The notes under the pieces were generated by a model, which worked only from the letters and a program-made list of their open reading frames with translations, searched no databases and was not told where the DNA came from. Shown here one piece after another: positions 1 to 64,000 of a stretch of DNA of 64,000 bases. Every line of letters starts with the position of its first letter. Position 1 is the stretch's first letter. The translations under genes were made by a program, and so were the position numbers. The stretch lies in NCBI GenBank assembly GCA_965224245.1, contig OZ245046.1, forward strand, positions 2,784,001 through 2,848,000, read 5' to 3'. The DNA comes from Candidatus Eiseniibacteriota bacterium. Its GTDB lineage: Bacteria > Eisenbacteria > RBG-16-71-46 > CAZAMP01.

Positions 1-273
1 GCGAGCGGCGATGAGACCACGCTCCGCGCCGACCGCGCGTTCGCTCTGATCGGCTTTCTGCCGGATCAGGATCTGTTCCGTCGGATCGGGATCTCGCTCG
101 ATCCGGTGACCGGCGTGCCCGACCTCGACCCCGAGACGCTCGAGACCAACGTTCCTGGCGTGCACATGGTCGGCTCCATCACACGCGGCCTGAAGCTCTC
201 GGACGTGTTCATCGAGAACGGCCGGTTCGACGGCGAGAAGGTCTTCTCGGACGTCCCGGCGCCACGCCGCTGA
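1..273 (+). CDS. ypdA: C-terminal part of a YpdA-family flavoprotein (putative bacillithiol disulfide reductase), 5'-truncated by the window edge
   Basis: Frame 1 reads ...FALIGFLPD...PETLETNVPGVHMVGSI...VFIENGRFDG...* with TGA at 271-273. ETNV.G and FIENGRF.G match the YpdA C-terminus. Not in the ORF track. Confidence 0.75.
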   Translation, partial: ASGDETTLRADRAFALIGFLPDQDLFRRIGISLDPVTGVPDLDPETLETNVPGVHMVGSITRGLKLSDVFIENGRFDGEKVFSDVPAPRR

Positions 274-372
274 CGGACGACGGCACTCCCCGATCGAGAA
301 AGCACGTGAGGCCGATACACCGGTGACGTATGGTGCCTCCTGGTGTGGACGTCACTCTCTGGAGGTGCCCCG

Positions 373-765
373 ATGAAGACGCTGGCCGGACTCCTGATCG
401 CCGCGAGCGTCGCGGCTCTCTCGTCCTGCGCGACGATCGACCTGAACGCCACGAGCATGCCGTCGCCCGTCGCGCTGAACACACCCGGCGAGCCCGCGTA
501 CGACGTCGTCGGCTCGTTCACGATCGAGGACAAGGGCGGGTGGATTCTGGGACTCGTCCCGGTGAACAAGCCGGCCGGTGACAACCACGACTACCTGACC
601 ACGATGATCGACGGCGAGGTGCGCAAGGCCGGCGGCGACGCGGCCATCAACGTCCACATCCGGGCCCAGAACGACCCGATCGACATCCTCACCCGCATCG
701 TGACCTGGGGTGCCTACCAGACGCGGACGGTCACCGTGACCGGCGACGTGATCACGTACCGCTAG
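373..765 (+). CDS. Small lipoprotein of unknown function
   Basis: GGAGG at 361-365, ATG at 373, signal peptide MKTLAGLLIAASVAALSS-C with a lipobox. Confidence 0.8.
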   Translation: MKTLAGLLIAASVAALSSCATIDLNATSMPSPVALNTPGEPAYDVVGSFTIEDKGGWILGLVPVNKPAGDNHDYLTTMIDGEVRKAGGDAAINVHIRAQNDPIDILTRIVTWGAYQTRTVTVTGDVITYR

Positions 766-843
766 GGCGCGGGCGGGCGGATCGGTCCGACGGATGCACG
801 CGCTCCGACGCTCCGGTGCGGGGTCGTCCGATCATCGTGACGA

Positions 844-1893
844 TCACCCGGCGGCGGCGTCCGTCGGAAGCGGCGGTGAGTCACCCCAGAACGTGGTCAC
901 GTCGATGGGCACCGGCGCGGTGATCGACAGGCGCTCCCCGGTGATCGGATGCGGCAGCGCGATGGCCACGGCGTGGAGGAGATGGCGTCTCGCGCCCGTC
1001 TCGGTCTCGGCCAGCTCCGGATCGTCGAGCAGCACCAGCTCGCGTGCCCGGGCCTCGGGCACCGCATACAGCTTGTCGCCCACGATCGGGTGCCCGGCGT
1101 GCGCCGCGTGCACCCGGATCTGGTGCGTCCGCCCGGTTCTCGGCGACACGGCGACCGCCGTGACCTCGCCCGCCGCCTTCGACGCGTGCCCGAGCGCACG
1201 GAACGTGGTCACCGCCGCCTTGCCACCCGCCTCGACCACGTGGAAGTACGGGGGTCGCCTCGGCGCCTTTCGCCCGATCGGCGCCTCGATGGTGCGCTCC
1301 CCCCCGAAGGCGCCGCTCAGGACGGCCAGGTAGCGCTTCTCCACGACGCCGGACCGGAACTGCGTCTCCAGCCGTCGCGCCACGTCGGCACTCTTGGCCA
1401 GCAGCACGACGCCGGACGTCTCGCGATCCAGCCGATGGACCAGTCGCAGCCCGGCGCGCCCATCGCGCGCGAGCGTGGACACCAGCGTGTGTCGAATGTA
1501 CCGGCCGCCGGCGTGCACCGGCAGGTTGCCGGACTTCGATACGGCCAGGACGTGCTCGTCCTCGTGAAGGACGTCGTAGCGGGTGTCGACCTCGGGCTCG
1601 AGGTGAAGAAACGAGTACGCAATGCGATCACCGTGCGTGACACACGTGTCGGCGTACGCGCGCTCGCCGTTCAGGGTCACCGAGCCGTCGGCGATGCGCT
1701 CGGCCCAGAGATCGGGAGGATGATAGCGGAAGCGCTGCGAGAGAAACCGCGCGAGCGTCCAGCCCGAGCGATACGGATCGACCGTGCAGGAGAGGTCGTA
1801 CCGCTCGGGCTCGCGCGGCGTTGGTCGCCCACAGTCCTCGCCGGGCGCACCACCGCGTGCGCCGCTAGAGATTCCCGCGCCGATCCTGCTCAC
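844..1893 (-). CDS. RluA-family pseudouridine synthase (start uncertain)
   Basis: S4-like N-terminal region, motifs HRLDRETSGV, GRTHQIRVH and HPIVGDKLY. Confidence 0.9.
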   Translation of the reverse strand: MSRIGAGISSGARGGAPGEDCGRPTPREPERYDLSCTVDPYRSGWTLARFLSQRFRYHPPDLWAERIADGSVTLNGERAYADTCVTHGDRIAYSFLHLEPEVDTRYDVLHEDEHVLAVSKSGNLPVHAGGRYIRHTLVSTLARDGRAGLRLVHRLDRETSGVVLLAKSADVARRLETQFRSGVVEKRYLAVLSGAFGGERTIEAPIGRKAPRRPPYFHVVEAGGKAAVTTFRALGHASKAAGEVTAVAVSPRTGRTHQIRVHAAHAGHPIVGDKLYAVPEARARELVLLDDPELAETETGARRHLLHAVAIALPHPITGERLSITAPVPIDVTTFWGDSPPLPTDAAAG

Positions 1894-3049
1894 GCTCGAG
1901 CGACTCGAAGAGCGCCTTGAAGTTGCCCTTCCCGAAGGACTGAGATCCGCGCCGGCAGATGATCTCGAAGAAGAGCGTCGGCCGATCCTGGAGAGGCTTG
2001 GTGAAGAGCTGGAGGAGATAGCCCTCGTCGTCGGCGTCCACCAGGATGCCGAGGTCCTTGATGCGGTCGTGGTCCTCCTTGACCTCCCAGCCCAGGGCCT
2101 CGACGCGCTTCCAGACCTCCTCGTAGTACGCGTCGGGGATGTGCAGGAAGTCCACGCCGCGCGCGCGGAGCTCGGAGACCGACGAGAGCTCGTCGTCGGT
2201 GCGGAGCGCGAGATGCTGGACGCCCGGCGTCATGTCGTGCCACTCGAGATACTCGAGGATCTGGCTCTTCTTCTTGCCCTCCGCCGGCTCGTTGATCGGC
2301 ATCTTGATCAGATGGTTCCCCGACGCCATGACCTTGGACATGAGCGCGGAGTAGTCCGTGGAGATGTCCTTGTCGTCGAAGTGCTTGAACATCGAGAACC
2401 CCATGACGTTCTCGTACCACTGGACCCAGTAGTTCATCCGCCCTTCCTCGACGTTGCCCACGCAATGATCGACGAACTTCAGCCCGCAGGGGTGCTTGCG
2501 GTTGTAGTCGTTCAGGGCGAACCGCTCGACGCGATCGAACTTCGGCGCGAACGGTCCGCCTTCCTTCACTGAGTCCAGTGCGTAGTCGCCGCGGCGGCTG
2601 ACGAAGCTGTGGATCGCGCGGCCATAGGACTGGATGCCGGCCATGGTCACCGAGCCGCGCTCGTCGGAGTATGTGACGGGCTCGTATGCAGACTCTCCGC
2701 CGTTGGCAACCGCCTTGCGGTAGGCGGCCTCGGCGTCGGCGACGGTCAGGGCGACGTCCTTGACGCCGTCACCGTACCGCGCCACCTCGTCGTTGATCGG
2801 GCCCGGTCCGAGGCCGCTGGTCAACAGGAGGCGGATGTTGCCCTGCGTCATCAGGTAGCTCGCCTCCTCGCGACTTCCGGTGGTGAGGTCGGCGACCTGC
2901 GCGAGGTGGAACCCGAACGTGTGCGCGTAGAACGTCGCGGCCTGCTTGGCGTTTCCCACGTAGAAGCGAACGTGGTCGACGTCGACGAGATCGAGCGGGT
3001 CGGCGCCGGTGGCGGCGGCACCGGCCTTCGAGTGGCTGGCGGTGGACAT
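1865..3049 (-). CDS. hppD: 4-hydroxyphenylpyruvate dioxygenase
   Basis: AAGGAGG RBS before MSTASHS. Motifs DHCVGNV, SQILEYL, GVQHLAL, LLQLFTKP, FFEII.R.G...FGKGNFKALFES. Confidence 0.96.
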   Translation of the reverse strand: MSTASHSKAGAAATGADPLDLVDVDHVRFYVGNAKQAATFYAHTFGFHLAQVADLTTGSREEASYLMTQGNIRLLLTSGLGPGPINDEVARYGDGVKDVALTVADAEAAYRKAVANGGESAYEPVTYSDERGSVTMAGIQSYGRAIHSFVSRRGDYALDSVKEGGPFAPKFDRVERFALNDYNRKHPCGLKFVDHCVGNVEEGRMNYWVQWYENVMGFSMFKHFDDKDISTDYSALMSKVMASGNHLIKMPINEPAEGKKKSQILEYLEWHDMTPGVQHLALRTDDELSSVSELRARGVDFLHIPDAYYEEVWKRVEALGWEVKEDHDRIKDLGILVDADDEGYLLQLFTKPLQDRPTLFFEIICRRGSQSFGKGNFKALFESLEREQDRRGNL

Positions 3050-3354
3050 GGCATGAGCCTCCTTCGCAGAGGAAACTGCCGGCGGCAGTGGGTCGATCCA
3101 TGGTTGGCGGGCACGGGCCGTGCGCGCGCCGAGTACCCTAACGCGGAGTGGCGACCGCGCGAAACCCCGAAGCGTCCCGAGCGCGACGGTTCCGGGCGCC
3201 GGGCCCCGGCCGTCCGCGTGCCGCGGCGCGTGGGCGACGGCGACACGTCTACCCACGGAAGCCGGGCGAGGATAACAGCTTGCCTCCCTCGCCACGCAGG
3301 GCTTAACTAGCGGGACCGGCCTCGAGTTCCACCATCCACCCGACGGGAGCCCCG

Positions 3355-4452
3355 ATGAACTTCCCGCCGCACGCCGAGGCGAACGTGCCGCTGGCGCCGA
3401 TGACGACGATCGGTGTCGGTGGAAACGCGCGCTGGCTCGTCCGGTGCCCGACCGACGACGTGCTGGCCGGGGCGCTCGAGTGGGCGCGTCGGACCGGTGT
3501 CGATACCTGGATCCTCGGGCAGGGCAGCAACGTCGTGATCGCCGACGACGGACTCGACGGCCTGGTGATCTCGCCGGCCGCCACGCGCATCCAGATCGAC
3601 TCCATCGATACGGACACCGCGCGGGTCGTCGCCGACGCCGGCGTCCCCTGGGACACACTCGTCGAACGGATGGTCGCCGAGGGCCTGGCCGGGCTCGAGT
3701 GCCTGAGCGGCATCCCGGGCTACGTCGGTGCCTCACCGATCCAGAACGTCGGCGCCTACGGACAGGACGTGTCCGCGGTGATCGAATCGGTGGGCCTCGT
3801 CGAGCGGTCGACCGGCGAGCCGTCGCGCCTGGAGGCCGGCGCCTGCGGCTTCGGCTACCGCACGAGCGTGTTCAAGACGCGCGAGGCCGGACGGTACGTC
3901 GTGACCGACGTCGCGTTTCGTCTGGCCCGCCGGACCGACGGCGTGGTCCGCTATCGCGAGCTGGCCGACGCGCTCGGCGGTGCGCACCGGGCGGACGGGT
4001 CCGGGCCCCCGATCGCCGAGATCCGCCGGGCCGTCCTCGAGATCCGGGCGCGAAAGTCGATGGTGCTCGACCCCGAGGACCCTAACGCCCGGAGCTGCGG
4101 ATCCTTCTTCGTGAACCCGGTCTTGACCGCCGACGCGGCCGACGCCGTGCGGTCGCGACTCGACACCGCGGGCACGATGCCGGCGTACCCCGAGCCCGAC
4201 GGGCGCGTGAAGCTCTCCGCGGCGTGGCTGATCGAGTCGTCCGGGTTCCGGCGAGGACACGCCGATGGTGCCGCCGGGCTCTCGAGCCGCCATGCCCTGG
4301 CCATCGTCAATCGTGGAGGGGCGCGCGCCGCCGACGTCGTGCGCCTGGCCCGCACGATTCGTCGGACCGTTCACGCGCGCACGGGCGTCACGCTGATGCC
4401 CGAACCGGCCTTCTGGGGCTTCGGTCAGGTCGGTCACCGCGTACTGGACTGA
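3355..4452 (+). CDS. murB: UDP-N-acetylenolpyruvoylglucosamine reductase
   Basis: Motifs LGQGSNV, GLECLSGIPG, QNVGAYG, FGYRTSVFK, GSFFVNP, KLSAAWLIE, HALAIVN. Confidence 0.96.
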   Translation: MNFPPHAEANVPLAPMTTIGVGGNARWLVRCPTDDVLAGALEWARRTGVDTWILGQGSNVVIADDGLDGLVISPAATRIQIDSIDTDTARVVADAGVPWDTLVERMVAEGLAGLECLSGIPGYVGASPIQNVGAYGQDVSAVIESVGLVERSTGEPSRLEAGACGFGYRTSVFKTREAGRYVVTDVAFRLARRTDGVVRYRELADALGGAHRADGSGPPIAEIRRAVLEIRARKSMVLDPEDPNARSCGSFFVNPVLTADAADAVRSRLDTAGTMPAYPEPDGRVKLSAAWLIESSGFRRGHADGAAGLSSRHALAIVNRGGARAADVVRLARTIRRTVHARTGVTLMPEPAFWGFGQVGHRVLD

Positions 4453-5807
4453 GCCGGCGACGGATCCGCCGCGCACACGCGACGCGACCAGACGAACGCC
4501 AGGATCCCGGCCCCGGCGTTCGAGATCGCCGCCGCCGCGAAGATCCCCACCGGACCCACGAGCCGGCTCCCGGCGTACGCGATCGGCACGTACAGGACGA
4601 CCATCCGGGTGATCATGATCACCGACGCCGACAGCGGCCGCCCGATCGCGTTGAACGTGGCGCTTGTGATGATCATCACGCCGTACAGCACGTGGCTGGC
4701 CGGCACGATCCGGAGGTACGTCGCGGCCAGCGATCGAACGTCCGGGTCGTCCGAGAAGCGGCCAACGATCGCGGGGCCGAGAAGCGCGAGCCCCACGACG
4801 GTCACGACGGCCCACGCGAGCGAGTAGACCCCCGACCAGTGGAGGCCCTCTCGAACGCGGTCACGGAGCCCGGCACCCCAGTTCTGGCCCGCGACCGGTG
4901 CCATGCCGGCGGCGAGCGCCGAGAACGGGATCATCGCCAGCGCGTCGACGCGCGTCGCGGCACCGAACGCCGCGACGGCGACCGAGCCGTGCGAGGCCAC
5001 CAGACGCGTGACGACCGCGATCGAGATGGGATTGATCGCCTGCGTCGCGGCGGCCGGCCCGCCCACGCGGAGGATCTCACGCCAGGACGCGAGCACGGCG
5101 GAGAACGGTCGCGGGCGCCACACGATCAGCCGTTCCCGAACCGAGAGCACGTACAGCGCCGCCGCCAGCGTCGTGGCCCGCGCGAGCACCGTGGCCAGCG
5201 CGGCCCCTCGCATCTCCATCCGGGGAAACGGGCCCACACCGAAGATCAGCAGCGGATCGAGGATCACGTTCGCGACCGCGGCCACGACCATGACCGCACC
5301 GGGGACCTTCGCGTCTCCGATCGCGCGAATGACGCCGTTGCCGACCATCGGCACCACCAGGAAGGGCATCCCCAGGTACCAGATGAGCATGTACTGGCGG
5401 ATCCGCTCCAGCTCGGCGCCCTCGGCGCCGAGGAGGCGAAACACCGGCTCGATGGTCAGCACGCCCACGACGACGAGGACGCCCACGATCGCGACCGCGA
5501 GCGTGAGGCTGTCGGTGGCCAGCGCGCGGACGCGGTCCTGGTCCCCTTCGCCCACCGCGCGGGAGACGATGGACGTGGCGCCCGTACCGAGCCCGAGCGC
5601 GACCGTGGCCAGCACGAACACGACGGGGAACGTGTACGTGATGGCGGCCAGGGATTCGAGACCGAGCTGCCCGATGAAGTACGTGTCGACGGCGTTGAAC
5701 CCGATGACGGCCACCAGGCCCACGATCATCGGCAACGTCATCGCCACCAGATGTTCACGCACGGGCCCGGTGGTCAGACGGCCTCTGTGAGGCGTGGACT
5801 CGGTCAC
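4434..5807 (-). CDS. MATE-family efflux transporter
   Basis: About 12 TM segments. Motifs DTYFIGQLG, RAIGDAK.P, NVILDPLLIFG, GAALAT, GQNWGAG. Confidence 0.93.
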   Translation of the reverse strand: MTESTPHRGRLTTGPVREHLVAMTLPMIVGLVAVIGFNAVDTYFIGQLGLESLAAITYTFPVVFVLATVALGLGTGATSIVSRAVGEGDQDRVRALATDSLTLAVAIVGVLVVVGVLTIEPVFRLLGAEGAELERIRQYMLIWYLGMPFLVVPMVGNGVIRAIGDAKVPGAVMVVAAVANVILDPLLIFGVGPFPRMEMRGAALATVLARATTLAAALYVLSVRERLIVWRPRPFSAVLASWREILRVGGPAAATQAINPISIAVVTRLVASHGSVAVAAFGAATRVDALAMIPFSALAAGMAPVAGQNWGAGLRDRVREGLHWSGVYSLAWAVVTVVGLALLGPAIVGRFSDDPDVRSLAATYLRIVPASHVLYGVMIITSATFNAIGRPLSASVIMITRMVVLYVPIAYAGSRLVGPVGIFAAAAISNAGAGILAFVWSRRVCAADPSPAQSSTR

Positions 5808-5906
5808 ACGGCTTCGACTCGAGGATGCGGGCGCGACCGCCCGACGGTGGACCCGACCGCGCCGCTCGCGAGGCGAGCGACACGGTGTTTCATGCGAGCG
5901 CGGTGA

Positions 5907-6314
5907 CTAGTACGTGATCTTCGGGTCGAGCGTCGCCGCCTTCGCGATCCAGTCCTCGACCGTCTCCACCGAGGTGTGGCCCCGGGTCAGCTTCTTCTCG
6001 CTGTTGACCGCGTCGAGCGTCCGGGCCAGGTTCTCGGCGTTGCGCGTGCGCAGCTCCTTCACCGTATCGACACCGGACGCCTTCAGAAGCTCGGCGTACT
6101 GTCCGCCGATACCGCTGACTCGCATCATGTCGGCCATGTTCGTCCAGTCGAGGATCCGTGACTCGCTGATTCCGGTGGCCTCGGCAACGGACTTGCGGCC
6201 GGCCGGCGCGCCGCATCGGTCGAGCAGCTCCTCGGTGGTGGTGATGTCCGCGGTCGCGAGCTTCTCGGCGAACGCCGGTCCGATGCCCTCGATCTCGTCG
6301 ATCTCGTAGCTCAT
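5907..6314 (-). CDS. DUF4332-type helix-hairpin-helix protein
   Basis: GGAGG RBS. MSYEIDEIEGIGP and ADMMRVSGIGGQYAELL..SGVDTVKEL..RNAENL give two HhH motifs. Confidence 0.85.
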   Translation of the reverse strand: MSYEIDEIEGIGPAFAEKLATADITTTEELLDRCGAPAGRKSVAEATGISESRILDWTNMADMMRVSGIGGQYAELLKASGVDTVKELRTRNAENLARTLDAVNSEKKLTRGHTSVETVEDWIAKAATLDPKITY

Positions 6315-6572
6315 GAGACCTGTCCCTCCGTGATGTCGGGGATTGGGTGGCGATGAACGTCGGGTCCACGTGGATTGACCGATCGACGCGCGTGAAGTCA
6401 CACCCGGATCCCGGGACGAGCGAGATAGGCTAGCACGCCGGTCGCGGCCGCGAAACCGAGCCCCGAACAGATCCGACGCACCCGGCCGTGAGCTGCTACG
6501 ATCTCGCGCGCTCCGACCCCGCGCTCGAACGCGGGGCGCGTTCCGACCCCGTGACGTCGAGAGGATGTCCCC

Positions 6573-7685
6573 GTGTCCGGACCGACCGCCCGAGTGCCGA
6601 CGTGGGCCTGGGTGTCCCCCGCCGACGCCTCGTTGCCCGGGGAGGCCCACCCGGACCAGAGCCGGGCTCCCGCGGGCCGCCGCGCCGTCTGGGTGCTCGA
6701 GCGGCGGGGCGTTCGTCTGGGAGGCGTTCGGCGGGGAGGGGCACGGGTCGAGACGCGCTCGGCGAGCGAACGCTGGCGCGCGGCCGAGCCGGTTCACGTC
6801 CCGGGGATGATCACCGCGGAGCTTCGATCCCTGTCCGGTCCGGTGCGGCGAACGGCCGCCCTCTTCGACCGGCTCCGCGAGGGGAGCGATTTCGCGGCGG
6901 ACGTGGTCCGCCGTCTCGGGGCGGCTTCACCGTTCCGTCCCATGGGCAGCACGGTGGATCTGGGCGATCCCCGCGAGATCGAGAAGGTGCACGCCGACCA
7001 CGCGCGCTCGCCCCGCGCCGAGGATCTCTACGCGAAGCTCTCCTGGATCTCGACCGATGAGCGCGACCCGTCGATGCGGATCCGGTTCTCGTTCGGATCG
7101 GAGTCGCTCGACGACTGGAAGACCGACCCGAGGCGTGCCCGCGCCGCGGACCTCTACGCAGAGGCCGTGTTTCCGGAGTGCCGCTCGCTCTCGCGCCATC
7201 GGAGGCTGTTCCGCCTCCTGCGTGCGCTGACCGGCGGACCGGCCCGGCTCTCGGAGCGAATCGTGTTCTCGAACGCGCCCGGCGGCGGCGCGGTCTTCCA
7301 CCACGATGCCGAGACCGACCAGCTCGGCGTCGTGTACGGACAGCTGACCGGTCGCACGGCGTGGCTGGCGCTCCCGAAGACACGCCTGGCGACGCTGGTC
7401 CACGCGTGCGCGAGAGGCGCCCTGGCCGAGACGGTGTCGACCCCGGCTCGAGCGCTCCGTGCGCTCGAGCGACACGATCTGCCCGCACTCGATCGCCTTC
7501 TGAACCGCAGTCCGCGCTTCACGCGGCGGCTCGTCGAGGAGAACGCGTTGATCGTGCTCCGGCCCGGCGACGTCCTGCTGCTGCCGTCCCACGACCGGGA
7601 CCGCGTGTGCTGGCACTCGGTCTTCGCCCTGGGACGACGGCCCGGCGTGGCACACTCGTACGGGATCTTTCGCGCGTCAGGGTGA
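6573..7685 (+). CDS. Putative cupin/JmjC-like Fe(II)-dependent oxygenase
   Basis: GAGAGG RBS 8 nt before GTG. FHHD...YGQLTGRTAW...LRPGDVLLLP...WHSV is an HxD...H triad in JmjC-like context. Confidence 0.6.
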   Translation: MSGPTARVPTWAWVSPADASLPGEAHPDQSRAPAGRRAVWVLERRGVRLGGVRRGGARVETRSASERWRAAEPVHVPGMITAELRSLSGPVRRTAALFDRLREGSDFAADVVRRLGAASPFRPMGSTVDLGDPREIEKVHADHARSPRAEDLYAKLSWISTDERDPSMRIRFSFGSESLDDWKTDPRRARAADLYAEAVFPECRSLSRHRRLFRLLRALTGGPARLSERIVFSNAPGGGAVFHHDAETDQLGVVYGQLTGRTAWLALPKTRLATLVHACARGALAETVSTPARALRALERHDLPALDRLLNRSPRFTRRLVEENALIVLRPGDVLLLPSHDRDRVCWHSVFALGRRPGVAHSYGIFRASG

Positions 7686-7704
7686 CCGGGAGCCCGGTCG
7701 GCCC

Positions 7705-10700
7705 TCAGCGTGTGAGGGCCAACCGCTCGGTCGAGACCACGCCTTCCGACCGCAGGACCGCGATGTAGATCCCCGGGGAGAGTCGCCCCTGCACGTCTGA
7801 CACGCTCCAGGCCACCTGCCGGACACCGGGCTGGAAGTAGTCGTCCAGCACCCGGCCGACCCGGCGACCCGCGACGTCGTAGAGGTCGATCGTGACCCGA
7901 GCCCCCTCGGGCCGGCCCTCGCCCACTTCGGGGATCGAGAACCGGAACGTCGCCTCGGAGCGGAACGGGTTCGGATACACCCGATCGAGCGCGATGCTCC
8001 TCGGCAGCGACACGGACGCGCGCACCCAGAGCTCGAGGCTGGGCGCCGACTCGATCCCCGCCGTACTCACGGCGGTGACCGTGTAGTAGTAGGCGAGACC
8101 GGTCTCGGCCGTCTCGTCGACGAACCGCGTCTCGGGGATCGGCGTCGGGGTCAGACGGTCGAGAATCCCGCCCTGAGGGCGCCGGTAGACGTGGTAGCCC
8201 TGGATGCGCCCCTCGGCACTGGGTGTCCAGCTGAGGGCAACCCCGCCGGTCCCCACGGTCGCCGCGGGGACCTCCGGGGCCAGCGGCGGCGTCGTGTCGA
8301 CGTCCTCGGGCAGCGTGCGGACCTCGTCGCCGACGAGCCACCCGGACTCGAAGCCTCGCTCGTTCCGCGCCTGCACGCGGAAGCGATACGCGGAGTCGGC
8401 CGACAGCCCGGTGGCATCCCACGTCCTGACGCCGATCTCGAGCCAGCCCGACGCGATCGACGGCTCGGAGACGCTCTCGACCCGATACGCGAGCTCCTCC
8501 CCGTTCGGATCGACCGCCGGCTCCCAGGTGAGCCGGATGACGTCGTGGCCCATGGCCAGGGCGCTCAGGACCGGTGGCGCGCTCGGCGTCTGGTTCTCCG
8601 GTGGCGTGGTGACGTACGCCGACCCCGCCCAGCCGGACTGCGCCGGCGGTGTTCCATCGTCGCGCGCCCGCACGAGGAACTTGTACGTGGTCTCGGGCTG
8701 GAGTTCGGTGGCCTCCCAGCTCGTGATCCCGCCGGAGAGCCATCCGGACTGGATCGTGGCATCGGTGGCCTCGCGGACGTAGTACTCGATCTGATCGCCG
8801 TCGGGATCGGTGGCCCCGGTCCAGGTGATGTGGATCGTCGTCGCGGACGTGGCCTGGGCCACGACGTCGCGGGGCTCGGTGGGGCCCTGGTTCGGGCCGG
8901 GATCGGTGACGACCTCGTTCGAGCCGGCCCAGCCGGACTGCGCGGGCGGGTCGGCGTCGTCGCGCGCCCGGACGAGGAAGCGATACGTCGTGAACGGCGC
9001 CAGATCGGTCACCAGCCAGGACGTGGTCGAGGCCGGGAGCCAGCCGCTGGTCAGCTCGGCGTCGTCGACCTCGCGGACGAGATACTCGATCGGGTCGCCA
9101 TCGGGATCGACCGCCGGATCCCAGGTGATGAGGACCTCGCGCTGGCCTTCCACGGTGGCACGTACGTTCGAGGGCTCGCTCGGCGGACGGTTCGGCGTGT
9201 CGGCGGTCGTGGCCTCGTTCGTGGTCGCCCAGTCGGACTCGAGCGGCGGTGACGCGTCGTCGCGCGCGCGCACGCGGAACGTGTACGTCGTGTGGGACGT
9301 GAGGTCGGTCGCGTCCCAGCGGGTGGTTCCCGCGGGAAGCCACCCGCTCGTGATCGACGGGGACCCCACGGCCTCGACGTAGAACTCGACCGCATCTCCA
9401 TCCGGATCACCGAGGTCGATCCACGTGACGCGGATGGACGTGGGACCCAGCACGGTGGCCGTGGGCTCGCCGGGGACGGCCGGCGGCCGGTTGCCCGGCG
9501 CGTCGGTCGTGACGAAGTTGGACCCGGCCCACCCGGAGCGTGCCGGGGGATCGGCGTCGTCGCGGGCGCGCACGAGGAACTTGTACGTGGTGGCCGGCTC
9601 CAGACCGGTGGCCCGCCACGACGTCGTGCCCGCCGGCAGCCAGTCGCTGGTGATGGTCGCGTCGTCGACGTCGCGGACGAAGTACTCGATCGGGTCGCCG
9701 TCCGGGTCGGTCGCCTCGCTCCAGGTGATCTCGACCTCGGTGGATCCGAGCGCGGTCGCCACGACGTTCGTGGGCTCGCTCGGGGGCTGGTTGTCCACGA
9801 CGCCGGTCTCGACGGCGTTGGACACGACCCAGTCGGACTGGAGCGGCGGGTCGGCGTCGTCGCGGGCGACGATGCGGAACTCGTACCGCGTGCCGGACGT
9901 CAGGTCCGACGCGAGCCAGTCCATCGTGCCGGGCGGGAGCCAGCCGCTGCTCAGACCGGGATCGGTGGTGTCCTCGAGGTAGAACTCGACCGGATCCCCG
10001 TCGGGATCTCCCTTGTCGATCCAGGTGACGCGTACGGCGGTCTCCCCGATCACGGTGGCCGTCACGTCGATCGGCGCGTTGGGCGGTCGGTTCGGCGGAT
10101 CGTCGGTCGTGACCTCGTTGGAGCCGGCCCAGCCGGACTGCGCCGGCGGGTCGCCGTCGTCCCGCGCGCGCACGAGGAACCGGTAGGTCGTGGACGGCTC
10201 GAGCCCGGTGGCGGTCCAGGAGGTGGTGCCCACCGGCAGCCAATCGCTGGCGATCTCGGCGTCGTCGACGTCACGGACGTAGTACTGGACCGCATCGCCG
10301 TCCGGGTCGCCGGTGGCCGTCCAGTCGATGCGAACCTCGGAATCGCCGAGAACCGTGGCCACGACGTCGATCGGCTCGTATGGGGGCTGGTTGAATGCCT
10401 CGCCGGTCGCCACGGTGTTGGTCGTGGCCCAGCCGGAGTAGAGCGGCGGATCACCGTCGTCCCGGCCGCGGACCCGGAACTGATACTCGGTCGCCGGCTG
10501 GAGCCCGGTGGCCTCCCAGCTCGTGGTGCCCGGCGGCAGCCATCCGCTGGCGATCGACGCGTCGCCGATCTCCTCGACGTAGAACTCGACGGGATCTCCG
10601 TCGGGATCGCCGTTGTCGACCCAGCTCACGCGGACGGAGGTCGGTCCCAGGCTCACGGCCACCGCCGCGGAGGGATCGTTCGGCGGCGAGGACGTCGCGT

Positions 10701-12525
10701 CCGTGGTGGCCGACGCGTCGGTGGAGCTGAGCGCGCAGCGCTCGGGTACGCCGTCGTCACAGGCCTGGATTCGATACGTATATCGTGTGCCCGGATCCAG
10801 GCCGATGTCCGTGAACGAGATGCGACCGGTGCCGCCGGTCACCGAGCCCACGACGCCCCCGCCGGCGTGGGCGTACTCGCGGACGTCGTATCGGATGTCG
10901 CCGGGCGACGTCCGGTCGTCGGTGACCGCATCCCAGGACACGGTGATCGACGTCGGCCCGTCGGCCACCGCCGACAGGTTGGACGGCGGGCTCGGCGGAT
11001 CGTTGCCGTCGCCGCCGCCCTCGCCCGTCAGGAGATGCAGCGTCCAGTCGCCGGAGCTCGGCGCCGAGAACGAGCGGGATCCACCGCCGGTGGTGGTGCC
11101 CGCGCTCTGCGTGGCGCCGGTGATGCAGTTGAGCCACGTGCCGCTGACGCTTCCCGACACCGCCGACAGGTTCACCGAAACGGTGCCCCCGCTGGGCATG
11201 TAGACGACGTACTCGACGCCGGGCACCGCCGACAGGGCGGCCCGGCTGCCCGAGACCAGCTCGTCGTGCGGCACGAGCGCGCCGAAGTTCTCGACGTCGT
11301 CGCGGAAGAACCGCTGCGCGACACCCACGTCGGGAGCCACTGCCAGGTCGGACGCGTAGTCCCGGTCGAGATAGCCGGCATTCTGGACGGCGGTGAAGTA
11401 CACACCGGTACCCCCGGTCAGACCGGCCTCCCAGACAACCTCACGCAGCAGCTCGCGCGTCCAGCCGCGCCCGGAGTCGTCCTCGCGAAAGCGATCGCAG
11501 AACGCCATCGGGACGTCGCGACCGGTCCACTTCTCGACGATGAGATTGCGGGTGACCTCGCTCCGGTGGCGGTCACCATCCGAGTAGTAGTCGGGGTTCT
11601 CGGGGATCCAGCCGGTCTGGCCACCGGAGGTGTTGAAGCCCGTACGGCTGCCGACCGGGTGATCCCACGGGTCGTTGTCGCGGAACCAGTCGATGAACCA
11701 GTTGACCCAGTCCTCGGAGCGGTGCTCGACGACGTCGATCGCCGTGTCCCAGACCACGATCGGATAGGCGCCGAAGCGGGCCACGGTGTACTTGAAGAGC
11801 TGGATCTCCTCCTCGGAGTACTCCGCCATGCCGTTGGCGCTCGGGGCATCACCGTCGTCGGTGTACATCATGATGTAGTGCCCCATGCCCCGGTCCCGAA
11901 GATAGTCGTAGTGCTCGTTCATGCGATCCCAGACCGGCAGGTAGTACTCGTCGAGCGTCCCGGAGACGAGCACGTTCCAGGCCTGTGGCTGGCGGAAGTA
12001 CACGAGCGTGGTGCCGATCATCCTCGCGCCGACGGTCTCGTCGGCCCAGTCGATGAAGTCGCGGATGCCGGCGTCGAGATCGGTCGTGCGGAAGTACTCG
12101 CGCGTGGGGATCCACACCGGCTGGGTCGCCTCGCCGTCCGCGAGCTTCCAGCGGCGAGTGGCGTACGGCTCGAGGCTTCCCGGCAGCCCCGACGAGACAC
12201 AGGTGAACGAGCCCGTCTTGGCGTTCAGATCGGAGTCCGGCGACGAGGTGACGAACGTCCACTCACCGGTGCGATCGGGCATGAAGTAGATCTTCCACGT
12301 GTCGTCGCCCGCGTAGAAGCCGAACTGCGTCAGCGTTCGCCCCGAGGACGTGTGCGTGAACGTGCCGGTAAAATCGATGTGGAACGGATTGCCGCTGTAG
12401 CTCGTGTTCGTGTAGACCGCTTCGAAGCGCTTCCACTTGCCGACGTCTTCTGCGGCCGCGTCTCCGGGTAGGAGGGAAGAGGTGACGAGCGTAACGAGGA
12501 TCGCACTCCGCACTGTTCTCAGCAT
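7705..12525 (-). CDS. Large secreted protein: DUF5060/DUF4038-like putative glycoside hydrolase core, collagen-binding-like Ig domain, 10 FnIII domains, FlgD/T9SS-like CTD
   Basis: GGGAGG RBS and signal peptide MLRTVRSAIL...AAA. Motifs VGKWKRFE...GFYAGDDTWKIYFMPDRTGEWTF, YTVARFGAY, DPWDHP, YVVYMPSGG..W. Ten FnIII repeats, then YPNPF...YDVAGR...GIY. Confidence 0.85.
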   Translation of the reverse strand: MLRTVRSAILVTLVTSSLLPGDAAAEDVGKWKRFEAVYTNTSYSGNPFHIDFTGTFTHTSSGRTLTQFGFYAGDDTWKIYFMPDRTGEWTFVTSSPDSDLNAKTGSFTCVSSGLPGSLEPYATRRWKLADGEATQPVWIPTREYFRTTDLDAGIRDFIDWADETVGARMIGTTLVYFRQPQAWNVLVSGTLDEYYLPVWDRMNEHYDYLRDRGMGHYIMMYTDDGDAPSANGMAEYSEEEIQLFKYTVARFGAYPIVVWDTAIDVVEHRSEDWVNWFIDWFRDNDPWDHPVGSRTGFNTSGGQTGWIPENPDYYSDGDRHRSEVTRNLIVEKWTGRDVPMAFCDRFREDDSGRGWTRELLREVVWEAGLTGGTGVYFTAVQNAGYLDRDYASDLAVAPDVGVAQRFFRDDVENFGALVPHDELVSGSRAALSAVPGVEYVVYMPSGGTVSVNLSAVSGSVSGTWLNCITGATQSAGTTTGGGSRSFSAPSSGDWTLHLLTGEGGGDGNDPPSPPSNLSAVADGPTSITVSWDAVTDDRTSPGDIRYDVREYAHAGGGVVGSVTGGTGRISFTDIGLDPGTRYTYRIQACDDGVPERCALSSTDASATTDATSSPPNDPSAAVAVSLGPTSVRVSWVDNGDPDGDPVEFYVEEIGDASIASGWLPPGTTSWEATGLQPATEYQFRVRGRDDGDPPLYSGWATTNTVATGEAFNQPPYEPIDVVATVLGDSEVRIDWTATGDPDGDAVQYYVRDVDDAEIASDWLPVGTTSWTATGLEPSTTYRFLVRARDDGDPPAQSGWAGSNEVTTDDPPNRPPNAPIDVTATVIGETAVRVTWIDKGDPDGDPVEFYLEDTTDPGLSSGWLPPGTMDWLASDLTSGTRYEFRIVARDDADPPLQSDWVVSNAVETGVVDNQPPSEPTNVVATALGSTEVEITWSEATDPDGDPIEYFVRDVDDATITSDWLPAGTTSWRATGLEPATTYKFLVRARDDADPPARSGWAGSNFVTTDAPGNRPPAVPGEPTATVLGPTSIRVTWIDLGDPDGDAVEFYVEAVGSPSITSGWLPAGTTRWDATDLTSHTTYTFRVRARDDASPPLESDWATTNEATTADTPNRPPSEPSNVRATVEGQREVLITWDPAVDPDGDPIEYLVREVDDAELTSGWLPASTTSWLVTDLAPFTTYRFLVRARDDADPPAQSGWAGSNEVVTDPGPNQGPTEPRDVVAQATSATTIHITWTGATDPDGDQIEYYVREATDATIQSGWLSGGITSWEATELQPETTYKFLVRARDDGTPPAQSGWAGSAYVTTPPENQTPSAPPVLSALAMGHDVIRLTWEPAVDPNGEELAYRVESVSEPSIASGWLEIGVRTWDATGLSADSAYRFRVQARNERGFESGWLVGDEVRTLPEDVDTTPPLAPEVPAATVGTGGVALSWTPSAEGRIQGYHVYRRPQGGILDRLTPTPIPETRFVDETAETGLAYYYTVTAVSTAGIESAPSLELWVRASVSLPRSIALDRVYPNPFRSEATFRFSIPEVGEGRPEGARVTIDLYDVAGRRVGRVLDDYFQPGVRQVAWSVSDVQGRLSPGIYIAVLRSEGVVSTERLALTR
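8610..10690 (-). repeat. Intragenic tandem array of about 300-nt FnIII repeats
   Basis: Seven consecutive ~100-aa units share W...DPDGD....V....S.WL..G.T.W.ATGL...Y.F.VRARDD..PP..S.W. The DNA word gcccagccggactgcgc recurs at about 8627, 8927 and 10127. Confidence 0.9.
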
Positions 12526-12594
12526 CGACGCTGCCTCCCGGTGGTGTGCCACTGCGCACGGATCCAGGACTCGGTATGGGTAGTTCGGATTCGG

Positions 12595-12610
12595 TGCAAC
12601 GGCTCTGCCG
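12595..12610 (-). promoter_or_regulatory. Candidate sigma54 -24/-12 promoter
   Basis: Minus strand CGGCAGAGCCGTTGCA has GG-N10-GC spacing with TTGCA, 70 nt upstream of the ATG at 12525. Confidence 0.55.
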
Positions 12611-13040
12611 CTCTGGAGGCGGGTTTGCGCCGATCGCTGGCGAGGGTTTGTATCAGACATCGGGCTCGCAGTTCAACCGCCCCGTGCCCGGAATCTCGCT
12701 TTCCGCGAACACCCATCGCCTCGCGCACCGTATCCACCTACATGGATCGGTCCATCTCGACCGCTTCCCGCGTTCTAAATGCACGTGTGCACACGCGGGA
12801 GTCGACCCCGGGTCGGGCGGATCCCGGCCGACCTCCGACGCAACCGGGAGTGGCGGCCGATCGCCGAAGACCTTGGGAACACGTTCGTTGAGTTCGTGGT
12901 CCGGCACCGCGGCGCCCGACCGAGCGCTCGATCGAGGGCGGGAACCATCGGGAGGCCCCCCGGCCCGAACACCGATCGGCGTCGCGCCGCGGCGCGCACG
13001 GCCGGGAATCCCAGTGCCGGCGCGCCCTCGCGCCTCCGGG

Positions 13041-13901
13041 CTAGCGGAACACGACGGTGCGGTTGTCGCAGACGATCGTGCGCCGGGTCAGGTGCGAGAA
13101 CACGCCCCTGGCCAGCACGACCTTCTCCAGGTCGCGTCCCTTGCGGATCAGGTCCGCGATGGAGTCCCGGTGCGTCACGTGCGTGACGTCCTGCTCGATG
13201 ATCGGCCCCTCGTCGAGATCGGCGGTGACGTAGTGGCTGGTCGCGCCGATGATCTTGACGCCCCGCTCGTGCGCCGAGTGGTACGGCCGGGCCCCGGGAA
13301 AGGCCGGGAGGAACGAGTGGTGAATGTTGATGATGCGATTCGGGTAGCGTGAGACGAACTCGGTCGAGAGCACCTGCATGTAGCGCGCGAGCACGATCAG
13401 CTCGACGTTCTCGCGCTCGATGAGGGCGATCTCCTCCGCCTCCTGCTGGGCCTTGTTCTCGGTCGTGATCGGAAACACGTGACAGGGCACGCCGAACGCG
13501 TCGGCCACGCGCCGCGTCTCCTCGTGATTGCTGATGATGAGCGCGATCTCGCAGCGCCACCCCCGGGACTGCCATCGCGAGAGCATGTCGTAGAGACAGT
13601 GATGACGCCGGGATGCGAAGATGGCGATCCGGGGGCGGTCGTCGGAGAAATGCAGCGACCAGTCCATCCCGTACTTCTCGGCGACCAGGATGCGGAAGAA
13701 CTCCGCGATCTTCTCACGCGGGATCCCGAAGGACGACAGGTCCCACTCGACGCGCATGAAGAACCGGCTCCGCCGATCGTCCACGTGCTCGTCGACGTCC
13801 AGGATGTTGCCGCCGTTCTCCTGGAGGAACGTCGCGATGTTGGCGACGATCCCCGGCCGGTCCGGACAGTGGACGAGGAGAATCGCGGACGGGGATCTCA
13901 T
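13041..13901 (-). CDS. purU: Formyltetrahydrofolate deformylase
   Basis: ACT domain CPDRPGIVA, motifs LARYMQVLS, INIHHSFLPAF.GA.PY..AHERGVKIIGATSHYVT..LDEGPIIEQ. Confidence 0.97.
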   Translation of the reverse strand: MRSPSAILLVHCPDRPGIVANIATFLQENGGNILDVDEHVDDRRSRFFMRVEWDLSSFGIPREKIAEFFRILVAEKYGMDWSLHFSDDRPRIAIFASRRHHCLYDMLSRWQSRGWRCEIALIISNHEETRRVADAFGVPCHVFPITTENKAQQEAEEIALIERENVELIVLARYMQVLSTEFVSRYPNRIINIHHSFLPAFPGARPYHSAHERGVKIIGATSHYVTADLDEGPIIEQDVTHVTHRDSIADLIRKGRDLEKVVLARGVFSHLTRRTIVCDNRTVVFR

Positions 13902-14001
13902 GGTCGACTCGATGCCTTCCTTCTCGGTCCGCTCGGTCGAGGACGACGGCCATCCCCTGCCTCGCCCCCACGCCGAGCGCGCACGGGGATCGTGGACTCT
14001 C

Positions 14002-15180
14002 TCATGGGAAGAACCGGCGCTTCTCGCGCGACATGCGCCGCAGCTGCGCGCTGGGGCGGTAGCGGTCCTCGCCGTACTCGTGGTGGAGCGCGGTCAGCCA
14101 CTTCAGCACCTGACGCACGCCGAGATCGTCGCACCAGCGCAGGAGCCCCTTCGGGAAGTTCAGCCCCAGCGTGACCGCACGATCGATGTCGGTGGCGTCG
14201 CCGATCCCGTACAGCACGGCGTCGGCCGCCTCGTTGATCAGGAGGGCCAGGATCCGCACGAAGATGCCTTTGGCCAGCTTGCCGTCGCGCTTGGCCACCG
14301 GCGCGGGCGCGCCGTCGGTGTGATCGTAGTACCCGTGGCCGGACTTCCGTCCTAGACGTCCCGCTTCGACCATCCGGAGCTGCGTGATCGCCGGCCGGTA
14401 GCGGGGCTCGTGAAAGGACGACTCGTACATGCCGCGCGTGGTGGCCAGGCTCACGTCGGTGCCGACGAGATCCATCAGCTCGAACGGCCCCATCTTGAAG
14501 CCGCCCCGCTCGCGCATGGCCCAGTCGATCGTGGGCACGTCCGCGATCCCCTCTTCCAGGATCCGGAGTGCCTCGCCGTAGAACGGCCGGGCGACGCGAT
14601 TGACGATGAAGCCGGGCGTGTCCTTCGCGAGCACGGTCGCCTTCTCCCAGCGGTCCACGATCGAGCGGGCCTCGTTCACGACCCACTCGTCCGTCCGGAG
14701 GCCGGGTACGACCTCGACCAGCTTCATCCGCGTGGCAGGGTTGAAGAAGTGCGTGCCGATGACGCGCCCGGGTACGCGACAGGCCGACGCCAGTGCCGTC
14801 ACCGACAGCGACGACGTGTTGGTGGCGAGAATGCAGGACTCGCCCACTGCATGCTCCAGCGCCGCGAACAGCGACTGCTTGGCCGCGAGGTCCTCCACGA
14901 TCGCCTCCACCACGAGACCGGCATGGCGGGCCGATCCGACGTCGGCGTCGGTGGTGAGCCGTGCCCGGATGGAGGCGGCGTGGTCGGCGTCGATGCGATC
15001 CCTGGCGAGCTGCCGCTCGAGGCTCGCATCGATGGCCCCGGTGGCGGCATCGAGCGCCGCGGCGTCGGCGTCGATCAGGGTCACGTTGTGCCCGGCGGTG
15101 GCCGCCACCTGGGCGATGCCGCGCCCCATCGTGCCGGCGCCGATCACGCTCACGTTTGCCGGAGACGGCGTCAGACCCAT
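14002..15180 (-). CDS. 3-hydroxyacyl-CoA dehydrogenase (PaaH-like, duplicated C-terminal domain)
   Basis: GAGTMGRGIA, ATNTSSLS, HFFNPA, DTPGFIVNR, MGPFELMD. The ATG overlaps the upstream TAA (TAATG). Confidence 0.93.
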   Translation of the reverse strand: MGLTPSPANVSVIGAGTMGRGIAQVAATAGHNVTLIDADAAALDAATGAIDASLERQLARDRIDADHAASIRARLTTDADVGSARHAGLVVEAIVEDLAAKQSLFAALEHAVGESCILATNTSSLSVTALASACRVPGRVIGTHFFNPATRMKLVEVVPGLRTDEWVVNEARSIVDRWEKATVLAKDTPGFIVNRVARPFYGEALRILEEGIADVPTIDWAMRERGGFKMGPFELMDLVGTDVSLATTRGMYESSFHEPRYRPAITQLRMVEAGRLGRKSGHGYYDHTDGAPAPVAKRDGKLAKGIFVRILALLINEAADAVLYGIGDATDIDRAVTLGLNFPKGLLRWCDDLGVRQVLKWLTALHHEYGEDRYRPSAQLRRMSREKRRFFP

Positions 15181-17483
15181 TACTTGAACCTCGGGGTGAA
15201 GCGGTCGATGGATGCGTACGGCGCCGGCCACGGCATGGGGTACCCGAGCTCGTAGGCGGCGTGCCGCGTCCAGTACGGGTTCCACAGATGCATGCGGGCC
15301 AGCGCGCAGAGATCCGCACGGCCGGCGGCCAGGATCGTGTTCACGTCCGTGAACGACGAGATGTTCCCGACCGCCATCGTCGGAATGCCGACCTCGTGCC
15401 GGATGCGATCCGAGAACGGCGTCTGGAACAGCCGCCCGTACACGGGCCGCTGATCGGGGACGGTCTGTCCGGCCGACACGTCGGTGAGATCGCATCCGTG
15501 CATGGCCAGCATGCGCGCCACGTTCACGGCGTCGTCCGCCTCCATGCCGCCGGGGTACCAGTCGGTGGCCGAGATCCGCACCGAGATCGGCTTGTGTGCC
15601 GGCCACACCTCGCGGACGGCGTCCAGCACCTCCAGTGGATAGCGCATCCGGTTCGAAAGCGGGCCGCCGTAGTCATCGGTGCGCCGGTTCGTGAGGGGAG
15701 AGATGAAGCTCGCCAGGAGGTACCCATGGGCGAAGTGCAGCTCGACCAGATCGAAGCCCGCCTCCCCGGCCAGGTGCGTCGCGCGCACGAAGTCGTCCCG
15801 TACGGCATCCATGTCGGCCCGCGTCATCTGCCTCGGCACCTGACTGTAGGAGAACCACGGGATCGGCGACGGCGCCACGAGCGGCCAGTCCCCCTCCGGG
15901 AGCGGCTCGTCGGCGCCCTCCCAGGGCACGCGGGTGGCGCCCTTCCGGCCGGCGTGGGAGAGCTGCACCCCGATCTTCGCGTCGGTGTGCGCGTGCACGA
16001 AGTCCACGATGCGGCGCCACGCCGGGACGTGGGCACCCTCGTAGAGCCCGGTGCACCCCGGCGAGATACGGCCCTCGGCGCTCACGTCGGTCATCTCGGT
16101 CATCACCAGCCCCGCGCCGCCGATCGCGCGGCTTCCCAGGTGAACGAGGTGCCAGTCGTTCGGGAGTCCCTCGCGCGCGCTGTACTGGCACATGGCCGAC
16201 ACGACGACGCGGTTCTCGAGGCGGAGATCGCGCAGGCGGAACGCGGTCATGCACGGAGGAGGCGGCGCGCCGGCCGGGGACAGAGGAGTGGGCCGGCCGC
16301 TGGCGGCATCGGCCTGGGCGTGAAACCACGCATCGACCTCGCGAACGTACCCGGGGTCGCGCGCCCGCAGATCCTCGTGCGTGATGCGGAGACTCCGGGT
16401 CAGGAGCGTGAAGCCGAACTGCACGGGCTCGAGGTCATGGTACCGCTCGACCTCCTCGAACCAGACGAGACTCGCCTGCGCGGCTCGCTGGAGGCTCTCG
16501 ACCGGCGGACGTCGCTCGGCCTCGTAGGCGTCGAGGGCCTTCCGGACGCCGTCCTGCATCGTCCGCCGGTCGCCGGGAACGCCGCGCCCCCCTCCCAGCG
16601 CGCCGAAGGCCTCGCGGAGCGCGATGGCGTCCTCGAGCGCGAGCTTCGTCCCCGATCCCACCGAGAAGTGGGCGGTATGGGCGGCGTCCCCGACCAGGAC
16701 GACGTTCTCGTGACTCCATCGTCCGTTTCGCACCGTCGGAAAGCGGCGCCAGATCGAGCGGTTGCCCACGAGCCGGTGTCCGTCCAGCTCCTCGGCGAAG
16801 AGCGCCTCGCAAAACGAGACCGCCGCCGATTCGTCGTCGGGATCGAGCCCGGCGCGGTCGAACGTCTGGCCGGTGGCTTCGACGATGAACGTCGAGAGCC
16901 CGTTCTCGTACTGATACGCGTGGCCACGCCACAGCCCGTGCTCGTCCTCTTTGAAGTAGAACGTGAACGCCGGAAACGGACGGGTGGTCCCCAGCCAGAC
17001 GAACCGATTCGGCCGCAGGTCGATGGTCGTCTCGAAGTGCTCACGCCGGTCGTCACGGATGCGGCTGTTGATGCCGTCCGCCGCGATCACGAGATCCGCC
17101 TCGCGGTGAGCGTCCAGAGCATGCACGTCGGTCTCGAACCGAACGTCGACCCCGACCTCCCGGGCCCGCTCGGCCAGGATCGACAGAAGACCGAGGCGCG
17201 AGAGACCCGCGAAGCCGTGTCCGGTGGATCTGAGGACGCGGCCCCGGTAGTGGATGTCGATGTCGTCCCAGTGAGTGAAGCGATCGGTGATGGCGCGCCA
17301 GGACGGCTCGTCCGCCTCGCGGAGGTTGTCCATCGTGGCGTCCGAGAACACCACGCCGAAGCCGAACGTGTCGTCGATCCGGTTGCGTTCGAACACCGTC
17401 ACGTCTCGGGACGGATCGGCCAGCTTGAACAGGATCGCCGAGTAGAGGCCGCCGGGCCCTCCGCCCACGACGTGGATCTTCAC
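15180..17483 (-). CDS. abmA: Bifunctional anthraniloyl-CoA monooxygenase/reductase (salicylyl-CoA 5-hydroxylase family)
   Basis: FAD monooxygenase half ([49 protein letters not shown]) fused to an OYE half ([41 protein letters not shown]). GTG at 17483 overlaps the upstream TGA. Confidence 0.92.
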
Positions 17484-18634
17484 GAGCCGCTCTCCCCGTG
17501 CATGCCGATCAGCTGACCGGCGATCAGGAGTCGCTGGATCTCGGTCGTGCCCTCGTAGATCCGGAGCGCCCGCACGGCTCGCTGAAGATGATCGACGACA
17601 TGGTCGGCCATCACGCCGCGTCCCCCGAGAATCTGCACCGCGCCGTCGACGATGCGTCCGGCGGCCTCGGTCGCGTACGACTTCGCCATCGCCGCCTCCA
17701 GCGTCACCCGGGAGGCACCCCCGTCCTTCGCCCACGCCGTGCGGTACACGAGCAGGCGGCTCGCCACGAGCTCGGTCGCCATGCGCGCCAGCTTGTCCTG
17801 AACGAGCTGAAACTCGACCAGCGGCTGACCGAACTGCCGGCGCGTGCGCGCGTGCGCGAGCGCCTCGTCCAGTGCCCGGGCGGCCATCCCGCACGCGGTC
17901 GCGCCGACCGAGCCGCGCAGCCGATCCAGCACCCCGAGCCCGACGCGGAGCCCCTTTCCCTCCTCCATCAGGCGATGATCGAGTGGGATGCGACACCCGC
18001 CGAACGACACCTCGCCCAGCGGGTGCGGCGCGCTCATGACCTGCGCGCCCGCGAAGCGGCAGCCCGATGTCGACGCGGGCACGACGAACGCGGAGATGCC
18101 CGCGCCCTCCACGGTCGCGAACACGACGTAGACGTCGGCGATGCCGGCGTTGGAGATGAACGCCTTCTCACCCTCGATCACGTATTGATCGCCGTCACGC
18201 CGCGCCGTCGTGCGCAGCGCCCCCACGTCCGATCCCGCCTCCCGCTCGGTCATCGCGAAGCCACCGATCGCCGTACCCTCCAGGAGCGGGCCGAGCCACC
18301 GATCCCGCATGGCCGCGTTCCCTGAGACGATCAGGGACGTCGCCGCGAGCGCCTGGATCGCGAACACCGCGTCCGCCAGCGGAGAGTGGTAGCCGAGCGC
18401 CTCGCGCGCGATGGCGACCCGGCGCAGGTCCTGGGCTCCGATGGCCTCGAGCCAGCCGCCCCGGGCGAGGCGGATGGCGATCCCGGGCGCCTGGGCGCGG
18501 GCGTCCGCGTCGGACTCGGGTAGCGGGCGCGCGGTCAGCTCGGGGGCCGACGCGTGCACCCGATCCATCCACTCGACGTGCCGCGGCTCGAGAAAGGCGC
18601 GGACGGGCGCCGCGTCCAGCATGAACGCGCTCAC
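17480..18634 (-). CDS. Acyl-CoA dehydrogenase
   Basis: [54 protein letters not shown] coupling at both ends. Confidence 0.92.
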
Positions 18635-19440
18635 GAGAACCGCGCCGGCCGCTTGGCCACGAACGCATCGTGCGCCTCGCGGAAGTTCGGGTTCAGCATG
18701 CACGCGGCCTGGATCTCGCCCTCGGCCGCGAACGCGCTCTCGAGATCCATGTGGGCCTCCCGGTTCAGGTACGCCTTGGTGACCTCGAGCGCGAAGGACG
18801 GACCCGCCGCCAGCTTGCGGGCGAACGCGGTGGCCTCGGCGGCGAGCGCGTCGTTCGGGACGACCCGGTTGTAGAGCCCGATGCGGTGGGCCTCGGCGGC
18901 CGAGATGAAATCGCCGGTCATCAGGAGCTCGGTCGCGTGACCGAGGCCCACGATGCGAGGCAGGAGCCACGCCGCCCCCATGTCGGCCCCGGAGAGACCG
19001 ACCTTCGTGAACAGGAACGCGATCTTCGCCGCTTCCGACGCGATCCGAACGTCGCTGGCCGCCGCCATCACGGCCCCCGCGCCGGCCACGGTTCCGTTCA
19101 GGCCGGCCACGACGGGCCGCCGGCACCGTCGCATGGCCAGGATCAGGTCGCAGGTGAGCCGCGTGAAGTCGAGTAGCTCCTCGTACGTCTTCTCGAACAG
19201 ACGTCCGATGATGTCGTTCACGTCGCCGCCGGAGCAGAACGCGCGCCCGGCCCCGGTCAACAGTATCGTCCGCACGCCCGGCTCGGTGTCGAGCGCCCGG
19301 AACGTGTCGCGCAGCTCCTCGTAGACCTCGAACGTCAGGGCATTGAGCCGGTCGGGTCGATCGAGCGTGATCGTCGCGACGTCGTGCTCGGTGTCGAGTT
19401 CGTACCGAAACGAGCGGGGGGTCGGCGGCATTGGCGTCAC
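18631..19440 (-). CDS. Enoyl-CoA hydratase/isomerase
   Basis: ITLDRPDRLNALT, GRAFCSGGDV, GAGAVMAAASD.R, GLSGADMGAAWLLPRIVG. Confidence 0.93.
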   Translation of the reverse strand: MTPMPPTPRSFRYELDTEHDVATITLDRPDRLNALTFEVYEELRDTFRALDTEPGVRTILLTGAGRAFCSGGDVNDIIGRLFEKTYEELLDFTRLTCDLILAMRRCRRPVVAGLNGTVAGAGAVMAAASDVRIASEAAKIAFLFTKVGLSGADMGAAWLLPRIVGLGHATELLMTGDFISAAEAHRIGLYNRVVPNDALAAEATAFARKLAAGPSFALEVTKAYLNREAHMDLESAFAAEGEIQAACMLNPNFREAHDAFVAKRPARFS

Positions 19441-19850
19441 TCCTGATGCGGGGGCAGTACGGCCGTGGCCTCGATCTCCACGAGCGCACCCTCGTCCACG
19501 AGGCGGGAGACCTCAACGAGGGCCATCGCCGGGTAGTGCCGCCCCAGGCGCTCGCGCCAGGCGCGACCCAGACGCTCGCGTCCGGACAGATAGGCGTCCA
19601 GATCGGCCACGTACACGGTCATGCGTCCGATGTCGGACGGCGCGCCGCCGGCCTCCGACACGACCTCGAGTATGCGGTCGAGCGCGCGCGCGAACTGATC
19701 CACGAGATCCCCGTCGATGATGCGCCCGTTCTCGTCGGATGCCGCCTGTCCGGCCACGAAGAGCAGACGTCCGCCGGGCGGAGCGACGAGGCCGTTGTTC
19801 CACCCGCTCGGCTGGCCGAGGCTCTCGGGATTGATGATGTCGAAGCTCAC
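19437..19850 (-). CDS. RidA/YjgF-family enamine/imine deaminase
   Basis: LFVAGQ, HYPAMALVEVSRL....LVEIEATAV. GTGA coupling to the SDR stop. Confidence 0.9.
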   Translation of the reverse strand: MSFDIINPESLGQPSGWNNGLVAPPGGRLLFVAGQAASDENGRIIDGDLVDQFARALDRILEVVSEAGGAPSDIGRMTVYVADLDAYLSGRERLGRAWRERLGRHYPAMALVEVSRLVDEGALVEIEATAVLPPHQE

Positions 19851-20671
19851 GAGAGCAGCCCTCCTCCGTCCACGACGATCGCCTGGCCGATCACGCTGCC
19901 CGCGTTCTCGTGCGCGAGCATGGTCACCACGTGCGCGACCTCGGTGACCGTGACCAGCCGGCGGTGTCTCGCACTCGAGAGGATCGACTCCAGCGCCGCC
20001 TCGCGCGAGAGGTCGGTCTTCTCGACGATGCGGTCCAGTGTCTCGTCGGTCATCGCGGTGTCCACGTATCCGGGACACACGGCGTTCACGGTCACGCCCC
20101 TGGGCGCCAGCTCGGCCGCCACCGAGCGCGTGACGCCCATCACGGCGTGCTTGGACGCCGCATAGGTGGCGGTGTACGGCGCGCCGGTGAGTGCGGCGAC
20201 CGAGGCCACGTTGACGATGCGGCCGTAGCCCCTCGCCGCCATCGACGGCGCGAACGCGCGAATGCACAGGAACGCACCGGTGGCGTTGACGGCCATCACG
20301 CGGTTCCACTCGTCCAGCTCGATCCGGGCCAGCGGCGCCGAGGATCCGATGCCCGCGTTGTTCACCAGGACCTCGATGGGTCCGGCCGCGTCCTCGGCCG
20401 CCCGGGCGAGGGCCAGGACGCTGTCGGCGTCGGAGACGTCGGCCGGAACCGCTGTCGCCCGCCCCCCGCTGGCGCCGATGGCCGTCGCCACGGACTCGAT
20501 CTCGTGGGTCGTGCGCGCCGCGAGCACGACGTGGTGCCCGCGCGATGCCAGCGCCTCGGCCACCGCGCGGCCGATCCCGCGTCCGGCGCCCGTGACCACC
20601 GCGCCCGACGCCGCCGGCACCCGGTCCGCCGGGCGGCCGCTCGCCGAGGATCGGCGATCGTGGCCCGTCAC
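19847..20671 (-). CDS. SDR-family NAD(P)-dependent oxidoreductase
   Basis: VTGAGRGIG, LVNNAG, YAASK catalytic motif, VNAVCPGYVDT. Confidence 0.93.
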   Translation of the reverse strand: MTGHDRRSSASGRPADRVPAASGAVVTGAGRGIGRAVAEALASRGHHVVLAARTTHEIESVATAIGASGGRATAVPADVSDADSVLALARAAEDAAGPIEVLVNNAGIGSSAPLARIELDEWNRVMAVNATGAFLCIRAFAPSMAARGYGRIVNVASVAALTGAPYTATYAASKHAVMGVTRSVAAELAPRGVTVNAVCPGYVDTAMTDETLDRIVEKTDLSREAALESILSSARHRRLVTVTEVAHVVTMLAHENAGSVIGQAIVVDGGGLLS

Positions 20672-21438
20672 GTCCGATCTCTCCGCTCGCCGAAGAGCGT
20701 GATCGCCGCGTCGTACACGACGTCGCCGAGTGTCTCGACGGTCGCCCGTCCCTCCTCGGCGGTGGCCTCGGCAGGCGCACCGAAGTACGCGCGCGGCCCG
20801 CCCGCCTCGTGAAACGTGCGCTTTCCCTCGCGCACGGCGACCGACAGCGACGCGGGGTTGGGCGCCAGCTCCCGCTGTACGTCGTGCCGGACCAGATCCG
20901 ACCGCTCGCTCATGACGATCGACCCCTCGTAACGCCCGGCGTGGCAGGCGCCGCTCTTGAACTCGTCGGTGAGACGCAGCGCCCACGGCCGGCGCGTCAC
21001 GTTCGGAAACGCGACGTCGATCCCGTGCTCGTCGCGGCACGCGGCCACCGCCGCATCGATGGCCGACAGGTTGGCCGGATCGACGTGCGCGTTCGCCACG
21101 ACCAGTCGCGCGAGGCCGTGACGGGCGAGCCCACGGGCGACGTCCGTCACGAGCGAGACGAACGTGTCCGCCGCGACCGAGATCGTCCCCGCGAACGCTT
21201 CGGCGAACGGGGCGGGCGAGTACGCGAGCACCGGGAGGAGCACGACGTGGTAGCCCTCGTCCGCCAGTCGCTCGCCGCCCCGGCGGGCCATCGCCTCGGA
21301 GATGACGACGTCGGTACCCAGCGGGAGGTGCGGGCCGTGTGCCTCGATCGCGCCGATCGGCAGGATCGCCACCGCGCGGCTCCGATCGAGTCGCTCGACG
21401 TCTTCGTAGGTCATCTCGTCGAGTCGCTCGAGGGGCAT
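20668..21438 (-). CDS. Creatininase-family metal-dependent amidohydrolase
   Basis: PIGAIEAHGPHLPLGTD, NAH, HAGRYEGS, G.P..ATAEEG. First gene of the stop/start-coupled catabolic operon. Confidence 0.9.
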   Translation of the reverse strand: MPLERLDEMTYEDVERLDRSRAVAILPIGAIEAHGPHLPLGTDVVISEAMARRGGERLADEGYHVVLLPVLAYSPAPFAEAFAGTISVAADTFVSLVTDVARGLARHGLARLVVANAHVDPANLSAIDAAVAACRDEHGIDVAFPNVTRRPWALRLTDEFKSGACHAGRYEGSIVMSERSDLVRHDVQRELAPNPASLSVAVREGKRTFHEAGGPRAYFGAPAEATAEEGRATVETLGDVVYDAAITLFGERRDRT

Positions 21439-21498
21439 CGCCAGATCTCTCGGCTGCTGCGCGCCATCGGGCGCGCCAAGTCCCGTCCACGTCGGTAG

Positions 21499-21526
21499 TT
21501 GACCGCTTGCAAAACTCACGTATCAT
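21499..21526 (+). promoter_or_regulatory. Sigma70-type promoter for the CoA ligase
   Basis: TTGACC-N16-TATCAT in an AT-enriched patch, 8 nt before the ATG at 21535. Confidence 0.6.
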
Positions 21527-21534
21527 ACCGTCCC

Positions 21535-23073
21535 ATGACGTTCCGTCCACCGGAAGAATTCAATCTCGCCACGTACCTCCTGGGCGCGCGGCTCGACGCC
21601 GGAGACGGCGAGCGGGTCGCGATCGTCACCGACGAGGCCGCGCTCACGTATCGGGACGTGGATCACCTGTCGAACCGGTTCGCCAACCTGCTCCGCGAGA
21701 TGGGCATTCGACCCGAGGAGCGCGTGGTGGTGGCGCTCGAGGACGGGCCCGCGTTCGTGGGCGCGCTCTTCGGCATCCTGAAGGTCGGCGCCGTCGTCGT
21801 GATGCTGAATCCGGAGCTCAAGCCCGACGCCATCTCGTACTTCTACCGGTACACGCGCGCACGGTACGCGTTCTGCGAGGTGTCCCGGGCCGATCCCTGG
21901 CGCCGGGCGGCGCGCTCGGCCCCTCTCCTGGAGCAGGTATGCCTCGTCGGCACCGCCGACGTCGACGAGGCGCTCGCATCCGCCTCGGCCGCGTCGCCCG
22001 TCTTCGACACGCACCGCGACGATCCGGCCATCTGGCTCTTCTCCGGGGGCACCACCGGACGACCCAAGGCCGTGATCCAGACGCACCGGTCGTTCGCGAA
22101 CACGACCGAGCTCTACGGGAAGCGCACGATCGGGTACACCGCCGACGACGTGACGATCTCGGCCCCGAAGCTCTTCTTCGGCTACGCCACCGGGTCGAAC
22201 CTGTTCTTCCCGTTCTCGGTCGGAGCAAAGACGGTGCTGTTCCCCGAGCGGTGCACCGCCGAGCGGCTGTTCGATGCCATCGAGCGGCACCGGCCGACGA
22301 TCCTCGTGGCCGTCCCCACGATGATCCGCAATTTGATCTCACACGAGAGCGCCGCCAGCCGGGATCTCTCGTCGCTCCGCATCGCCACGTCGGCCGGCGA
22401 GGCACTTCCGCCCGAGCTCCACGCCCGGTGGAACGAGGCATTCGGCGTGGACCTTCTGGATGGTCTGGGCACGGCCGAGATGTGGCACATCTTCATCTCC
22501 AACCGTCCCGGCCACGTGACGCCCGGCACGCTGGGCCGCGCCGTCGACGGCTTCGAGGTCCAGGTGTGCGACGACGACGGTCGGCCGGTGGCCGACGGGG
22601 AGACCGGCTGGCTCCGCGTGAAGGGCGAGTCCCGCGGGCTCGGGTACTGGCACCAGCTGGAGAAGACGTGCGACGGCTTCCAGGGTCACTGGTACGTGAC
22701 CGGCGACATGGTCACCCGCAACGCCGACGGCACGTTCACGTACGCCGGACGCGGCGACGACATGCTGAAGGTCTCGGGCAAGTGGCTCGCCACGCGCGAG
22801 GTCGAGGAGTGTCTGGCCACGCACCCGTCGGTGAAGGAAGCGGCCGTGATCGGCGTCGTCGACGCCGATGGGCTCACGAAGCCCCATGCGTTCGTGGTGC
22901 CGCATGCGCATGACGACACTCTGTCCGACACGCTGAAGGAGTACGTGCGCTCGCGCCTCGAGTCGTACAAGTACCCGCGGGAGATCGTGTTTCTCGACGA
23001 TCTGCCGCGCACGCACCTGGGCAAGGTGGATCGCGGCAAGCTACGCGGCTCGTCCCCGCGGAGAGCGTCCTAG
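21535..23073 (+). CDS. Benzoate/2-aminobenzoate-CoA ligase family protein
   Basis: FSGGTTGRPK, KLFFGYATG, SAGEALP, DGLGTAE..HIFISN, YAGRGDDMLKVSG, GKVDR. Confidence 0.92.
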   Translation: MTFRPPEEFNLATYLLGARLDAGDGERVAIVTDEAALTYRDVDHLSNRFANLLREMGIRPEERVVVALEDGPAFVGALFGILKVGAVVVMLNPELKPDAISYFYRYTRARYAFCEVSRADPWRRAARSAPLLEQVCLVGTADVDEALASASAASPVFDTHRDDPAIWLFSGGTTGRPKAVIQTHRSFANTTELYGKRTIGYTADDVTISAPKLFFGYATGSNLFFPFSVGAKTVLFPERCTAERLFDAIERHRPTILVAVPTMIRNLISHESAASRDLSSLRIATSAGEALPPELHARWNEAFGVDLLDGLGTAEMWHIFISNRPGHVTPGTLGRAVDGFEVQVCDDDGRPVADGETGWLRVKGESRGLGYWHQLEKTCDGFQGHWYVTGDMVTRNADGTFTYAGRGDDMLKVSGKWLATREVEECLATHPSVKEAAVIGVVDADGLTKPHAFVVPHAHDDTLSDTLKEYVRSRLESYKYPREIVFLDDLPRTHLGKVDRGKLRGSSPRRAS

Positions 23074-23152
23074 CCCCGCCACGGGTGAGATCACGGCGGC
23101 ACGAGGCCGGGCGTCGCGGGACCCGGCGTCGGAGGGATGCGTGCGCACCGAC

Positions 23153-24286
23153 TCAGCGCATCGTGTCCGGCGAATCCACGAGCGTGTGACCGGACGTCTC
23201 GAACGCGTAGTACGCCGCGTTCTCCAGCCTCGGCACGCGATCGCGCGGCAACAGGATCGACCGCACCTCCCACAGCTCGGTGAAGATGTGCTCGTGTGCG
23301 CGCGCGTGCAGGTAAGAGGCTCCGGGGGAGCCCCCGGTGCCGGGCCGCTGGCCGATCACGCGCTCCACCATGCGGGCATGCCGTGTTCGCCACAGGAGCA
23401 GGCGCTCCTCCACCTCCACGATGGTGTCGATCAGCAGCCGGGGCCAGGCCAGGAGCGGCAGCGTCCGATACGACTCGATGAACAAGAGCGCCGCCCGCGT
23501 GCGGAGCGTACGTGCCCGGTCGGCCTCGGGAACGTCCTCGGCGAACAGGAACTGCCGCGCGTGCGCGATCATCGCCTCGAGCCGGGCGCGGGGGTCGCCA
23601 CCGGCGGTGGGCGCCGGATACCGTGACAGGGCCGCCTCCTGCACGTCGCGGTACGCCTCGAAATAGGCGGTCAGGAATCGGCGGACACGATCGATGTCGT
23701 CGGGATCGGTCGGGCGGGAGCCGTCGATCGGCGTGCGCCCCAGCCACTCGTGCAGCGCCTGGCGCAGCGACATCTCGCCGCGAACACGCTCGATGTCGGC
23801 CCAGATGGCCGCGCCGTCCGACGCCGACTCCGTCGCCCGTCTCAGCAGCGGCAGGATGTCCTCGCCGTACCGGGAGGACGGATCGTCCTCGATGCCGAGC
23901 AAGATCTCGAGCTGCCGGTACTGGAACGACTGAAAGCCGCTGGCCGGGACCAGCTTATCCCGGAAGTCGATGAAGTCCTGCGGGGTGAGCGTCTCCACGA
24001 CGTCGAACTGGGCGTTGGCGTGACCGAGAATCACGTTCACCCGCCGGAGATGGTGCACGACGTACGGGATCTTCTCCTCGGGCACGACCGGTCGCGACAG
24101 CTCGTCGCGGGCCAGCCGCAGCTCGTGGATCGTGAGCTTGAACCAGAGCTCGAAGACCTGATGCACGATGATGAAGTGGATCTCGTCGGAGGCGAGGCGC
24201 GATTCGTCGACCTCCAGCCCCCCCTGCAGGTTCAGGAGATCGGGAAGCCGGAGATAGCTCCAGTAGTTCGGGGCCTCGCGCGTCAC
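23153..24286 (-). CDS. kynA: Tryptophan 2,3-dioxygenase (long form)
   Basis: Y..YL.L..LL.LQ, DE..FII.HQ..ELWFK, SGFQS.QYR..E, WR.RH..MVERVIG...GTGGS.G..YL. GAAGGAGG RBS. Confidence 0.93.
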   Translation of the reverse strand: MTREAPNYWSYLRLPDLLNLQGGLEVDESRLASDEIHFIIVHQVFELWFKLTIHELRLARDELSRPVVPEEKIPYVVHHLRRVNVILGHANAQFDVVETLTPQDFIDFRDKLVPASGFQSFQYRQLEILLGIEDDPSSRYGEDILPLLRRATESASDGAAIWADIERVRGEMSLRQALHEWLGRTPIDGSRPTDPDDIDRVRRFLTAYFEAYRDVQEAALSRYPAPTAGGDPRARLEAMIAHARQFLFAEDVPEADRARTLRTRAALLFIESYRTLPLLAWPRLLIDTIVEVEERLLLWRTRHARMVERVIGQRPGTGGSPGASYLHARAHEHIFTELWEVRSILLPRDRVPRLENAAYYAFETSGHTLVDSPDTMR

Positions 24287-24341
24287 GATTGCCTCCTTCG
24301 TCGGCGCCGACGACTGATGATGTCAGCGTCGGCGCGTCGCC

Positions 24342-25499
24342 TCAACCGCTATTCCGCGGGGTACGCGCCGACACGCACGAGAAGGCGGACGACAGGAACG
24401 TCCAGATCAGATCGAGCTGATCGGCGACCGGCATCGCCACGAGCCCCGCTCGAGAGGCCTCCTCCCGCACCGACGCCATGGCGGCGATCGTCTCGGGCGA
24501 GCTCCGCCGATCGTCGGGCACGACGTCGAGACGCGCGCGCCACCGCGCGAGGCGCTCGGCCCAGCGTCTCCTGGGCTCGGCGTCCGGATCCAGGTCCGCG
24601 CCGAGTCCCGGCGTGATGAAGAGGGGCATCTCGGACACGAGGGTGAGCGTGTCGCGTCCGAGCCGGCGGGCCACGTCCATCGAGCTCGGCCGGAATCGCG
24701 CCGCGACCTCGGGCTCACCGAGCGCATCGAAGTGCGCCCGCATCGCGTCGGCGCTGGGGCGTGTCGCGAAGCCCCGACCCAGCCGGTGGAAGCCCTTCTC
24801 TCCCCGGCGGTCGACGTCGTGCGGCGTGTAGCCCAGTCGCTGACAGGCGCTCAGGCACGCCCGGCGTACGGGCTCGATGCGATCGCGCCAGGCATCCTCG
24901 ACGAGGAACCAGGGACCACCGGCGGTGCCCATGCCATGGAGCGACGCGTGCAGACGGGGACGCACGTCCTCGGCTCGCCACCACCGGAGGATCGCCGTCG
25001 TCTCGGGTCTCGCTCCGGAATCGCCGTCGTGGGCGGGGAACCCGAACTCGAGGTCGTCGCCCGGGCGCTCGCGGACGACGTGACGGAGGTAATGCGCCAC
25101 GTCGAAGCCGGCATCCACGCGCTCGGGTCGACGATCGTGAGGCGCGGGCACGGAGTCGGTCCATGTCCGGTTCCGCTCCGCGCCGTCGGGGTTTACGTGC
25201 GGGACGATCCACCAGGTGGCGGCGCCGAGGAGGCCGGTGGCGCGCGGGGCACCGGCCAGGAACACGACGAACGCGCGCAGGAACATCGGTCCCACGGGCT
25301 CGTCGGCGTGGCAGCCGGCAATGAGACTCACGTGCACGGGACCGCTGCCCAGCCGATGGGCCACGATCGCTCGTCCCTCGCGGGAGCGGCCGATCACCCG
25401 GCCCGCCGGCTCGCCGGCCCGGGCACCGTGGCCGGCAGGGGCCCGATCCCCCGGGGCACCGGCGCTCGCCGCCGCGGCCAGCACGTCCGCGATCGTCAC
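24342..25499 (-). CDS. M14-family zinc carboxypeptidase/deacylase-like protein
   Basis: IGRSREGR, AGCHADEPVG (HxxE), P.VNPDG, SLHGM, SEMPLF. No signal peptide seen. Confidence 0.8.
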   Translation of the reverse strand: MTIADVLAAAASAGAPGDRAPAGHGARAGEPAGRVIGRSREGRAIVAHRLGSGPVHVSLIAGCHADEPVGPMFLRAFVVFLAGAPRATGLLGAATWWIVPHVNPDGAERNRTWTDSVPAPHDRRPERVDAGFDVAHYLRHVVRERPGDDLEFGFPAHDGDSGARPETTAILRWWRAEDVRPRLHASLHGMGTAGGPWFLVEDAWRDRIEPVRRACLSACQRLGYTPHDVDRRGEKGFHRLGRGFATRPSADAMRAHFDALGEPEVAARFRPSSMDVARRLGRDTLTLVSEMPLFITPGLGADLDPDAEPRRRWAERLARWRARLDVVPDDRRSSPETIAAMASVREEASRAGLVAMPVADQLDLIWTFLSSAFSCVSARTPRNSG

Positions 25500-25543
25500 C
25501 CCCGCCGCGGGGGTGACGCGTCCTCGCCCGGGCTCAGCCCCCG

Positions 25544-26383
25544 TCAGCGCAGCACGCGCACCGTGCCCGACACGATGGGCGCCCCCCCGGAGTCCACGCG
25601 GTACAGGTACACGCCCGCCGGTACCGTCCGACCCGCGGCATCCCGGACATCCCAGCTCAGCGAGCGATCGGCGTCACCGAGGCGCCAGCGGCGAACCTCG
25701 CGACCGGCCACGTCGAACAGGGACAGGAGCCCGCCGCCCGCGTCCGGCGGCAACGTCACCCGGATGCGCGCCGATCCCACGACGGGGTGCGGCAGAAACG
25801 CGACGCGCGACGGCGCGTCGGCCGAGCCGGGCTCGCCGGCCGACAGGGGCGCGTCGGTCACGTCGATCACCGCGCCGCTCAGAACGACCTGTCGCGGAAA
25901 CGTCGCGTGTCCCGGAAAGATGAACAGCCCGTCGTCGAAGAACGTGCGATCGGGATCCGACGTGGGCGCGATCGCACTCGTCCCCAGCGCCTCGGCGCGG
26001 AATCGGAACGTCGACAGGACGCCCGGCCCATCGACCGAGACGCCGCTGCACAGGAGCACGTGCGAGTACGTCACCGTGGACGCGGTCGTCGCGACGTCGG
26101 TGAAGCGCGTCCCGCAGGCCGAGGTCATCAGGGCCCCCTCTTCGACCGAATCGAACGAGACGACCGCCGGATCGAACGTGATCTCGATCTCGTATCCGTT
26201 GAACTGAAGCGCAGTCTCGTCCACCTCGAAGGTGATCTCGACCAGGCTGTCCGCGGCCACGTCGTTGAACGCGGGAAGCAGGAAGGCATGGAACTCGGGC
26301 ACGCCGTCGGACGTCGCGTGCGACGCGTCCGCGGTCACGAAAAGGCCCCAGACGACGCTCGCGAGGATCCGTCGCTTGCTCAT
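25544..26383 (-). CDS. Secreted protein with a cohesin-like domain and FlgD/T9SS-like CTD
   Basis: Signal peptide. FNGYEIEITFDPAVVSFDSVEEGALM...GPGVLSTFRFRA...GTSAI is a cohesin-like pattern. CTD FDVAGR...WDVRDAAGRTVPAGVY. Confidence 0.75.
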   Translation of the reverse strand: MSKRRILASVVWGLFVTADASHATSDGVPEFHAFLLPAFNDVAADSLVEITFEVDETALQFNGYEIEITFDPAVVSFDSVEEGALMTSACGTRFTDVATTASTVTYSHVLLCSGVSVDGPGVLSTFRFRAEALGTSAIAPTSDPDRTFFDDGLFIFPGHATFPRQVVLSGAVIDVTDAPLSAGEPGSADAPSRVAFLPHPVVGSARIRVTLPPDAGGGLLSLFDVAGREVRRWRLGDADRSLSWDVRDAAGRTVPAGVYLYRVDSGGAPIVSGTVRVLR

Positions 26384-26492
26384 GTGAAGTTGCCCCATCG
26401 GTTGTGGCCGGGAGCGGAGCGGGCTCCGGCTCCCGGCCGACTGACTTGGATCGTGTGCCACGTCCTGGGCACGCGATCGCGCGCTCGGGGCG

Positions 26493-29264
26493 CTATCGAG
26501 ACAGGAAGACCTTTCGGGTCTCCTCGAGACCGTTCGTCCGGAGCCGGTACATGTACACACCCGCCGGAACGAGGTGGCCGGCGTCCGAACGTCCGTCCCA
26601 CGCGATCGCGTGTCGACCGGCCGTGAGCATACCCTCACTGAGCGTGCGCACCGAGCGTCCGGTCACGTCGTAGACCTCGAGCTCGACGTGAGCGCCGCGG
26701 GCCAGATCGAACGAGATGTGGGTCGTCGTGCGGAACGGGTTGGGGCGCGCGCCGATGAGGTGCGTCACCACCGATGGACCGACGTCGGGCTGATCGCCGG
26801 AGATCGGCGCACCGAGGCGACGATTGGCGTCGTCGCGGAGGTCGCCGAGCACGATGGACGGCGCCGACCTCGGCCGCACGACCTCGAAGCGGAGCGTGGC
26901 CAGATCGCCGGATCCGACGATCGTGCGGCCCCGACCGAGGATCGCGCTGTCGATGACGAGCCCGTCCGGCGCGTCGTCGTGGGCCTGGAACGCACGCGCC
27001 GACTGATCACCCAGGAGCGCTCCCCGACCGACGCCGACGAGCCGCAGCGCGTCGCGATCGTAGTCGAGCACGGCGTGTACGGCCTTCGTGATCGACGTGT
27101 TGCCCTCGAGCACCAGGCGCGCCACCAGCGTGCCGCCGTCGACCGGGTCGACGACCAGGCTCAGGGCCGGCGCGTCGGCTCCGACCGCAGGATCACCGGC
27201 GGTCGGCTGCTCGCGGCTGACCTCGCCGAAGTTGATTCCGAACACGACGAGATCCTCGAAGTTGATCTCGTTGTCGGTCGTGGGCAGGCCGGTCGCCGAG
27301 AAGTCGTCGGTCGGGCCCACGTCGAGGCACGCGATCGGATCGCCGTCGGTGATGGTCTGGAAGTAGTTCGCTCCCAGAAGGCTGATGTCGGCCGTGGAGA
27401 CCGCGTTGTCGCCGTCACACGCGGCCAGGCCGTCCGAGACGTCGCCGAGGTGATAGTTCAGGGTGCCCGTGGTCCCGTTCGACGCCGGCGAGACCTCGCC
27501 GCAGGCCGAGGTCACGAACGCGACGTAGTAGTAGTAGTCGCGGGCGAGCGTCTCGTCGACCTGACCCGACGCCGTGACGCCGGTGAGCGTCCAGCCGTTC
27601 ACGAGCGCATCGGCCGGATCGGTCGGCAGTGCGGGCACGGCGCCTCCGAGGTCGTCGTACTCGGGATAGCTGCCGAAGCCCTTGCGGTAGACCTCGACCG
27701 CGTTGCCCACGCCGGGTTCGGTGAAGGAGATCGTGATGCCCGTGGTGCCGTCGGTGTCGTTGCCGGCGACCACCTGCGTGGCCGCGAGGTCGACGATGGC
27801 GACCGGAGCCGCCACGTCGATCCCGATCTCGAGCACGGGACCGGGATCGCCGGGGATCGGCTGGTTGTCGCAGTCCCGGATCGTCACCGCGTCGACGGTG
27901 AGGGTGCCCACGCCGTCGGTGCCGGTGTCGGTGACGTCGACCGTGAACAGGACCCCGGGATCGGTCGGGCCGCAGTTGCCGCCGAGGATCGTGGCGTCCA
28001 CGGTATAGGAGCCACCGCCCAGATCGGCCACCTGGAACGCGGTGCAGCCGCCGCCGCAGAACCCGGACAGATACGATCCTTCGATGACGCTGCTGGTGCC
28101 GGCGCACAGCGCCAGCTCGGGACTGAGCGTGAACGTGACCGAGTACGCGCGAACGGGGTCTGTGTTCGTGCGCTCGAAGTAGAAGTCGATCGTCTGGCAG
28201 GGCTCGACCTCTGTGATGCAGTCGCCCGTACCCTGTGGCTGCACCTCGTCCACGCCCACGAAGGTCGCGGTGAGGACGAGCTCGGTCGCGCCGTACGTGG
28301 GAACGAGCAGCATGCCGCCCCCGAGGTCGAGGCTCGCCGTGTCCGAGAACGTGCCGGACGCCGACCCGTAGGTCGCGACCGTGAACATGTCACCGTCGGT
28401 CGGGAAGAAGCCGCCGATCAGCGACACGTCGATGGCGCCGTCGAGCGTGGCCGTGCCGCTCACGGCCAGCACGTCGTACTCGCCGGCGAGCGTGCCGCCG
28501 AGCTCGATGGCCAGCGAGCCACCCGAGCCCTGGTCGAAGTCCCCGGTCACGGACAGCGTGCCCGCGCCCGAGCCCGGGCTCACGGTGCCGTCGTTGCCGA
28601 GCGACGCGGTGGTCACCGTGCCCTCGCCCGTGACCTCGCCGTCAGATGTGTTCGTCAGCGTCGGCACGTCGAGGGACGAGCCGGGGCCGAGAACGACGTC
28701 CCCGTTGTTCGTCAGCGCCGACGACAGCGTGAGGGACGCGGTCGGGGTCAGCATGATCGTCGAGCCCGTGTTGGACGTGATCGGCGCGCTGATCGTGCTC
28801 ACTCCCGACACCTCGAGCTGGCCGCTGTTCGCCATGCTGGAGACCGAGATCGTGGATCCGTCCAGCGTGACCAGCGCCAGGTTCGACAGGACGCCGGAAC
28901 CGGTCACGTCTCCGCCGTTGCTGATCGAGAGCACGCCACCCTGATTGAAGACCGACGGCGTGGCCGACGTGATCGTGAGCGAGGTCGCGTCGACGAGCAC
29001 CTGCTGCTGGCCGATCGCCGAGCCGGCGGTCACGCGGATCACCGTCACCGGAGCGTCGACCGTCACGTTGTAGGTTCCACCGACCTGAACGAACGCGATG
29101 TCGGAGGCGCCGGGCACCTGCATCGGGTCCCATTTCGTCGCGTCGGACCAGTTGCCGTTGACCGACGCATCCCAGTTGATCACGATGGCGCTCGCCGACA
29201 GCGGCGCCGCCAGCGTCGCGATCACCGAGACGGCTCCGAGGGTCCTTCGATTGAGTAGGTTCAT
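26493..29264 (-). CDS. Secreted multidomain protein: beta-helix-like N-region, cohesin-like, FnIII-like, dockerin-like, second cohesin-like, FlgD/T9SS-like CTD
   Basis: GAAGGAG RBS and signal peptide ..ASA. Passenger-type repeat GTVSPGSGAGTLSVTGDF...ELGG...YDVL.VSG.ATLDG. Paired Ca-loop helices DGDNAVSTADISLLGANY and DNEINFEDLVVFGINFG. CTD PNPF...WDGRSDAG..VPAGVY. Confidence 0.8.
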   Translation of the reverse strand: MNLLNRRTLGAVSVIATLAAPLSASAIVINWDASVNGNWSDATKWDPMQVPGASDIAFVQVGGTYNVTVDAPVTVIRVTAGSAIGQQQVLVDATSLTITSATPSVFNQGGVLSISNGGDVTGSGVLSNLALVTLDGSTISVSSMANSGQLEVSGVSTISAPITSNTGSTIMLTPTASLTLSSALTNNGDVVLGPGSSLDVPTLTNTSDGEVTGEGTVTTASLGNDGTVSPGSGAGTLSVTGDFDQGSGGSLAIELGGTLAGEYDVLAVSGTATLDGAIDVSLIGGFFPTDGDMFTVATYGSASGTFSDTASLDLGGGMLLVPTYGATELVLTATFVGVDEVQPQGTGDCITEVEPCQTIDFYFERTNTDPVRAYSVTFTLSPELALCAGTSSVIEGSYLSGFCGGGCTAFQVADLGGGSYTVDATILGGNCGPTDPGVLFTVDVTDTGTDGVGTLTVDAVTIRDCDNQPIPGDPGPVLEIGIDVAAPVAIVDLAATQVVAGNDTDGTTGITISFTEPGVGNAVEVYRKGFGSYPEYDDLGGAVPALPTDPADALVNGWTLTGVTASGQVDETLARDYYYYVAFVTSACGEVSPASNGTTGTLNYHLGDVSDGLAACDGDNAVSTADISLLGANYFQTITDGDPIACLDVGPTDDFSATGLPTTDNEINFEDLVVFGINFGEVSREQPTAGDPAVGADAPALSLVVDPVDGGTLVARLVLEGNTSITKAVHAVLDYDRDALRLVGVGRGALLGDQSARAFQAHDDAPDGLVIDSAILGRGRTIVGSGDLATLRFEVVRPRSAPSIVLGDLRDDANRRLGAPISGDQPDVGPSVVTHLIGARPNPFRTTTHISFDLARGAHVELEVYDVTGRSVRTLSEGMLTAGRHAIAWDGRSDAGHLVPAGVYMYRLRTNGLEETRKVFLSR

Positions 29265-29881
29265 GTGATGGGCTCCTTCGATCCCGGCCGATCGTGCCAC
29301 GCGATCGGTCGACGGCGATGCGGACGCCGATCGACGACGTCCACCGTTGAAAAGCGCGCCCCCGACGCGGCTCCGGCGTCGGCGACCTTGCTGTACACGC
29401 AGAGGCGTTTCGTTCTTGCGACGTGTGTGCGAGGCATCACGGTGGATTCCCGGCCGGCGGCTCGGTGGTGGGCACGAACGACCCCAGGCGAGCAGGCTCG
29501 GCCGTCGACCGGCGCACCAGCACCGAATCGGAAGCCGGCTGTTCGCGCGGCGCTCGGGTAGCCCCCCAGGCCCGGCAGAAAAGGCAGCGTCTCCCGCAGC
29601 TCCCCCGACGCAACGATCACTAGTGTACCGAGTCGCCGGAAAAACGGTCAAATGTCTCACCTGGCGGGCCGAGGCGTCGCCGGCCGGACGCTTCCGTCGA
29701 CCGCCGATCGAGTCCTCCCGACGCGACAAAACGTAACCATCGCCGCCGCAGACGGTATGGCTGGACAACCCCAAGCCACGCCCCGGGCCAGTCGCAATGC
29801 CGGCAGAGGGGCGGATCTTCATCCTGCGATCGGTTTCAGCCGCTCCGTGGGCGGTGCCCGCTCCCAAAACGAGGTCTTGCC

Positions 29882-30793
29882 ATGCTGCGTGTTCGAAAGC
29901 TCGTGAAGGTCTATCCCGGCCCGGTGACGGCGCTGGAAGGCATCGACCTCGACGTCGAGCCGGGGATGTTCGGACTCCTCGGGCCCAACGGGGCCGGCAA
30001 GTCGACCACGATGCGGATCCTGGCGGGCCTCCTGGAGGCCACGTCGGGCGAGGTCGAGCTCGACGGCCACGACATTCTCACGGATCCCGCGTACGTCCGC
30101 CGGTGCCTCGGATACCTGCCCCAGGATTTTGGCTTCTACCCGAACCTGACCGGCGAGGCCATGCTGGCGTATCTGCTGCGCCTCAAGGGCGTCGTCGCGC
30201 CGTCCGGGTACCGGTCCCTGGTCGGGAGCCTGCTGGAACGCGTCAACCTGAGCCATGCAGCCAGGCGCAAGCTGAAGGGTTACTCGGGAGGCATGCGGCA
30301 GCGCCTGGGGATCGCGCAGGCCATTGCGGGCGACCCCCGGATCATCATCGTGGACGAGCCGACGGCGGGCCTCGACCCCGAGGAGCGCCACCGCTTCTAT
30401 CGACTCCTGGCCGAGCTCGCGACCGATCGCATCGTGCTGTTGTCGACGCACATCGTGGAGGACGTCGCCGTGCTGTGCTCGCGATTCGCCGTGATCTCCG
30501 GCGGGCGCCTGGTGACCACGACCACGCCCACCGAGGCGCGCGACGCGCTGGCGGGAGGCATGTTCGAGGGACACGCCACCGACGAGGAGGTCCTGCAGCT
30601 CGGCCGGCGGTATCGCGTCACGCAGGCGGTGCTGGTCGAGGGACGCAACCGCGTCCGCATTCACGCCCCCGGCGGCGATCCGCCCCACGGCTTCGACCCG
30701 GTCGCACCGTCCCTGGAAGATGCCTACATGGCACTCGTTCGCGGAGCCCAGGACGCGCCGGACGCAACCGTCGAGACCGGGAGCATCCGATGA
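29882..30793 (+). CDS. ABC transporter ATP-binding protein
   Basis: Walker A GPNGAGKST, signature YSGGMRQR, Walker B IIVDEP, STH switch. Confidence 0.96.
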   Translation: MLRVRKLVKVYPGPVTALEGIDLDVEPGMFGLLGPNGAGKSTTMRILAGLLEATSGEVELDGHDILTDPAYVRRCLGYLPQDFGFYPNLTGEAMLAYLLRLKGVVAPSGYRSLVGSLLERVNLSHAARRKLKGYSGGMRQRLGIAQAIAGDPRIIIVDEPTAGLDPEERHRFYRLLAELATDRIVLLSTHIVEDVAVLCSRFAVISGGRLVTTTTPTEARDALAGGMFEGHATDEEVLQLGRRYRVTQAVLVEGRNRVRIHAPGGDPPHGFDPVAPSLEDAYMALVRGAQDAPDATVETGSIR

Positions 30794-33700
30794 GCCGCGA
30801 GCGGTTCATGACGCTGTTCGCAACCGATCTTCGCCATCACCTGACGCGGCCGCTGGTCTGGGTGCTGGTCGTCATCGTCGCGATCATGAGCTGGGGGCTC
30901 TCGCGTGGCTTCGTCCAGATCAGCTCGGGCGACACCACGATCGGCGGCACACAGGCCTGGATCACCTCCGAGTTCGCGATCGCGTTCATGTTCCCGGTCA
31001 TCACGACGCTGATCTACGCGTTCTTCGTCGCCGTCGGCGCCGGCATGTCCGTGCCCCGGGACCTGGAGGTGGGAATCGGCGAGCTCCAGCACGCCACGCC
31101 GCTGACCGCGCGCGAGTACGTCTGGTCGAAGTTCGGCGCCGTACTGGCGGCGTTCGTGATCGTGCTGATCGTACACCTGTGCATCTTGATGTTCTGTAAT
31201 CACGTCCTGCCGAACCCGGACGCCGACGAGATTCGCGGCGGCTTCCTCCTGGCGGCCTACCTGAGGCCGCTCGTCTTCATGGCGCTGCCCTGTGTGGTGT
31301 TCTTCTGCGGCGTGTCGTTCATGATCGGCGAGACCGCGCGCCGGCCGATCGTGGTGTTCAGCTTTCCGGTGATCGTACTGTCGATCTGTGTGTTCTTTCT
31401 CTTCGAGTGGTCGCCGAGCTGGCTCGATCCATCGGTGAACCGGATCCTCATGTGGATCGAGCCGTCGGGCTTTCGCTGGCTCAACGAGACGTGGTTGAAG
31501 CTCGACCGGGGCGTCGACTTCTACAACACGACCGCCATTCCCTACGATCTACCGTTCCTCCTGAGTCGGCTCGGGTTCGCGGCGATCGCACTGGCCGCGG
31601 TGGTGGGCTCCGAGCGGCACTTCGCCAGGGCGCTTCGAGGCAGCGCGAGCGCCCGGCTGACCGGGCCGCGGATCGCCGAGCCCCCCGCGGCGTCACGCCC
31701 CGTCGGCGCCGGCGCGCCGTCGGTTCGCGACCTGGGCATGACGACCCGTCCCCCGTCGTTCCTGGGAACGGTGGTGACCGTCATGCGCGCGGAGGCCCGG
31801 AACCTCCGGAGCCAGCCCGGCCTGTACATCTTCGTGCCACTGCTGCTCCTGCAGACGATCTCCAACATGACGTTCCAGACCGGCGCCTTCGACACGCCGA
31901 TCCTGCTCACCTCGGGCCTCGCGGCCACGATGGCCATGAACACGCTGTCGTTCTGGGTGTGCGTGCTCATGATGTTCTACATCGTCGAGTCCACGATGCG
32001 TGAGCGGAACACGAAGCTGCTCCCCATCGCCTACTCCACCCCCGTCTCCACGCCGGCCTTCCTGCTGGGAAAGGCGCTGGCCAACGGCATCGTGGCGCTC
32101 GTCGTGCTGCTGACCGCGCTTGTGGGTGCGATCATCGTGATGCTCGTACAGGGACAGGTCGCTCCCACGCTGAGACCGTTCGCGATCGTCTGGGGGTTGC
32201 TCCTGTTTCCGACGTTTCTCGCGTGGTCGGCCTACGTCCTCGCGCTCTTCGCCGTCACCGGGAGCCGCTACGGAACCTACGGGCTGGCGCTGGCCACCAT
32301 CGCGTTCACGGGCTGGAAGCAGCTCCGGGGCGAGGTCGACTGGCTCGGCAACTGGACGCTCTGGGGCAGCGTCGGCTGGACCGATTTCGGCAGCGTCGAC
32401 CCCAACGCCTTCGCGCTCGCGTTGAACCGGCTGTTCTACCTCGGGATCACGGTCGTCCTGATCGCGGTGACGACGCGCGTGTTTCCGCGACGAGAGCACG
32501 ACCCGTCGAGAACCGTCGACCGTCTGGGAGCGCCTCGCTTCTTCCGTGCCGCGATGCGCCTGAGCCCGTTCGCGATCCCGGCCGCCGTGGTGGGCACCTT
32601 CCTCGCGTTTCAGCTGGCGCGCGGACCGCAGAGCGAGGCGGCCGAGAACCGGGCCAAGGAGTACTGGGGCCGCAACGTGGCCACGTGGCTGAACGGCAAG
32701 AGCCCGCACATCACGTCCGCGGACGTCCACGCGACGTTCGACCCGGCGAGCTCGGCCTTCGAGGTGGACGGCACGTACGGTCTCACCAACCCCCACGACG
32801 AGCCGCTGTCTCACGTGCCGATGTCGGTCGGGGCGCACTTCGGGGACGTCACCTGGACGCTGGACGGAGCGCCCGCCGAGCCCGAGGACCGATCGAAGCT
32901 CTTCGTGTTCGAGCTCGAGCCGGCGCTCGCGAACGGCGACACCATCCGGATCGGGTTCGCGTACGAGGCTCGCTTCCCGCCCGGCATCACCAGGAACGGC
33001 GGTGGCATGGGGGAGTTCGTGCTGCCCAGCGGGATCGTGCTCACGTCGTTCGGATCGACGTTCGTCCCGGTCCCGTACTTCGAGGACGGTCGCGGCGTTG
33101 ACGAGGACAACCACTACGACCCCAGGGACTACGACGACGACTTCTACGAGGGGGTCACGCTGCCCGGGTTCGGCGGCGGCTCTCGCTACCCCGTGCGCAC
33201 GGTCATCACCGGCCCGATCGACTACGTGTTTCACGGGGTGGGAGAGAAGACGTCCGACGTCATCGACGGAGATCTCCGCACGGTCACCTTCGAGACCGAG
33301 TACCCGGTGAACTTCTTCAACGTCGTCGGCAACCGCCACTGGGCTCGGCACGAGGGCGACGGGACCGAGGTCTACTACCTCCCGACGCACGACTACAACA
33401 TCCAGGAGATCGGCGACGCCCTCGACGCGGCGCGGAGGTACTACTCGGAGTGGTTCCATCCGTTTCCCTGGAAGACGCTCCGGCTGAGCGAGTTTCCCGC
33501 GCTGGCGAACTACGCGCAGGGCTTCGCCACCAACATCACGTTCTCGGAGAACATCGGATTCCTGACCCGGAGTCGAGAGGATGCCCGCGCCGCATTCACG
33601 GTGACCGCGCACGAGGCGGCGCACCAGTGGTGGGGCAACCTCCTCCTGCCCGGCGACGGCCCGGGCGGCAACGTGCTGTCCGAAGGCATGGCTCACTTCT

Positions 33701-34410
33701 CGACCGCGCTTCTCGTCGAGCAGGTGCACGGGCTCGAGGGACGCGTGGGCTTTCTGTCGCGCATCGAGGAGAGCTACGGCGACAACCGCCGCATCGACTC
33801 CGAGAAGCCCCTCGTGTGGGTCGACGGATCCAAGGGTGGCGACACGACGGTCACCTACGACAAGGGCGGCTGGGTCTTCTTGATGCTGCACGAGCTGATC
33901 GGACGCGAGGCCGGGTTCGCCGGCCTCCGGGCCTTCATCGATCACTACTCACGCGATCCCGATCACCCCGTACTGCAGGACTTCGTCCGCCACATGCGAG
34001 CCTACGCGCCGGACGCGGCGGCTTACGACGCATTCGTGGACCAGTGGTTCTTCCAGGTGGTGGTCCCGGAGTTCCGGCTCGAGGTCGAGGACGTGTCCGA
34101 GGCGCCCGAGGACCGATGGAGCGTCACCGCGACCATCGAGAACGTCGGCACCGGAATCGTCGAGCCGGAGATCGCGCTCACCCGCGGTGCGCGGTTTCGG
34201 GAGGACGGCACCGCCGGCGAGGGACCGGAAGAAGACGACACCGGCGACGGACCCGAGCGTTTTGAGGAGGTTCGGACGACGGTGCGTCTCGCGGCCGGCG
34301 ACCGCGAGACGTTCACGATTGTCTCGGGCTTCGAGCCCGAGCGGATCGTCGTGGATCCGGACTGCCGCGTCCTCCAGCTCCGCCGGGACGACGCGGCGGC
34401 CGAGCTCTGA
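30790..34410 (+). CDS. ABC-2-type permease fused to an M1-like zinc aminopeptidase
   Basis: ATGA coupling to the ATPase. Two hydrophobic permease halves, then a soluble domain with HEAAHQWW-x-SEG (HExxH-x18-E) and YDKGG. Confidence 0.9.
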   Translation: MSRERFMTLFATDLRHHLTRPLVWVLVVIVAIMSWGLSRGFVQISSGDTTIGGTQAWITSEFAIAFMFPVITTLIYAFFVAVGAGMSVPRDLEVGIGELQHATPLTAREYVWSKFGAVLAAFVIVLIVHLCILMFCNHVLPNPDADEIRGGFLLAAYLRPLVFMALPCVVFFCGVSFMIGETARRPIVVFSFPVIVLSICVFFLFEWSPSWLDPSVNRILMWIEPSGFRWLNETWLKLDRGVDFYNTTAIPYDLPFLLSRLGFAAIALAAVVGSERHFARALRGSASARLTGPRIAEPPAASRPVGAGAPSVRDLGMTTRPPSFLGTVVTVMRAEARNLRSQPGLYIFVPLLLLQTISNMTFQTGAFDTPILLTSGLAATMAMNTLSFWVCVLMMFYIVESTMRERNTKLLPIAYSTPVSTPAFLLGKALANGIVALVVLLTALVGAIIVMLVQGQVAPTLRPFAIVWGLLLFPTFLAWSAYVLALFAVTGSRYGTYGLALATIAFTGWKQLRGEVDWLGNWTLWGSVGWTDFGSVDPNAFALALNRLFYLGITVVLIAVTTRVFPRREHDPSRTVDRLGAPRFFRAAMRLSPFAIPAAVVGTFLAFQLARGPQSEAAENRAKEYWGRNVATWLNGKSPHITSADVHATFDPASSAFEVDGTYGLTNPHDEPLSHVPMSVGAHFGDVTWTLDGAPAEPEDRSKLFVFELEPALANGDTIRIGFAYEARFPPGITRNGGGMGEFVLPSGIVLTSFGSTFVPVPYFEDGRGVDEDNHYDPRDYDDDFYEGVTLPGFGGGSRYPVRTVITGPIDYVFHGVGEKTSDVIDGDLRTVTFETEYPVNFFNVVGNRHWARHEGDGTEVYYLPTHDYNIQEIGDALDAARRYYSEWFHPFPWKTLRLSEFPALANYAQGFATNITFSENIGFLTRSREDARAAFTVTAHEAAHQWWGNLLLPGDGPGGNVLSEGMAHFSTALLVEQVHGLEGRVGFLSRIEESYGDNRRIDSEKPLVWVDGSKGGDTTVTYDKGGWVFLMLHELIGREAGFAGLRAFIDHYSRDPDHPVLQDFVRHMRAYAPDAAAYDAFVDQWFFQVVVPEFRLEVEDVSEAPEDRWSVTATIENVGTGIVEPEIALTRGARFREDGTAGEGPEEDDTGDGPERFEEVRTTVRLAAGDRETFTIVSGFEPERIVVDPDCRVLQLRRDDAAAEL

Positions 34411-34439
34411 GCACCCGGGTCCGGCCGCTTCGGGCAGGA

Positions 34440-34473
34440 CACCCGGCAGCACGTCCGTGCGTGCCGCCGGGTG
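34440..34473 (-). terminator. Hairpin downstream of sodN, between convergent genes
   Basis: cacccggcagcacg-N6-cgtgccgccgggtg forms a 14-bp stem. The single mismatch becomes G:U on the minus strand. Confidence 0.55.
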
Positions 34474-34490
34474 GATCCCGGCGACCGCGA

Positions 34491-34940
34491 TCAGTGTCCG
34501 TGGCCGTAGGCCTCGTGAAAGGCGGTGATCAGCGTCCGGAGGCTCTCGACGTGCGTGCCATCGGTGGTCTGCTTGCACTTCATCGCGTGATGGACGATCC
34601 CGTGAAGCAGGGCCAGCTTGGCGGTGTACGCGGTGTAGGCCTCGGCGTCGGACGGATCCACCGGCGCGATGCGCTGGGCCAGGAAGTAGTACGTCGCGAT
34701 CTGCGAGAGATTGTCCGCGTGCTGATCCTTGTTCGCCACCCAGCGCACGACCTGATTCTGGGGCTGCCCCTCGGCCGTGATCTGGGTCATCGCTTTCTCG
34801 ATCGTCGTGACGTGCTCGTTCATCAGGGTAAAGCGCGCCTCGTCGTCGTAGATTCCGCAGGGCACCTGACAGTGGGCATCGACGTCGCGCACCCCGGCCA
34901 GCGCGCCCACGAGAAGTGCGATCCCGAGTATCCGTCGCAT
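34491..34940 (-). CDS. sodN: Nickel superoxide dismutase with signal peptide
   Basis: Ni-hook HCQVPCGIYD directly after the Sec-type signal ...VDA. Also RWV..K..HA and AMKCKQTTD. Confidence 0.9.
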   Translation of the reverse strand: MRRILGIALLVGALAGVRDVDAHCQVPCGIYDDEARFTLMNEHVTTIEKAMTQITAEGQPQNQVVRWVANKDQHADNLSQIATYYFLAQRIAPVDPSDAEAYTAYTAKLALLHGIVHHAMKCKQTTDGTHVESLRTLITAFHEAYGHGH

Positions 34941-35060
34941 GTTTCGTCATCCTTTCGTCGGGCGGACGCGACCCTCCAGGCGGATCCTGTCATGGCCACG
35001 TCCATCCCACGCGTTGGCGAACCAGAGTAGCAGGCCGACGGCGACGCGCAAGCAACGCGA

Positions 35061-35092
35061 GACGGCCGCCCGAGAGGTCTCGGACGGCCGTC
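35061..35092 (-). terminator. Hairpin downstream of the OmpA-like gene
   Basis: gacggccgcccgag-aggt-ctcggacggccgtc, a 14-bp stem that is fully paired (one G:U) on the minus strand. Confidence 0.55.
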
Positions 35093-35121
35093 GTCGGACG
35101 CGCAGGGGTCGACGAGGTCGA

Positions 35122-36771
35122 CTAGTGAAGGCCCGGCGTCATCAGATGGATGTCGACCCGGTGCGAGGTGTCGTCGGGCGCACGGAACGCGGTCGCCACG
35201 GACGTGACCTGGCCCACGAACGCGCGGGCATGGATGCGCGCGACCCCGACGCCCATCTGTACGAGGCTGCGCTGCACCGACGCCGCATACGCACGCGCCA
35301 GCTCCAGCCCGTTGCGGGGATCCCCCCACGGGTCCACGGCGTGGCCGTCGACGATCACCTGCACGTCGCGCTCGCCGACCACGATCGACGCCAGCGAGGC
35401 GAGACATCCCTCGGCCTCGGGTCGCAGATGCCCGTGGCTCGGATCGAACAGGTACGCGCTCGGGAAGCTCAGGGTGTAGCCGTCGAGCGTCCGTCGGGCA
35501 TCCACCGCACCGCGACACTGAGCCGTCCAGTCACTCAGCGCGATCGCGAGCGCATCCGCGTGCGGCCGACCGGCCGGGAGCTGCGGTGTCTCGACGGCCG
35601 GCATCGGATCGGTCGCGTACCGACCTCCGAACACCCCGACCGTCGAGGCCGGAACGCCACCCGATCGCCGCGCCGCGGCCGAGGCGATGGTCTCGGCCTC
35701 GGACGACCCGACGCGCGCCCCCGGGCTCCACGTCGTGCGACCGTCACGCCCCGGGTCCGTCGCCACCGGATCGCCGATCGCGTCGCCACGCTGGGCCTCC
35801 AGCGAGCTGAGCCGGCGGGCCAGCGCGTCGTTCTGGGCCAGCAGCGTGTCCAGGAGTCGCTCGAGCCGGTCCACGTCGTTCGCGGTGACCCCGGTCGCGC
35901 CCGTCGCGGCGCCGCTCATCGTCGCGGGAGGCGCCATCGGAGAGGCTCCCATGGGGCCGGGTCCGAGCATGACCGGCACGTCCGCATACGACTCACCGGC
36001 GATGACCGCACCGCGCGGCGGCACGCCGATGGCACGCGCCTTCAGCTCGGCGATCTCCCGCGGGCTCAGCTCCTGATCCATGGCGTCGACGTCGGGGGCG
36101 GGCATCGTGAAGGACGCCGCACGTACCGGCGACCCGGGCTGCCCGACGCCCGCGGGATCCGCCATCCGCGTGGGATACGGGGTCTCCACCCGCGCGGGCG
36201 GATCGAACCGCCACGTCGCCCCGACCGACAGGTTCCAGTTGTCGATGTCGTCGACGAACTGTCGCCGGAGCTCGACCATCCACCCGAGCCCCGGATTCGC
36301 GCTCTCTACACCGAGACCGAGATCGAGGCCGAGGTTCAGTCCGGTGAGTGCGTCCTCGAGGCTCGCGTCGTGGGCGATGTGCGCGTTCACGAGATGCACC
36401 CCGAGGCCGGTCACCGCGTACGGCACGACACTCTTGACGGCCGCTACGTGCCATCGGAGGTCGCCGTGCAGGCCCAGATCGCGGATGCTACCCTTCGCGC
36501 GGCTGCCGAGATCGCCGCGATCGATGTCGGCCGCCCAGTAGTCGAGCCCCGCGGTCAGACGGAAGTTCGGATCCCCGAGCGTCCCGAGCCCGACCGTCGC
36601 GCCCCATCGCACACCGGCGTCCGCGTTGGCCGGGTTGACGATGCCGGTGGTCAGGCGAAGCGCGTCCGGACCGGTGGTCCGGGCGGCGGCCGGGGGAGTG
36701 AGCTGTGCATGCCCGATCGCCGCCGTCCCGGCCAGCAGCATGACGCAGAGTGCGGGAGTGAACCGTTTCAT
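35122..36771 (-). CDS. Outer-membrane beta-barrel protein with a long linker and degenerate OmpA/MotB-like C-terminal domain
   Basis: GGAGG RBS and signal peptide. Barrel strands (PYAVTGLGVHL, WNLSVGATWRF), then LFDP....L...VDGH...V...L...GV...RI......HRVDI. Confidence 0.7.
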   Translation of the reverse strand: MKRFTPALCVMLLAGTAAIGHAQLTPPAAARTTGPDALRLTTGIVNPANADAGVRWGATVGLGTLGDPNFRLTAGLDYWAADIDRGDLGSRAKGSIRDLGLHGDLRWHVAAVKSVVPYAVTGLGVHLVNAHIAHDASLEDALTGLNLGLDLGLGVESANPGLGWMVELRRQFVDDIDNWNLSVGATWRFDPPARVETPYPTRMADPAGVGQPGSPVRAASFTMPAPDVDAMDQELSPREIAELKARAIGVPPRGAVIAGESYADVPVMLGPGPMGASPMAPPATMSGAATGATGVTANDVDRLERLLDTLLAQNDALARRLSSLEAQRGDAIGDPVATDPGRDGRTTWSPGARVGSSEAETIASAAARRSGGVPASTVGVFGGRYATDPMPAVETPQLPAGRPHADALAIALSDWTAQCRGAVDARRTLDGYTLSFPSAYLFDPSHGHLRPEAEGCLASLASIVVGERDVQVIVDGHAVDPWGDPRNGLELARAYAASVQRSLVQMGVGVARIHARAFVGQVTSVATAFRAPDDTSHRVDIHLMTPGLH

Positions 36772-36885
36772 GACGCCTCCGTTCGAGGTCGCGTGCAATC
36801 CGTGTGGAACGGCGCGGGGACGTGTCCGTCGCCGGCCGGGGATTCCCTGCGTCCAGTTGGACCCGCCGGGCGCTCGGTGGGTCAC

Positions 36886-37941
36886 ATGAGTTCAACGAAC
36901 CCGAAGGGCAGCAATCGATTGGCTCTGAGGAAGATCCACCTCCAGGAGCCTCTGGGTCCGGACGAACGCCGGTGGCTGGAGACCGCGTGCCGGACCGACC
37001 CGGCCATCACCGAGGGCCCCGAGCCGCCCCCCGACGCGGCCTACGACACCCTGGTGGCCGGCGTGCCGACCGAGGCCCTCCTCGACGGCTCCGATCGGCT
37101 CGCCCGGGTGGTGATTCCGTGGGCCGGCCTTCCCTCGACGACGGCGGCCCGGCTGGCCGCGCGGCCCCACCTCCGCGTCTACAACGTGCACCACAACGCG
37201 GCAGCCACGGCCGAGATGGCCGTCGGGCTGGTCATCGCCGCGGCCAAGCGCCTGGTCCCGCACGACGCCGCGCTCCGGGCCGGTGACTGGCGCTCCCGCT
37301 CGGCGCGCGATCAGGCGATCTCGCTCCGCGATCGCGACGCGGTGGTGCTCGGGCACGGCGCCATCGGATCGCGTGTGGCGCCGGCGCTGGCCGCTCTCGG
37401 CATGCGCGTCACCGCGCTTCGCCGAGGATCGGCGTCCCACCGGGCGGCCGCGCCGGACGACGCACGAGATCGCGCCGACGACGATGCGAGATCCCCCGCG
37501 ATCGCGGTCCGCGACACCCGCGACTGGCCCGACCCGCTGGACGGGGCGACGGTGCTCGTGGTGTGCGTTCCGTTCACACGCGAGACCGAGGGACTGGTCG
37601 ACGCCGCGGCGCTCACCCGTCTCGCGCCCGACGCCGTCGTGGTGAACGTGGCGCGCGGCCCCATCGTCGACGAGGATGCGCTCTACGAGGCGCTCAGGAC
37701 CGACCGCATCTTCGGGGCCGGGCTCGACGTCTGGTACCGGTATCCGCGCGAGGACGTGACCGAGCGCGTGTTCCCGTCGCGGCACGCGTTCCACGAGCTC
37801 CCGAACGTGGTGCTGAGCCCACACCGCGCGGGTCACGTTCGCGAGACCGAGCGGCTCCGCGTCGAGGCCCTCGCCGCGCTGTTCGACGCGATCTCGGCCG
37901 GACGTCCGCCGCGCGAGGTGAAGGTCGAGCGCGGCTACTGA
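36886..37941 (+). CDS. D-isomer-specific 2-hydroxyacid dehydrogenase
   Basis: GHGAIG, VNVARGPIVDEDALY, GAGLDVW, NVVLSPHRAG. Confidence 0.9.
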   Translation: MSSTNPKGSNRLALRKIHLQEPLGPDERRWLETACRTDPAITEGPEPPPDAAYDTLVAGVPTEALLDGSDRLARVVIPWAGLPSTTAARLAARPHLRVYNVHHNAAATAEMAVGLVIAAAKRLVPHDAALRAGDWRSRSARDQAISLRDRDAVVLGHGAIGSRVAPALAALGMRVTALRRGSASHRAAAPDDARDRADDDARSPAIAVRDTRDWPDPLDGATVLVVCVPFTRETEGLVDAAALTRLAPDAVVVNVARGPIVDEDALYEALRTDRIFGAGLDVWYRYPREDVTERVFPSRHAFHELPNVVLSPHRAGHVRETERLRVEALAALFDAISAGRPPREVKVERGY

Positions 37942-38039
37942 CCGCGGCCGCCTCGCGACGTTTCACCGGCGCGCGGCTCTTCGCTACACTGCCCGCCGAC
38001 CCGAGTCCCTGACCCCGACCACCGCGGCGGAAGGCCCCC

Positions 38040-39941
38040 GTGATTCGACCGGCACTCATGCTCGTGCTCTGGGCGGCGGCCGCCGCCCTAACCGAGGCGG
38101 CGATACTCGAGCGGATCTTCTTCGTGCGCCTCCGACGGGCCACCGACAGTCTGGAGCTGGTCGCGAACTACGCGATCGGGGTCCTCGTGGTCGGGCTCGT
38201 GGTCGCCGCGGCGACCCGGCTCGCTCGACGATCGCGCGGCGGGGCTCCGGCCGGTCGCGTGATCGAGGCGTGCCTCGGCATCGGGCTCCTCGGCGCGGTG
38301 CTCTGGAACGCCACCGTGGCGTTCCGTCTCGGGGGTCGACACGCATCGCTCGGTGCCGCGCTTCTGGCCGTCCTCGTGCTCGTGCTGGTGACGCTGGCCG
38401 CCATCGCGTTCGCCCGCGCCACACCGAAGCGGGCGGCGACGGTGCGCATCGGGCTCGCTCTCTACGTCGGCGCCGCGATGCTGATCAATCCGCTCCGGCG
38501 CGGGGACACCGCGTCCGGCGTCGAGGTGGCGCACGCGCGACTCACCGCCGCCCCCCGCAACGTGCTCGTGATCCTGACCGACACGCTCCGGTCCGACTAT
38601 CTCGGCTGCTACGGGCAAGCGCTGCCCACCAGTCCCACGATCGACTCGCTGGCGGTGGCCGGCGCGCGGTTCACCGACGCGATCGGAGCGGCGTCGTGGA
38701 CGTTGCCGTCGACCGCATCACTGATGACCGGATGGTTTCCGGCCAGCCACGGGGCCGATCGTCCGTTCGCCGCGATCCGGCCCGGCGCTCCACGCCTGGC
38801 CTCGATCTTCGCCGGGGCCGGGTTTCGGACCGCCGCGTTCAGCGAGAACGCGATGATCATCCCGCGCTACGGATTCGGCGACGGCTTCGATCACTACTGG
38901 AGCTTCTGGTTTCCGTGGGTCACCCAGAGCGCGCTCGCCCATCGCGTGCACGCGCGCGCGGGTCTCCCGTGGCTGTCGTTCACCGAGAAGCGCGAGTATC
39001 CCGAGAGCTTCGAGGACCCGCGCGACCTTCGCTGGGACGCGCGGGTGACCGCCGAGCGCGTCTCGGCCTGGATCGACGAACACGCGAGCGAGCGCTTCTT
39101 CGTCTACGTGCACTTCATGGGTCCGCATGGACCCTACGGACCGCCGGAGTACCTGCTGCCCGGCGCGGCGCCCCGCGTCCGTCTCGCCGATCATCCGAAG
39201 TCCATCGGCGAGGCGTTCCCGCTGGGGACGCCCGGCGCACCGGTCTCCGACGACGAGCGCGCGTTCATCACCACGATGTACGCGGCGGACGTGCGCTACG
39301 TGGACAGCGCGGTGGCCAGGATCGTGGACACCCTGCGCCGACGGAATCTCCTGGACGACACGCTGATCCTGTTCACGAGCGACCACGGCGAGGAGTTCTT
39401 CGAGCACTCGGGGTGGAACCACGGGGCGAGCGCGTTCCGGGAGATCACCGACGTGCCACTGATCGTCGCGGGAGCCGGCATCCGGGCGCGCGGCGAGGTC
39501 ATCGGCGATCGCGTCCGGACGATCGACGTGGCGCCGACGCTGGTGGAGCTCGCCGGTCTCGTCACGAACGCTCCCTTTGCCGGACACAGCCTCGCGGGAC
39601 GGCTCACCGGATCGCCCGCCCCCCAGGACGCGCCGCCGGCATTCGTGGACGCCTGCGTTCGCCGCCCGTCCGACGGATCGGTCGCGGCGCTGGTGACCAA
39701 TGCCTACAAGGTCGTGCGGGTGCGGGCCGGCGATCGCGACACCGTGATGCTGTTCGACCGCCGATCGGACCCGACCGAGGAGCACGACCTCGCACCCACG
39801 CTACCGGCCACACGGGACTCGCTCCTGCGCGGGCTCTACGAGTGGGAACGCGTCGCCGGCGCCCATGGTGGCTCCGCGCGCGATCTACCCGTCGATCCGA
39901 CCATGGAAGACGCGCTCCGCTCGCTCGGCTACATCAACTGA
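38040..39941 (+). CDS. Membrane-anchored sulfatase-like hydrolase/transferase (alkaline phosphatase superfamily)
   Basis: About 5 N-terminal TM segments. NVLVILTDTLRSD, SWTLPSTASLMTG, HFMGPHGPY, TSDHGEEF.EH. Confidence 0.88.
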   Translation: MIRPALMLVLWAAAAALTEAAILERIFFVRLRRATDSLELVANYAIGVLVVGLVVAAATRLARRSRGGAPAGRVIEACLGIGLLGAVLWNATVAFRLGGRHASLGAALLAVLVLVLVTLAAIAFARATPKRAATVRIGLALYVGAAMLINPLRRGDTASGVEVAHARLTAAPRNVLVILTDTLRSDYLGCYGQALPTSPTIDSLAVAGARFTDAIGAASWTLPSTASLMTGWFPASHGADRPFAAIRPGAPRLASIFAGAGFRTAAFSENAMIIPRYGFGDGFDHYWSFWFPWVTQSALAHRVHARAGLPWLSFTEKREYPESFEDPRDLRWDARVTAERVSAWIDEHASERFFVYVHFMGPHGPYGPPEYLLPGAAPRVRLADHPKSIGEAFPLGTPGAPVSDDERAFITTMYAADVRYVDSAVARIVDTLRRRNLLDDTLILFTSDHGEEFFEHSGWNHGASAFREITDVPLIVAGAGIRARGEVIGDRVRTIDVAPTLVELAGLVTNAPFAGHSLAGRLTGSPAPQDAPPAFVDACVRRPSDGSVAALVTNAYKVVRVRAGDRDTVMLFDRRSDPTEEHDLAPTLPATRDSLLRGLYEWERVAGAHGGSARDLPVDPTMEDALRSLGYIN

Positions 39942-40052
39942 GCGGCGGCGATCCCAACTCGGACGTGACACGCCGGGGGACAGCACGTACCATGCGCGCC
40001 TGCCGTCGACCCGGATCGGTCTCCAGCTCCTCTGCGTCCGGAAAGCCGTCAC

Positions 40053-40829
40053 ATGAAGCTCGTCACGTGGAACGTGAACTCGATCAAGGCCCGGCTCCCG
40101 CGCGTGCTGGAGTTCCTGGACACGCACGCGCCCGACGTCCTGTGCGTGCAGGAGACGAAGACCACGTCGGAGGACTTCCCTCACCTCGCGCTCGCGGAGA
40201 AGGGTTACCGCGCGGTCGAGCACAGCAGCGGCCGCTGGACCGGGGTGGCGATCATCACGCGCGAGGGGCTCGACGTGCGGGATCCCGAGCGCGGGCTCGC
40301 GGGAACGCCGCTACCCGACGAGGCTCGCTGGATCGAGGCCACCGTCGAGGGCCTGCGCGTCGTGAGCGTCTACGTGGTCAACGGCCGCACGCTGGACGAT
40401 CCGATGTACCGGACGAAGCTCGAGTTCCTCGATCGGATGATCGCGCGCGCGGGTGCGCTGGCCGCGACCCCGTCGGTGATCGTCGGTGACTACAACATCG
40501 CGCCGGCGGACGTGGACGTCTACGATCCCGAGAAGTTCGTGGGCACCACACACACGTCGGACGCCGAGCGCGAGCGGCTGAGAGCGCTTCTCGACTCCGG
40601 GTTCGTGGACGCGTACCGGCACCTTCACCCCGAGGAGGTGCAGTACACGTGGTGGGACTACCGCATGGGCCATTTCCATCGGGGCATGGGCCTTCGCATC
40701 GACCTCGCGCTGGTCTCGGCCGACGTCGCGTCGCGCCTGTCGGCGTGCGGGATCGAGCGTCCGTTCCGAAAAGGACCCAAGCCCTCCGATCACGCTCCGC
40801 TGGTCGTGCAGATCGACGCCGCCTCGTGA
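40053..40829 (+). CDS. xth: Exodeoxyribonuclease III
   Basis: TWNVNS, QETK, GDYNIAP, YTWWDYR, GLRID, SDHAP. Confidence 0.96.
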   Translation: MKLVTWNVNSIKARLPRVLEFLDTHAPDVLCVQETKTTSEDFPHLALAEKGYRAVEHSSGRWTGVAIITREGLDVRDPERGLAGTPLPDEARWIEATVEGLRVVSVYVVNGRTLDDPMYRTKLEFLDRMIARAGALAATPSVIVGDYNIAPADVDVYDPEKFVGTTHTSDAERERLRALLDSGFVDAYRHLHPEEVQYTWWDYRMGHFHRGMGLRIDLALVSADVASRLSACGIERPFRKGPKPSDHAPLVVQIDAAS

Positions 40830-40847
40830 CCGGGCGGCGAGGCTCGC

Positions 40848-41408
40848 TCAGTACGCGACCGACCGCAGCAGGCGATCCCCGCGGAACACGAACGTGACGT
40901 AGGCCTCGGGGTACGTCCAGAACTCGCTGATGATCCCCTGGTCGTTCTCGCGGTGACGGTATCGCGGGAAGCCGTACGTCTCGTAGATGCGCGAGCGATC
41001 ACCGCCCCACGCCGCGCGGAGGTTCATGAAGCGCAGGTTCTTCCGCGCGCGCTTCCCCTTCACCGTCAGGAGGATGCCCGGCTTCACCTCGATGTAGCGG
41101 GTGTCGCCGGCCATGACCCGCGACGCCGCGGTCGATACCGAGACGATGGATGTGGGCGATGCCGGCGACGCTGGTGACGCGGACGACGGGGCGGAGGCCG
41201 TCTCCGGCGCGGGGGTCGGCGGCGTGACGTCGTCGGCGTGAATGACGATCCGGATGGGCTCTCCCGTCCGGGGGGGTTCGATCTCGCTCCGGGCGCTCGT
41301 CGCCGACGCCACGAGCGCGGCGGCAACCGCGACGGCGGCGGCGGCGCGTCGTCCGGCTCGGCGAGACGCGATGGGCGCGAAACGGTGGGACCAGGTCGTT
41401 CGCGACAC
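40848..41408 (-). CDS. Exported hypothetical protein
   Basis: GAGGAGG RBS before GTG at 41408. Arg-rich n-region and Ala-rich h-region, Pro/Ser linker, C-terminal YGFP...EFWTYP...FVF.GDRL. Confidence 0.65.
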   Translation of the reverse strand: MSRTTWSHRFAPIASRRAGRRAAAAVAVAAALVASATSARSEIEPPRTGEPIRIVIHADDVTPPTPAPETASAPSSASPASPASPTSIVSVSTAASRVMAGDTRYIEVKPGILLTVKGKRARKNLRFMNLRAAWGGDRSRIYETYGFPRYRHRENDQGIISEFWTYPEAYVTFVFRGDRLLRSVAY

Positions 41409-41601
41409 GGTGTCCTCCTCGGGTGGTGAGCTCGTGTGTGCCGGCCGAACCAGGCCGGGCCGGCCCTCCACGCGGAGTATAGCGGAAACGCTCTAATCCA
41501 GGCCACGCCCGGTCCAGAGACCGCCGTTGAGAAACCGGGCGGTGCCGTCGAACAAGGAACGCGACGCGCCAGCCCTTCCTCGAAGACCCGAGCCCCGGCG
41601 G

Positions 41602-43119
41602 ATGCCGATGTCGTCGGTCGCATCGACGATCGAACACGTTTCGACGAAACGACTTGTCGCGCCCGTCCTCGCCGCCGGGGCACTCGCCGGGCTGGCCGCC
41701 GGTCTCCGGCAACCGATCTGGGTCGTGGCTGCGCTGGCCGCCGCGGCGAGCATCGGGCTCTGGCGCCGGCTTCCGCTGGCGATCCACGCGCTCACGCTCT
41801 GGGTCCCCATCCAGTACGCGGTGACGAAGGACCTGGCGCTCCTGCCCCGCGCCGCGGTCTGGCTGGACGAGGCGACCCTGGTGGGTCTGGCGGCGGCCCT
41901 CGTCCTGCGCCGGGTACGGCTGAGCACGCCGTTCGGCCCGACGCCGATCGATCGCCCGCTCCTCGCGTTCCTCCTGGTGGCCGCGGCGTCGGCGATCGCC
42001 AACGAGGTCCGTCCGATCGTCGCCATACTGGGATTGCGCGATCTCCTGCAGTACCTGGTCGTGTTCTACGCGCTCGCGTGGCTCCCTCTGTCCCCCCGAC
42101 TGGATCGCGCGTGCATTCGGCTCGCGGTCGGCGTCGGCCTGCTCCAGGCGCCGGTCGCGCTCGTGCAGGCCGCCTTGCTGTTCCGGGGCGCCGGGGATCG
42201 CCTGCTCGAAGGGAACTACGACATGACCGTGGGCACGTTCGGCCCCAGCGGTGGCGACTTCGTCGCGTACTACGTGACGTTCCTGTTTCTCCTCCTTCTG
42301 GCGCGCGCGCGATACGGCCGTCCGGTGAACGCGCTGGTGTTCCCGGCGTTGATCATCCCGTTCGTCGCGTCGACGTCGCGGCTGTGCTTTCTCGCGTTCC
42401 CGCCGTGCGCGCTCTGGCTCTTCCGCCGACAGGTTCTCTCCCACCCGCGCCGACTCGTGGTTCCCACCGCCGTGATCGGGATCGCGCTGGCCGGGCTCGC
42501 ACTCTACTACCGAAACGACCCCGCGCTGATGCGGATGGTGTTCGACCCCCGCACCATCGTCGCGTCCCAGTTCACGGTGGACGCTCACTACGTGGGCAGG
42601 GCCGTTCACTATCCGATGGCCTGGACGATGCTCACCGACATGGCGGCCAGCCCGTGGCTGGGGCTGGGGCCGGGCATGTACGTCGGTCCGACCGCGCACC
42701 ACTTCATGGTGCCGGCGACGCGGCTCGTCTACGACGTGTTCGGGATGGACCCCGCCACGCTGCGTTTCGGATCGGTGGACTCGGGGATCCTGCCGATCGT
42801 GACGCCGTACGGGGTCCTGGGTCTCACCGCCTTCGCGTGGATCCTGGCCCGGGTGTTCGGCATGGCCCGGGCGCTGGAGCGATCCGCCCGGCGGCCGGAG
42901 GATCGTGCGCTGGGCGCCGGCATGGGCGCGATCGTGCTGTTCGCGGTGCTGGGATGCCTGGCCGCGCCCGTGTTCGAGGTTCAGGTGCTGGCGTACTTCT
43001 TCTGGCTGTTCGCCGGCCTCGCGGTCCGCGCGGCCCGACGGAATGCCCTCTCCGGACGTGCACGGGGACACGCCGACCCGCTCGCCGCACACCCCGTCGA
43101 CCCGGCGGCCCGGGCATGA
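41602..43119 (+). CDS. O-antigen ligase/Wzy-like polytopic membrane protein
   Basis: About 12 TM segments, GTFG loop, STSR, large periplasmic loop ending PWLGLGPGMY, YGVLGL. Start uncertain. Confidence 0.72.
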   Translation: MPMSSVASTIEHVSTKRLVAPVLAAGALAGLAAGLRQPIWVVAALAAAASIGLWRRLPLAIHALTLWVPIQYAVTKDLALLPRAAVWLDEATLVGLAAALVLRRVRLSTPFGPTPIDRPLLAFLLVAAASAIANEVRPIVAILGLRDLLQYLVVFYALAWLPLSPRLDRACIRLAVGVGLLQAPVALVQAALLFRGAGDRLLEGNYDMTVGTFGPSGGDFVAYYVTFLFLLLLARARYGRPVNALVFPALIIPFVASTSRLCFLAFPPCALWLFRRQVLSHPRRLVVPTAVIGIALAGLALYYRNDPALMRMVFDPRTIVASQFTVDAHYVGRAVHYPMAWTMLTDMAASPWLGLGPGMYVGPTAHHFMVPATRLVYDVFGMDPATLRFGSVDSGILPIVTPYGVLGLTAFAWILARVFGMARALERSARRPEDRALGAGMGAIVLFAVLGCLAAPVFEVQVLAYFFWLFAGLAVRAARRNALSGRARGHADPLAAHPVDPAARA

Positions 43120-43463
43120 TCCCCTCCCCGATCGGCCCTCGCGCCCTCGGCGCCCGCTCGGCCGCCGCGTTCGCGATCGTCTCGTTCGCGACCGACGCCG
43201 CACTCCTGCTCGGCGACGCGGCAGGCGTCTCGCTCGCGCTCTCTCCGCGCTCGATCGCGCTCGCGGTCGTGATCGGGACCGCGTGGCTGTGGTCGGTTCT
43301 CTGGACGCTCCCGATGGTCGGTGCCGCCGTCCTCCACGTCGTTGCCAGCGCGCGGGGCCTCCGGGAGATCTCGCCCCTCGGCGACGGGCGGGTCTCGCCA
43401 CACGTTCTCTTCGCCGCCGGGCTCGTCAACGCCTGTACCGTCTGGCTGCTCTTTCCACGATGA
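43116..43463 (+). CDS. Small membrane protein
   Basis: ATGA-coupled to the upstream gene. 115 aa with about 3 hydrophobic segments (tail of the 41436..43463 frame). Confidence 0.55.
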   Translation: MIPSPIGPRALGARSAAAFAIVSFATDAALLLGDAAGVSLALSPRSIALAVVIGTAWLWSVLWTLPMVGAAVLHVVASARGLREISPLGDGRVSPHVLFAAGLVNACTVWLLFPR

Positions 43464-43727
43464 CGACGACGCCGACCCGGCCGGGCGTCGTCGAGACCCC
43501 GGCGGCTCGCGGCCGCCGGGCGTCTCTGAAGACGCGTGCGTCGATCCCCGGAACCGGCCTTCGGCTTCTCGTGATGATCCGCGCGCCGAGCGGATTTGTG
43601 ACTCGGCGGGCCCGTCGATTGTCCGTTGCTCGACGGCAACCGACCGCGTATCGTGCGCGGCATCGATCACGCATAGTCAATTCGCCATACGATGTGGCGG
43701 ATCCCGAACCTGGAGGAGGCTCTGCCA

Positions 43728-44642
43728 ATGACTGGTCTCAGCGCCCCGATGCCCTGGTGGCGACTGCTCTCGACGATCGCGGCCGCGGGACTTCTCGCCG
43801 CGGGTTGCGGCGACGACTCCGACGACGGCGTCAGCCCCGAGGACACGCCCCCCTCGAACCTGGCCGTGGTCAACGGTGACGGCCAGGTCACGCTCGTGTG
43901 GGATGCGGCAGTCGACGCCCGCCTGGCGGCCTTCGAGAGCTACAACATCTACCGCGCGCCGTCGAGCATGGTCGGGATGGCCCTCGACGACCTCGTCGAG
44001 TACGTGGTCGGCACCCGGCTGTTCGACGATGGGACCGAGTTCACCGACACCGGCGTGACCAACGGCAATCGCTATTTCTATGCCGTGCGCGCGGTGGACT
44101 CCAATGGCAGCGTGAGCGCCCCCTCGAACGAGATCGACGTGGCACCGCGTCCGGACGGAGGCCCGGTCGCCCTGTTCGAGTTCGACTCGAAGGGCACCAG
44201 CGGTCTCGGCCTGTCCGAGGGCGCATCGTTCGCGATGAGCAGCTCCAGTCCCGACAACCGTCCGATGATCGACCTGTACCTGGGCACGACCGACGAGAAC
44301 GATCTGCCCACCGATCCCCTCGACGAGAGCACCGTCTACTCGCTCGCGCTCAAGAGCCCGAGCCTGGTCCTGAATGGATCGCCCGCGTGGGCCGAGCGCT
44401 CGGCGAGCATCAAGGTGCTCCTGAGCTTCGACGAGCCCACCACCACCGACGACAACTGGACCGATCAGATCATCCTGGATCCCGCCGACCTCCCGAAGGT
44501 CTTCGCGGTGCGCACGCCGCTGGAGGAAGGTCAGTACCACTACGGGAAGGTCGAGGTCACGGGCATCAGCGGTGATCCCGGCTCGCGTCAGGTACAGCTG
44601 AACTGGGCCTATCAGACGCTGCCCGACTACATCAGCTTCTGA
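43728..44642 (+). CDS. Lipoprotein with an FnIII domain
   Basis: GGAGGAGG RBS, lipobox LAAG-C, FnIII pattern PPSNL...VTLVW...YNIYR...FTDTGVTNG.RYFYAVRAVD. Confidence 0.85.
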   Translation: MTGLSAPMPWWRLLSTIAAAGLLAAGCGDDSDDGVSPEDTPPSNLAVVNGDGQVTLVWDAAVDARLAAFESYNIYRAPSSMVGMALDDLVEYVVGTRLFDDGTEFTDTGVTNGNRYFYAVRAVDSNGSVSAPSNEIDVAPRPDGGPVALFEFDSKGTSGLGLSEGASFAMSSSSPDNRPMIDLYLGTTDENDLPTDPLDESTVYSLALKSPSLVLNGSPAWAERSASIKVLLSFDEPTTTDDNWTDQIILDPADLPKVFAVRTPLEEGQYHYGKVEVTGISGDPGSRQVQLNWAYQTLPDYISF

Positions 44643-44704
44643 CCGACTCCTCGTCGTGGCGCGGCGTGGTCGCGCCACGACACCCTCCGCACGGGACGTG
44701 ACCC

Positions 44705-46030
44705 ATGCCCACCCGCGCGTCGCTCGTGAGCGCTCTCGTCGCCGGCGCGGTGCTCGCGGCCCTGATGGCGATCCGGCTCGGCGCACCGTGGCAGTACATC
44801 CACGACGACAACGGCGCTTGGACGCAGGGGGTGGCCGCGGCCCGGCTCCATGCGGGGTGGGCGGCCACGTACGGTCAGGACTTCTTTCTGAGTCGCCAGG
44901 ACGGCACGCTCGTCCCGTACCTCCATCACCCGCCGCTGTACGGCGCATGCGCGGCGGCGTGGATCGCGCTCGCCGGAGTGGACTCGCCCCTCGGGGTTCG
45001 ACTCCTGCCGTATCTCTGGCATCTCGTCGGGTTCGCCGGCTTCGCGATGCTGGCCGCGCGTGTGTGGGCGCGTGACCTCGTCGCGTACCGGATCGCGCTC
45101 GTCACGTACGCGGTCGTTCCGATGAGCACCTACTTCGGCAAGATGCCGTTCAACGAGCCGATGGGCCTCGCGCTTCTGACCTGGGCGTTTCTGTGGCTCC
45201 ACCGGCATCGCGCGTCCGGGCGCCGGGCCGATCTCGCCGCGAGCCTCGCCTGCTGGGTGCTCGCCGGTCTGACGAGCTGGACCGCGTACGTGCTCTGGTT
45301 CGCGGCGTGGATCTGGACGCTCTCCGATCTCCGCGATCCCGACCCGGGCACGATCCGTCACGCGCGGCGGGCGGCGCTCGCTCTCGCCGTCCTGGCCCTG
45401 GCCACGTGCGGGTCGACCGCCGGGCACCTGGCGTGGGTCGCACACCGGGTCCGGGACTCGACCACGGCCGAGCACGCCACGCTCGGCGACGCTGCGAGAC
45501 ACTGGGGGCTCCTGGCACTCGACCCGCATGAGGCGGTCAGACGCGTCGGCAAGGCGGTGGACTTTCACCGCGTGTACTTCGCGAACGTACCGTTCGTGCT
45601 CTACGTGGTGTGGCTGGCGGCACGCGCGCGCGACGTCGTGCGTCGCGTCCGACTCACGAGCGACGCGCGGCTCCTCGTCCTGGGCTCGGCCGGGTGCGCC
45701 CTGTGGGTCATCTCGTTCCTGCGGCAGACGACCGTTCACGCCTACGGACAGTTCTGGTACCTGCCGTTCGAGTGTCTCGCGGTCGGTGGGATCGGATCGG
45801 GGATGTGGCGCCCTCGACCCGCCGGGCGCGAGCGGTCCCGCCGCGCCCGCGTGGCGCTGGCGTCGGTCCTCGTGGCGGGAACGATCGTGTCGACCGCGAC
45901 GTTTCTCGCCCACCGATACCGCGGACCGTCAGGGTACGCGGTCGACGGAGCCGCGAGGCTGCGCGCGGCCTACGTGCTGGAGCGACCGGGCGCGAACCCC
46001 GGCGCCGACGAGCCCCAGCGCCACCAGTAG
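44705..46030 (+). CDS. ArnT/PMT-like GT-C glycosyltransferase
   Basis: DD motif in the first outer loop (IHDDNGA), YLHHPPLY, VRLLP, multiple TM segments. Confidence 0.72.
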   Translation: MPTRASLVSALVAGAVLAALMAIRLGAPWQYIHDDNGAWTQGVAAARLHAGWAATYGQDFFLSRQDGTLVPYLHHPPLYGACAAAWIALAGVDSPLGVRLLPYLWHLVGFAGFAMLAARVWARDLVAYRIALVTYAVVPMSTYFGKMPFNEPMGLALLTWAFLWLHRHRASGRRADLAASLACWVLAGLTSWTAYVLWFAAWIWTLSDLRDPDPGTIRHARRAALALAVLALATCGSTAGHLAWVAHRVRDSTTAEHATLGDAARHWGLLALDPHEAVRRVGKAVDFHRVYFANVPFVLYVVWLAARARDVVRRVRLTSDARLLVLGSAGCALWVISFLRQTTVHAYGQFWYLPFECLAVGGIGSGMWRPRPAGRERSRRARVALASVLVAGTIVSTATFLAHRYRGPSGYAVDGAARLRAAYVLERPGANPGADEPQRHQ

Positions 46031-48256
46031 CTGGGCGAGCCGGGAGAGCGCGATCCACGCCGGCAGACGCTCGTCGATCCGGATCTCGTGCGCGCCGGGC
46101 GCCACGTCCACCACGATGCCGCCGAGCGGCCCCGCGCTCCAGGTGACGGGCTCCCCGTCGACGTGCACGACGGCATGACGGGACGGATTGCGCGACAGTC
46201 GCACGCGCGCGGACCCGAGGTCGGGAAGCGCGAAGATCGACGTCGGCCCCTCGAAGCGCCTCGTGGCACCGGGCACGGGTCGTGGTCGCGCGTCACGCCA
46301 CCAGGCGAGCCCCTCGGTCGTGAGCCGCGCGGATTCCTCCGGCGACAGTCCGCGGGGCGGCACGGTGCCCGGCTCCGGCGTCGGCGGCGGATGCGGGTCG
46401 CCGGGATCGAGCACGTGCACCGGCGAGGCCCCGGTGATCACCAGCACCGGGGCATCCGGCGCACGCGTCACTCCCGGAGGCAGCTCCGGGACGTCGGGGC
46501 GGACGTGGCCGGTGCGCGTGGTCAGCGTCACGCATCGAACGTCGTGAAACGCCAGGAGTCCGGCGACGTCGGCCGGCAGCGCGCGCTCGCCGAGCGACGC
46601 GGCCACCGTGTCGATCAGCGCGAGCTGGTGCTTGTACGCGGGCGGCGACCCCTGGATGAACGGACCTCCGACGCTGGGAATGCGCCGCGTGGGCGCGTAG
46701 TGCCAGGAGCTGGCTTGCGCGCGCCCGCGCGCGTCGACCGGCAGCTCGAGCCAGCGCCCGTCTCCGACGAGCGTCTCCACGCGATCCAGCGTGGCGGCTC
46801 GACCGGCGTCCGGGTGTACGTACGGCGCGAGCAGGCTGAACGGGGCGACGTCCAGCAAGAGGACGAGACACGCGGCGGCGACCCAGCGTGGCCGTTTCGA
46901 GAGCGACGCCATGCACGCGGCGACACCCAGCACGAGACCGACGGCGGCCAGATCGGCTCCGGGACGGCCGGGCGCGGTCAGTGCGAACGGGACGAGCGCC
47001 ATCACCGCCGCGTCCAGACTCCCCGGCGCGCCGCCGCTTCGCGCTCGACGCGAGCGGAGCACGCCGGAGGCGGCGAGGATCACGACGCTGAGCCCCACGT
47101 ACGTCGTCGAGAGCGGATGCCAGCGGACCGCGGCCAGGAGCGTGTCCGCCGGGGGGAGCGACAGCCCGACCCCACCTCCGCGTCCCGCCTCGCGCGCGAA
47201 CTCGCTGGACCACAGGAACCGCCCCGCGCTCGTCCCCACGAGGACGGCGGCGCCGAGGGCCGCCACGAGGATGCCCAGGGTCCGCTCCGCGAGCCATCTG
47301 CGCCGCGCGGCCCCTCCGAGCGCGCTCGCCACCCGGACCGTGCGCACGGCACCGAACGAGGCGCCGATGCCGAAAGCGACGAGCGCGGCCCCCGCATGGG
47401 CCTCGAACGCCAGCCAGGCCGCGACCGCGCTCAGCGCCGCGCCGGCGATGGGACGTCTGCCCCGCACGATCTCCTCGACGCCCACGAGGATCCACGGCAT
47501 GGCGGCGATGGTCAGCGACTCGGGCAGCCGGCCGCGCCACATCGCGCACGCGTGCACCGTCGGCAGAAGCCCGAACACGAGCCCGCTCACGATGCTCGCC
47601 ACGCGCGAGCGGTGAAGGCGCCACGCCAGCAGCGCGAGTCCGGCCGCGCCGATCGCCCGCGCGGTCCACACCAGCACCTTCGCCGCGCTCGACGCAGAGA
47701 GCCCGAGATCGATCCAGACGCCGAGGCACGCGTGGGCGAGCGGCGGGTACTCCTGTCCGATCGGATACCCGCCGTACCAGAGATCCGTCCACACCGGCAC
47801 GCGCAGCCGCGCGAGCTCCTCCGACCAGTACCAGCCGCGCGCGACGTGCGTCTTCGAGTCCGCGAGCGTCATCTCTCCGCCGGCCAGGAGCGCCACCGTG
47901 GCCAGGAGCGTGCCCGCGACGACCCACGCGATCGGCGTCAGCGCGCCTCCGGTGGTGATCGGCGACGGGCGCGTCTCGCCGGTCGCCCGTGCGCTCGTGG
48001 CGGCCTCCGCACCGGCCCCCAGCCCGCGAACCGTCGCCAGCACGCTGATCGCGGCCACGATCAGACACGTGACCGCGACGATCGACGCCGCGAGCACCAG
48101 CGACGGCATCGGCCACAGCGCCGACGGATCGACGCGTCCCTCGGACAGCAGCGTGTCGAAGAGGCGATCGCGGCACCATGGCGAGACCACGCAGCCGAGG
48201 AGCGGCCAGGCGAGCGCGAGGCACGCGAGCGTCTTCAGAGGAGCACGATGGGTCAC
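45929..48256 (-). CDS. PTPS-related/YfhO-like GT-C membrane protein
   Basis: D...H...W..LWYGGYP....YPPL, many TM segments, YVGL, and C-terminal VDGEPV...VAPGAHEIRI followed by a final TM. Confidence 0.72.
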   Translation of the reverse strand: MTHRAPLKTLACLALAWPLLGCVVSPWCRDRLFDTLLSEGRVDPSALWPMPSLVLAASIVAVTCLIVAAISVLATVRGLGAGAEAATSARATGETRPSPITTGGALTPIAWVVAGTLLATVALLAGGEMTLADSKTHVARGWYWSEELARLRVPVWTDLWYGGYPIGQEYPPLAHACLGVWIDLGLSASSAAKVLVWTARAIGAAGLALLAWRLHRSRVASIVSGLVFGLLPTVHACAMWRGRLPESLTIAAMPWILVGVEEIVRGRRPIAGAALSAVAAWLAFEAHAGAALVAFGIGASFGAVRTVRVASALGGAARRRWLAERTLGILVAALGAAVLVGTSAGRFLWSSEFAREAGRGGGVGLSLPPADTLLAAVRWHPLSTTYVGLSVVILAASGVLRSRRARSGGAPGSLDAAVMALVPFALTAPGRPGADLAAVGLVLGVAACMASLSKRPRWVAAACLVLLLDVAPFSLLAPYVHPDAGRAATLDRVETLVGDGRWLELPVDARGRAQASSWHYAPTRRIPSVGGPFIQGSPPAYKHQLALIDTVAASLGERALPADVAGLLAFHDVRCVTLTTRTGHVRPDVPELPPGVTRAPDAPVLVITGASPVHVLDPGDPHPPPTPEPGTVPPRGLSPEESARLTTEGLAWWRDARPRPVPGATRRFEGPTSIFALPDLGSARVRLSRNPSRHAVVHVDGEPVTWSAGPLGGIVVDVAPGAHEIRIDERLPAWIALSRLAQLLVALGLVGAGVRARSLQHVGRAQPRGSVDRVP

Positions 48257-48777
48257 GGCAGGAGACGCCGCGCCTCGGTGCAGCGCGATCGCCAGTACGG
48301 CGCATCCAGGCGCGACACGACGACCCCCTCGCGGCTGGACGCATGCGCGAAGCGCGTGCGGTCGAGATACACGCCCACGTGGTCGGGCCCGGCGCTCGCG
48401 CCGTCGATCGCGAAGAACACGAGATCACCGGGGCGCAGCGCGTCCAGGCCCACCCGCCATCCGGCCCCGGTCTGGCGCGCGACCGTTCTCGGAAGCTCGC
48501 GCCGGAAGAGCTCGATGTAGAGGCGCTGGACGAAGCCGGAACAATCGATGCCGGTCTCGGTCTGGCCACCCAGCCGATGGGGCGTTCCCCGCCAGGCCTC
48601 GACGTATCCTTCCAGCGTCGCGAGCCGACGCTCGAGCTCGTGACGCTCGCCGGCATCCCGGACGTCGGCCGAGCCGATGCCGCGTGCGGCGGCCATGTTC
48701 GACGCACAGGCGAGCGTCCCCCCGAGCATCGCGACCAGGAGGGTGCCCGTGATCACGACGCGAACGTGCGCCGCCAC
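48253..48777 (-). CDS. NlpC/P60 (C40) peptidase, probable lipoprotein
   Basis: W.GTPH.LGG....GIDCSGFV, LPRT...Q, LRPGDLVFF, HVGVY, FAHAS. Lipobox TLA-C. Start uncertain. Confidence 0.9.
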   Translation of the reverse strand: MAAHVRVVITGTLLVAMLGGTLACASNMAAARGIGSADVRDAGERHELERRLATLEGYVEAWRGTPHRLGGQTETGIDCSGFVQRLYIELFRRELPRTVARQTGAGWRVGLDALRPGDLVFFAIDGASAGPDHVGVYLDRTRFAHASSREGVVVSRLDAPYWRSRCTEARRLLP

Positions 48778-48819
48778 CGAACGGGTCGCACCCCGCGGCG
48801 GCGTCCGTCCGGGCCGCAG

Positions 48820-49255
48820 GCTGGCGAGCCACGTGTACCCTCTCGACCGCGACGGGGGCTCCATGCGGAACCGAGAGGAAGTGGATCCCGGCGGGCACGG
48901 CCCGGCCCGATGCATCCCGGAGATCCCACGTGATCGAGGGTCGATTGCCGTCATCGGTCCTGATCTCCCGAGCTCGTCGCCCGCGCGCGTCGACGACGGC
49001 GATCGAGGTGACGTCCGGTGGCGCCGCGACGTGCAGCGCCGCGTGTGCCGGATTGGGCAACGCGTCGAGCCGCCGGAGCACCGGTGGGGGCACGTCGCCG
49101 ACCTCCAGCGCGTTCAGCGCGAACGGATACCACTCTCCGGCGGCGATGTCACCGTCGCCGTCGCCGGACGGCGGCAACAGGACGAGCGGATCGCCATGGT
49201 CGGTGCCGTGGTGCGCGGCCCCCAGGTAGATTGCGGGCGGCCGCCGTTCCGCTCG
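48820..49255 (-). pseudogene. Orphan C-terminal remnant of a secreted FlgD/T9SS-CTD protein
   Basis: LPNP...VVDARGRRAREI...ITWDLRDASGRAVPAGIHFL...RVHVAR. In-frame TGA at 49256-49258 upstream, no signal peptide, and no stop after the domain. Confidence 0.6.
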
Positions 49256-49436
49256 TCACTTCCCGCAAGAGCCTAGCCCATCATCCACGTGCGCGCGACG
49301 CGTTCGACCCGCGCCACCCCGTCCGCGATCTCCGTCCCGGTAGTGGAGCCCCCACCGGTGTGATACCGTCCGCGTCGTTCCCACCTCGCGGGTGCGCTCG
49401 GCGCCGGGAACGTTGCTCGACCTCGGAGATGCACAC

Positions 49437-50858
49437 ATGGGCTCGTCGACGTCTCGTATCGCCGGAGCCGTTCTGCCCGCGGCGTGCGCGCTGTGTGCGC
49501 TCGGGCTTGTCGTGCTGGCGGGCTGTGGCGACGACGGCGGCACGTCCCCGGGCCCACCCACGGACCCGATGCTGCGCGCGCCCGACGCGTGGGCGGGCAC
49601 GTGGCAGAGACGCTCGACGCCGGGCACCGGACGCGGCGGCGAGGACGTCGAGATCTCACCGCTCTGCGCGGGTGCGGACGTCGCGGCGGCCTTCGGCCTG
49701 GAGTCGATCGGCACGCTGGGCAGGCTCTCGTGCACGGGCGTGTGGAACGACGCGGTCGCCGACTTCGTGTGCACCGGCCCGGTGTCCATCGGACCGTGTG
49801 CCGCCGTGCTGACGCTGGAGGTCGATCTCGTTCTCTCCGGCGACGTGTTCTCCGGCGTCGTCACCCGGTCGATCGACGTGGACGACGCGTGCACGCTCGA
49901 GCCGGTCGTTGCGACGTCCGTGATCGAGGCCCGCCGACTCGACGCGGGAACCCCCGGGTGCGACCAACCCGAGGACGGCATCGCGTTCGGCGACGTACCC
50001 GCCGTGCTCGCCGGACGGTGGACGATCACCTGGACCCCGAGCGCGAGCTGCGACGACGTCACGGGGGTGGGCGACCCGACGGTGTGGTCCGACCGGCTCG
50101 TCTGCACGGGGGCGCCGATCCACGAGGTCTTCGGGGCGACCGGAAGCCCCGACGCGCTCGGCGGCTTCCTCGTGGACGGGGACGACGTCCGGGGCGAGGC
50201 CTTCTGGTCGCTCACCGACGATGACGGTCCCTGCACGGTCATCACGACGTTCGAGCTGACGGTGGAGGGCTCGGCCTCGGGCGGCGCGCTGTCGGGAACG
50301 CTGCGCCGGTCCACACGCACGATCGGGGGCGACGGCGGCTGCGTGGACGAGGTGATCTGCACCGGGTCGTGGGTCGAGGCCACGCGAACGAGCACCGACG
50401 TCTCGGCCTGTCCGCCCGACGGTGGTGGCGACGAGGTGCTCACGACGTTCGTGCTTCCGGTCGCCTGGGCCGGTCGGTGGTCGGTGAGCAACACGGTGAT
50501 CGACTGCCGCGCCGACGACGTGCTGTTCTCGGGCACCCTCGCCGAGACCTGGTGCCCGTCCGCCGCGCTGACCGACGTCTTCTTCCCCACGACCATCCCG
50601 CCCGGCTACGAGTGGGCGTGCGAGGAAGCCGTGCTCTCCGACACGGAGATCCGGATCACCTGCACCGGAACGCGCGGCTCCGGCACCCCGTGCGTGGAGG
50701 TGCAGAGCGTCTCGCTCAGCGTCGTTCGCACGTCGGAGACCACCTTCGAGGGCGCCGCCGCGTACGGCGCCGCGTCGACGTCGGACTGCGGGGTGGAGAC
50801 CACGTGCCTGACCCGCGCCTTCGACGGAACGCTGTCGGGGCCGCCCGACTGCCCCTAG
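49437..50858 (+). CDS. Cys-rich lipoprotein with three repeated beta-rich domains
   Basis: GGAG RBS, lipobox VLAG-C. Units start PDAWAGTW, PAVLAGRW and PVAWAGRW. Confidence 0.8.
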   Translation: MGSSTSRIAGAVLPAACALCALGLVVLAGCGDDGGTSPGPPTDPMLRAPDAWAGTWQRRSTPGTGRGGEDVEISPLCAGADVAAAFGLESIGTLGRLSCTGVWNDAVADFVCTGPVSIGPCAAVLTLEVDLVLSGDVFSGVVTRSIDVDDACTLEPVVATSVIEARRLDAGTPGCDQPEDGIAFGDVPAVLAGRWTITWTPSASCDDVTGVGDPTVWSDRLVCTGAPIHEVFGATGSPDALGGFLVDGDDVRGEAFWSLTDDDGPCTVITTFELTVEGSASGGALSGTLRRSTRTIGGDGGCVDEVICTGSWVEATRTSTDVSACPPDGGGDEVLTTFVLPVAWAGRWSVSNTVIDCRADDVLFSGTLAETWCPSAALTDVFFPTTIPPGYEWACEEAVLSDTEIRITCTGTRGSGTPCVEVQSVSLSVVRTSETTFEGAAAYGAASTSDCGVETTCLTRAFDGTLSGPPDCP

Positions 50859-50870
50859 TCCCCCAGGCGC

Positions 50871-53174
50871 TCAGAGCTCGACCGACGTCCCGAAGAGCCA
50901 GTTGCGTCCCGGCATCCGATAGCGTGCGAGCTCCTCGTACCGTGCGTCGAAGAGGTTGTTGACGCGCGCCGAGAGCCCCACCCGGTCCGTGATTCGCTGT
51001 CGAACCGCCGCGCCGAACACCCAGAAGGCACTCGGTCGCTGCAGCGGAAACAGGAACACCTCCTCGACGTCGCTACGGTACCGGGCATCGGCGATCACCT
51101 GCGTTCGCCGCCACGTGCCGCCCAGGGATGCCTGGAGAGAGTGTTTCGGACGATAGGCCAGAACGTCGTCGACCCGGCCCGGCGAGCGATCCTCGGCGTC
51201 GAGATACGTGTAGCCGACCGACGCACTCACCGCGTCGATCCAGCGCGCCGTCACCGACGCATCGACACCTCGCATGCGCGCGCGATTCAGATTCCGGACC
51301 TGAAACAGCGGATAGTCGACACCGAACTCTCCGGCGACGTCGACCCAGTAGATGAGATCCTCGTAGTCGTACCGGAACAGCGCGACGTCCAGCTCGACCG
51401 AGGACACCGGCTCGAGACGCACCCCCGCCTCCCAGGATGCCGTCATCCGCTCGGCGTCCAGCGACGGGTTGGGGACGAACTCGATGCCGCCGCCGATCTC
51501 GCGCCGGAGAAACCGCTCGGCGATCGTGGGCGCCCGGAACGCCCGGCCGTACAACGCCCGCACCGCGACGTCCGGCGTCGGGTTCCAGACCACCGAGACC
51601 TTCGGGCTGAGCTGGCGGAGCGTCCGTCCGGACACCAGGTGGTTGACGTCGTACCGCAGCCCGAGCGTGGCGGACCAGCGCTCGGAGAGCCGCAGCTCGT
51701 CCTGCGCGAAGAGGGCCACGTTGCTGGTCCGATGATCGCCGTAGAGCGTCGAGTCGGGCGAGGACCGCACGTCGTCGATCTGGACGTCGACGCCGGCCAC
51801 GAGGTAGTTCCGATCGCTCAGGTAGGCGTCGACCTGCGTGATGTTCCCGAGCTTGGCGCCGTCGATGCGGGTCCGAAAGCCGTACGGCTCGTTGCCGGGA
51901 ATCTCCCCGTCCGGATCGTCCTCGTTGAAGAACGACCGCTGCCGATGGTCGTAGTAGTAGAAACGCGAGGAGTACTTCTGTCGTGCGCTGGGGACCGCCC
52001 AGTAATGGACGTCGGCGCTGAAGTAGTCCTTGCTCTGTTCATCGTCGGCGTACTCCGGACGGATCGACAGGGGCCGGGACGAGTTGAGCCACGCGTGCGG
52101 ATAGTCCGCGTCGGCCGATCCTCCCCCGAGGGTTACCTCGAGGTTCCGGTTGTCGGGCAGATCGAACAGCATCTTCGCGAAGAGATCGACGAACGCGTAC
52201 GAGGTACCCTGCGCGTGGCCGTCGGACTGCTTCCGACTGGCGCTGACGAGGTAGCTCACCCAGTCCCGCGTGCCCGAGTAGTTGAACGAGACCTGGGATT
52301 GCAGCGGCGTGTCCTCGGTGTAGCGGATCTCCGACGGGGCTTTCTCGTAGAAGCCGGCGCTCGCGTCGACCACGAGGCGCGAAGGGGCGTCGGGGCGGCG
52401 CGTGATCACGTTCACGACGCCGCCCATCGCGGTCGAGCCGTAGAGGCTCGAGAACGCACCCTTGACGATCTCCACCCGGTCCACGAACCCCGTGGGAACG
52501 AGGCTCCAGAACGCACCGCCCGAGTCACTGGTGAGCGCGGGACGACCATCCACGAGGAGGAGCACGCGGTTACCCACCCCGCCTCCCGCCACGTCCGACG
52601 CGCCGCGAATCGACATGGACTGGACCGAGATCGGGGTCGATCGAAACGCCGCCACGCCGGGCACCTGTTCCAGTGCCTGGTCGAACGTCGTGACCTGCCG
52701 GGCCGCGATCTCGTCGCGGCTCATGATGACCACGCTGGCCGGCGCGGACTTCGCGGTCTGCTCGCGGCGGGTCGCGGTGACCACGACGGGCCCGGCGTCC
52801 ACGATCCGGGGCGCGAGCCGGATCGACTGCGTGATCAGCCGGCCGGCGAGGACGCGAACGCCGTCGGCGCCCGCGGCATCGTAGCCGGACGCGTCGGCGC
52901 GGATCGTGTACGACCCCGGCGGCACCAGGCGGATCACGAATCGGCCTTCGGCGTCGGTGAAGACGGCTCGCCCCAGCGGCTCCAGCCGAACGCGCGCGTC
53001 GGGAATCGGATCCGACGTCCCTTCCGCGAGCACGTACCCCGAGACCGTCCCGCCGGTGTCGACGACGGGCGGCACGGGCTCGGCGCGCGCCGTCGACGCG
53101 ACGAGCGTGACCACGGCGAGCACGAAGCCGACCGCCGGCGGCACGCGCCGGCGGCCCGGACACCGGTGCGTCAC
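50871..53174 (-). CDS. TonB-dependent receptor
   Basis: Carboxypeptidase-regulatory-like N-domain, VVVTATRREQ, plug LVDGRP...RVEIVKG..SSLYGSTAMGGVVNVIT, NNLFD..Y. GTGA-coupled to the upstream lipoprotein. Confidence 0.93.
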   Translation of the reverse strand: MTHRCPGRRRVPPAVGFVLAVVTLVASTARAEPVPPVVDTGGTVSGYVLAEGTSDPIPDARVRLEPLGRAVFTDAEGRFVIRLVPPGSYTIRADASGYDAAGADGVRVLAGRLITQSIRLAPRIVDAGPVVVTATRREQTAKSAPASVVIMSRDEIAARQVTTFDQALEQVPGVAAFRSTPISVQSMSIRGASDVAGGGVGNRVLLLVDGRPALTSDSGGAFWSLVPTGFVDRVEIVKGAFSSLYGSTAMGGVVNVITRRPDAPSRLVVDASAGFYEKAPSEIRYTEDTPLQSQVSFNYSGTRDWVSYLVSASRKQSDGHAQGTSYAFVDLFAKMLFDLPDNRNLEVTLGGGSADADYPHAWLNSSRPLSIRPEYADDEQSKDYFSADVHYWAVPSARQKYSSRFYYYDHRQRSFFNEDDPDGEIPGNEPYGFRTRIDGAKLGNITQVDAYLSDRNYLVAGVDVQIDDVRSSPDSTLYGDHRTSNVALFAQDELRLSERWSATLGLRYDVNHLVSGRTLRQLSPKVSVVWNPTPDVAVRALYGRAFRAPTIAERFLRREIGGGIEFVPNPSLDAERMTASWEAGVRLEPVSSVELDVALFRYDYEDLIYWVDVAGEFGVDYPLFQVRNLNRARMRGVDASVTARWIDAVSASVGYTYLDAEDRSPGRVDDVLAYRPKHSLQASLGGTWRRTQVIADARYRSDVEEVFLFPLQRPSAFWVFGAAVRQRITDRVGLSARVNNLFDARYEELARYRMPGRNWLFGTSVEL

Positions 53175-53659
53175 GGGGCAAGAAGGTCGAGGTCGGCGGT
53201 GAAGTCGAGCCCGGTTCGCATCGGGGCCTCGCGATCGATCGCGACGCCGCTCGGCATCTCCAGCGGCAGACCGAGTTCGCTGACGCCGACACTGTCGGGC
53301 CACTCCCAGTACATGCCGATCAGCTGCGCGCTCGTCACGTCAGCCGGATCCCGCCAGCTCACGTAGATCCCCGCATACTCGGCGAACTCGAGCCCGTCGA
53401 ATCGGAAGTCGTACGTGGACGGCTCGCCTGTGATCACCCCAGTTGCCTGCTCCGGTGGGCCCATGGGCACCCACGGCGGCGACAGCGTCGCATACAGCGA
53501 GACCTGAACCTCGCCGCTCGTCGGCCACGTGCCCTCGAACGATACGCGGCCCTCTAGGCTGCCGGTCGTCGGATCCGTGGTCTCGTCGTCGTCACAACCC
53601 GCACCCACCGTCAGCGCGACGAACGCCGCGATCGTGAGCCGTCGGGGAAAGTCTCGCAT
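53171..53659 (-). CDS. Lipoprotein of unknown function
   Basis: GGGAGG RBS, signal MRDFPRRLTIAAFVALTVGAG-C. Confidence 0.82.
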   Translation of the reverse strand: MRDFPRRLTIAAFVALTVGAGCDDDETTDPTTGSLEGRVSFEGTWPTSGEVQVSLYATLSPPWVPMGPPEQATGVITGEPSTYDFRFDGLEFAEYAGIYVSWRDPADVTSAQLIGMYWEWPDSVGVSELGLPLEMPSGVAIDREAPMRTGLDFTADLDLLAP

Positions 53660-53796
53660 CGCATCCTCCCTGGGCTTGCCACCGAGCCTCGCGATCGCGG
53701 AGAGCGATCGTCCGGCGCCCCGGTCCTTCCGAAGGCGAGCGAGCATACCGGCAGTCGCGCCGTGGCGCCAGTGCCGGTCGCCGGTACGTCATGTGA

Positions 53797-56376
53797 TCAC
53801 CAGGACAGCTCAACCCCGAGGCGGACGTTACGTCCCGCCGAGCGCGTCTCGGGATTCTGGACATCTCGCAGCCAGTAGGTTCCATCGTCCTGACGGAGCG
53901 CGTAGCCCCCCGTCTCGCCGGTCACGAGGTAGTAGTCCAGGAAGTGGTTCGCATTGATCCCCCACGGCACGGTGGATGCCGGATAGGTCGAGAAGGAGAA
54001 CCCTGGGATCACGCGATCGATGAGGTTCCGCGCGTCCACGATCAGGGCGAGACGCGAGCCGCGAGGCGTCACCTTCATCCGGAGATTGATCAGAAACGTC
54101 GCGGGTAGCCGGCCGGCCTCGAGAGCGGGATCGTCGCGATCCCGGTCGACCTTTGCATCGACCGCCGAGTAGTATGGAGCCCCGCCGGTCCACGACCACG
54201 ACGTGGTGGCCGAGAACCACGACGCCGGTCGGTAGTGCGCCCATCCCTGCAGGGTCAGATTGCGATCCCAGGGCAGCAGTCGATCGCCCAGCTTCACCCG
54301 CGCCGTACTGGCGCTGGCGAAGATGTCGAGGGCCCTGGTCGGACGGACACTGACGCTGACCTCGAGCCCCTCGGTGTCGATCTCGCTCGGGGGCGGAGGG
54401 AGTCGCGTGTCGCCACCGAGCCAGCCGATCAGGAAGTCATACTCGCCCGGCTCGCGCTCGCTCAGCACCACGTCGGCGTAGCGCCGCACGTACCCCGTCA
54501 CGTAGGCGACCACCTTCTCGGAGTAGTGATGCTGCACCCCGACCTCGACCAGTCGCGTGCGTTGCGCGGTCTGGGTGACGCCCTCCAGCCGCTCGTTGAT
54601 GAAGTGTCGCGACAGCGTGGGAAACGTGTACCAGAGCCCCGCGTGCACGTGGAGCGCATCCACGTCGGTCATCGGGTGCCGGAATCCGAGGCGAGGCGAG
54701 ACGCGGCCGGCGCCGGCGCTTCCAGGATAGTCCCGGATGTCCTGCCGGTCGTACCGGACGCTCATGAACAGCGACGAGAGCGCGTCGGTCCACCACTCGT
54801 CCTCGACGTATGCGTAGCCGTCGAACGTCCGCATCCACTTGGACGTCGAGCCCACCGGCAACAGCACGCCCTCGGAGATGCGGTCCACGCCCATGTAGCG
54901 GTGCTTGCCCAGGGTGCCGCCGAGGCCGGCGCTCAGCTCGTGACCGTCGGCCCATCGCCACTGGGCCCGGGTGGACGCGGCGACCTCGTAGCTCAGACCG
55001 TCCTCGAATTCGGGAAAGTCACCGTACAGCGCGAAGTAGGGCTCGTTCTGCCACTGGAAGCGCGTGTACGACTGCGCGTCGAACGCGGCCCCGTCGAGCG
55101 AGGTGTCGTAGCGGTGACGCGCGACGCGCACGTTGGATCGGATCAGCCCGTCGCCGAAGAGTCGGGAGTGCGTGGCCATCACCAGCGTGGAGCCCCGATA
55201 GCGCATCGGCACCCGAAGCGGCCCCTCGTACATCTCGTAGTTGTCCACGAACTCGGTGTCCGCGTCGGTGATGAAGCGCCGGTAGATGCGCCGCCCGGCG
55301 ATGAAGTCGTACTCCACCAGCCCCGACCGCGAGTAGTGGTGTGCGTACGGCTTGCGGCGCGACGACGCGTGCACGACCGACAGCGACGCCGACCAGGGCC
55401 GGGCCACCGGCCGGTACGACAGCTTGACCGAGCCGGTCTGATCGCCCTGCATGCGGTCGGTCACGTGAACGAGATCCAGGAGATCCTGCTCGGCGCGTCC
55501 GCGATCGTATCGGCGGTGTCCGTCCTGCAGGCGCCCGGTCCAGGCGACCGCGTAGCCGAACCCGGCCCCCGGGAATGGGCCCGACCCGGACACGGTGACG
55601 TAGTCCACGTCGAAGTCCTCGGCGTCCTTCAGGGCCAGATGATCCATGGTGTACGACACGCGCGCGTGGTGGGTCGGACCGCCGGACGCGAGCGACATGT
55701 CCATGACGCCGCCCAGGGATCGACCGTACTCCGAGCTGAAGGCACCGGCCACGAAGTCGGCGGTCACCAGCGCATCGGGCGGGGGCGTGATCCACTCGCC
55801 CTTCAGGGGATCGCGCGCGACGACGCCATCGATGAGCGGTGTCACGTTCTCGGTGCCGACGCCTCGGAAGTAGAGCCGATCACCGTTCACGACGACGCCG
55901 GGCAGGAGTCGGATGGCGTCGGTGATCACGTCCAGCGGTAGCTCGGTGAGATCCCGCGTGGAGAGCCGGTAGCGCGTGGACGTCGTCGCGACCAGAGGCG
56001 TCTCGCGTGTCCCCCGGACACCGACCTCTTCCACGACGCGCACGAGCGGTCGAAGCGACACGCGGATCACGTTTCGATCCTCGCCGAGCACGACGTCGCG
56101 AACCGTCCTCGGCTCGTACGCGACGTGTGAGATCCTGACGCGATGCGTTCCCACGCGGAGGTCCGGAATCACGACGACCCCGTTCTGTCCGGTCAGGAAC
56201 TCGCGCGACGAGCCGTCGACCGACGCCGCCGCCAGCGGTACCGGCTCGCTCGTCTCCGCGTCACGGACGAGCACCTCGAGCTCGACGGTCGCGACCGCGT
56301 CCGTCCACCCGGCCACGGTCAGCGCCGCCACCATCGCCGCGCATGCGCCGCCACGGTCGAGACTCATCCATCGCAT
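53797..56376 (-). CDS. TonB-dependent receptor (divergent)
   Basis: N-terminal VRDAETSEPVP.A domain, plug LPGVV...FRG...IDG...GAFSSEYGRSLGGV, SPRLG, C-terminal RLGVELSW. Confidence 0.85.
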   Translation of the reverse strand: MRWMSLDRGGACAAMVAALTVAGWTDAVATVELEVLVRDAETSEPVPLAAASVDGSSREFLTGQNGVVVIPDLRVGTHRVRISHVAYEPRTVRDVVLGEDRNVIRVSLRPLVRVVEEVGVRGTRETPLVATTSTRYRLSTRDLTELPLDVITDAIRLLPGVVVNGDRLYFRGVGTENVTPLIDGVVARDPLKGEWITPPPDALVTADFVAGAFSSEYGRSLGGVMDMSLASGGPTHHARVSYTMDHLALKDAEDFDVDYVTVSGSGPFPGAGFGYAVAWTGRLQDGHRRYDRGRAEQDLLDLVHVTDRMQGDQTGSVKLSYRPVARPWSASLSVVHASSRRKPYAHHYSRSGLVEYDFIAGRRIYRRFITDADTEFVDNYEMYEGPLRVPMRYRGSTLVMATHSRLFGDGLIRSNVRVARHRYDTSLDGAAFDAQSYTRFQWQNEPYFALYGDFPEFEDGLSYEVAASTRAQWRWADGHELSAGLGGTLGKHRYMGVDRISEGVLLPVGSTSKWMRTFDGYAYVEDEWWTDALSSLFMSVRYDRQDIRDYPGSAGAGRVSPRLGFRHPMTDVDALHVHAGLWYTFPTLSRHFINERLEGVTQTAQRTRLVEVGVQHHYSEKVVAYVTGYVRRYADVVLSEREPGEYDFLIGWLGGDTRLPPPPSEIDTEGLEVSVSVRPTRALDIFASASTARVKLGDRLLPWDRNLTLQGWAHYRPASWFSATTSWSWTGGAPYYSAVDAKVDRDRDDPALEAGRLPATFLINLRMKVTPRGSRLALIVDARNLIDRVIPGFSFSTYPASTVPWGINANHFLDYYLVTGETGGYALRQDDGTYWLRDVQNPETRSAGRNVRLGVELSW

Positions 56377-56377
56377 C

Positions 56378-57376
56378 TCACCTCCCCGCCGGCGATCGGG
56401 ATCCGTCCGCGCCGGCCTCCACGAGCCCCACCCTCATCAGGTATCCGAACGACCGCACGAGATAGCGAACGTCCTCGAAGCCGGGAGGCGTGAACGATCC
56501 CGGCAGGTAGTAGCTCTCGATCCGGGTGATCTTCCACACGTCCTCGCCCGTTCGTGTCCGCCAGCGAGGCTGGAGAAAGAACACCATGCCCGAGTTACCG
56601 GTGGGATCTCGCCGTGTCGGCTGAATGTAGAACCGACGCCACGGATCCTCCTGTCGCATGAGATCGAACGACACGCAGCCGTAGATGATCTCGTGGTACC
56701 CCGCGGACGCGGGATAGCGGGGGTCCTCCGACGGACGCGAGACGAACTCGCTCAGGTCGTCGTTGCAGGTCCCGAGGTCGGTGAGAAGGGTCGACGGCGA
56801 TCGAAACAGCGCGGACACGGCGCGCAGGTGCTCCTCACGCGTGAGCGTCTCCTGACGCATCTCGTCACGCTCGTCGGTGCTGGCCACGTACACGTAGTCG
56901 TCGGCGAGAAGCGAATCGAATGCCACCACGTGACGGGCCTTCCAGAGCTTCATCAGCGTCAGACGGATCGCGTCCGGGGAGGTCGGCTCGGGATAGTCGG
57001 GATTGATCGTGATGAATCGCCAGACGGGCGAGCGCCACCGCCGGTCGCCCGACTCGGCGGTGACCCGCCAGAAGTACTCGTGGTTGGCGGCCAGCTGCTC
57101 GTCGAAGCGAAAGGTGCTCTCCTCGAGGCCGGACGCGACGCGGGAGAGCGACTCGGCCGACGAGCCGAGATGAACCCCGTACGTGACGGCGCCGGCGAGG
57201 GTCTCCCAGGTGAGCCGCACGTTCAGAGGCTGCTCGAAGGCTCCGTCGGTGGGCTCGACGAGCATCATGTTGACGTCGGGCTCGCTGGGTGTGCTCTCCT
57301 CGCAGGAGACCGCGAGCACGAGCGTCAGCACGAGCACGGATGGCCTGGCGAACGAGCGGGCGCTTTGCGAGTTCAT
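56378..57376 (-). CDS. Lipoprotein with an FnIII-like and an NTF2-like domain
   Basis: Lipobox LAVS-C. LTW...Y.VHLG...YFWRV.A...SPVWRF, then FDSLLADDYVY...WKITRIE. Confidence 0.75.
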   Translation of the reverse strand: MNSQSARSFARPSVLVLTLVLAVSCEESTPSEPDVNMMLVEPTDGAFEQPLNVRLTWETLAGAVTYGVHLGSSAESLSRVASGLEESTFRFDEQLAANHEYFWRVTAESGDRRWRSPVWRFITINPDYPEPTSPDAIRLTLMKLWKARHVVAFDSLLADDYVYVASTDERDEMRQETLTREEHLRAVSALFRSPSTLLTDLGTCNDDLSEFVSRPSEDPRYPASAGYHEIIYGCVSFDLMRQEDPWRRFYIQPTRRDPTGNSGMVFFLQPRWRTRTGEDVWKITRIESYYLPGSFTPPGFEDVRYLVRSFGYLMRVGLVEAGADGSRSPAGR

Positions 57377-57493
57377 GGACGGCCCCGGGGATGACGCACG
57401 GGTCGGGTGCGCGTCGAGATCACGCTAGCCCGATCCCGGTCCCGAGTCAACCCGCGCACCGGGCGGACGCGCCAAGGGCGGGCTCGGTACCGG

Positions 57494-58639
57494 TCACCGA
57501 GCGGCGGCCTCGAGCACGGTCCGGTACGACTGCGCGCTCATCGGCGTGGGATTGGACACGTTGGATCCGTTCGTCACCGCACGCTCGGCGATCCGGGGAA
57601 AGTCACCCGGGTCGATTCCGAGCGATGCGAACGACGGGATGCCGATCCGCTCGCCGAGCGACTCGATCGCGCGGAGAAACGCGTCCGCGCGATCGGCGAC
57701 GGCGACCTCCCCCATCCCCGGCACGCCCGCCACCGAAGCCAGGACGCCCAGGCGGTCGGCCACGGCGGCTCCGTGATGTCGGAGCACCGGCGCGAGCAAC
57801 GTGGCGTTCAGGAGACCGTGGGGAAGATCCAGGAGACCGCCGATGGACTCGGACAGGCAGTGCACGCCGGCCACGTCGGCGTTGCCGAACGCCATCCCGG
57901 CCAGGGTGGAGGCACGCATGATCTGCGCTCGGGCGAGCGCGTCCTCTCCGATGTCGGCGGTCGCGCCGAACAAGTGCTCGAGGATCAGCGCCACCGCCTT
58001 CTCGGCCAGCGCGTCCGACACCGGGTTCGCCCGGCGACACGTGTACGCTTCGACGGCGTGCGTGAGCGCATCCATCGCGGTCGTGGCCACGAGGGGAGCC
58101 GGCAGCGTGGCCAGGACGTCCGCGTCGACCAGCGCGAGCGTGGGGAACATCCCGACCCCCTTCACGCTCAGCTTTCGACCTCGCCCGGCGTGAGTGACGA
58201 CCGACACCCACGTGACCTCGGATCCGGTGCCGCACGTGGTCGGGATCGCCACGAACGGAAGCGGATCCCGTGCGAAGCGGTCCGCGCCCTCGAACTCCAC
58301 CACGCCACCGTCGTTGGTCGCGAGCATGGCCGCGGCCTTGGCCGCGTCCAGCACGCTCCCGCCGCCGAGGCCGACGACCACGTCCGTTCCCTCGCGCCGC
58401 GCGAGCTCGGCCAGCCGATCGACCGTGTCGTGGCGGGGATTGATCTCCACCTCGTCGAACCGGGTCACGCGCGCGCCGCTCGCCGCGATCCCGCGCGCGA
58501 TGTCCGAGGGCCACACGGTGGACGCGAGACCTCGGTCACACACGAGCAACACGCGTGTGGCCCCGAGCGCTCGCAGCTCGCCACCGATCGATCGGCGACA
58601 TCCCGGCTCCACGACGACCCGGGTCGGAAGTCGAAACAC
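57494..58639 (-). CDS. Iron-containing alcohol dehydrogenase
   Basis: GLGGGSVLDAAK, PTTCGTGSEVT, MDALTHAVEAY, H......G...PHG. Start may be 58687. Confidence 0.92.
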   Translation of the reverse strand: MFRLPTRVVVEPGCRRSIGGELRALGATRVLLVCDRGLASTVWPSDIARGIAASGARVTRFDEVEINPRHDTVDRLAELARREGTDVVVGLGGGSVLDAAKAAAMLATNDGGVVEFEGADRFARDPLPFVAIPTTCGTGSEVTWVSVVTHAGRGRKLSVKGVGMFPTLALVDADVLATLPAPLVATTAMDALTHAVEAYTCRRANPVSDALAEKAVALILEHLFGATADIGEDALARAQIMRASTLAGMAFGNADVAGVHCLSESIGGLLDLPHGLLNATLLAPVLRHHGAAVADRLGVLASVAGVPGMGEVAVADRADAFLRAIESLGERIGIPSFASLGIDPGDFPRIAERAVTNGSNVSNPTPMSAQSYRTVLEAAAR

Positions 58640-58794
58640 TCGCGGCTCCGTGTTGGGGTCGGTGCGCCGCCGGATTCGCGGGCGCACACGCGCGGTGGTG
58701 GCGGCGTGCGGATGATGCCCCGCGGCTCGCGCCCGCGTCAAACCGCACGCCGGCGGCGTGCGCCGGGTGGATGCCGCGGCCGGCCACACGTGAC

Positions 58795-58803
58795 TGCTAC
58801 AAT
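58795..58803 (+). promoter_or_regulatory. Extended -10 promoter element
   Basis: TGcTACAAT 42 nt upstream of the GTG at 58846, which has a GAGGAGG RBS. Confidence 0.5.
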
Positions 58804-58845
58804 CGGCGACCGTACCGACACCCGGACCCAACCGAGGAGGTAGCC

Positions 58846-59349
58846 GTGACCTCGTCCGATCACCTGCCGCCGTACGCGTCACGTGGCGCGCGCGCTCTCG
58901 TTCTCCTGCACGACCAGGCACTCACGGAGTTCGTGTCGGTCTGGCGCGATGCCGAGCGGGCCGCGATCGTGCTTCCGGAGACCGACGATCCGGACTACGC
59001 GTCGATGCACGCGCTCCTGGCCCACGTCCTCGGCGCCGCGTCGGGGTACATGCGCTGGTGCTGCGAGATGCTGGAGCTGCCCGAGCCCGACCTGCCGCCG
59101 CGGCCGTCGCCGGACACGGTGGCCGACGAGACCGATGCACTCCTCGCCCACACGCTCGCCGGCTGGCGAGCGCCGCTGGCCGGGGTCGCCGACGAGCGCC
59201 TTCACCGGCCCGAGTTCGTGAGCCGCTGGGGCGTCAGGTACTGCGTGGACGCGATGCTGGAGCACGCGGTCATGCACCCTCTGCGGCACTCGTTCCAGCT
59301 GCGCCAGCTGATGACGAGCGGCCCGGCCACACCGCCCGTCGACGGCTGA
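58846..59349 (+). CDS. DinB/YfiT-superfamily protein
   Basis: Helical protein with S...LLAHV and MLEHAVMH..RH..QL metal-binding histidines. Confidence 0.8.
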   Translation: MTSSDHLPPYASRGARALVLLHDQALTEFVSVWRDAERAAIVLPETDDPDYASMHALLAHVLGAASGYMRWCCEMLELPEPDLPPRPSPDTVADETDALLAHTLAGWRAPLAGVADERLHRPEFVSRWGVRYCVDAMLEHAVMHPLRHSFQLRQLMTSGPATPPVDG

Positions 59350-59358
59350 TCGCGCGGG

Positions 59359-59401
59359 GCCGGGCGAGGCAGCGCCGGGCGAGGCGGCGCCGTGCGAGGC
59401 A
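59359..59401. repeat. Three tandem 15-nt intergenic repeats
   Basis: gccgggcgaggcagc / gccgggcgaggcggc / gccgtgcgaggca. Confidence 0.7.
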
Positions 59402-59644
59402 CGATCGCGATTCCCGCCGATCGGAGCCGCTTTCCCCCCGGGGCCCGGCCGACATGGTACGCTCTCAGCTGGACGCTCGACGACATTCGGCTCCGACCGC
59501 CGGCCGCGCGGCTCTTCTCCGGGAGCGCGCGGCTTTGCGCGTCGGCGCCGTCCGGAAGCGATCGGCGAGACGTGTCGCGTCAGGCGGCCGTCGTCTCGCA
59601 CGACGGGGCTCGCTTCGCCTGCCACCGAAAGGGAGTTTGTCTAC

Positions 59645-62215
59645 ATGCGATCGGTTATCTGGTTCACCCTCGCGATCGCCGGCGCCGCATCGATGGCCGG
59701 GCCCGCCGACGCGGCGACCGTTCGGCTGAAGTCCCGGACGTTCTCGCCCGAGCCGGAAGTCACCGCGCTGGACGAGGCCGTGAGCGAGGGACGCGGACGG
59801 CACTTCCTCGCGCAGTTCGTGACACCGGTGACGACGGCGGACCGCTCGGCGCTGGCGTCCCTCGGAATCTCGCTCGTGCAATACATCCCCGACGACACCT
59901 GGATCGTTCATCTCTCGCCGGCCGCGATGACGGACGCGGACGTGCGGGCGCGCCTGCGCTGGGTCGGTGAGATCGACGTGCGCGACAAGGTCCCCGTCCG
60001 CTGGGAGACCGACGGCATCGACGCGCGGGCGATCGCACCGGACGGTCGCGTCGAGATCTGGGCCCGGCTGCATGCCGATGCGGACGTCGACGCGGCCGAG
60101 GCCGCGCTCGTGGCGCTGGGCGCCGTCGACGTGACGAGGCGACACATCCTCCCGGGATTCACGTTCCGCATCGGCGCCGGTCTGATCGATGCCGTCGCGG
60201 CGCTGGACGCGGTGTCGAGCCTCCGCGAGCGCGGGCAGGTCGTGATCGACAACGACTCGAACCGCAGCAACATCGGCGTCGACGTGGTCGCGAGCGCGCC
60301 GTACGACCTCACGGGCGTCGGCGTGAACTTCGGGATCTGGGACAACGGCCGCGTAGACGCTCACCAGGACTTCGGCAGCCGTCTGACCGTCGTGGAGGCC
60401 GCGGGGGTCGGAACCCACGCCACGCACGTGGCGGGCACCGTGGGCGGCGACGGATCCCGGTCGGCGCTGGAGGGCGGATCTCCCGATCAGTGGCGCGGCA
60501 TGGCACCCGGGGTCGACATCTTCTGCTGGTACTTCGACGACTACATCCCCGACGAGATGGACCAGGGCTCGACCGAATGGGAACTGGACGTGGAGAACAA
60601 CTCGTGGAACTTCGCCGCCGACGGCGGCAGCTGCGGCATCCACGGCGACTACGACTTCTGGGCGCCCGAGCTGGACGCACTGGTTCGCGGCGTGTCGGGT
60701 CGGACGTTCAGCATCTATCACTCGGCCGGCAACGAGCGTGACGACGGCGACTGTCCGCTCGTGGACGGCGGCTACGAGTGCATCAACCCGCCCGCGACGG
60801 CCAAGAACCTCGTCACGTGCGGCGCGACCAACTCGAACAACGACACGATCACCGGGTTCTCGTCCTGGGGGCCGACCGACGACGGGCGCATCAAGCCCGA
60901 CATCGCCTCCCCGGGTTGTCAGTCCAACGGCGACGGCGGCGTGACCTCCACGTTCCCCGGCAACGACTACGGCACGTACTGCGGAACGTCCATGGCGGCG
61001 CCCACCACCACCGGCGCCGGCGCGCTCCTGCGCCAGCTGTACGCGGCCCAGAACGGAGGCGCCCGTCCGGTACCCTCGCACGCCAAGGCCATCATGCTGG
61101 GCACGGCCGTGGACCTGGGCAACGAGGGTCCCGACTACATCTTCGGCCACGGACGTCTCGACGTGCACGCGGCCGCCGACGCGATGATCGACGACACGCA
61201 AGAGGACATCTCGATCTCCGACGGATCCACCGTCGATCGCACGTTCCGCGTACCGGCGGGTCTTTCGAGCCTTCGGTTCGTGGCGGCGTGGGACGACCCG
61301 GCCGGGTCCACGCTGGCCGACCCCGCGCTCGTCAACGACATCGACATCGTGCTGGACGGGCCCGGCGGCACCGTCGTGCGGCCCTGGGTCCTGGACCCCT
61401 CCGATCCGAGCGCACCCGCAACGCGCGGCGAGGATCATCTGAACAACGTCGAGCACATCACGGTGGATGCTCCCGCCGCCGGATCGTGGACGCTCCAGAT
61501 CTCCGGTACGAACGTGCCGGACGGCCCGCAGACCGTCAGCCTCGCGGGGCTGGATCTGAACCGGCCGGCGCTCCCGGGCAGCTTCGAGTCCGGCGAGACG
61601 ACCGATACGTCCATCGACCTGACCTGGACGCGCGCATCCGACGCCGACCGCAAGGGGACGTTCATCGTGCGGGCCGCGGGTCCGCTCTTCTGGGCGGGTC
61701 CCGCTCAGGGCACGACCTACACCGTGGGACAGATCGTGGGTCCCGGCGTGACCGTCGCGTTCGTCGGGGACACCGATCACTCGTCGACCCCGTACACCGA
61801 CGCCGGGCTGGCCACCGGGGTCACCTACAACTACGCGGCCTACACGTTCGACGACTGGCACAACTACTCGGCCCCGGCCTACACGAGCGGGACCACCGGA
61901 ACGGCCGTGGGGGTCGAGACGCTCGACACCACGCCGGCGGTGTTCGCGCTCGGAGCGCCGGCGCCGAACCCGGCCCGTGCGGGAGCCCGCACCGAGTTCT
62001 CCATCGCCGAGCCCGGTCGCACGCGCGTGCGCGTGTACGACGCATCGGGTCGACTCGTGCGCGTGCTCGTCGACGCCGCGCTTCCCGCGGGACGCTTCGC
62101 CGTGTCGTGGGACGGGCGTAACGTGGCCGGTGCGCCGGTCGCGCCGGGCCTGTACTTCCTGAGCCTCGCGTCCGGAGCCGATCGCGCGACCGCGCGTCTC
62201 GTCTGGACCCGATAG
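59645..62215 (+). CDS. Secreted S8 subtilase with propeptide, beta-sandwich, FnIII-like domain and FlgD/T9SS-like CTD
   Basis: Signal peptide. Triad IWDNG / HATHVAGT / GTSMAAP, SAGN, FSSWGPTDDGRIKPD, NNVEHI. CTD PNP...WDGRNVAG..VAPGLY. Confidence 0.93.
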   Translation: MRSVIWFTLAIAGAASMAGPADAATVRLKSRTFSPEPEVTALDEAVSEGRGRHFLAQFVTPVTTADRSALASLGISLVQYIPDDTWIVHLSPAAMTDADVRARLRWVGEIDVRDKVPVRWETDGIDARAIAPDGRVEIWARLHADADVDAAEAALVALGAVDVTRRHILPGFTFRIGAGLIDAVAALDAVSSLRERGQVVIDNDSNRSNIGVDVVASAPYDLTGVGVNFGIWDNGRVDAHQDFGSRLTVVEAAGVGTHATHVAGTVGGDGSRSALEGGSPDQWRGMAPGVDIFCWYFDDYIPDEMDQGSTEWELDVENNSWNFAADGGSCGIHGDYDFWAPELDALVRGVSGRTFSIYHSAGNERDDGDCPLVDGGYECINPPATAKNLVTCGATNSNNDTITGFSSWGPTDDGRIKPDIASPGCQSNGDGGVTSTFPGNDYGTYCGTSMAAPTTTGAGALLRQLYAAQNGGARPVPSHAKAIMLGTAVDLGNEGPDYIFGHGRLDVHAAADAMIDDTQEDISISDGSTVDRTFRVPAGLSSLRFVAAWDDPAGSTLADPALVNDIDIVLDGPGGTVVRPWVLDPSDPSAPATRGEDHLNNVEHITVDAPAAGSWTLQISGTNVPDGPQTVSLAGLDLNRPALPGSFESGETTDTSIDLTWTRASDADRKGTFIVRAAGPLFWAGPAQGTTYTVGQIVGPGVTVAFVGDTDHSSTPYTDAGLATGVTYNYAAYTFDDWHNYSAPAYTSGTTGTAVGVETLDTTPAVFALGAPAPNPARAGARTEFSIAEPGRTRVRVYDASGRLVRVLVDAALPAGRFAVSWDGRNVAGAPVAPGLYFLSLASGADRATARLVWTR

Positions 62216-62227
62216 TCACTCCGCACG

Positions 62228-62261
62228 CCGGCGGTGTCGCCCTCCATCGCGACACCGCCGG
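62228..62261 (+). terminator. Perfect 13-bp hairpin after the protease gene
   Basis: ccggcggtgtcgc-N8-gcgacaccgccgg, 12 nt after the stop. No U-tract. Confidence 0.6.
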
Positions 62262-62526
62262 TCGTCCCGCCTCGCATGCGCCTCGGAGCAACGCCCACCG
62301 AGGAATCCACTCGATCCGATGCGCGCCGATAAAAGCCCCGCAACCACTTACGGCGCCACCTAATCTCAATGGGCATGCGCGGTCTTTCGGACTACACTCC
62401 GTTTCGCGACGTCCTGAAGGTCGGCGCGCGGCATGGGCCGATCCGATTCCAGCGTGCGTGAGGCCACGATCGGGCAAGTCGTTCGATCGCGTCGACCTGC
62501 GCGGGTGAGTTCAGACGAGGTCCGAC

Positions 62527-64000
62527 TTGCGAGCATCCCCCCTCCGTCCCCGCGTGCGCGCCCGTCGCGCGATCGATCGTGTCAGTTTCGTCACCCTGAC
62601 CATCGGCTTCGCATCCTCGCTGGTCATCGGCCGCGCACCGGCACAGCCGCGCGTCGTGCTGCCCGACTGGTACGTCGACGGAGAGTCGTCGGTCTCGGTG
62701 TTCGGCTGGGGCGTGAAGGCCGGCGACACCGACGGAGATCTGATCGACGACGTGATCGTCGGCGCGCCGCTCTTCCAGACCGGATCCGGTGCCCAGAGCG
62801 GCGCCGCCTACGCGTACCTCGGCAGCGTGTTCGGGCCGTCGACGGCCTGGGACTGGCGCGTCGAGGGCACGTTCGACGTCGACGAGCGGCTGGGGCGATC
62901 GGTCGGCGTCGGCGACTTCGACGGGGACGGCTACGCCGACGTCGTCGTGGGAATGCCGCACGCGTTCGCCCAGGACGGATCGGTCGAGGTCTACTACGGG
63001 ACGCCCAGCGGTCCCGAGCTCACGCCGTCGCTGACGTTGCAGAGCCAGCAGGGGGGCTCGTGGTTCGGACGATCGGTGGCCGGCGCCGGCGACGTGAACG
63101 GCGACGGCGCGGACGACCTCCTGGTCGGCGCGGTCCGCTACGACTCCGACTCCACCGACGTCGGCGCGGTCTATCTCTATCTCGGAGACGTCAAGTCCGG
63201 CCTCGGCGCGTTTCCCGACTGGGGCATCATCGGCGTCGACACCGGCGGCGAGCTCGGCTTCAAGGTCGCCAGTGCCGGGGACGTGAACGGCGACACCTAC
63301 GACGACGTCATCGTCACCGCCTGGATGGGCAACGGAGACGGCTCGGGTGCCGCGTACGTGTATCACGGCGGACCCGGCGGACTCTCGTTCACGCCGGACT
63401 GGTCCGCCGCGGGTACCCAGCCGGACGCCAACTTCGGCGTCTCCGCGGGCACGGCCGGCGACGTCAACGGCGACACGTTCGACGACGTCATCGTCGGCGC
63501 CTATCTCTTCGACGGCCCCGCTGGCGTGGACGCCGGCCGGGCCCACATCTACCACGGCTCCCCGTCCGGCCTCTCCCTCATCCCCGACTGGACCGGCGAG
63601 GGCGAGGCCGCCGGCGACCTGTACGGGCGCTGGGTCGCCACCGCCGGCGATACCGACGGTGACGGCTTCGACGACGTGGTCGTGGGCGCGCTGCTCCACG
63701 ACGTCATCTACGCCGGGGCCCCGCCCGACACGCTCTTCGATGCCGGTCGGGCGTACGCGTACGCCGGCTCCCCGAGCGGCGCCGAGCTGGACCCCTTGTG
63801 GATCGCCGACGGCGAGCAGTCGGGCTCGTTCTTCGGGTGCTCGGTCGAGCGCGGCGAACTGAACGACGACGGCTACGACGACGTGATCATCGGCGCGTAC
63901 GGGTACGACGGACCCGGCGGCGCGGACGCGGGGCGCACGTACGCGATCTACGGCGGCCCGCGCCCGGAACCCTCGATCGGCATCGCGCTGGACATGGTGG
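62527..64000 (+). CDS. Secreted FG-GAP (integrin-alpha-like beta-propeller) repeat protein, 3'-truncated by the window edge
   Basis: Frame 1 is open from TTG at 62527 (GAGG RBS, upstream TGA at 62506) to the window end. Signal-like N-terminus and repeated FG..V..AGDVNGD..DD..VGA...G..Y.Y.G units. Not in the ORF track. Confidence 0.88.
   Translation, partial: MRASPLRPRVRARRAIDRVSFVTLTIGFASSLVIGRAPAQPRVVLPDWYVDGESSVSVFGWGVKAGDTDGDLIDDVIVGAPLFQTGSGAQSGAAYAYLGSVFGPSTAWDWRVEGTFDVDERLGRSVGVGDFDGDGYADVVVGMPHAFAQDGSVEVYYGTPSGPELTPSLTLQSQQGGSWFGRSVAGAGDVNGDGADDLLVGAVRYDSDSTDVGAVYLYLGDVKSGLGAFPDWGIIGVDTGGELGFKVASAGDVNGDTYDDVIVTAWMGNGDGSGAAYVYHGGPGGLSFTPDWSAAGTQPDANFGVSAGTAGDVNGDTFDDVIVGAYLFDGPAGVDAGRAHIYHGSPSGLSLIPDWTGEGEAAGDLYGRWVATAGDTDGDGFDDVVVGALLHDVIYAGAPPDTLFDAGRAYAYAGSPSGAELDPLWIADGEQSGSFFGCSVERGELNDDGYDDVIIGAYGYDGPGGADAGRTYAIYGGPRPEPSIGIALDMV

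Follow-up and report, generated by a model that had tools for sequence, protein, structure and literature searches.

Kynurenine formamidase is the classic "missing gene" of many kynA-positive bacterial genomes, and the locus described here raises the question of whether a protein of the creatininase family, designated CREAT, might fill that place. Based on operon context and phyletic pattern, we give a probability of about 0.55 to the reading that a self-contained catabolic route leads from tryptophan to 2-aminobenzoyl-CoA and has CREAT as its aryl-formamidase, in place of KynB. The gene lies in a window of 64,000 nucleotides (C1:2784001-2848000 of the source genome), to which the positions in Table 1 refer.

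Table 1. Genes and intergenic region of the source locus, by position in the window.
Feature	Position	Strand	Evidence
CREAT, creatininase-family metallo-amidohydrolase, 256 aa, candidate aryl-formamidase	20668..21438	-	PF02633; ligand alignment; AF2 and Foldseek
Short-chain dehydrogenase (SDR), lower pathway	19847..20620	-	PF00106, 209 bits
RidA-family enamine/imine deaminase, lower pathway	19437..19850	-	PF01042, 72.7 bits
Enoyl-CoA hydratase (ECH)	18631..19431	-	PF00378, 179 bits
Acyl-CoA dehydrogenase (ACAD)	17480..18634	-	PF00441, PF02770
AbmA-type 2-aminobenzoyl-CoA monooxygenase/reductase (FAD monooxygenase-OYE reductase fusion)	15180..17483	-	NF006101, 1126 bits (cut-off 1078); PF01494 and PF00724
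3-Hydroxyacyl-CoA dehydrogenase (HADH)	14002..15153	-	PF02737 and PF00725
PurU-like formyltetrahydrofolate deformylase, operon end	13041..13901	-	ACT and Formyl_trans_N
Aryl-CoA (2-aminobenzoate-CoA) ligase (LIG), divergent from CREAT	21535..23073	+	PF00501 and PF13193; TIGR02262, 494.7 bits (cut-off 375), benzoate-CoA-ligase family
Tryptophan 2,3-dioxygenase (TDO), long form, 377 aa, convergent with ligase	23153..24286	-	PF03301, 177.6 bits, single stretch 16-346 of 346
Divergent intergenic region between CREAT and ligase	21439..21534	.	promoter-like hexamers reach 21549

The creatininase-family gene and its operon

An intact open reading frame matching Pfam Creatininase (PF02633; ORF 20668-21519 on the minus strand, 185 bits, cut-off 31.3, model positions 2-232 of 238) stands at the head of a compact operon on the minus strand, CREAT-SDR-RidA-ECH-ACAD-AbmA-HADH-PurU, which bears out the claim of the sequence-only reading that a creatininase-fold gene heads an anthraniloyl-CoA operon. 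The longest form of this frame begins with GTG at 21519; the likely start is the ATG at 21438, which agrees with the N-termini of 22 orthologues. The source genome has no other PF02633 gene. The AbmA-type fusion and the aryl-CoA ligase both score above their cut-offs, which places the locus among the abm operons. That reading had further set the ligase and kynA beside CREAT: the adjacency stands, but the ligase is divergent and not part of the same operon, and the TDO (159 bits on TIGR03036, under the cut-off of 390.7) would have a transcript of its own. Sigma-70-like sites, as consensus matches only, occur just twice between positions 12800 and 25600 (plus strand, 21499-21526; minus strand, 21549-21522), both between CREAT and the ligase, as compared to a mean of 0.5 in shuffled sequences.

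The predicted structure of CREAT (AF2; pLDDT 89.6, pTM 0.89) has the creatininase fold, its top Foldseek matches in the PDB all being members of the creatininase family (TM 0.70-0.76). In alignment with Pseudomonas putida creatininase (1j2t/1q3k), residues E32, H34, D43, H166 and E171 fall opposite E34, H36, D45, H178 and E183, and the NAHVDPAN motif falls opposite NGHYEN, with H118 and D120 at the positions of the metal ligands H120 and E122. We take E34, H36, D45, H120 and E122 to be the binuclear-metal ligands of the P. putida enzyme and H178 to be its catalytic residue; judged by the alignment, then, CREAT keeps the full ligand set and the catalytic histidine, as had been claimed from the sequence. 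Among 22 orthologues E32, H34, D43, H118 and H166 are invariant, and position 120 is D or E. The NAHVDPAN motif had also been taken to suggest altered specificity; the motif is present, but it is not by itself a sign of such a change because its H-x-D still provides the pair of ligands that H-x-E forms in creatininase. The "usual NGHGGN" to which it had been compared is a putative family consensus and differs from the sequence of creatininase.

Relatives in five or more phyla show a similar gene order, in which a divergent LIG is followed by CREAT-SDR-RidA-ECH-ACAD-AbmA-KynA and, usually, a divergent kynureninase. The arrangement from LIG to AbmA was found in 15 genome loci, from Eisenbacteria, Gemmatimonadota, Acidobacteriota, Myxococcota and Planctomycetota MAGs, and 80 metagenome loci agree: where sufficient upstream DNA is available, the ligase precedes CREAT in divergent orientation (35 of 36 loci); SDR comes after CREAT in 57 of 61; and of the loci long enough to show them, 27 of 29 have AbmA and 21 of 25 have TDO. 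In 20 of 29 clustered loci (L009-L023, L054-L067) AbmA is followed by a short KynA (PF03301, 217 bits), and in 19 of them a protein of about 400 aa comes after it. The profile of this protein matches P. fluorescens kynureninase 1qz9 along the entire length (E 1.2e-36), including an alignment of the PLP-lysine motif. This kynureninase homologue is highly divergent: TIGR01814 misses it at E<=1e-10, and KYNU_C gives it only 28-30 bits. A search of the 15 relative loci with the long TDO of the source locus matched none of them, a false negative since the relatives carry the short KynA instead, as Pfam search and re-clustering revealed.

The source genome itself has an atypical layout. Its long TDO adjoins the ligase, and HADH-PurU stand after AbmA where relatives have KynA and kynureninase. 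The search for kynU that had been proposed did find a divergent kynureninase-like gene elsewhere in the genome (C1:5193829-5195010; 39% identical to the operon form), although TIGR01814 returned no match in that genome. It is uncertain whether the PurU-like gene belongs to the pathway: no homologue was found in related loci, and a role for it in formate handling was dropped because it is not conserved there. For the steps from tryptophan to 2-aminobenzoyl-CoA, the conserved operon holds a gene for every one but the formamidase, and CREAT is the only hydrolase left over.

Distribution of CREAT and KynB

As claimed, no KynB lies in the window, and no alpha/beta-hydrolase formamidase was found in the part of it that was scanned: the sole cyclase/KynB-type gene of the genome (C1:2662824-2663432) lies outside it, about 120 kb from the locus, and Pfam found no alpha/beta-hydrolase domain in the 42 window ORFs scanned, a set without several small ORFs and the five large ones at 45929-48256, 50871-53144, 53797-56334, 59693-62215 and 62656-63999. 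A canonical kynB anywhere in the genome had been named as evidence against the formamidase role. What is present is a full-length KynB-like gene, 39-44% identical to KynB-like proteins in kyn contexts, but at 190 bits it falls under the 223-bit equivalog cut-off of TIGR03035, and it tells against that role only in part. Because of this gene CREAT may be redundant in the source organism.

Across genomes the pattern is that expected of a replacement. CREAT orthologues occur in 66 of 201 genomes of the source phylum, with AbmA in 63 and TDO in all 66; in a second phylum, that of genome G206 (151 genomes), CREAT occurs in 43, with AbmA and TDO each in 41. The latter count includes G341, in which CREAT was missed at E<=1e-40 and recovered by tblastn, and the two genomes with CREAT and apparently no TDO (G216, G328) are truncated contigs. 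The predicted co-occurrence with kynA and abmA is therefore upheld. The predicted anti-correlation with kynB also held among TDO-positive genomes: taking genomes as independent, with shared ancestry ignored in both the counts and the Fisher tests, and counting as strong a KynB-like score of at least 175 bits, we found a strong KynB in 2 of 66 CREAT-positive as compared to 8 of 18 CREAT-negative genomes of the source phylum (84 in all), and in 0 of 41 as compared to 17 of 40 in the second phylum. When the AbmA proteins of the second phylum are separated into score classes, class 1 goes with CREAT in 41 of 41 genomes and with a strong KynB in none, and class 2 with CREAT in 0 of 15 and a KynB-like gene in 13 of 15. 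Nine CREAT-positive genomes of other phyla have no strong KynB (best score 35 bits), and TDO was found in four of the five tested.

The exclusion has exceptions. Both CREAT and a KynB-like gene occur in the source genome, in G177 (182 bits) and in G015 (134 bits), and in the second phylum a cyclase-family gene of lower score (134-163 bits) accompanies CREAT in 8 of the 41 CREAT-positive genomes. The proposed replacement of KynB by CREAT behaves as predicted in the comparative tests, with the qualification that the source genome has a KynB-like gene. Moreover, 26 TDO-positive genomes (10 of 18 and 16 of 40) have neither CREAT nor a KynB-like gene, and therefore the absence of KynB does not force a formamidase role on CREAT. 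For instance, two genomes of one genus (G152, G009) have a KynA-kynureninase pair alone, with no formamidase candidate seen at the pair. CREAT is tied to the ligase/SDR end of the operon, not to KynA and kynureninase, and is missing where that pair stands alone.

Alternative roles for CREAT

This linkage is what would be expected if CREAT acted instead in the lower 2-aminobenzoyl-CoA pathway, a role favoured at first and one we now consider unlikely. CREAT stands beside the ligase and SDR-RidA-ECH-ACAD at nearly all loci, its co-occurrence with AbmA is no looser than that with TDO, and a ring-opening hydrolase, IolN, is a weak relative (42.7 bits, NCBIfam); a hydrolytic deamination yielding a cyclohexanedione-carboxyl-CoA is among the steps proposed for the pathway (PMC3534580). 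The role was downgraded because abm clusters without CREAT (type II) exist: those of Ralstonia, Paracoccus pTAV3, G036 and 15 genomes of the second phylum carry AbmA, SDR, ECH, ACAD, RidA and LIG, and CREAT is found in none of them. Genomes with such clusters mostly have KynB, which together with KynA directly adjoins the cluster in G336; in Paracoccus pTAV3 a 3-hydroxyacyl-CoA dehydrogenase adjoins AbmA. The thioesterase added by type II clusters is not a counterpart of CREAT, since both occur together in L011, L014 and L081. In addition, RidA, which is kept in abm clusters with and without CREAT, already fits the deamination step; contig L081 carries TDO-LIG and the divergent CREAT, with the thioesterase and a Rieske oxygenase, and has none of the lower-pathway genes; and a lower-pathway role would leave the anti-correlation with KynB unexplained.

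Alternatively, CREAT might deformylate N-formylanthranilate rather than N-formylkynurenine, the kynureninase cleaving N-formylkynurenine first and CREAT handing anthranilate to the ligase. Such a reordered upper pathway, which is the boldest version of our proposal, would suit the tight pairing of CREAT and the ligase on either side of a common promoter region, the unusual divergence of the operon kynureninase and the existence of genomes with a KynA-kynureninase pair and no formamidase. Context data do not separate the two formamide substrates, but canonical kynureninases prefer kynurenine, and we regard this order of steps as quite improbable.

A role of CREAT as a genuine creatininase, as an MftE-like peptidase or in the hydrolysis of an unrelated amide, with the gene merely travelling with the operon, is very improbable: its best NCBIfam similarities are indeed to the mycofactocin peptidase MftE (TIGR03964, 104.7 bits) and creatininase (TIGR04448, 83.6 bits), and creatininases are its closest structural matches, but these scores lie far under the equivalog cut-offs (172 and 235 bits), and no NCBIfam equivalog cut-off is reached; no mft or creatine genes occur among its neighbours; its position and strand are strictly conserved in a single operon in five or more phyla; and its orthologues (at least 50% identity) split cleanly from paralogues (30-41%). 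No CREAT orthologue was found in a plasmid collection, where the best match is an MftE at 36% identity.

The proposed route and known systems

In the formamidase reading, TDO/KynA would open tryptophan to N-formylkynurenine, and CREAT, as a binuclear-metal amidohydrolase, would hydrolyze the N-formyl amide to kynurenine and formate, presumably by attack of a metal-bound hydroxide on the formyl carbonyl, replacing the cyclase-fold KynB. The divergent kynureninase would then release anthranilate, which the divergently transcribed ligase would convert to 2-aminobenzoyl-CoA; AbmA would dearomatize this product, and RidA, SDR, ECH, ACAD and HADH would process the alicyclic CoA ester.

KynB (PF04199, TIGR03035) carries out the same reaction, N-formylkynurenine to kynurenine and formate; it needs a metal, and its gene is found clustered with kynA and kynU. 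CREAT matches neither of its models and belongs to an unrelated fold and family, and the two nearly exclude each other in the sampled genomes; the likeness is thus one of analogy, not homology. The eukaryotic kynurenine formamidases AFMID/Bna7 have the alpha/beta-hydrolase (serine-hydrolase) fold, so that here too the reaction would be the same and the fold different. It seems rather probable to us that kynurenine (aryl) formamidases have a third, so far unrecognised class, with the creatininase fold, encoded in a nine-gene tryptophan-to-aminobenzoyl-CoA operon that is frequent in Eisenbacteria, Gemmatimonadota and other soil phyla; our searches found no literature linking the creatininase family to kynurenine formamidase, formylkynurenine or aminobenzoyl-CoA.

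Within the creatininase family there are two precedents for such chemistry. One is archaeal ArfB, which we take to be a family member acting as formamide hydrolase in riboflavin biosynthesis. The other is BrbF (S. meliloti SMc02977), annotated as a creatininase, which deformylates an N-formylamino-pyrimidine, an aryl-type formamide (PMC9478397). Both belong to riboflavin biosynthesis, whereas the context of CREAT is catabolic. The P. putida creatinine amidohydrolase (1j2t, 1q3k, 3a6j) shares the fold (TM 0.70-0.75) and the aligned metal ligands and catalytic histidine, but is only 24-25% identical, and has H-x-E where CREAT has H-V-D; the setting of CREAT is not one of creatine or sarcosine metabolism.

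The abm clusters for aerobic 2-aminobenzoate metabolism, reportedly described in Azoarcus evansii by Schuhle et al. in 2001, have the ligase, AbmA, beta-oxidation-type genes and RidA in common with the source operon. Those on Ralstonia, Paracoccus and Arthrobacter plasmids have neither CREAT nor KynA, and the conserved CREAT operon adds an upper tryptophan module. If our reading is true, it would describe how one locus can take tryptophan all the way into the aerobic CoA-dependent anthranilate pathway, the lower steps of which are only partly known, and a third non-homologous formamidase class would close the gap in large soil lineages, most of them uncultured. Thousands of "creatinine amidohydrolase" annotations would then be corrected; relatives of CREAT at E<=1e-20 number 5767.

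The operon and its creatininase-family protein

Genes were called by third-codon-position G+C (GC3) in this region of about 70% G+C and then scanned with Pfam and NCBIfam. The genes for the aryl-CoA ligase (LIG), the 256-aa creatininase-family protein (CREAT) and tryptophan 2,3-dioxygenase (TDO, or KynA) are all real and lie where the sequence-only reading had put them. CREAT does head an operon, eight overlapping or near-abutting minus-strand genes ending with the PurU-like gene, but the ligase and TDO are each on a separate transcript. Only two sigma-70-like sites were predicted in 12.8 kb, both in the 96-bp spacer shared by CREAT and the ligase and its edges.

Genes of the CREAT operon and its neighbors (window positions)
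Gene	Position	Strand	Remarks
PurU-like formyl-THF deformylase	13041-13901	-	
3-hydroxyacyl-CoA dehydrogenase (HADH)	14002-15153	-	
AbmA-type 2-aminobenzoyl-CoA monooxygenase/reductase	15180-17483	-	NF006101, 1126 bits (cut-off 1078)
Acyl-CoA dehydrogenase (ACAD)	17480-18634	-	
Enoyl-CoA hydratase (ECH)	18631-19431	-	
RidA	19437-19850	-	
Short-chain dehydrogenase (SDR)	19847-20620	-	
CREAT	20668-21438	-	PF02633, 185 bits
Aryl-CoA ligase	21535-23073	+	TIGR02262, 494.7 bits; divergent from CREAT
TDO, long form	23153-24286	-	convergent with ligase

CREAT is a real, intact and strongly conserved member of its family without an equivalog, falling under all NCBIfam equivalog cut-offs (MftE 104.7 of 172 bits, creatininase 83.6 of 235, IolN 42.7 of 245); the source genome, G000, has no other PF02633 gene. 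Its AlphaFold2 model (pLDDT 89.6) gives TM scores of 0.70-0.75 to creatininase structures. The metal-ligand motifs are intact, as had been proposed: E32, H34, D43, H118, D120, H166 and E171 align with E34, H36, D45, H120, E122, H178 and E183 of Pseudomonas putida creatininase, which we take to be its metal ligands and catalytic residues, and on this alignment NAHVDPAN corresponds to NGHYEN and keeps the ligand pair. Across 22 orthologues the seven residues are invariant, except that position 120 is D or E, and the shared N-terminus supports the start ATG at 21438.

A conserved neighborhood and a divergent kynureninase

The order LIG / CREAT-SDR-RidA-ECH-ACAD-AbmA recurs in 15 loci from metagenome-assembled genomes of Eisenbacteria, Gemmatimonadales, Longimicrobiales, Acidobacteria, Thermoanaerobaculia, Myxococcota and Planctomycetota (CREAT identity 53-67%), and a Pfam genome search placed a short KynA directly downstream of AbmA in relatives. 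Clustering of 29 loci recovered this KynA (260 aa, PF03301 217 bits) in 20 and a protein of about 400 aa in 19. Among 80 metagenome loci, counting those with enough flanking DNA, the ligase was upstream in 35/36, and SDR, AbmA and TDO were present in 57/61, 27/29 and 21/25, respectively.

Judged by profile comparison, the ~400-aa protein is a divergent kynureninase. A 16-sequence profile matches kynureninase 1qz9 over its whole length (E 1.2e-36) and human kynureninase at 6e-18, with cysteine desulfurases appearing only from 3.5e-13, and the PLP-lysine motif aligns with that of kynureninase. A search of G000 for kynU was blank with model TIGR01814, yet a 393-aa protein at C1:5193829-5195010 (L005:523-1704), 39% identical to the operon protein, bears KYNU_C and Aminotran_5 signatures and has P. 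fluorescens kynureninase as best match. Neither this copy nor the example at L064:9991-11205 matched TIGR01814 at E<=1e-10, the G000 copy gave no hit to any NCBIfam model at E<=1e-5, and the family reaches only 28-30 bits on KYNU_C; it is probably under-annotated in databases.

We note that in G000 HADH and the PurU-like gene (13041-15153) follow AbmA at the place where relatives have KynA and kynureninase; no PurU homologue was found in the related loci examined. The window TDO (377 aa) matches PF03301 in a single stretch, as compared to two in the 260-aa KynA of most relatives; the long form also occurs in G155, G061, G200 and G192. On one metagenome contig (L081:112-5925), TDO-LIG / CREAT is followed by genes for an inositol-monophosphatase-family protein, a thioesterase of the 4HBT type and the alpha subunit of a Rieske oxygenase; abm lower-pathway genes are absent, and this gene set may represent an alternative fate for anthraniloyl-CoA.

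Distribution relative to KynB

In the source phylum a clear gap separates CREAT orthologues, at 50% identity or more, from paralogues at 30-41%; the tallies take in unpublished genomes G015 and G306. CREAT occurs in 66 of the 201 source-phylum genomes, and the expected co-occurrence with kynA and abmA was borne out there (TDO 66/66, AbmA 63/66). Four genomes have AbmA without CREAT, one of them with a CREAT fragment. By hand tally, CREAT and TDO share a contig, about 10 kb or less apart, in 40/66; in the other 26 they are on separate contigs of fragmented assemblies.

The anti-correlation predicted with the cyclase-fold formamidase KynB likewise held, uncorrected for ancestry. In the source phylum (84 TDO-positive genomes), KynB-like genes of at least 175 bits accompany TDO in 2/66 genomes with CREAT (G000 and G177) versus 8/18 without (Fisher's test 3.5e-5, uncorrected for ancestry, related genomes not being independent). 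The second phylum (151 genomes, 81 with TDO) has CREAT in 43, 42 at E<=1e-40 and G341 by tblastn; the corresponding figures are 0/41 versus 17/40, or 8/41 versus 24/40 at E<=1e-30. Its AbmA scores form two classes: at 1047-1175 bits (n=41) CREAT is present in 41/41 and KynB-like genes of at least 175 bits in 0/41, while at 1188-1352 bits (n=15) CREAT is present in 0/15 and KynB-like genes at E<=1e-30 in 13/15. Nine CREAT-bearing genomes of other phyla include none with a strong KynB-like gene, and TDO was present in 4/5 tested.

The formamidase step

The conserved clustering of KynA, kynureninase, ligase, AbmA and lower-pathway genes indicates that the operon encodes those steps. Formamidase is the step without an assigned gene, and CREAT is the sole unassigned hydrolase there. 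We therefore consider it most likely, at a probability of about 0.55, that CREAT is a non-homologous replacement of KynB. Our literature search found no paper that ties creatininase-family proteins to kynurenine formamidase, formylkynurenine or aminobenzoyl-CoA. ArfB provides one precedent for creatininase-type formamide hydrolysis. Another is BrbF, annotated as a creatininase, which has been shown to deformylate a formylamino-pyrimidine (PMC9478397).

Several findings count against a formamidase role. CREAT is tied to the ligase/SDR end of the operon, not to KynA; no KynB-like gene is present in 10/18 and 16/40 TDO-positive genomes lacking CREAT in the two phyla; and G000 itself has a KynB-like gene. 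The one cyclase-family gene of this assembly (97.4% complete), amid unrelated genes 120 kb upstream of the window, matches the KynB model TIGR03035 over its full length, with 190 bits against a cut-off of 223, and shares 39-44% identity with KynB-like genes in kyn contexts elsewhere, so the expected lack of a kynB holds only in part.

Alternatively, CREAT might be a lower-pathway hydrolase. PMC3534580 deals with anthranilate-CoA ligase and AbmA and with a deamination proposed to be hydrolytic. However, the AbmA-SDR-ECH-ACAD-LIG-RidA clusters of a Ralstonia megaplasmid, Paracoccus pTAV3 and Eisenbacterial genome G036 lack CREAT and KynA. SDR, RidA, ECH, ACAD and HADH, kept in CREAT-less clusters, are thus the lower pathway, and CREAT belongs with the KynB-lacking operon type, so we regard this alternative as unlikely. 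G036 has a KynB-like/kynureninase-like pair elsewhere, and in G336 the KynB and KynA genes lie together immediately beside a CREAT-less abm cluster, next to ACAD-LIG-RidA (L170). Still less probable is a variant of the formamidase reading in which CREAT would deformylate N-formylanthranilate. The thioesterase of the CREAT-less clusters was rejected as CREAT's counterpart because it also adjoins CREAT in three loci.

The second phylum has two abm cluster classes, one with CREAT and KynA in the operon and one Paracoccus/Ralstonia-like, CREAT-less and in genomes with KynB. In G152 and G009, of one genus, a lone KynA-kynureninase pair (L165:7757-9741 and L166:4134-6118) is transcribed away from genes for an MFS transporter and an AIR-synthase-like protein; neither CREAT nor a KynB-like gene nor any further hydrolase was found near it, so these genomes must manage with another formamidase or without one.

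The window regions 24342-29225 and 7705-12513 hold an M14 carboxypeptidase-like gene upstream of TDO, two proteins with C-terminal FlgD_ig domains (one of 910 aa) and a 1602-aa protein with nine fn3 repeats and a DUF5060 domain, all seemingly secreted or surface proteins unconnected with the operon. An ABC ATPase gene (29903-30793) lies upstream of the gene for a 1206-aa protein (30790-34410) in which ABC-2 membrane domains are joined to an M1 peptidase domain.
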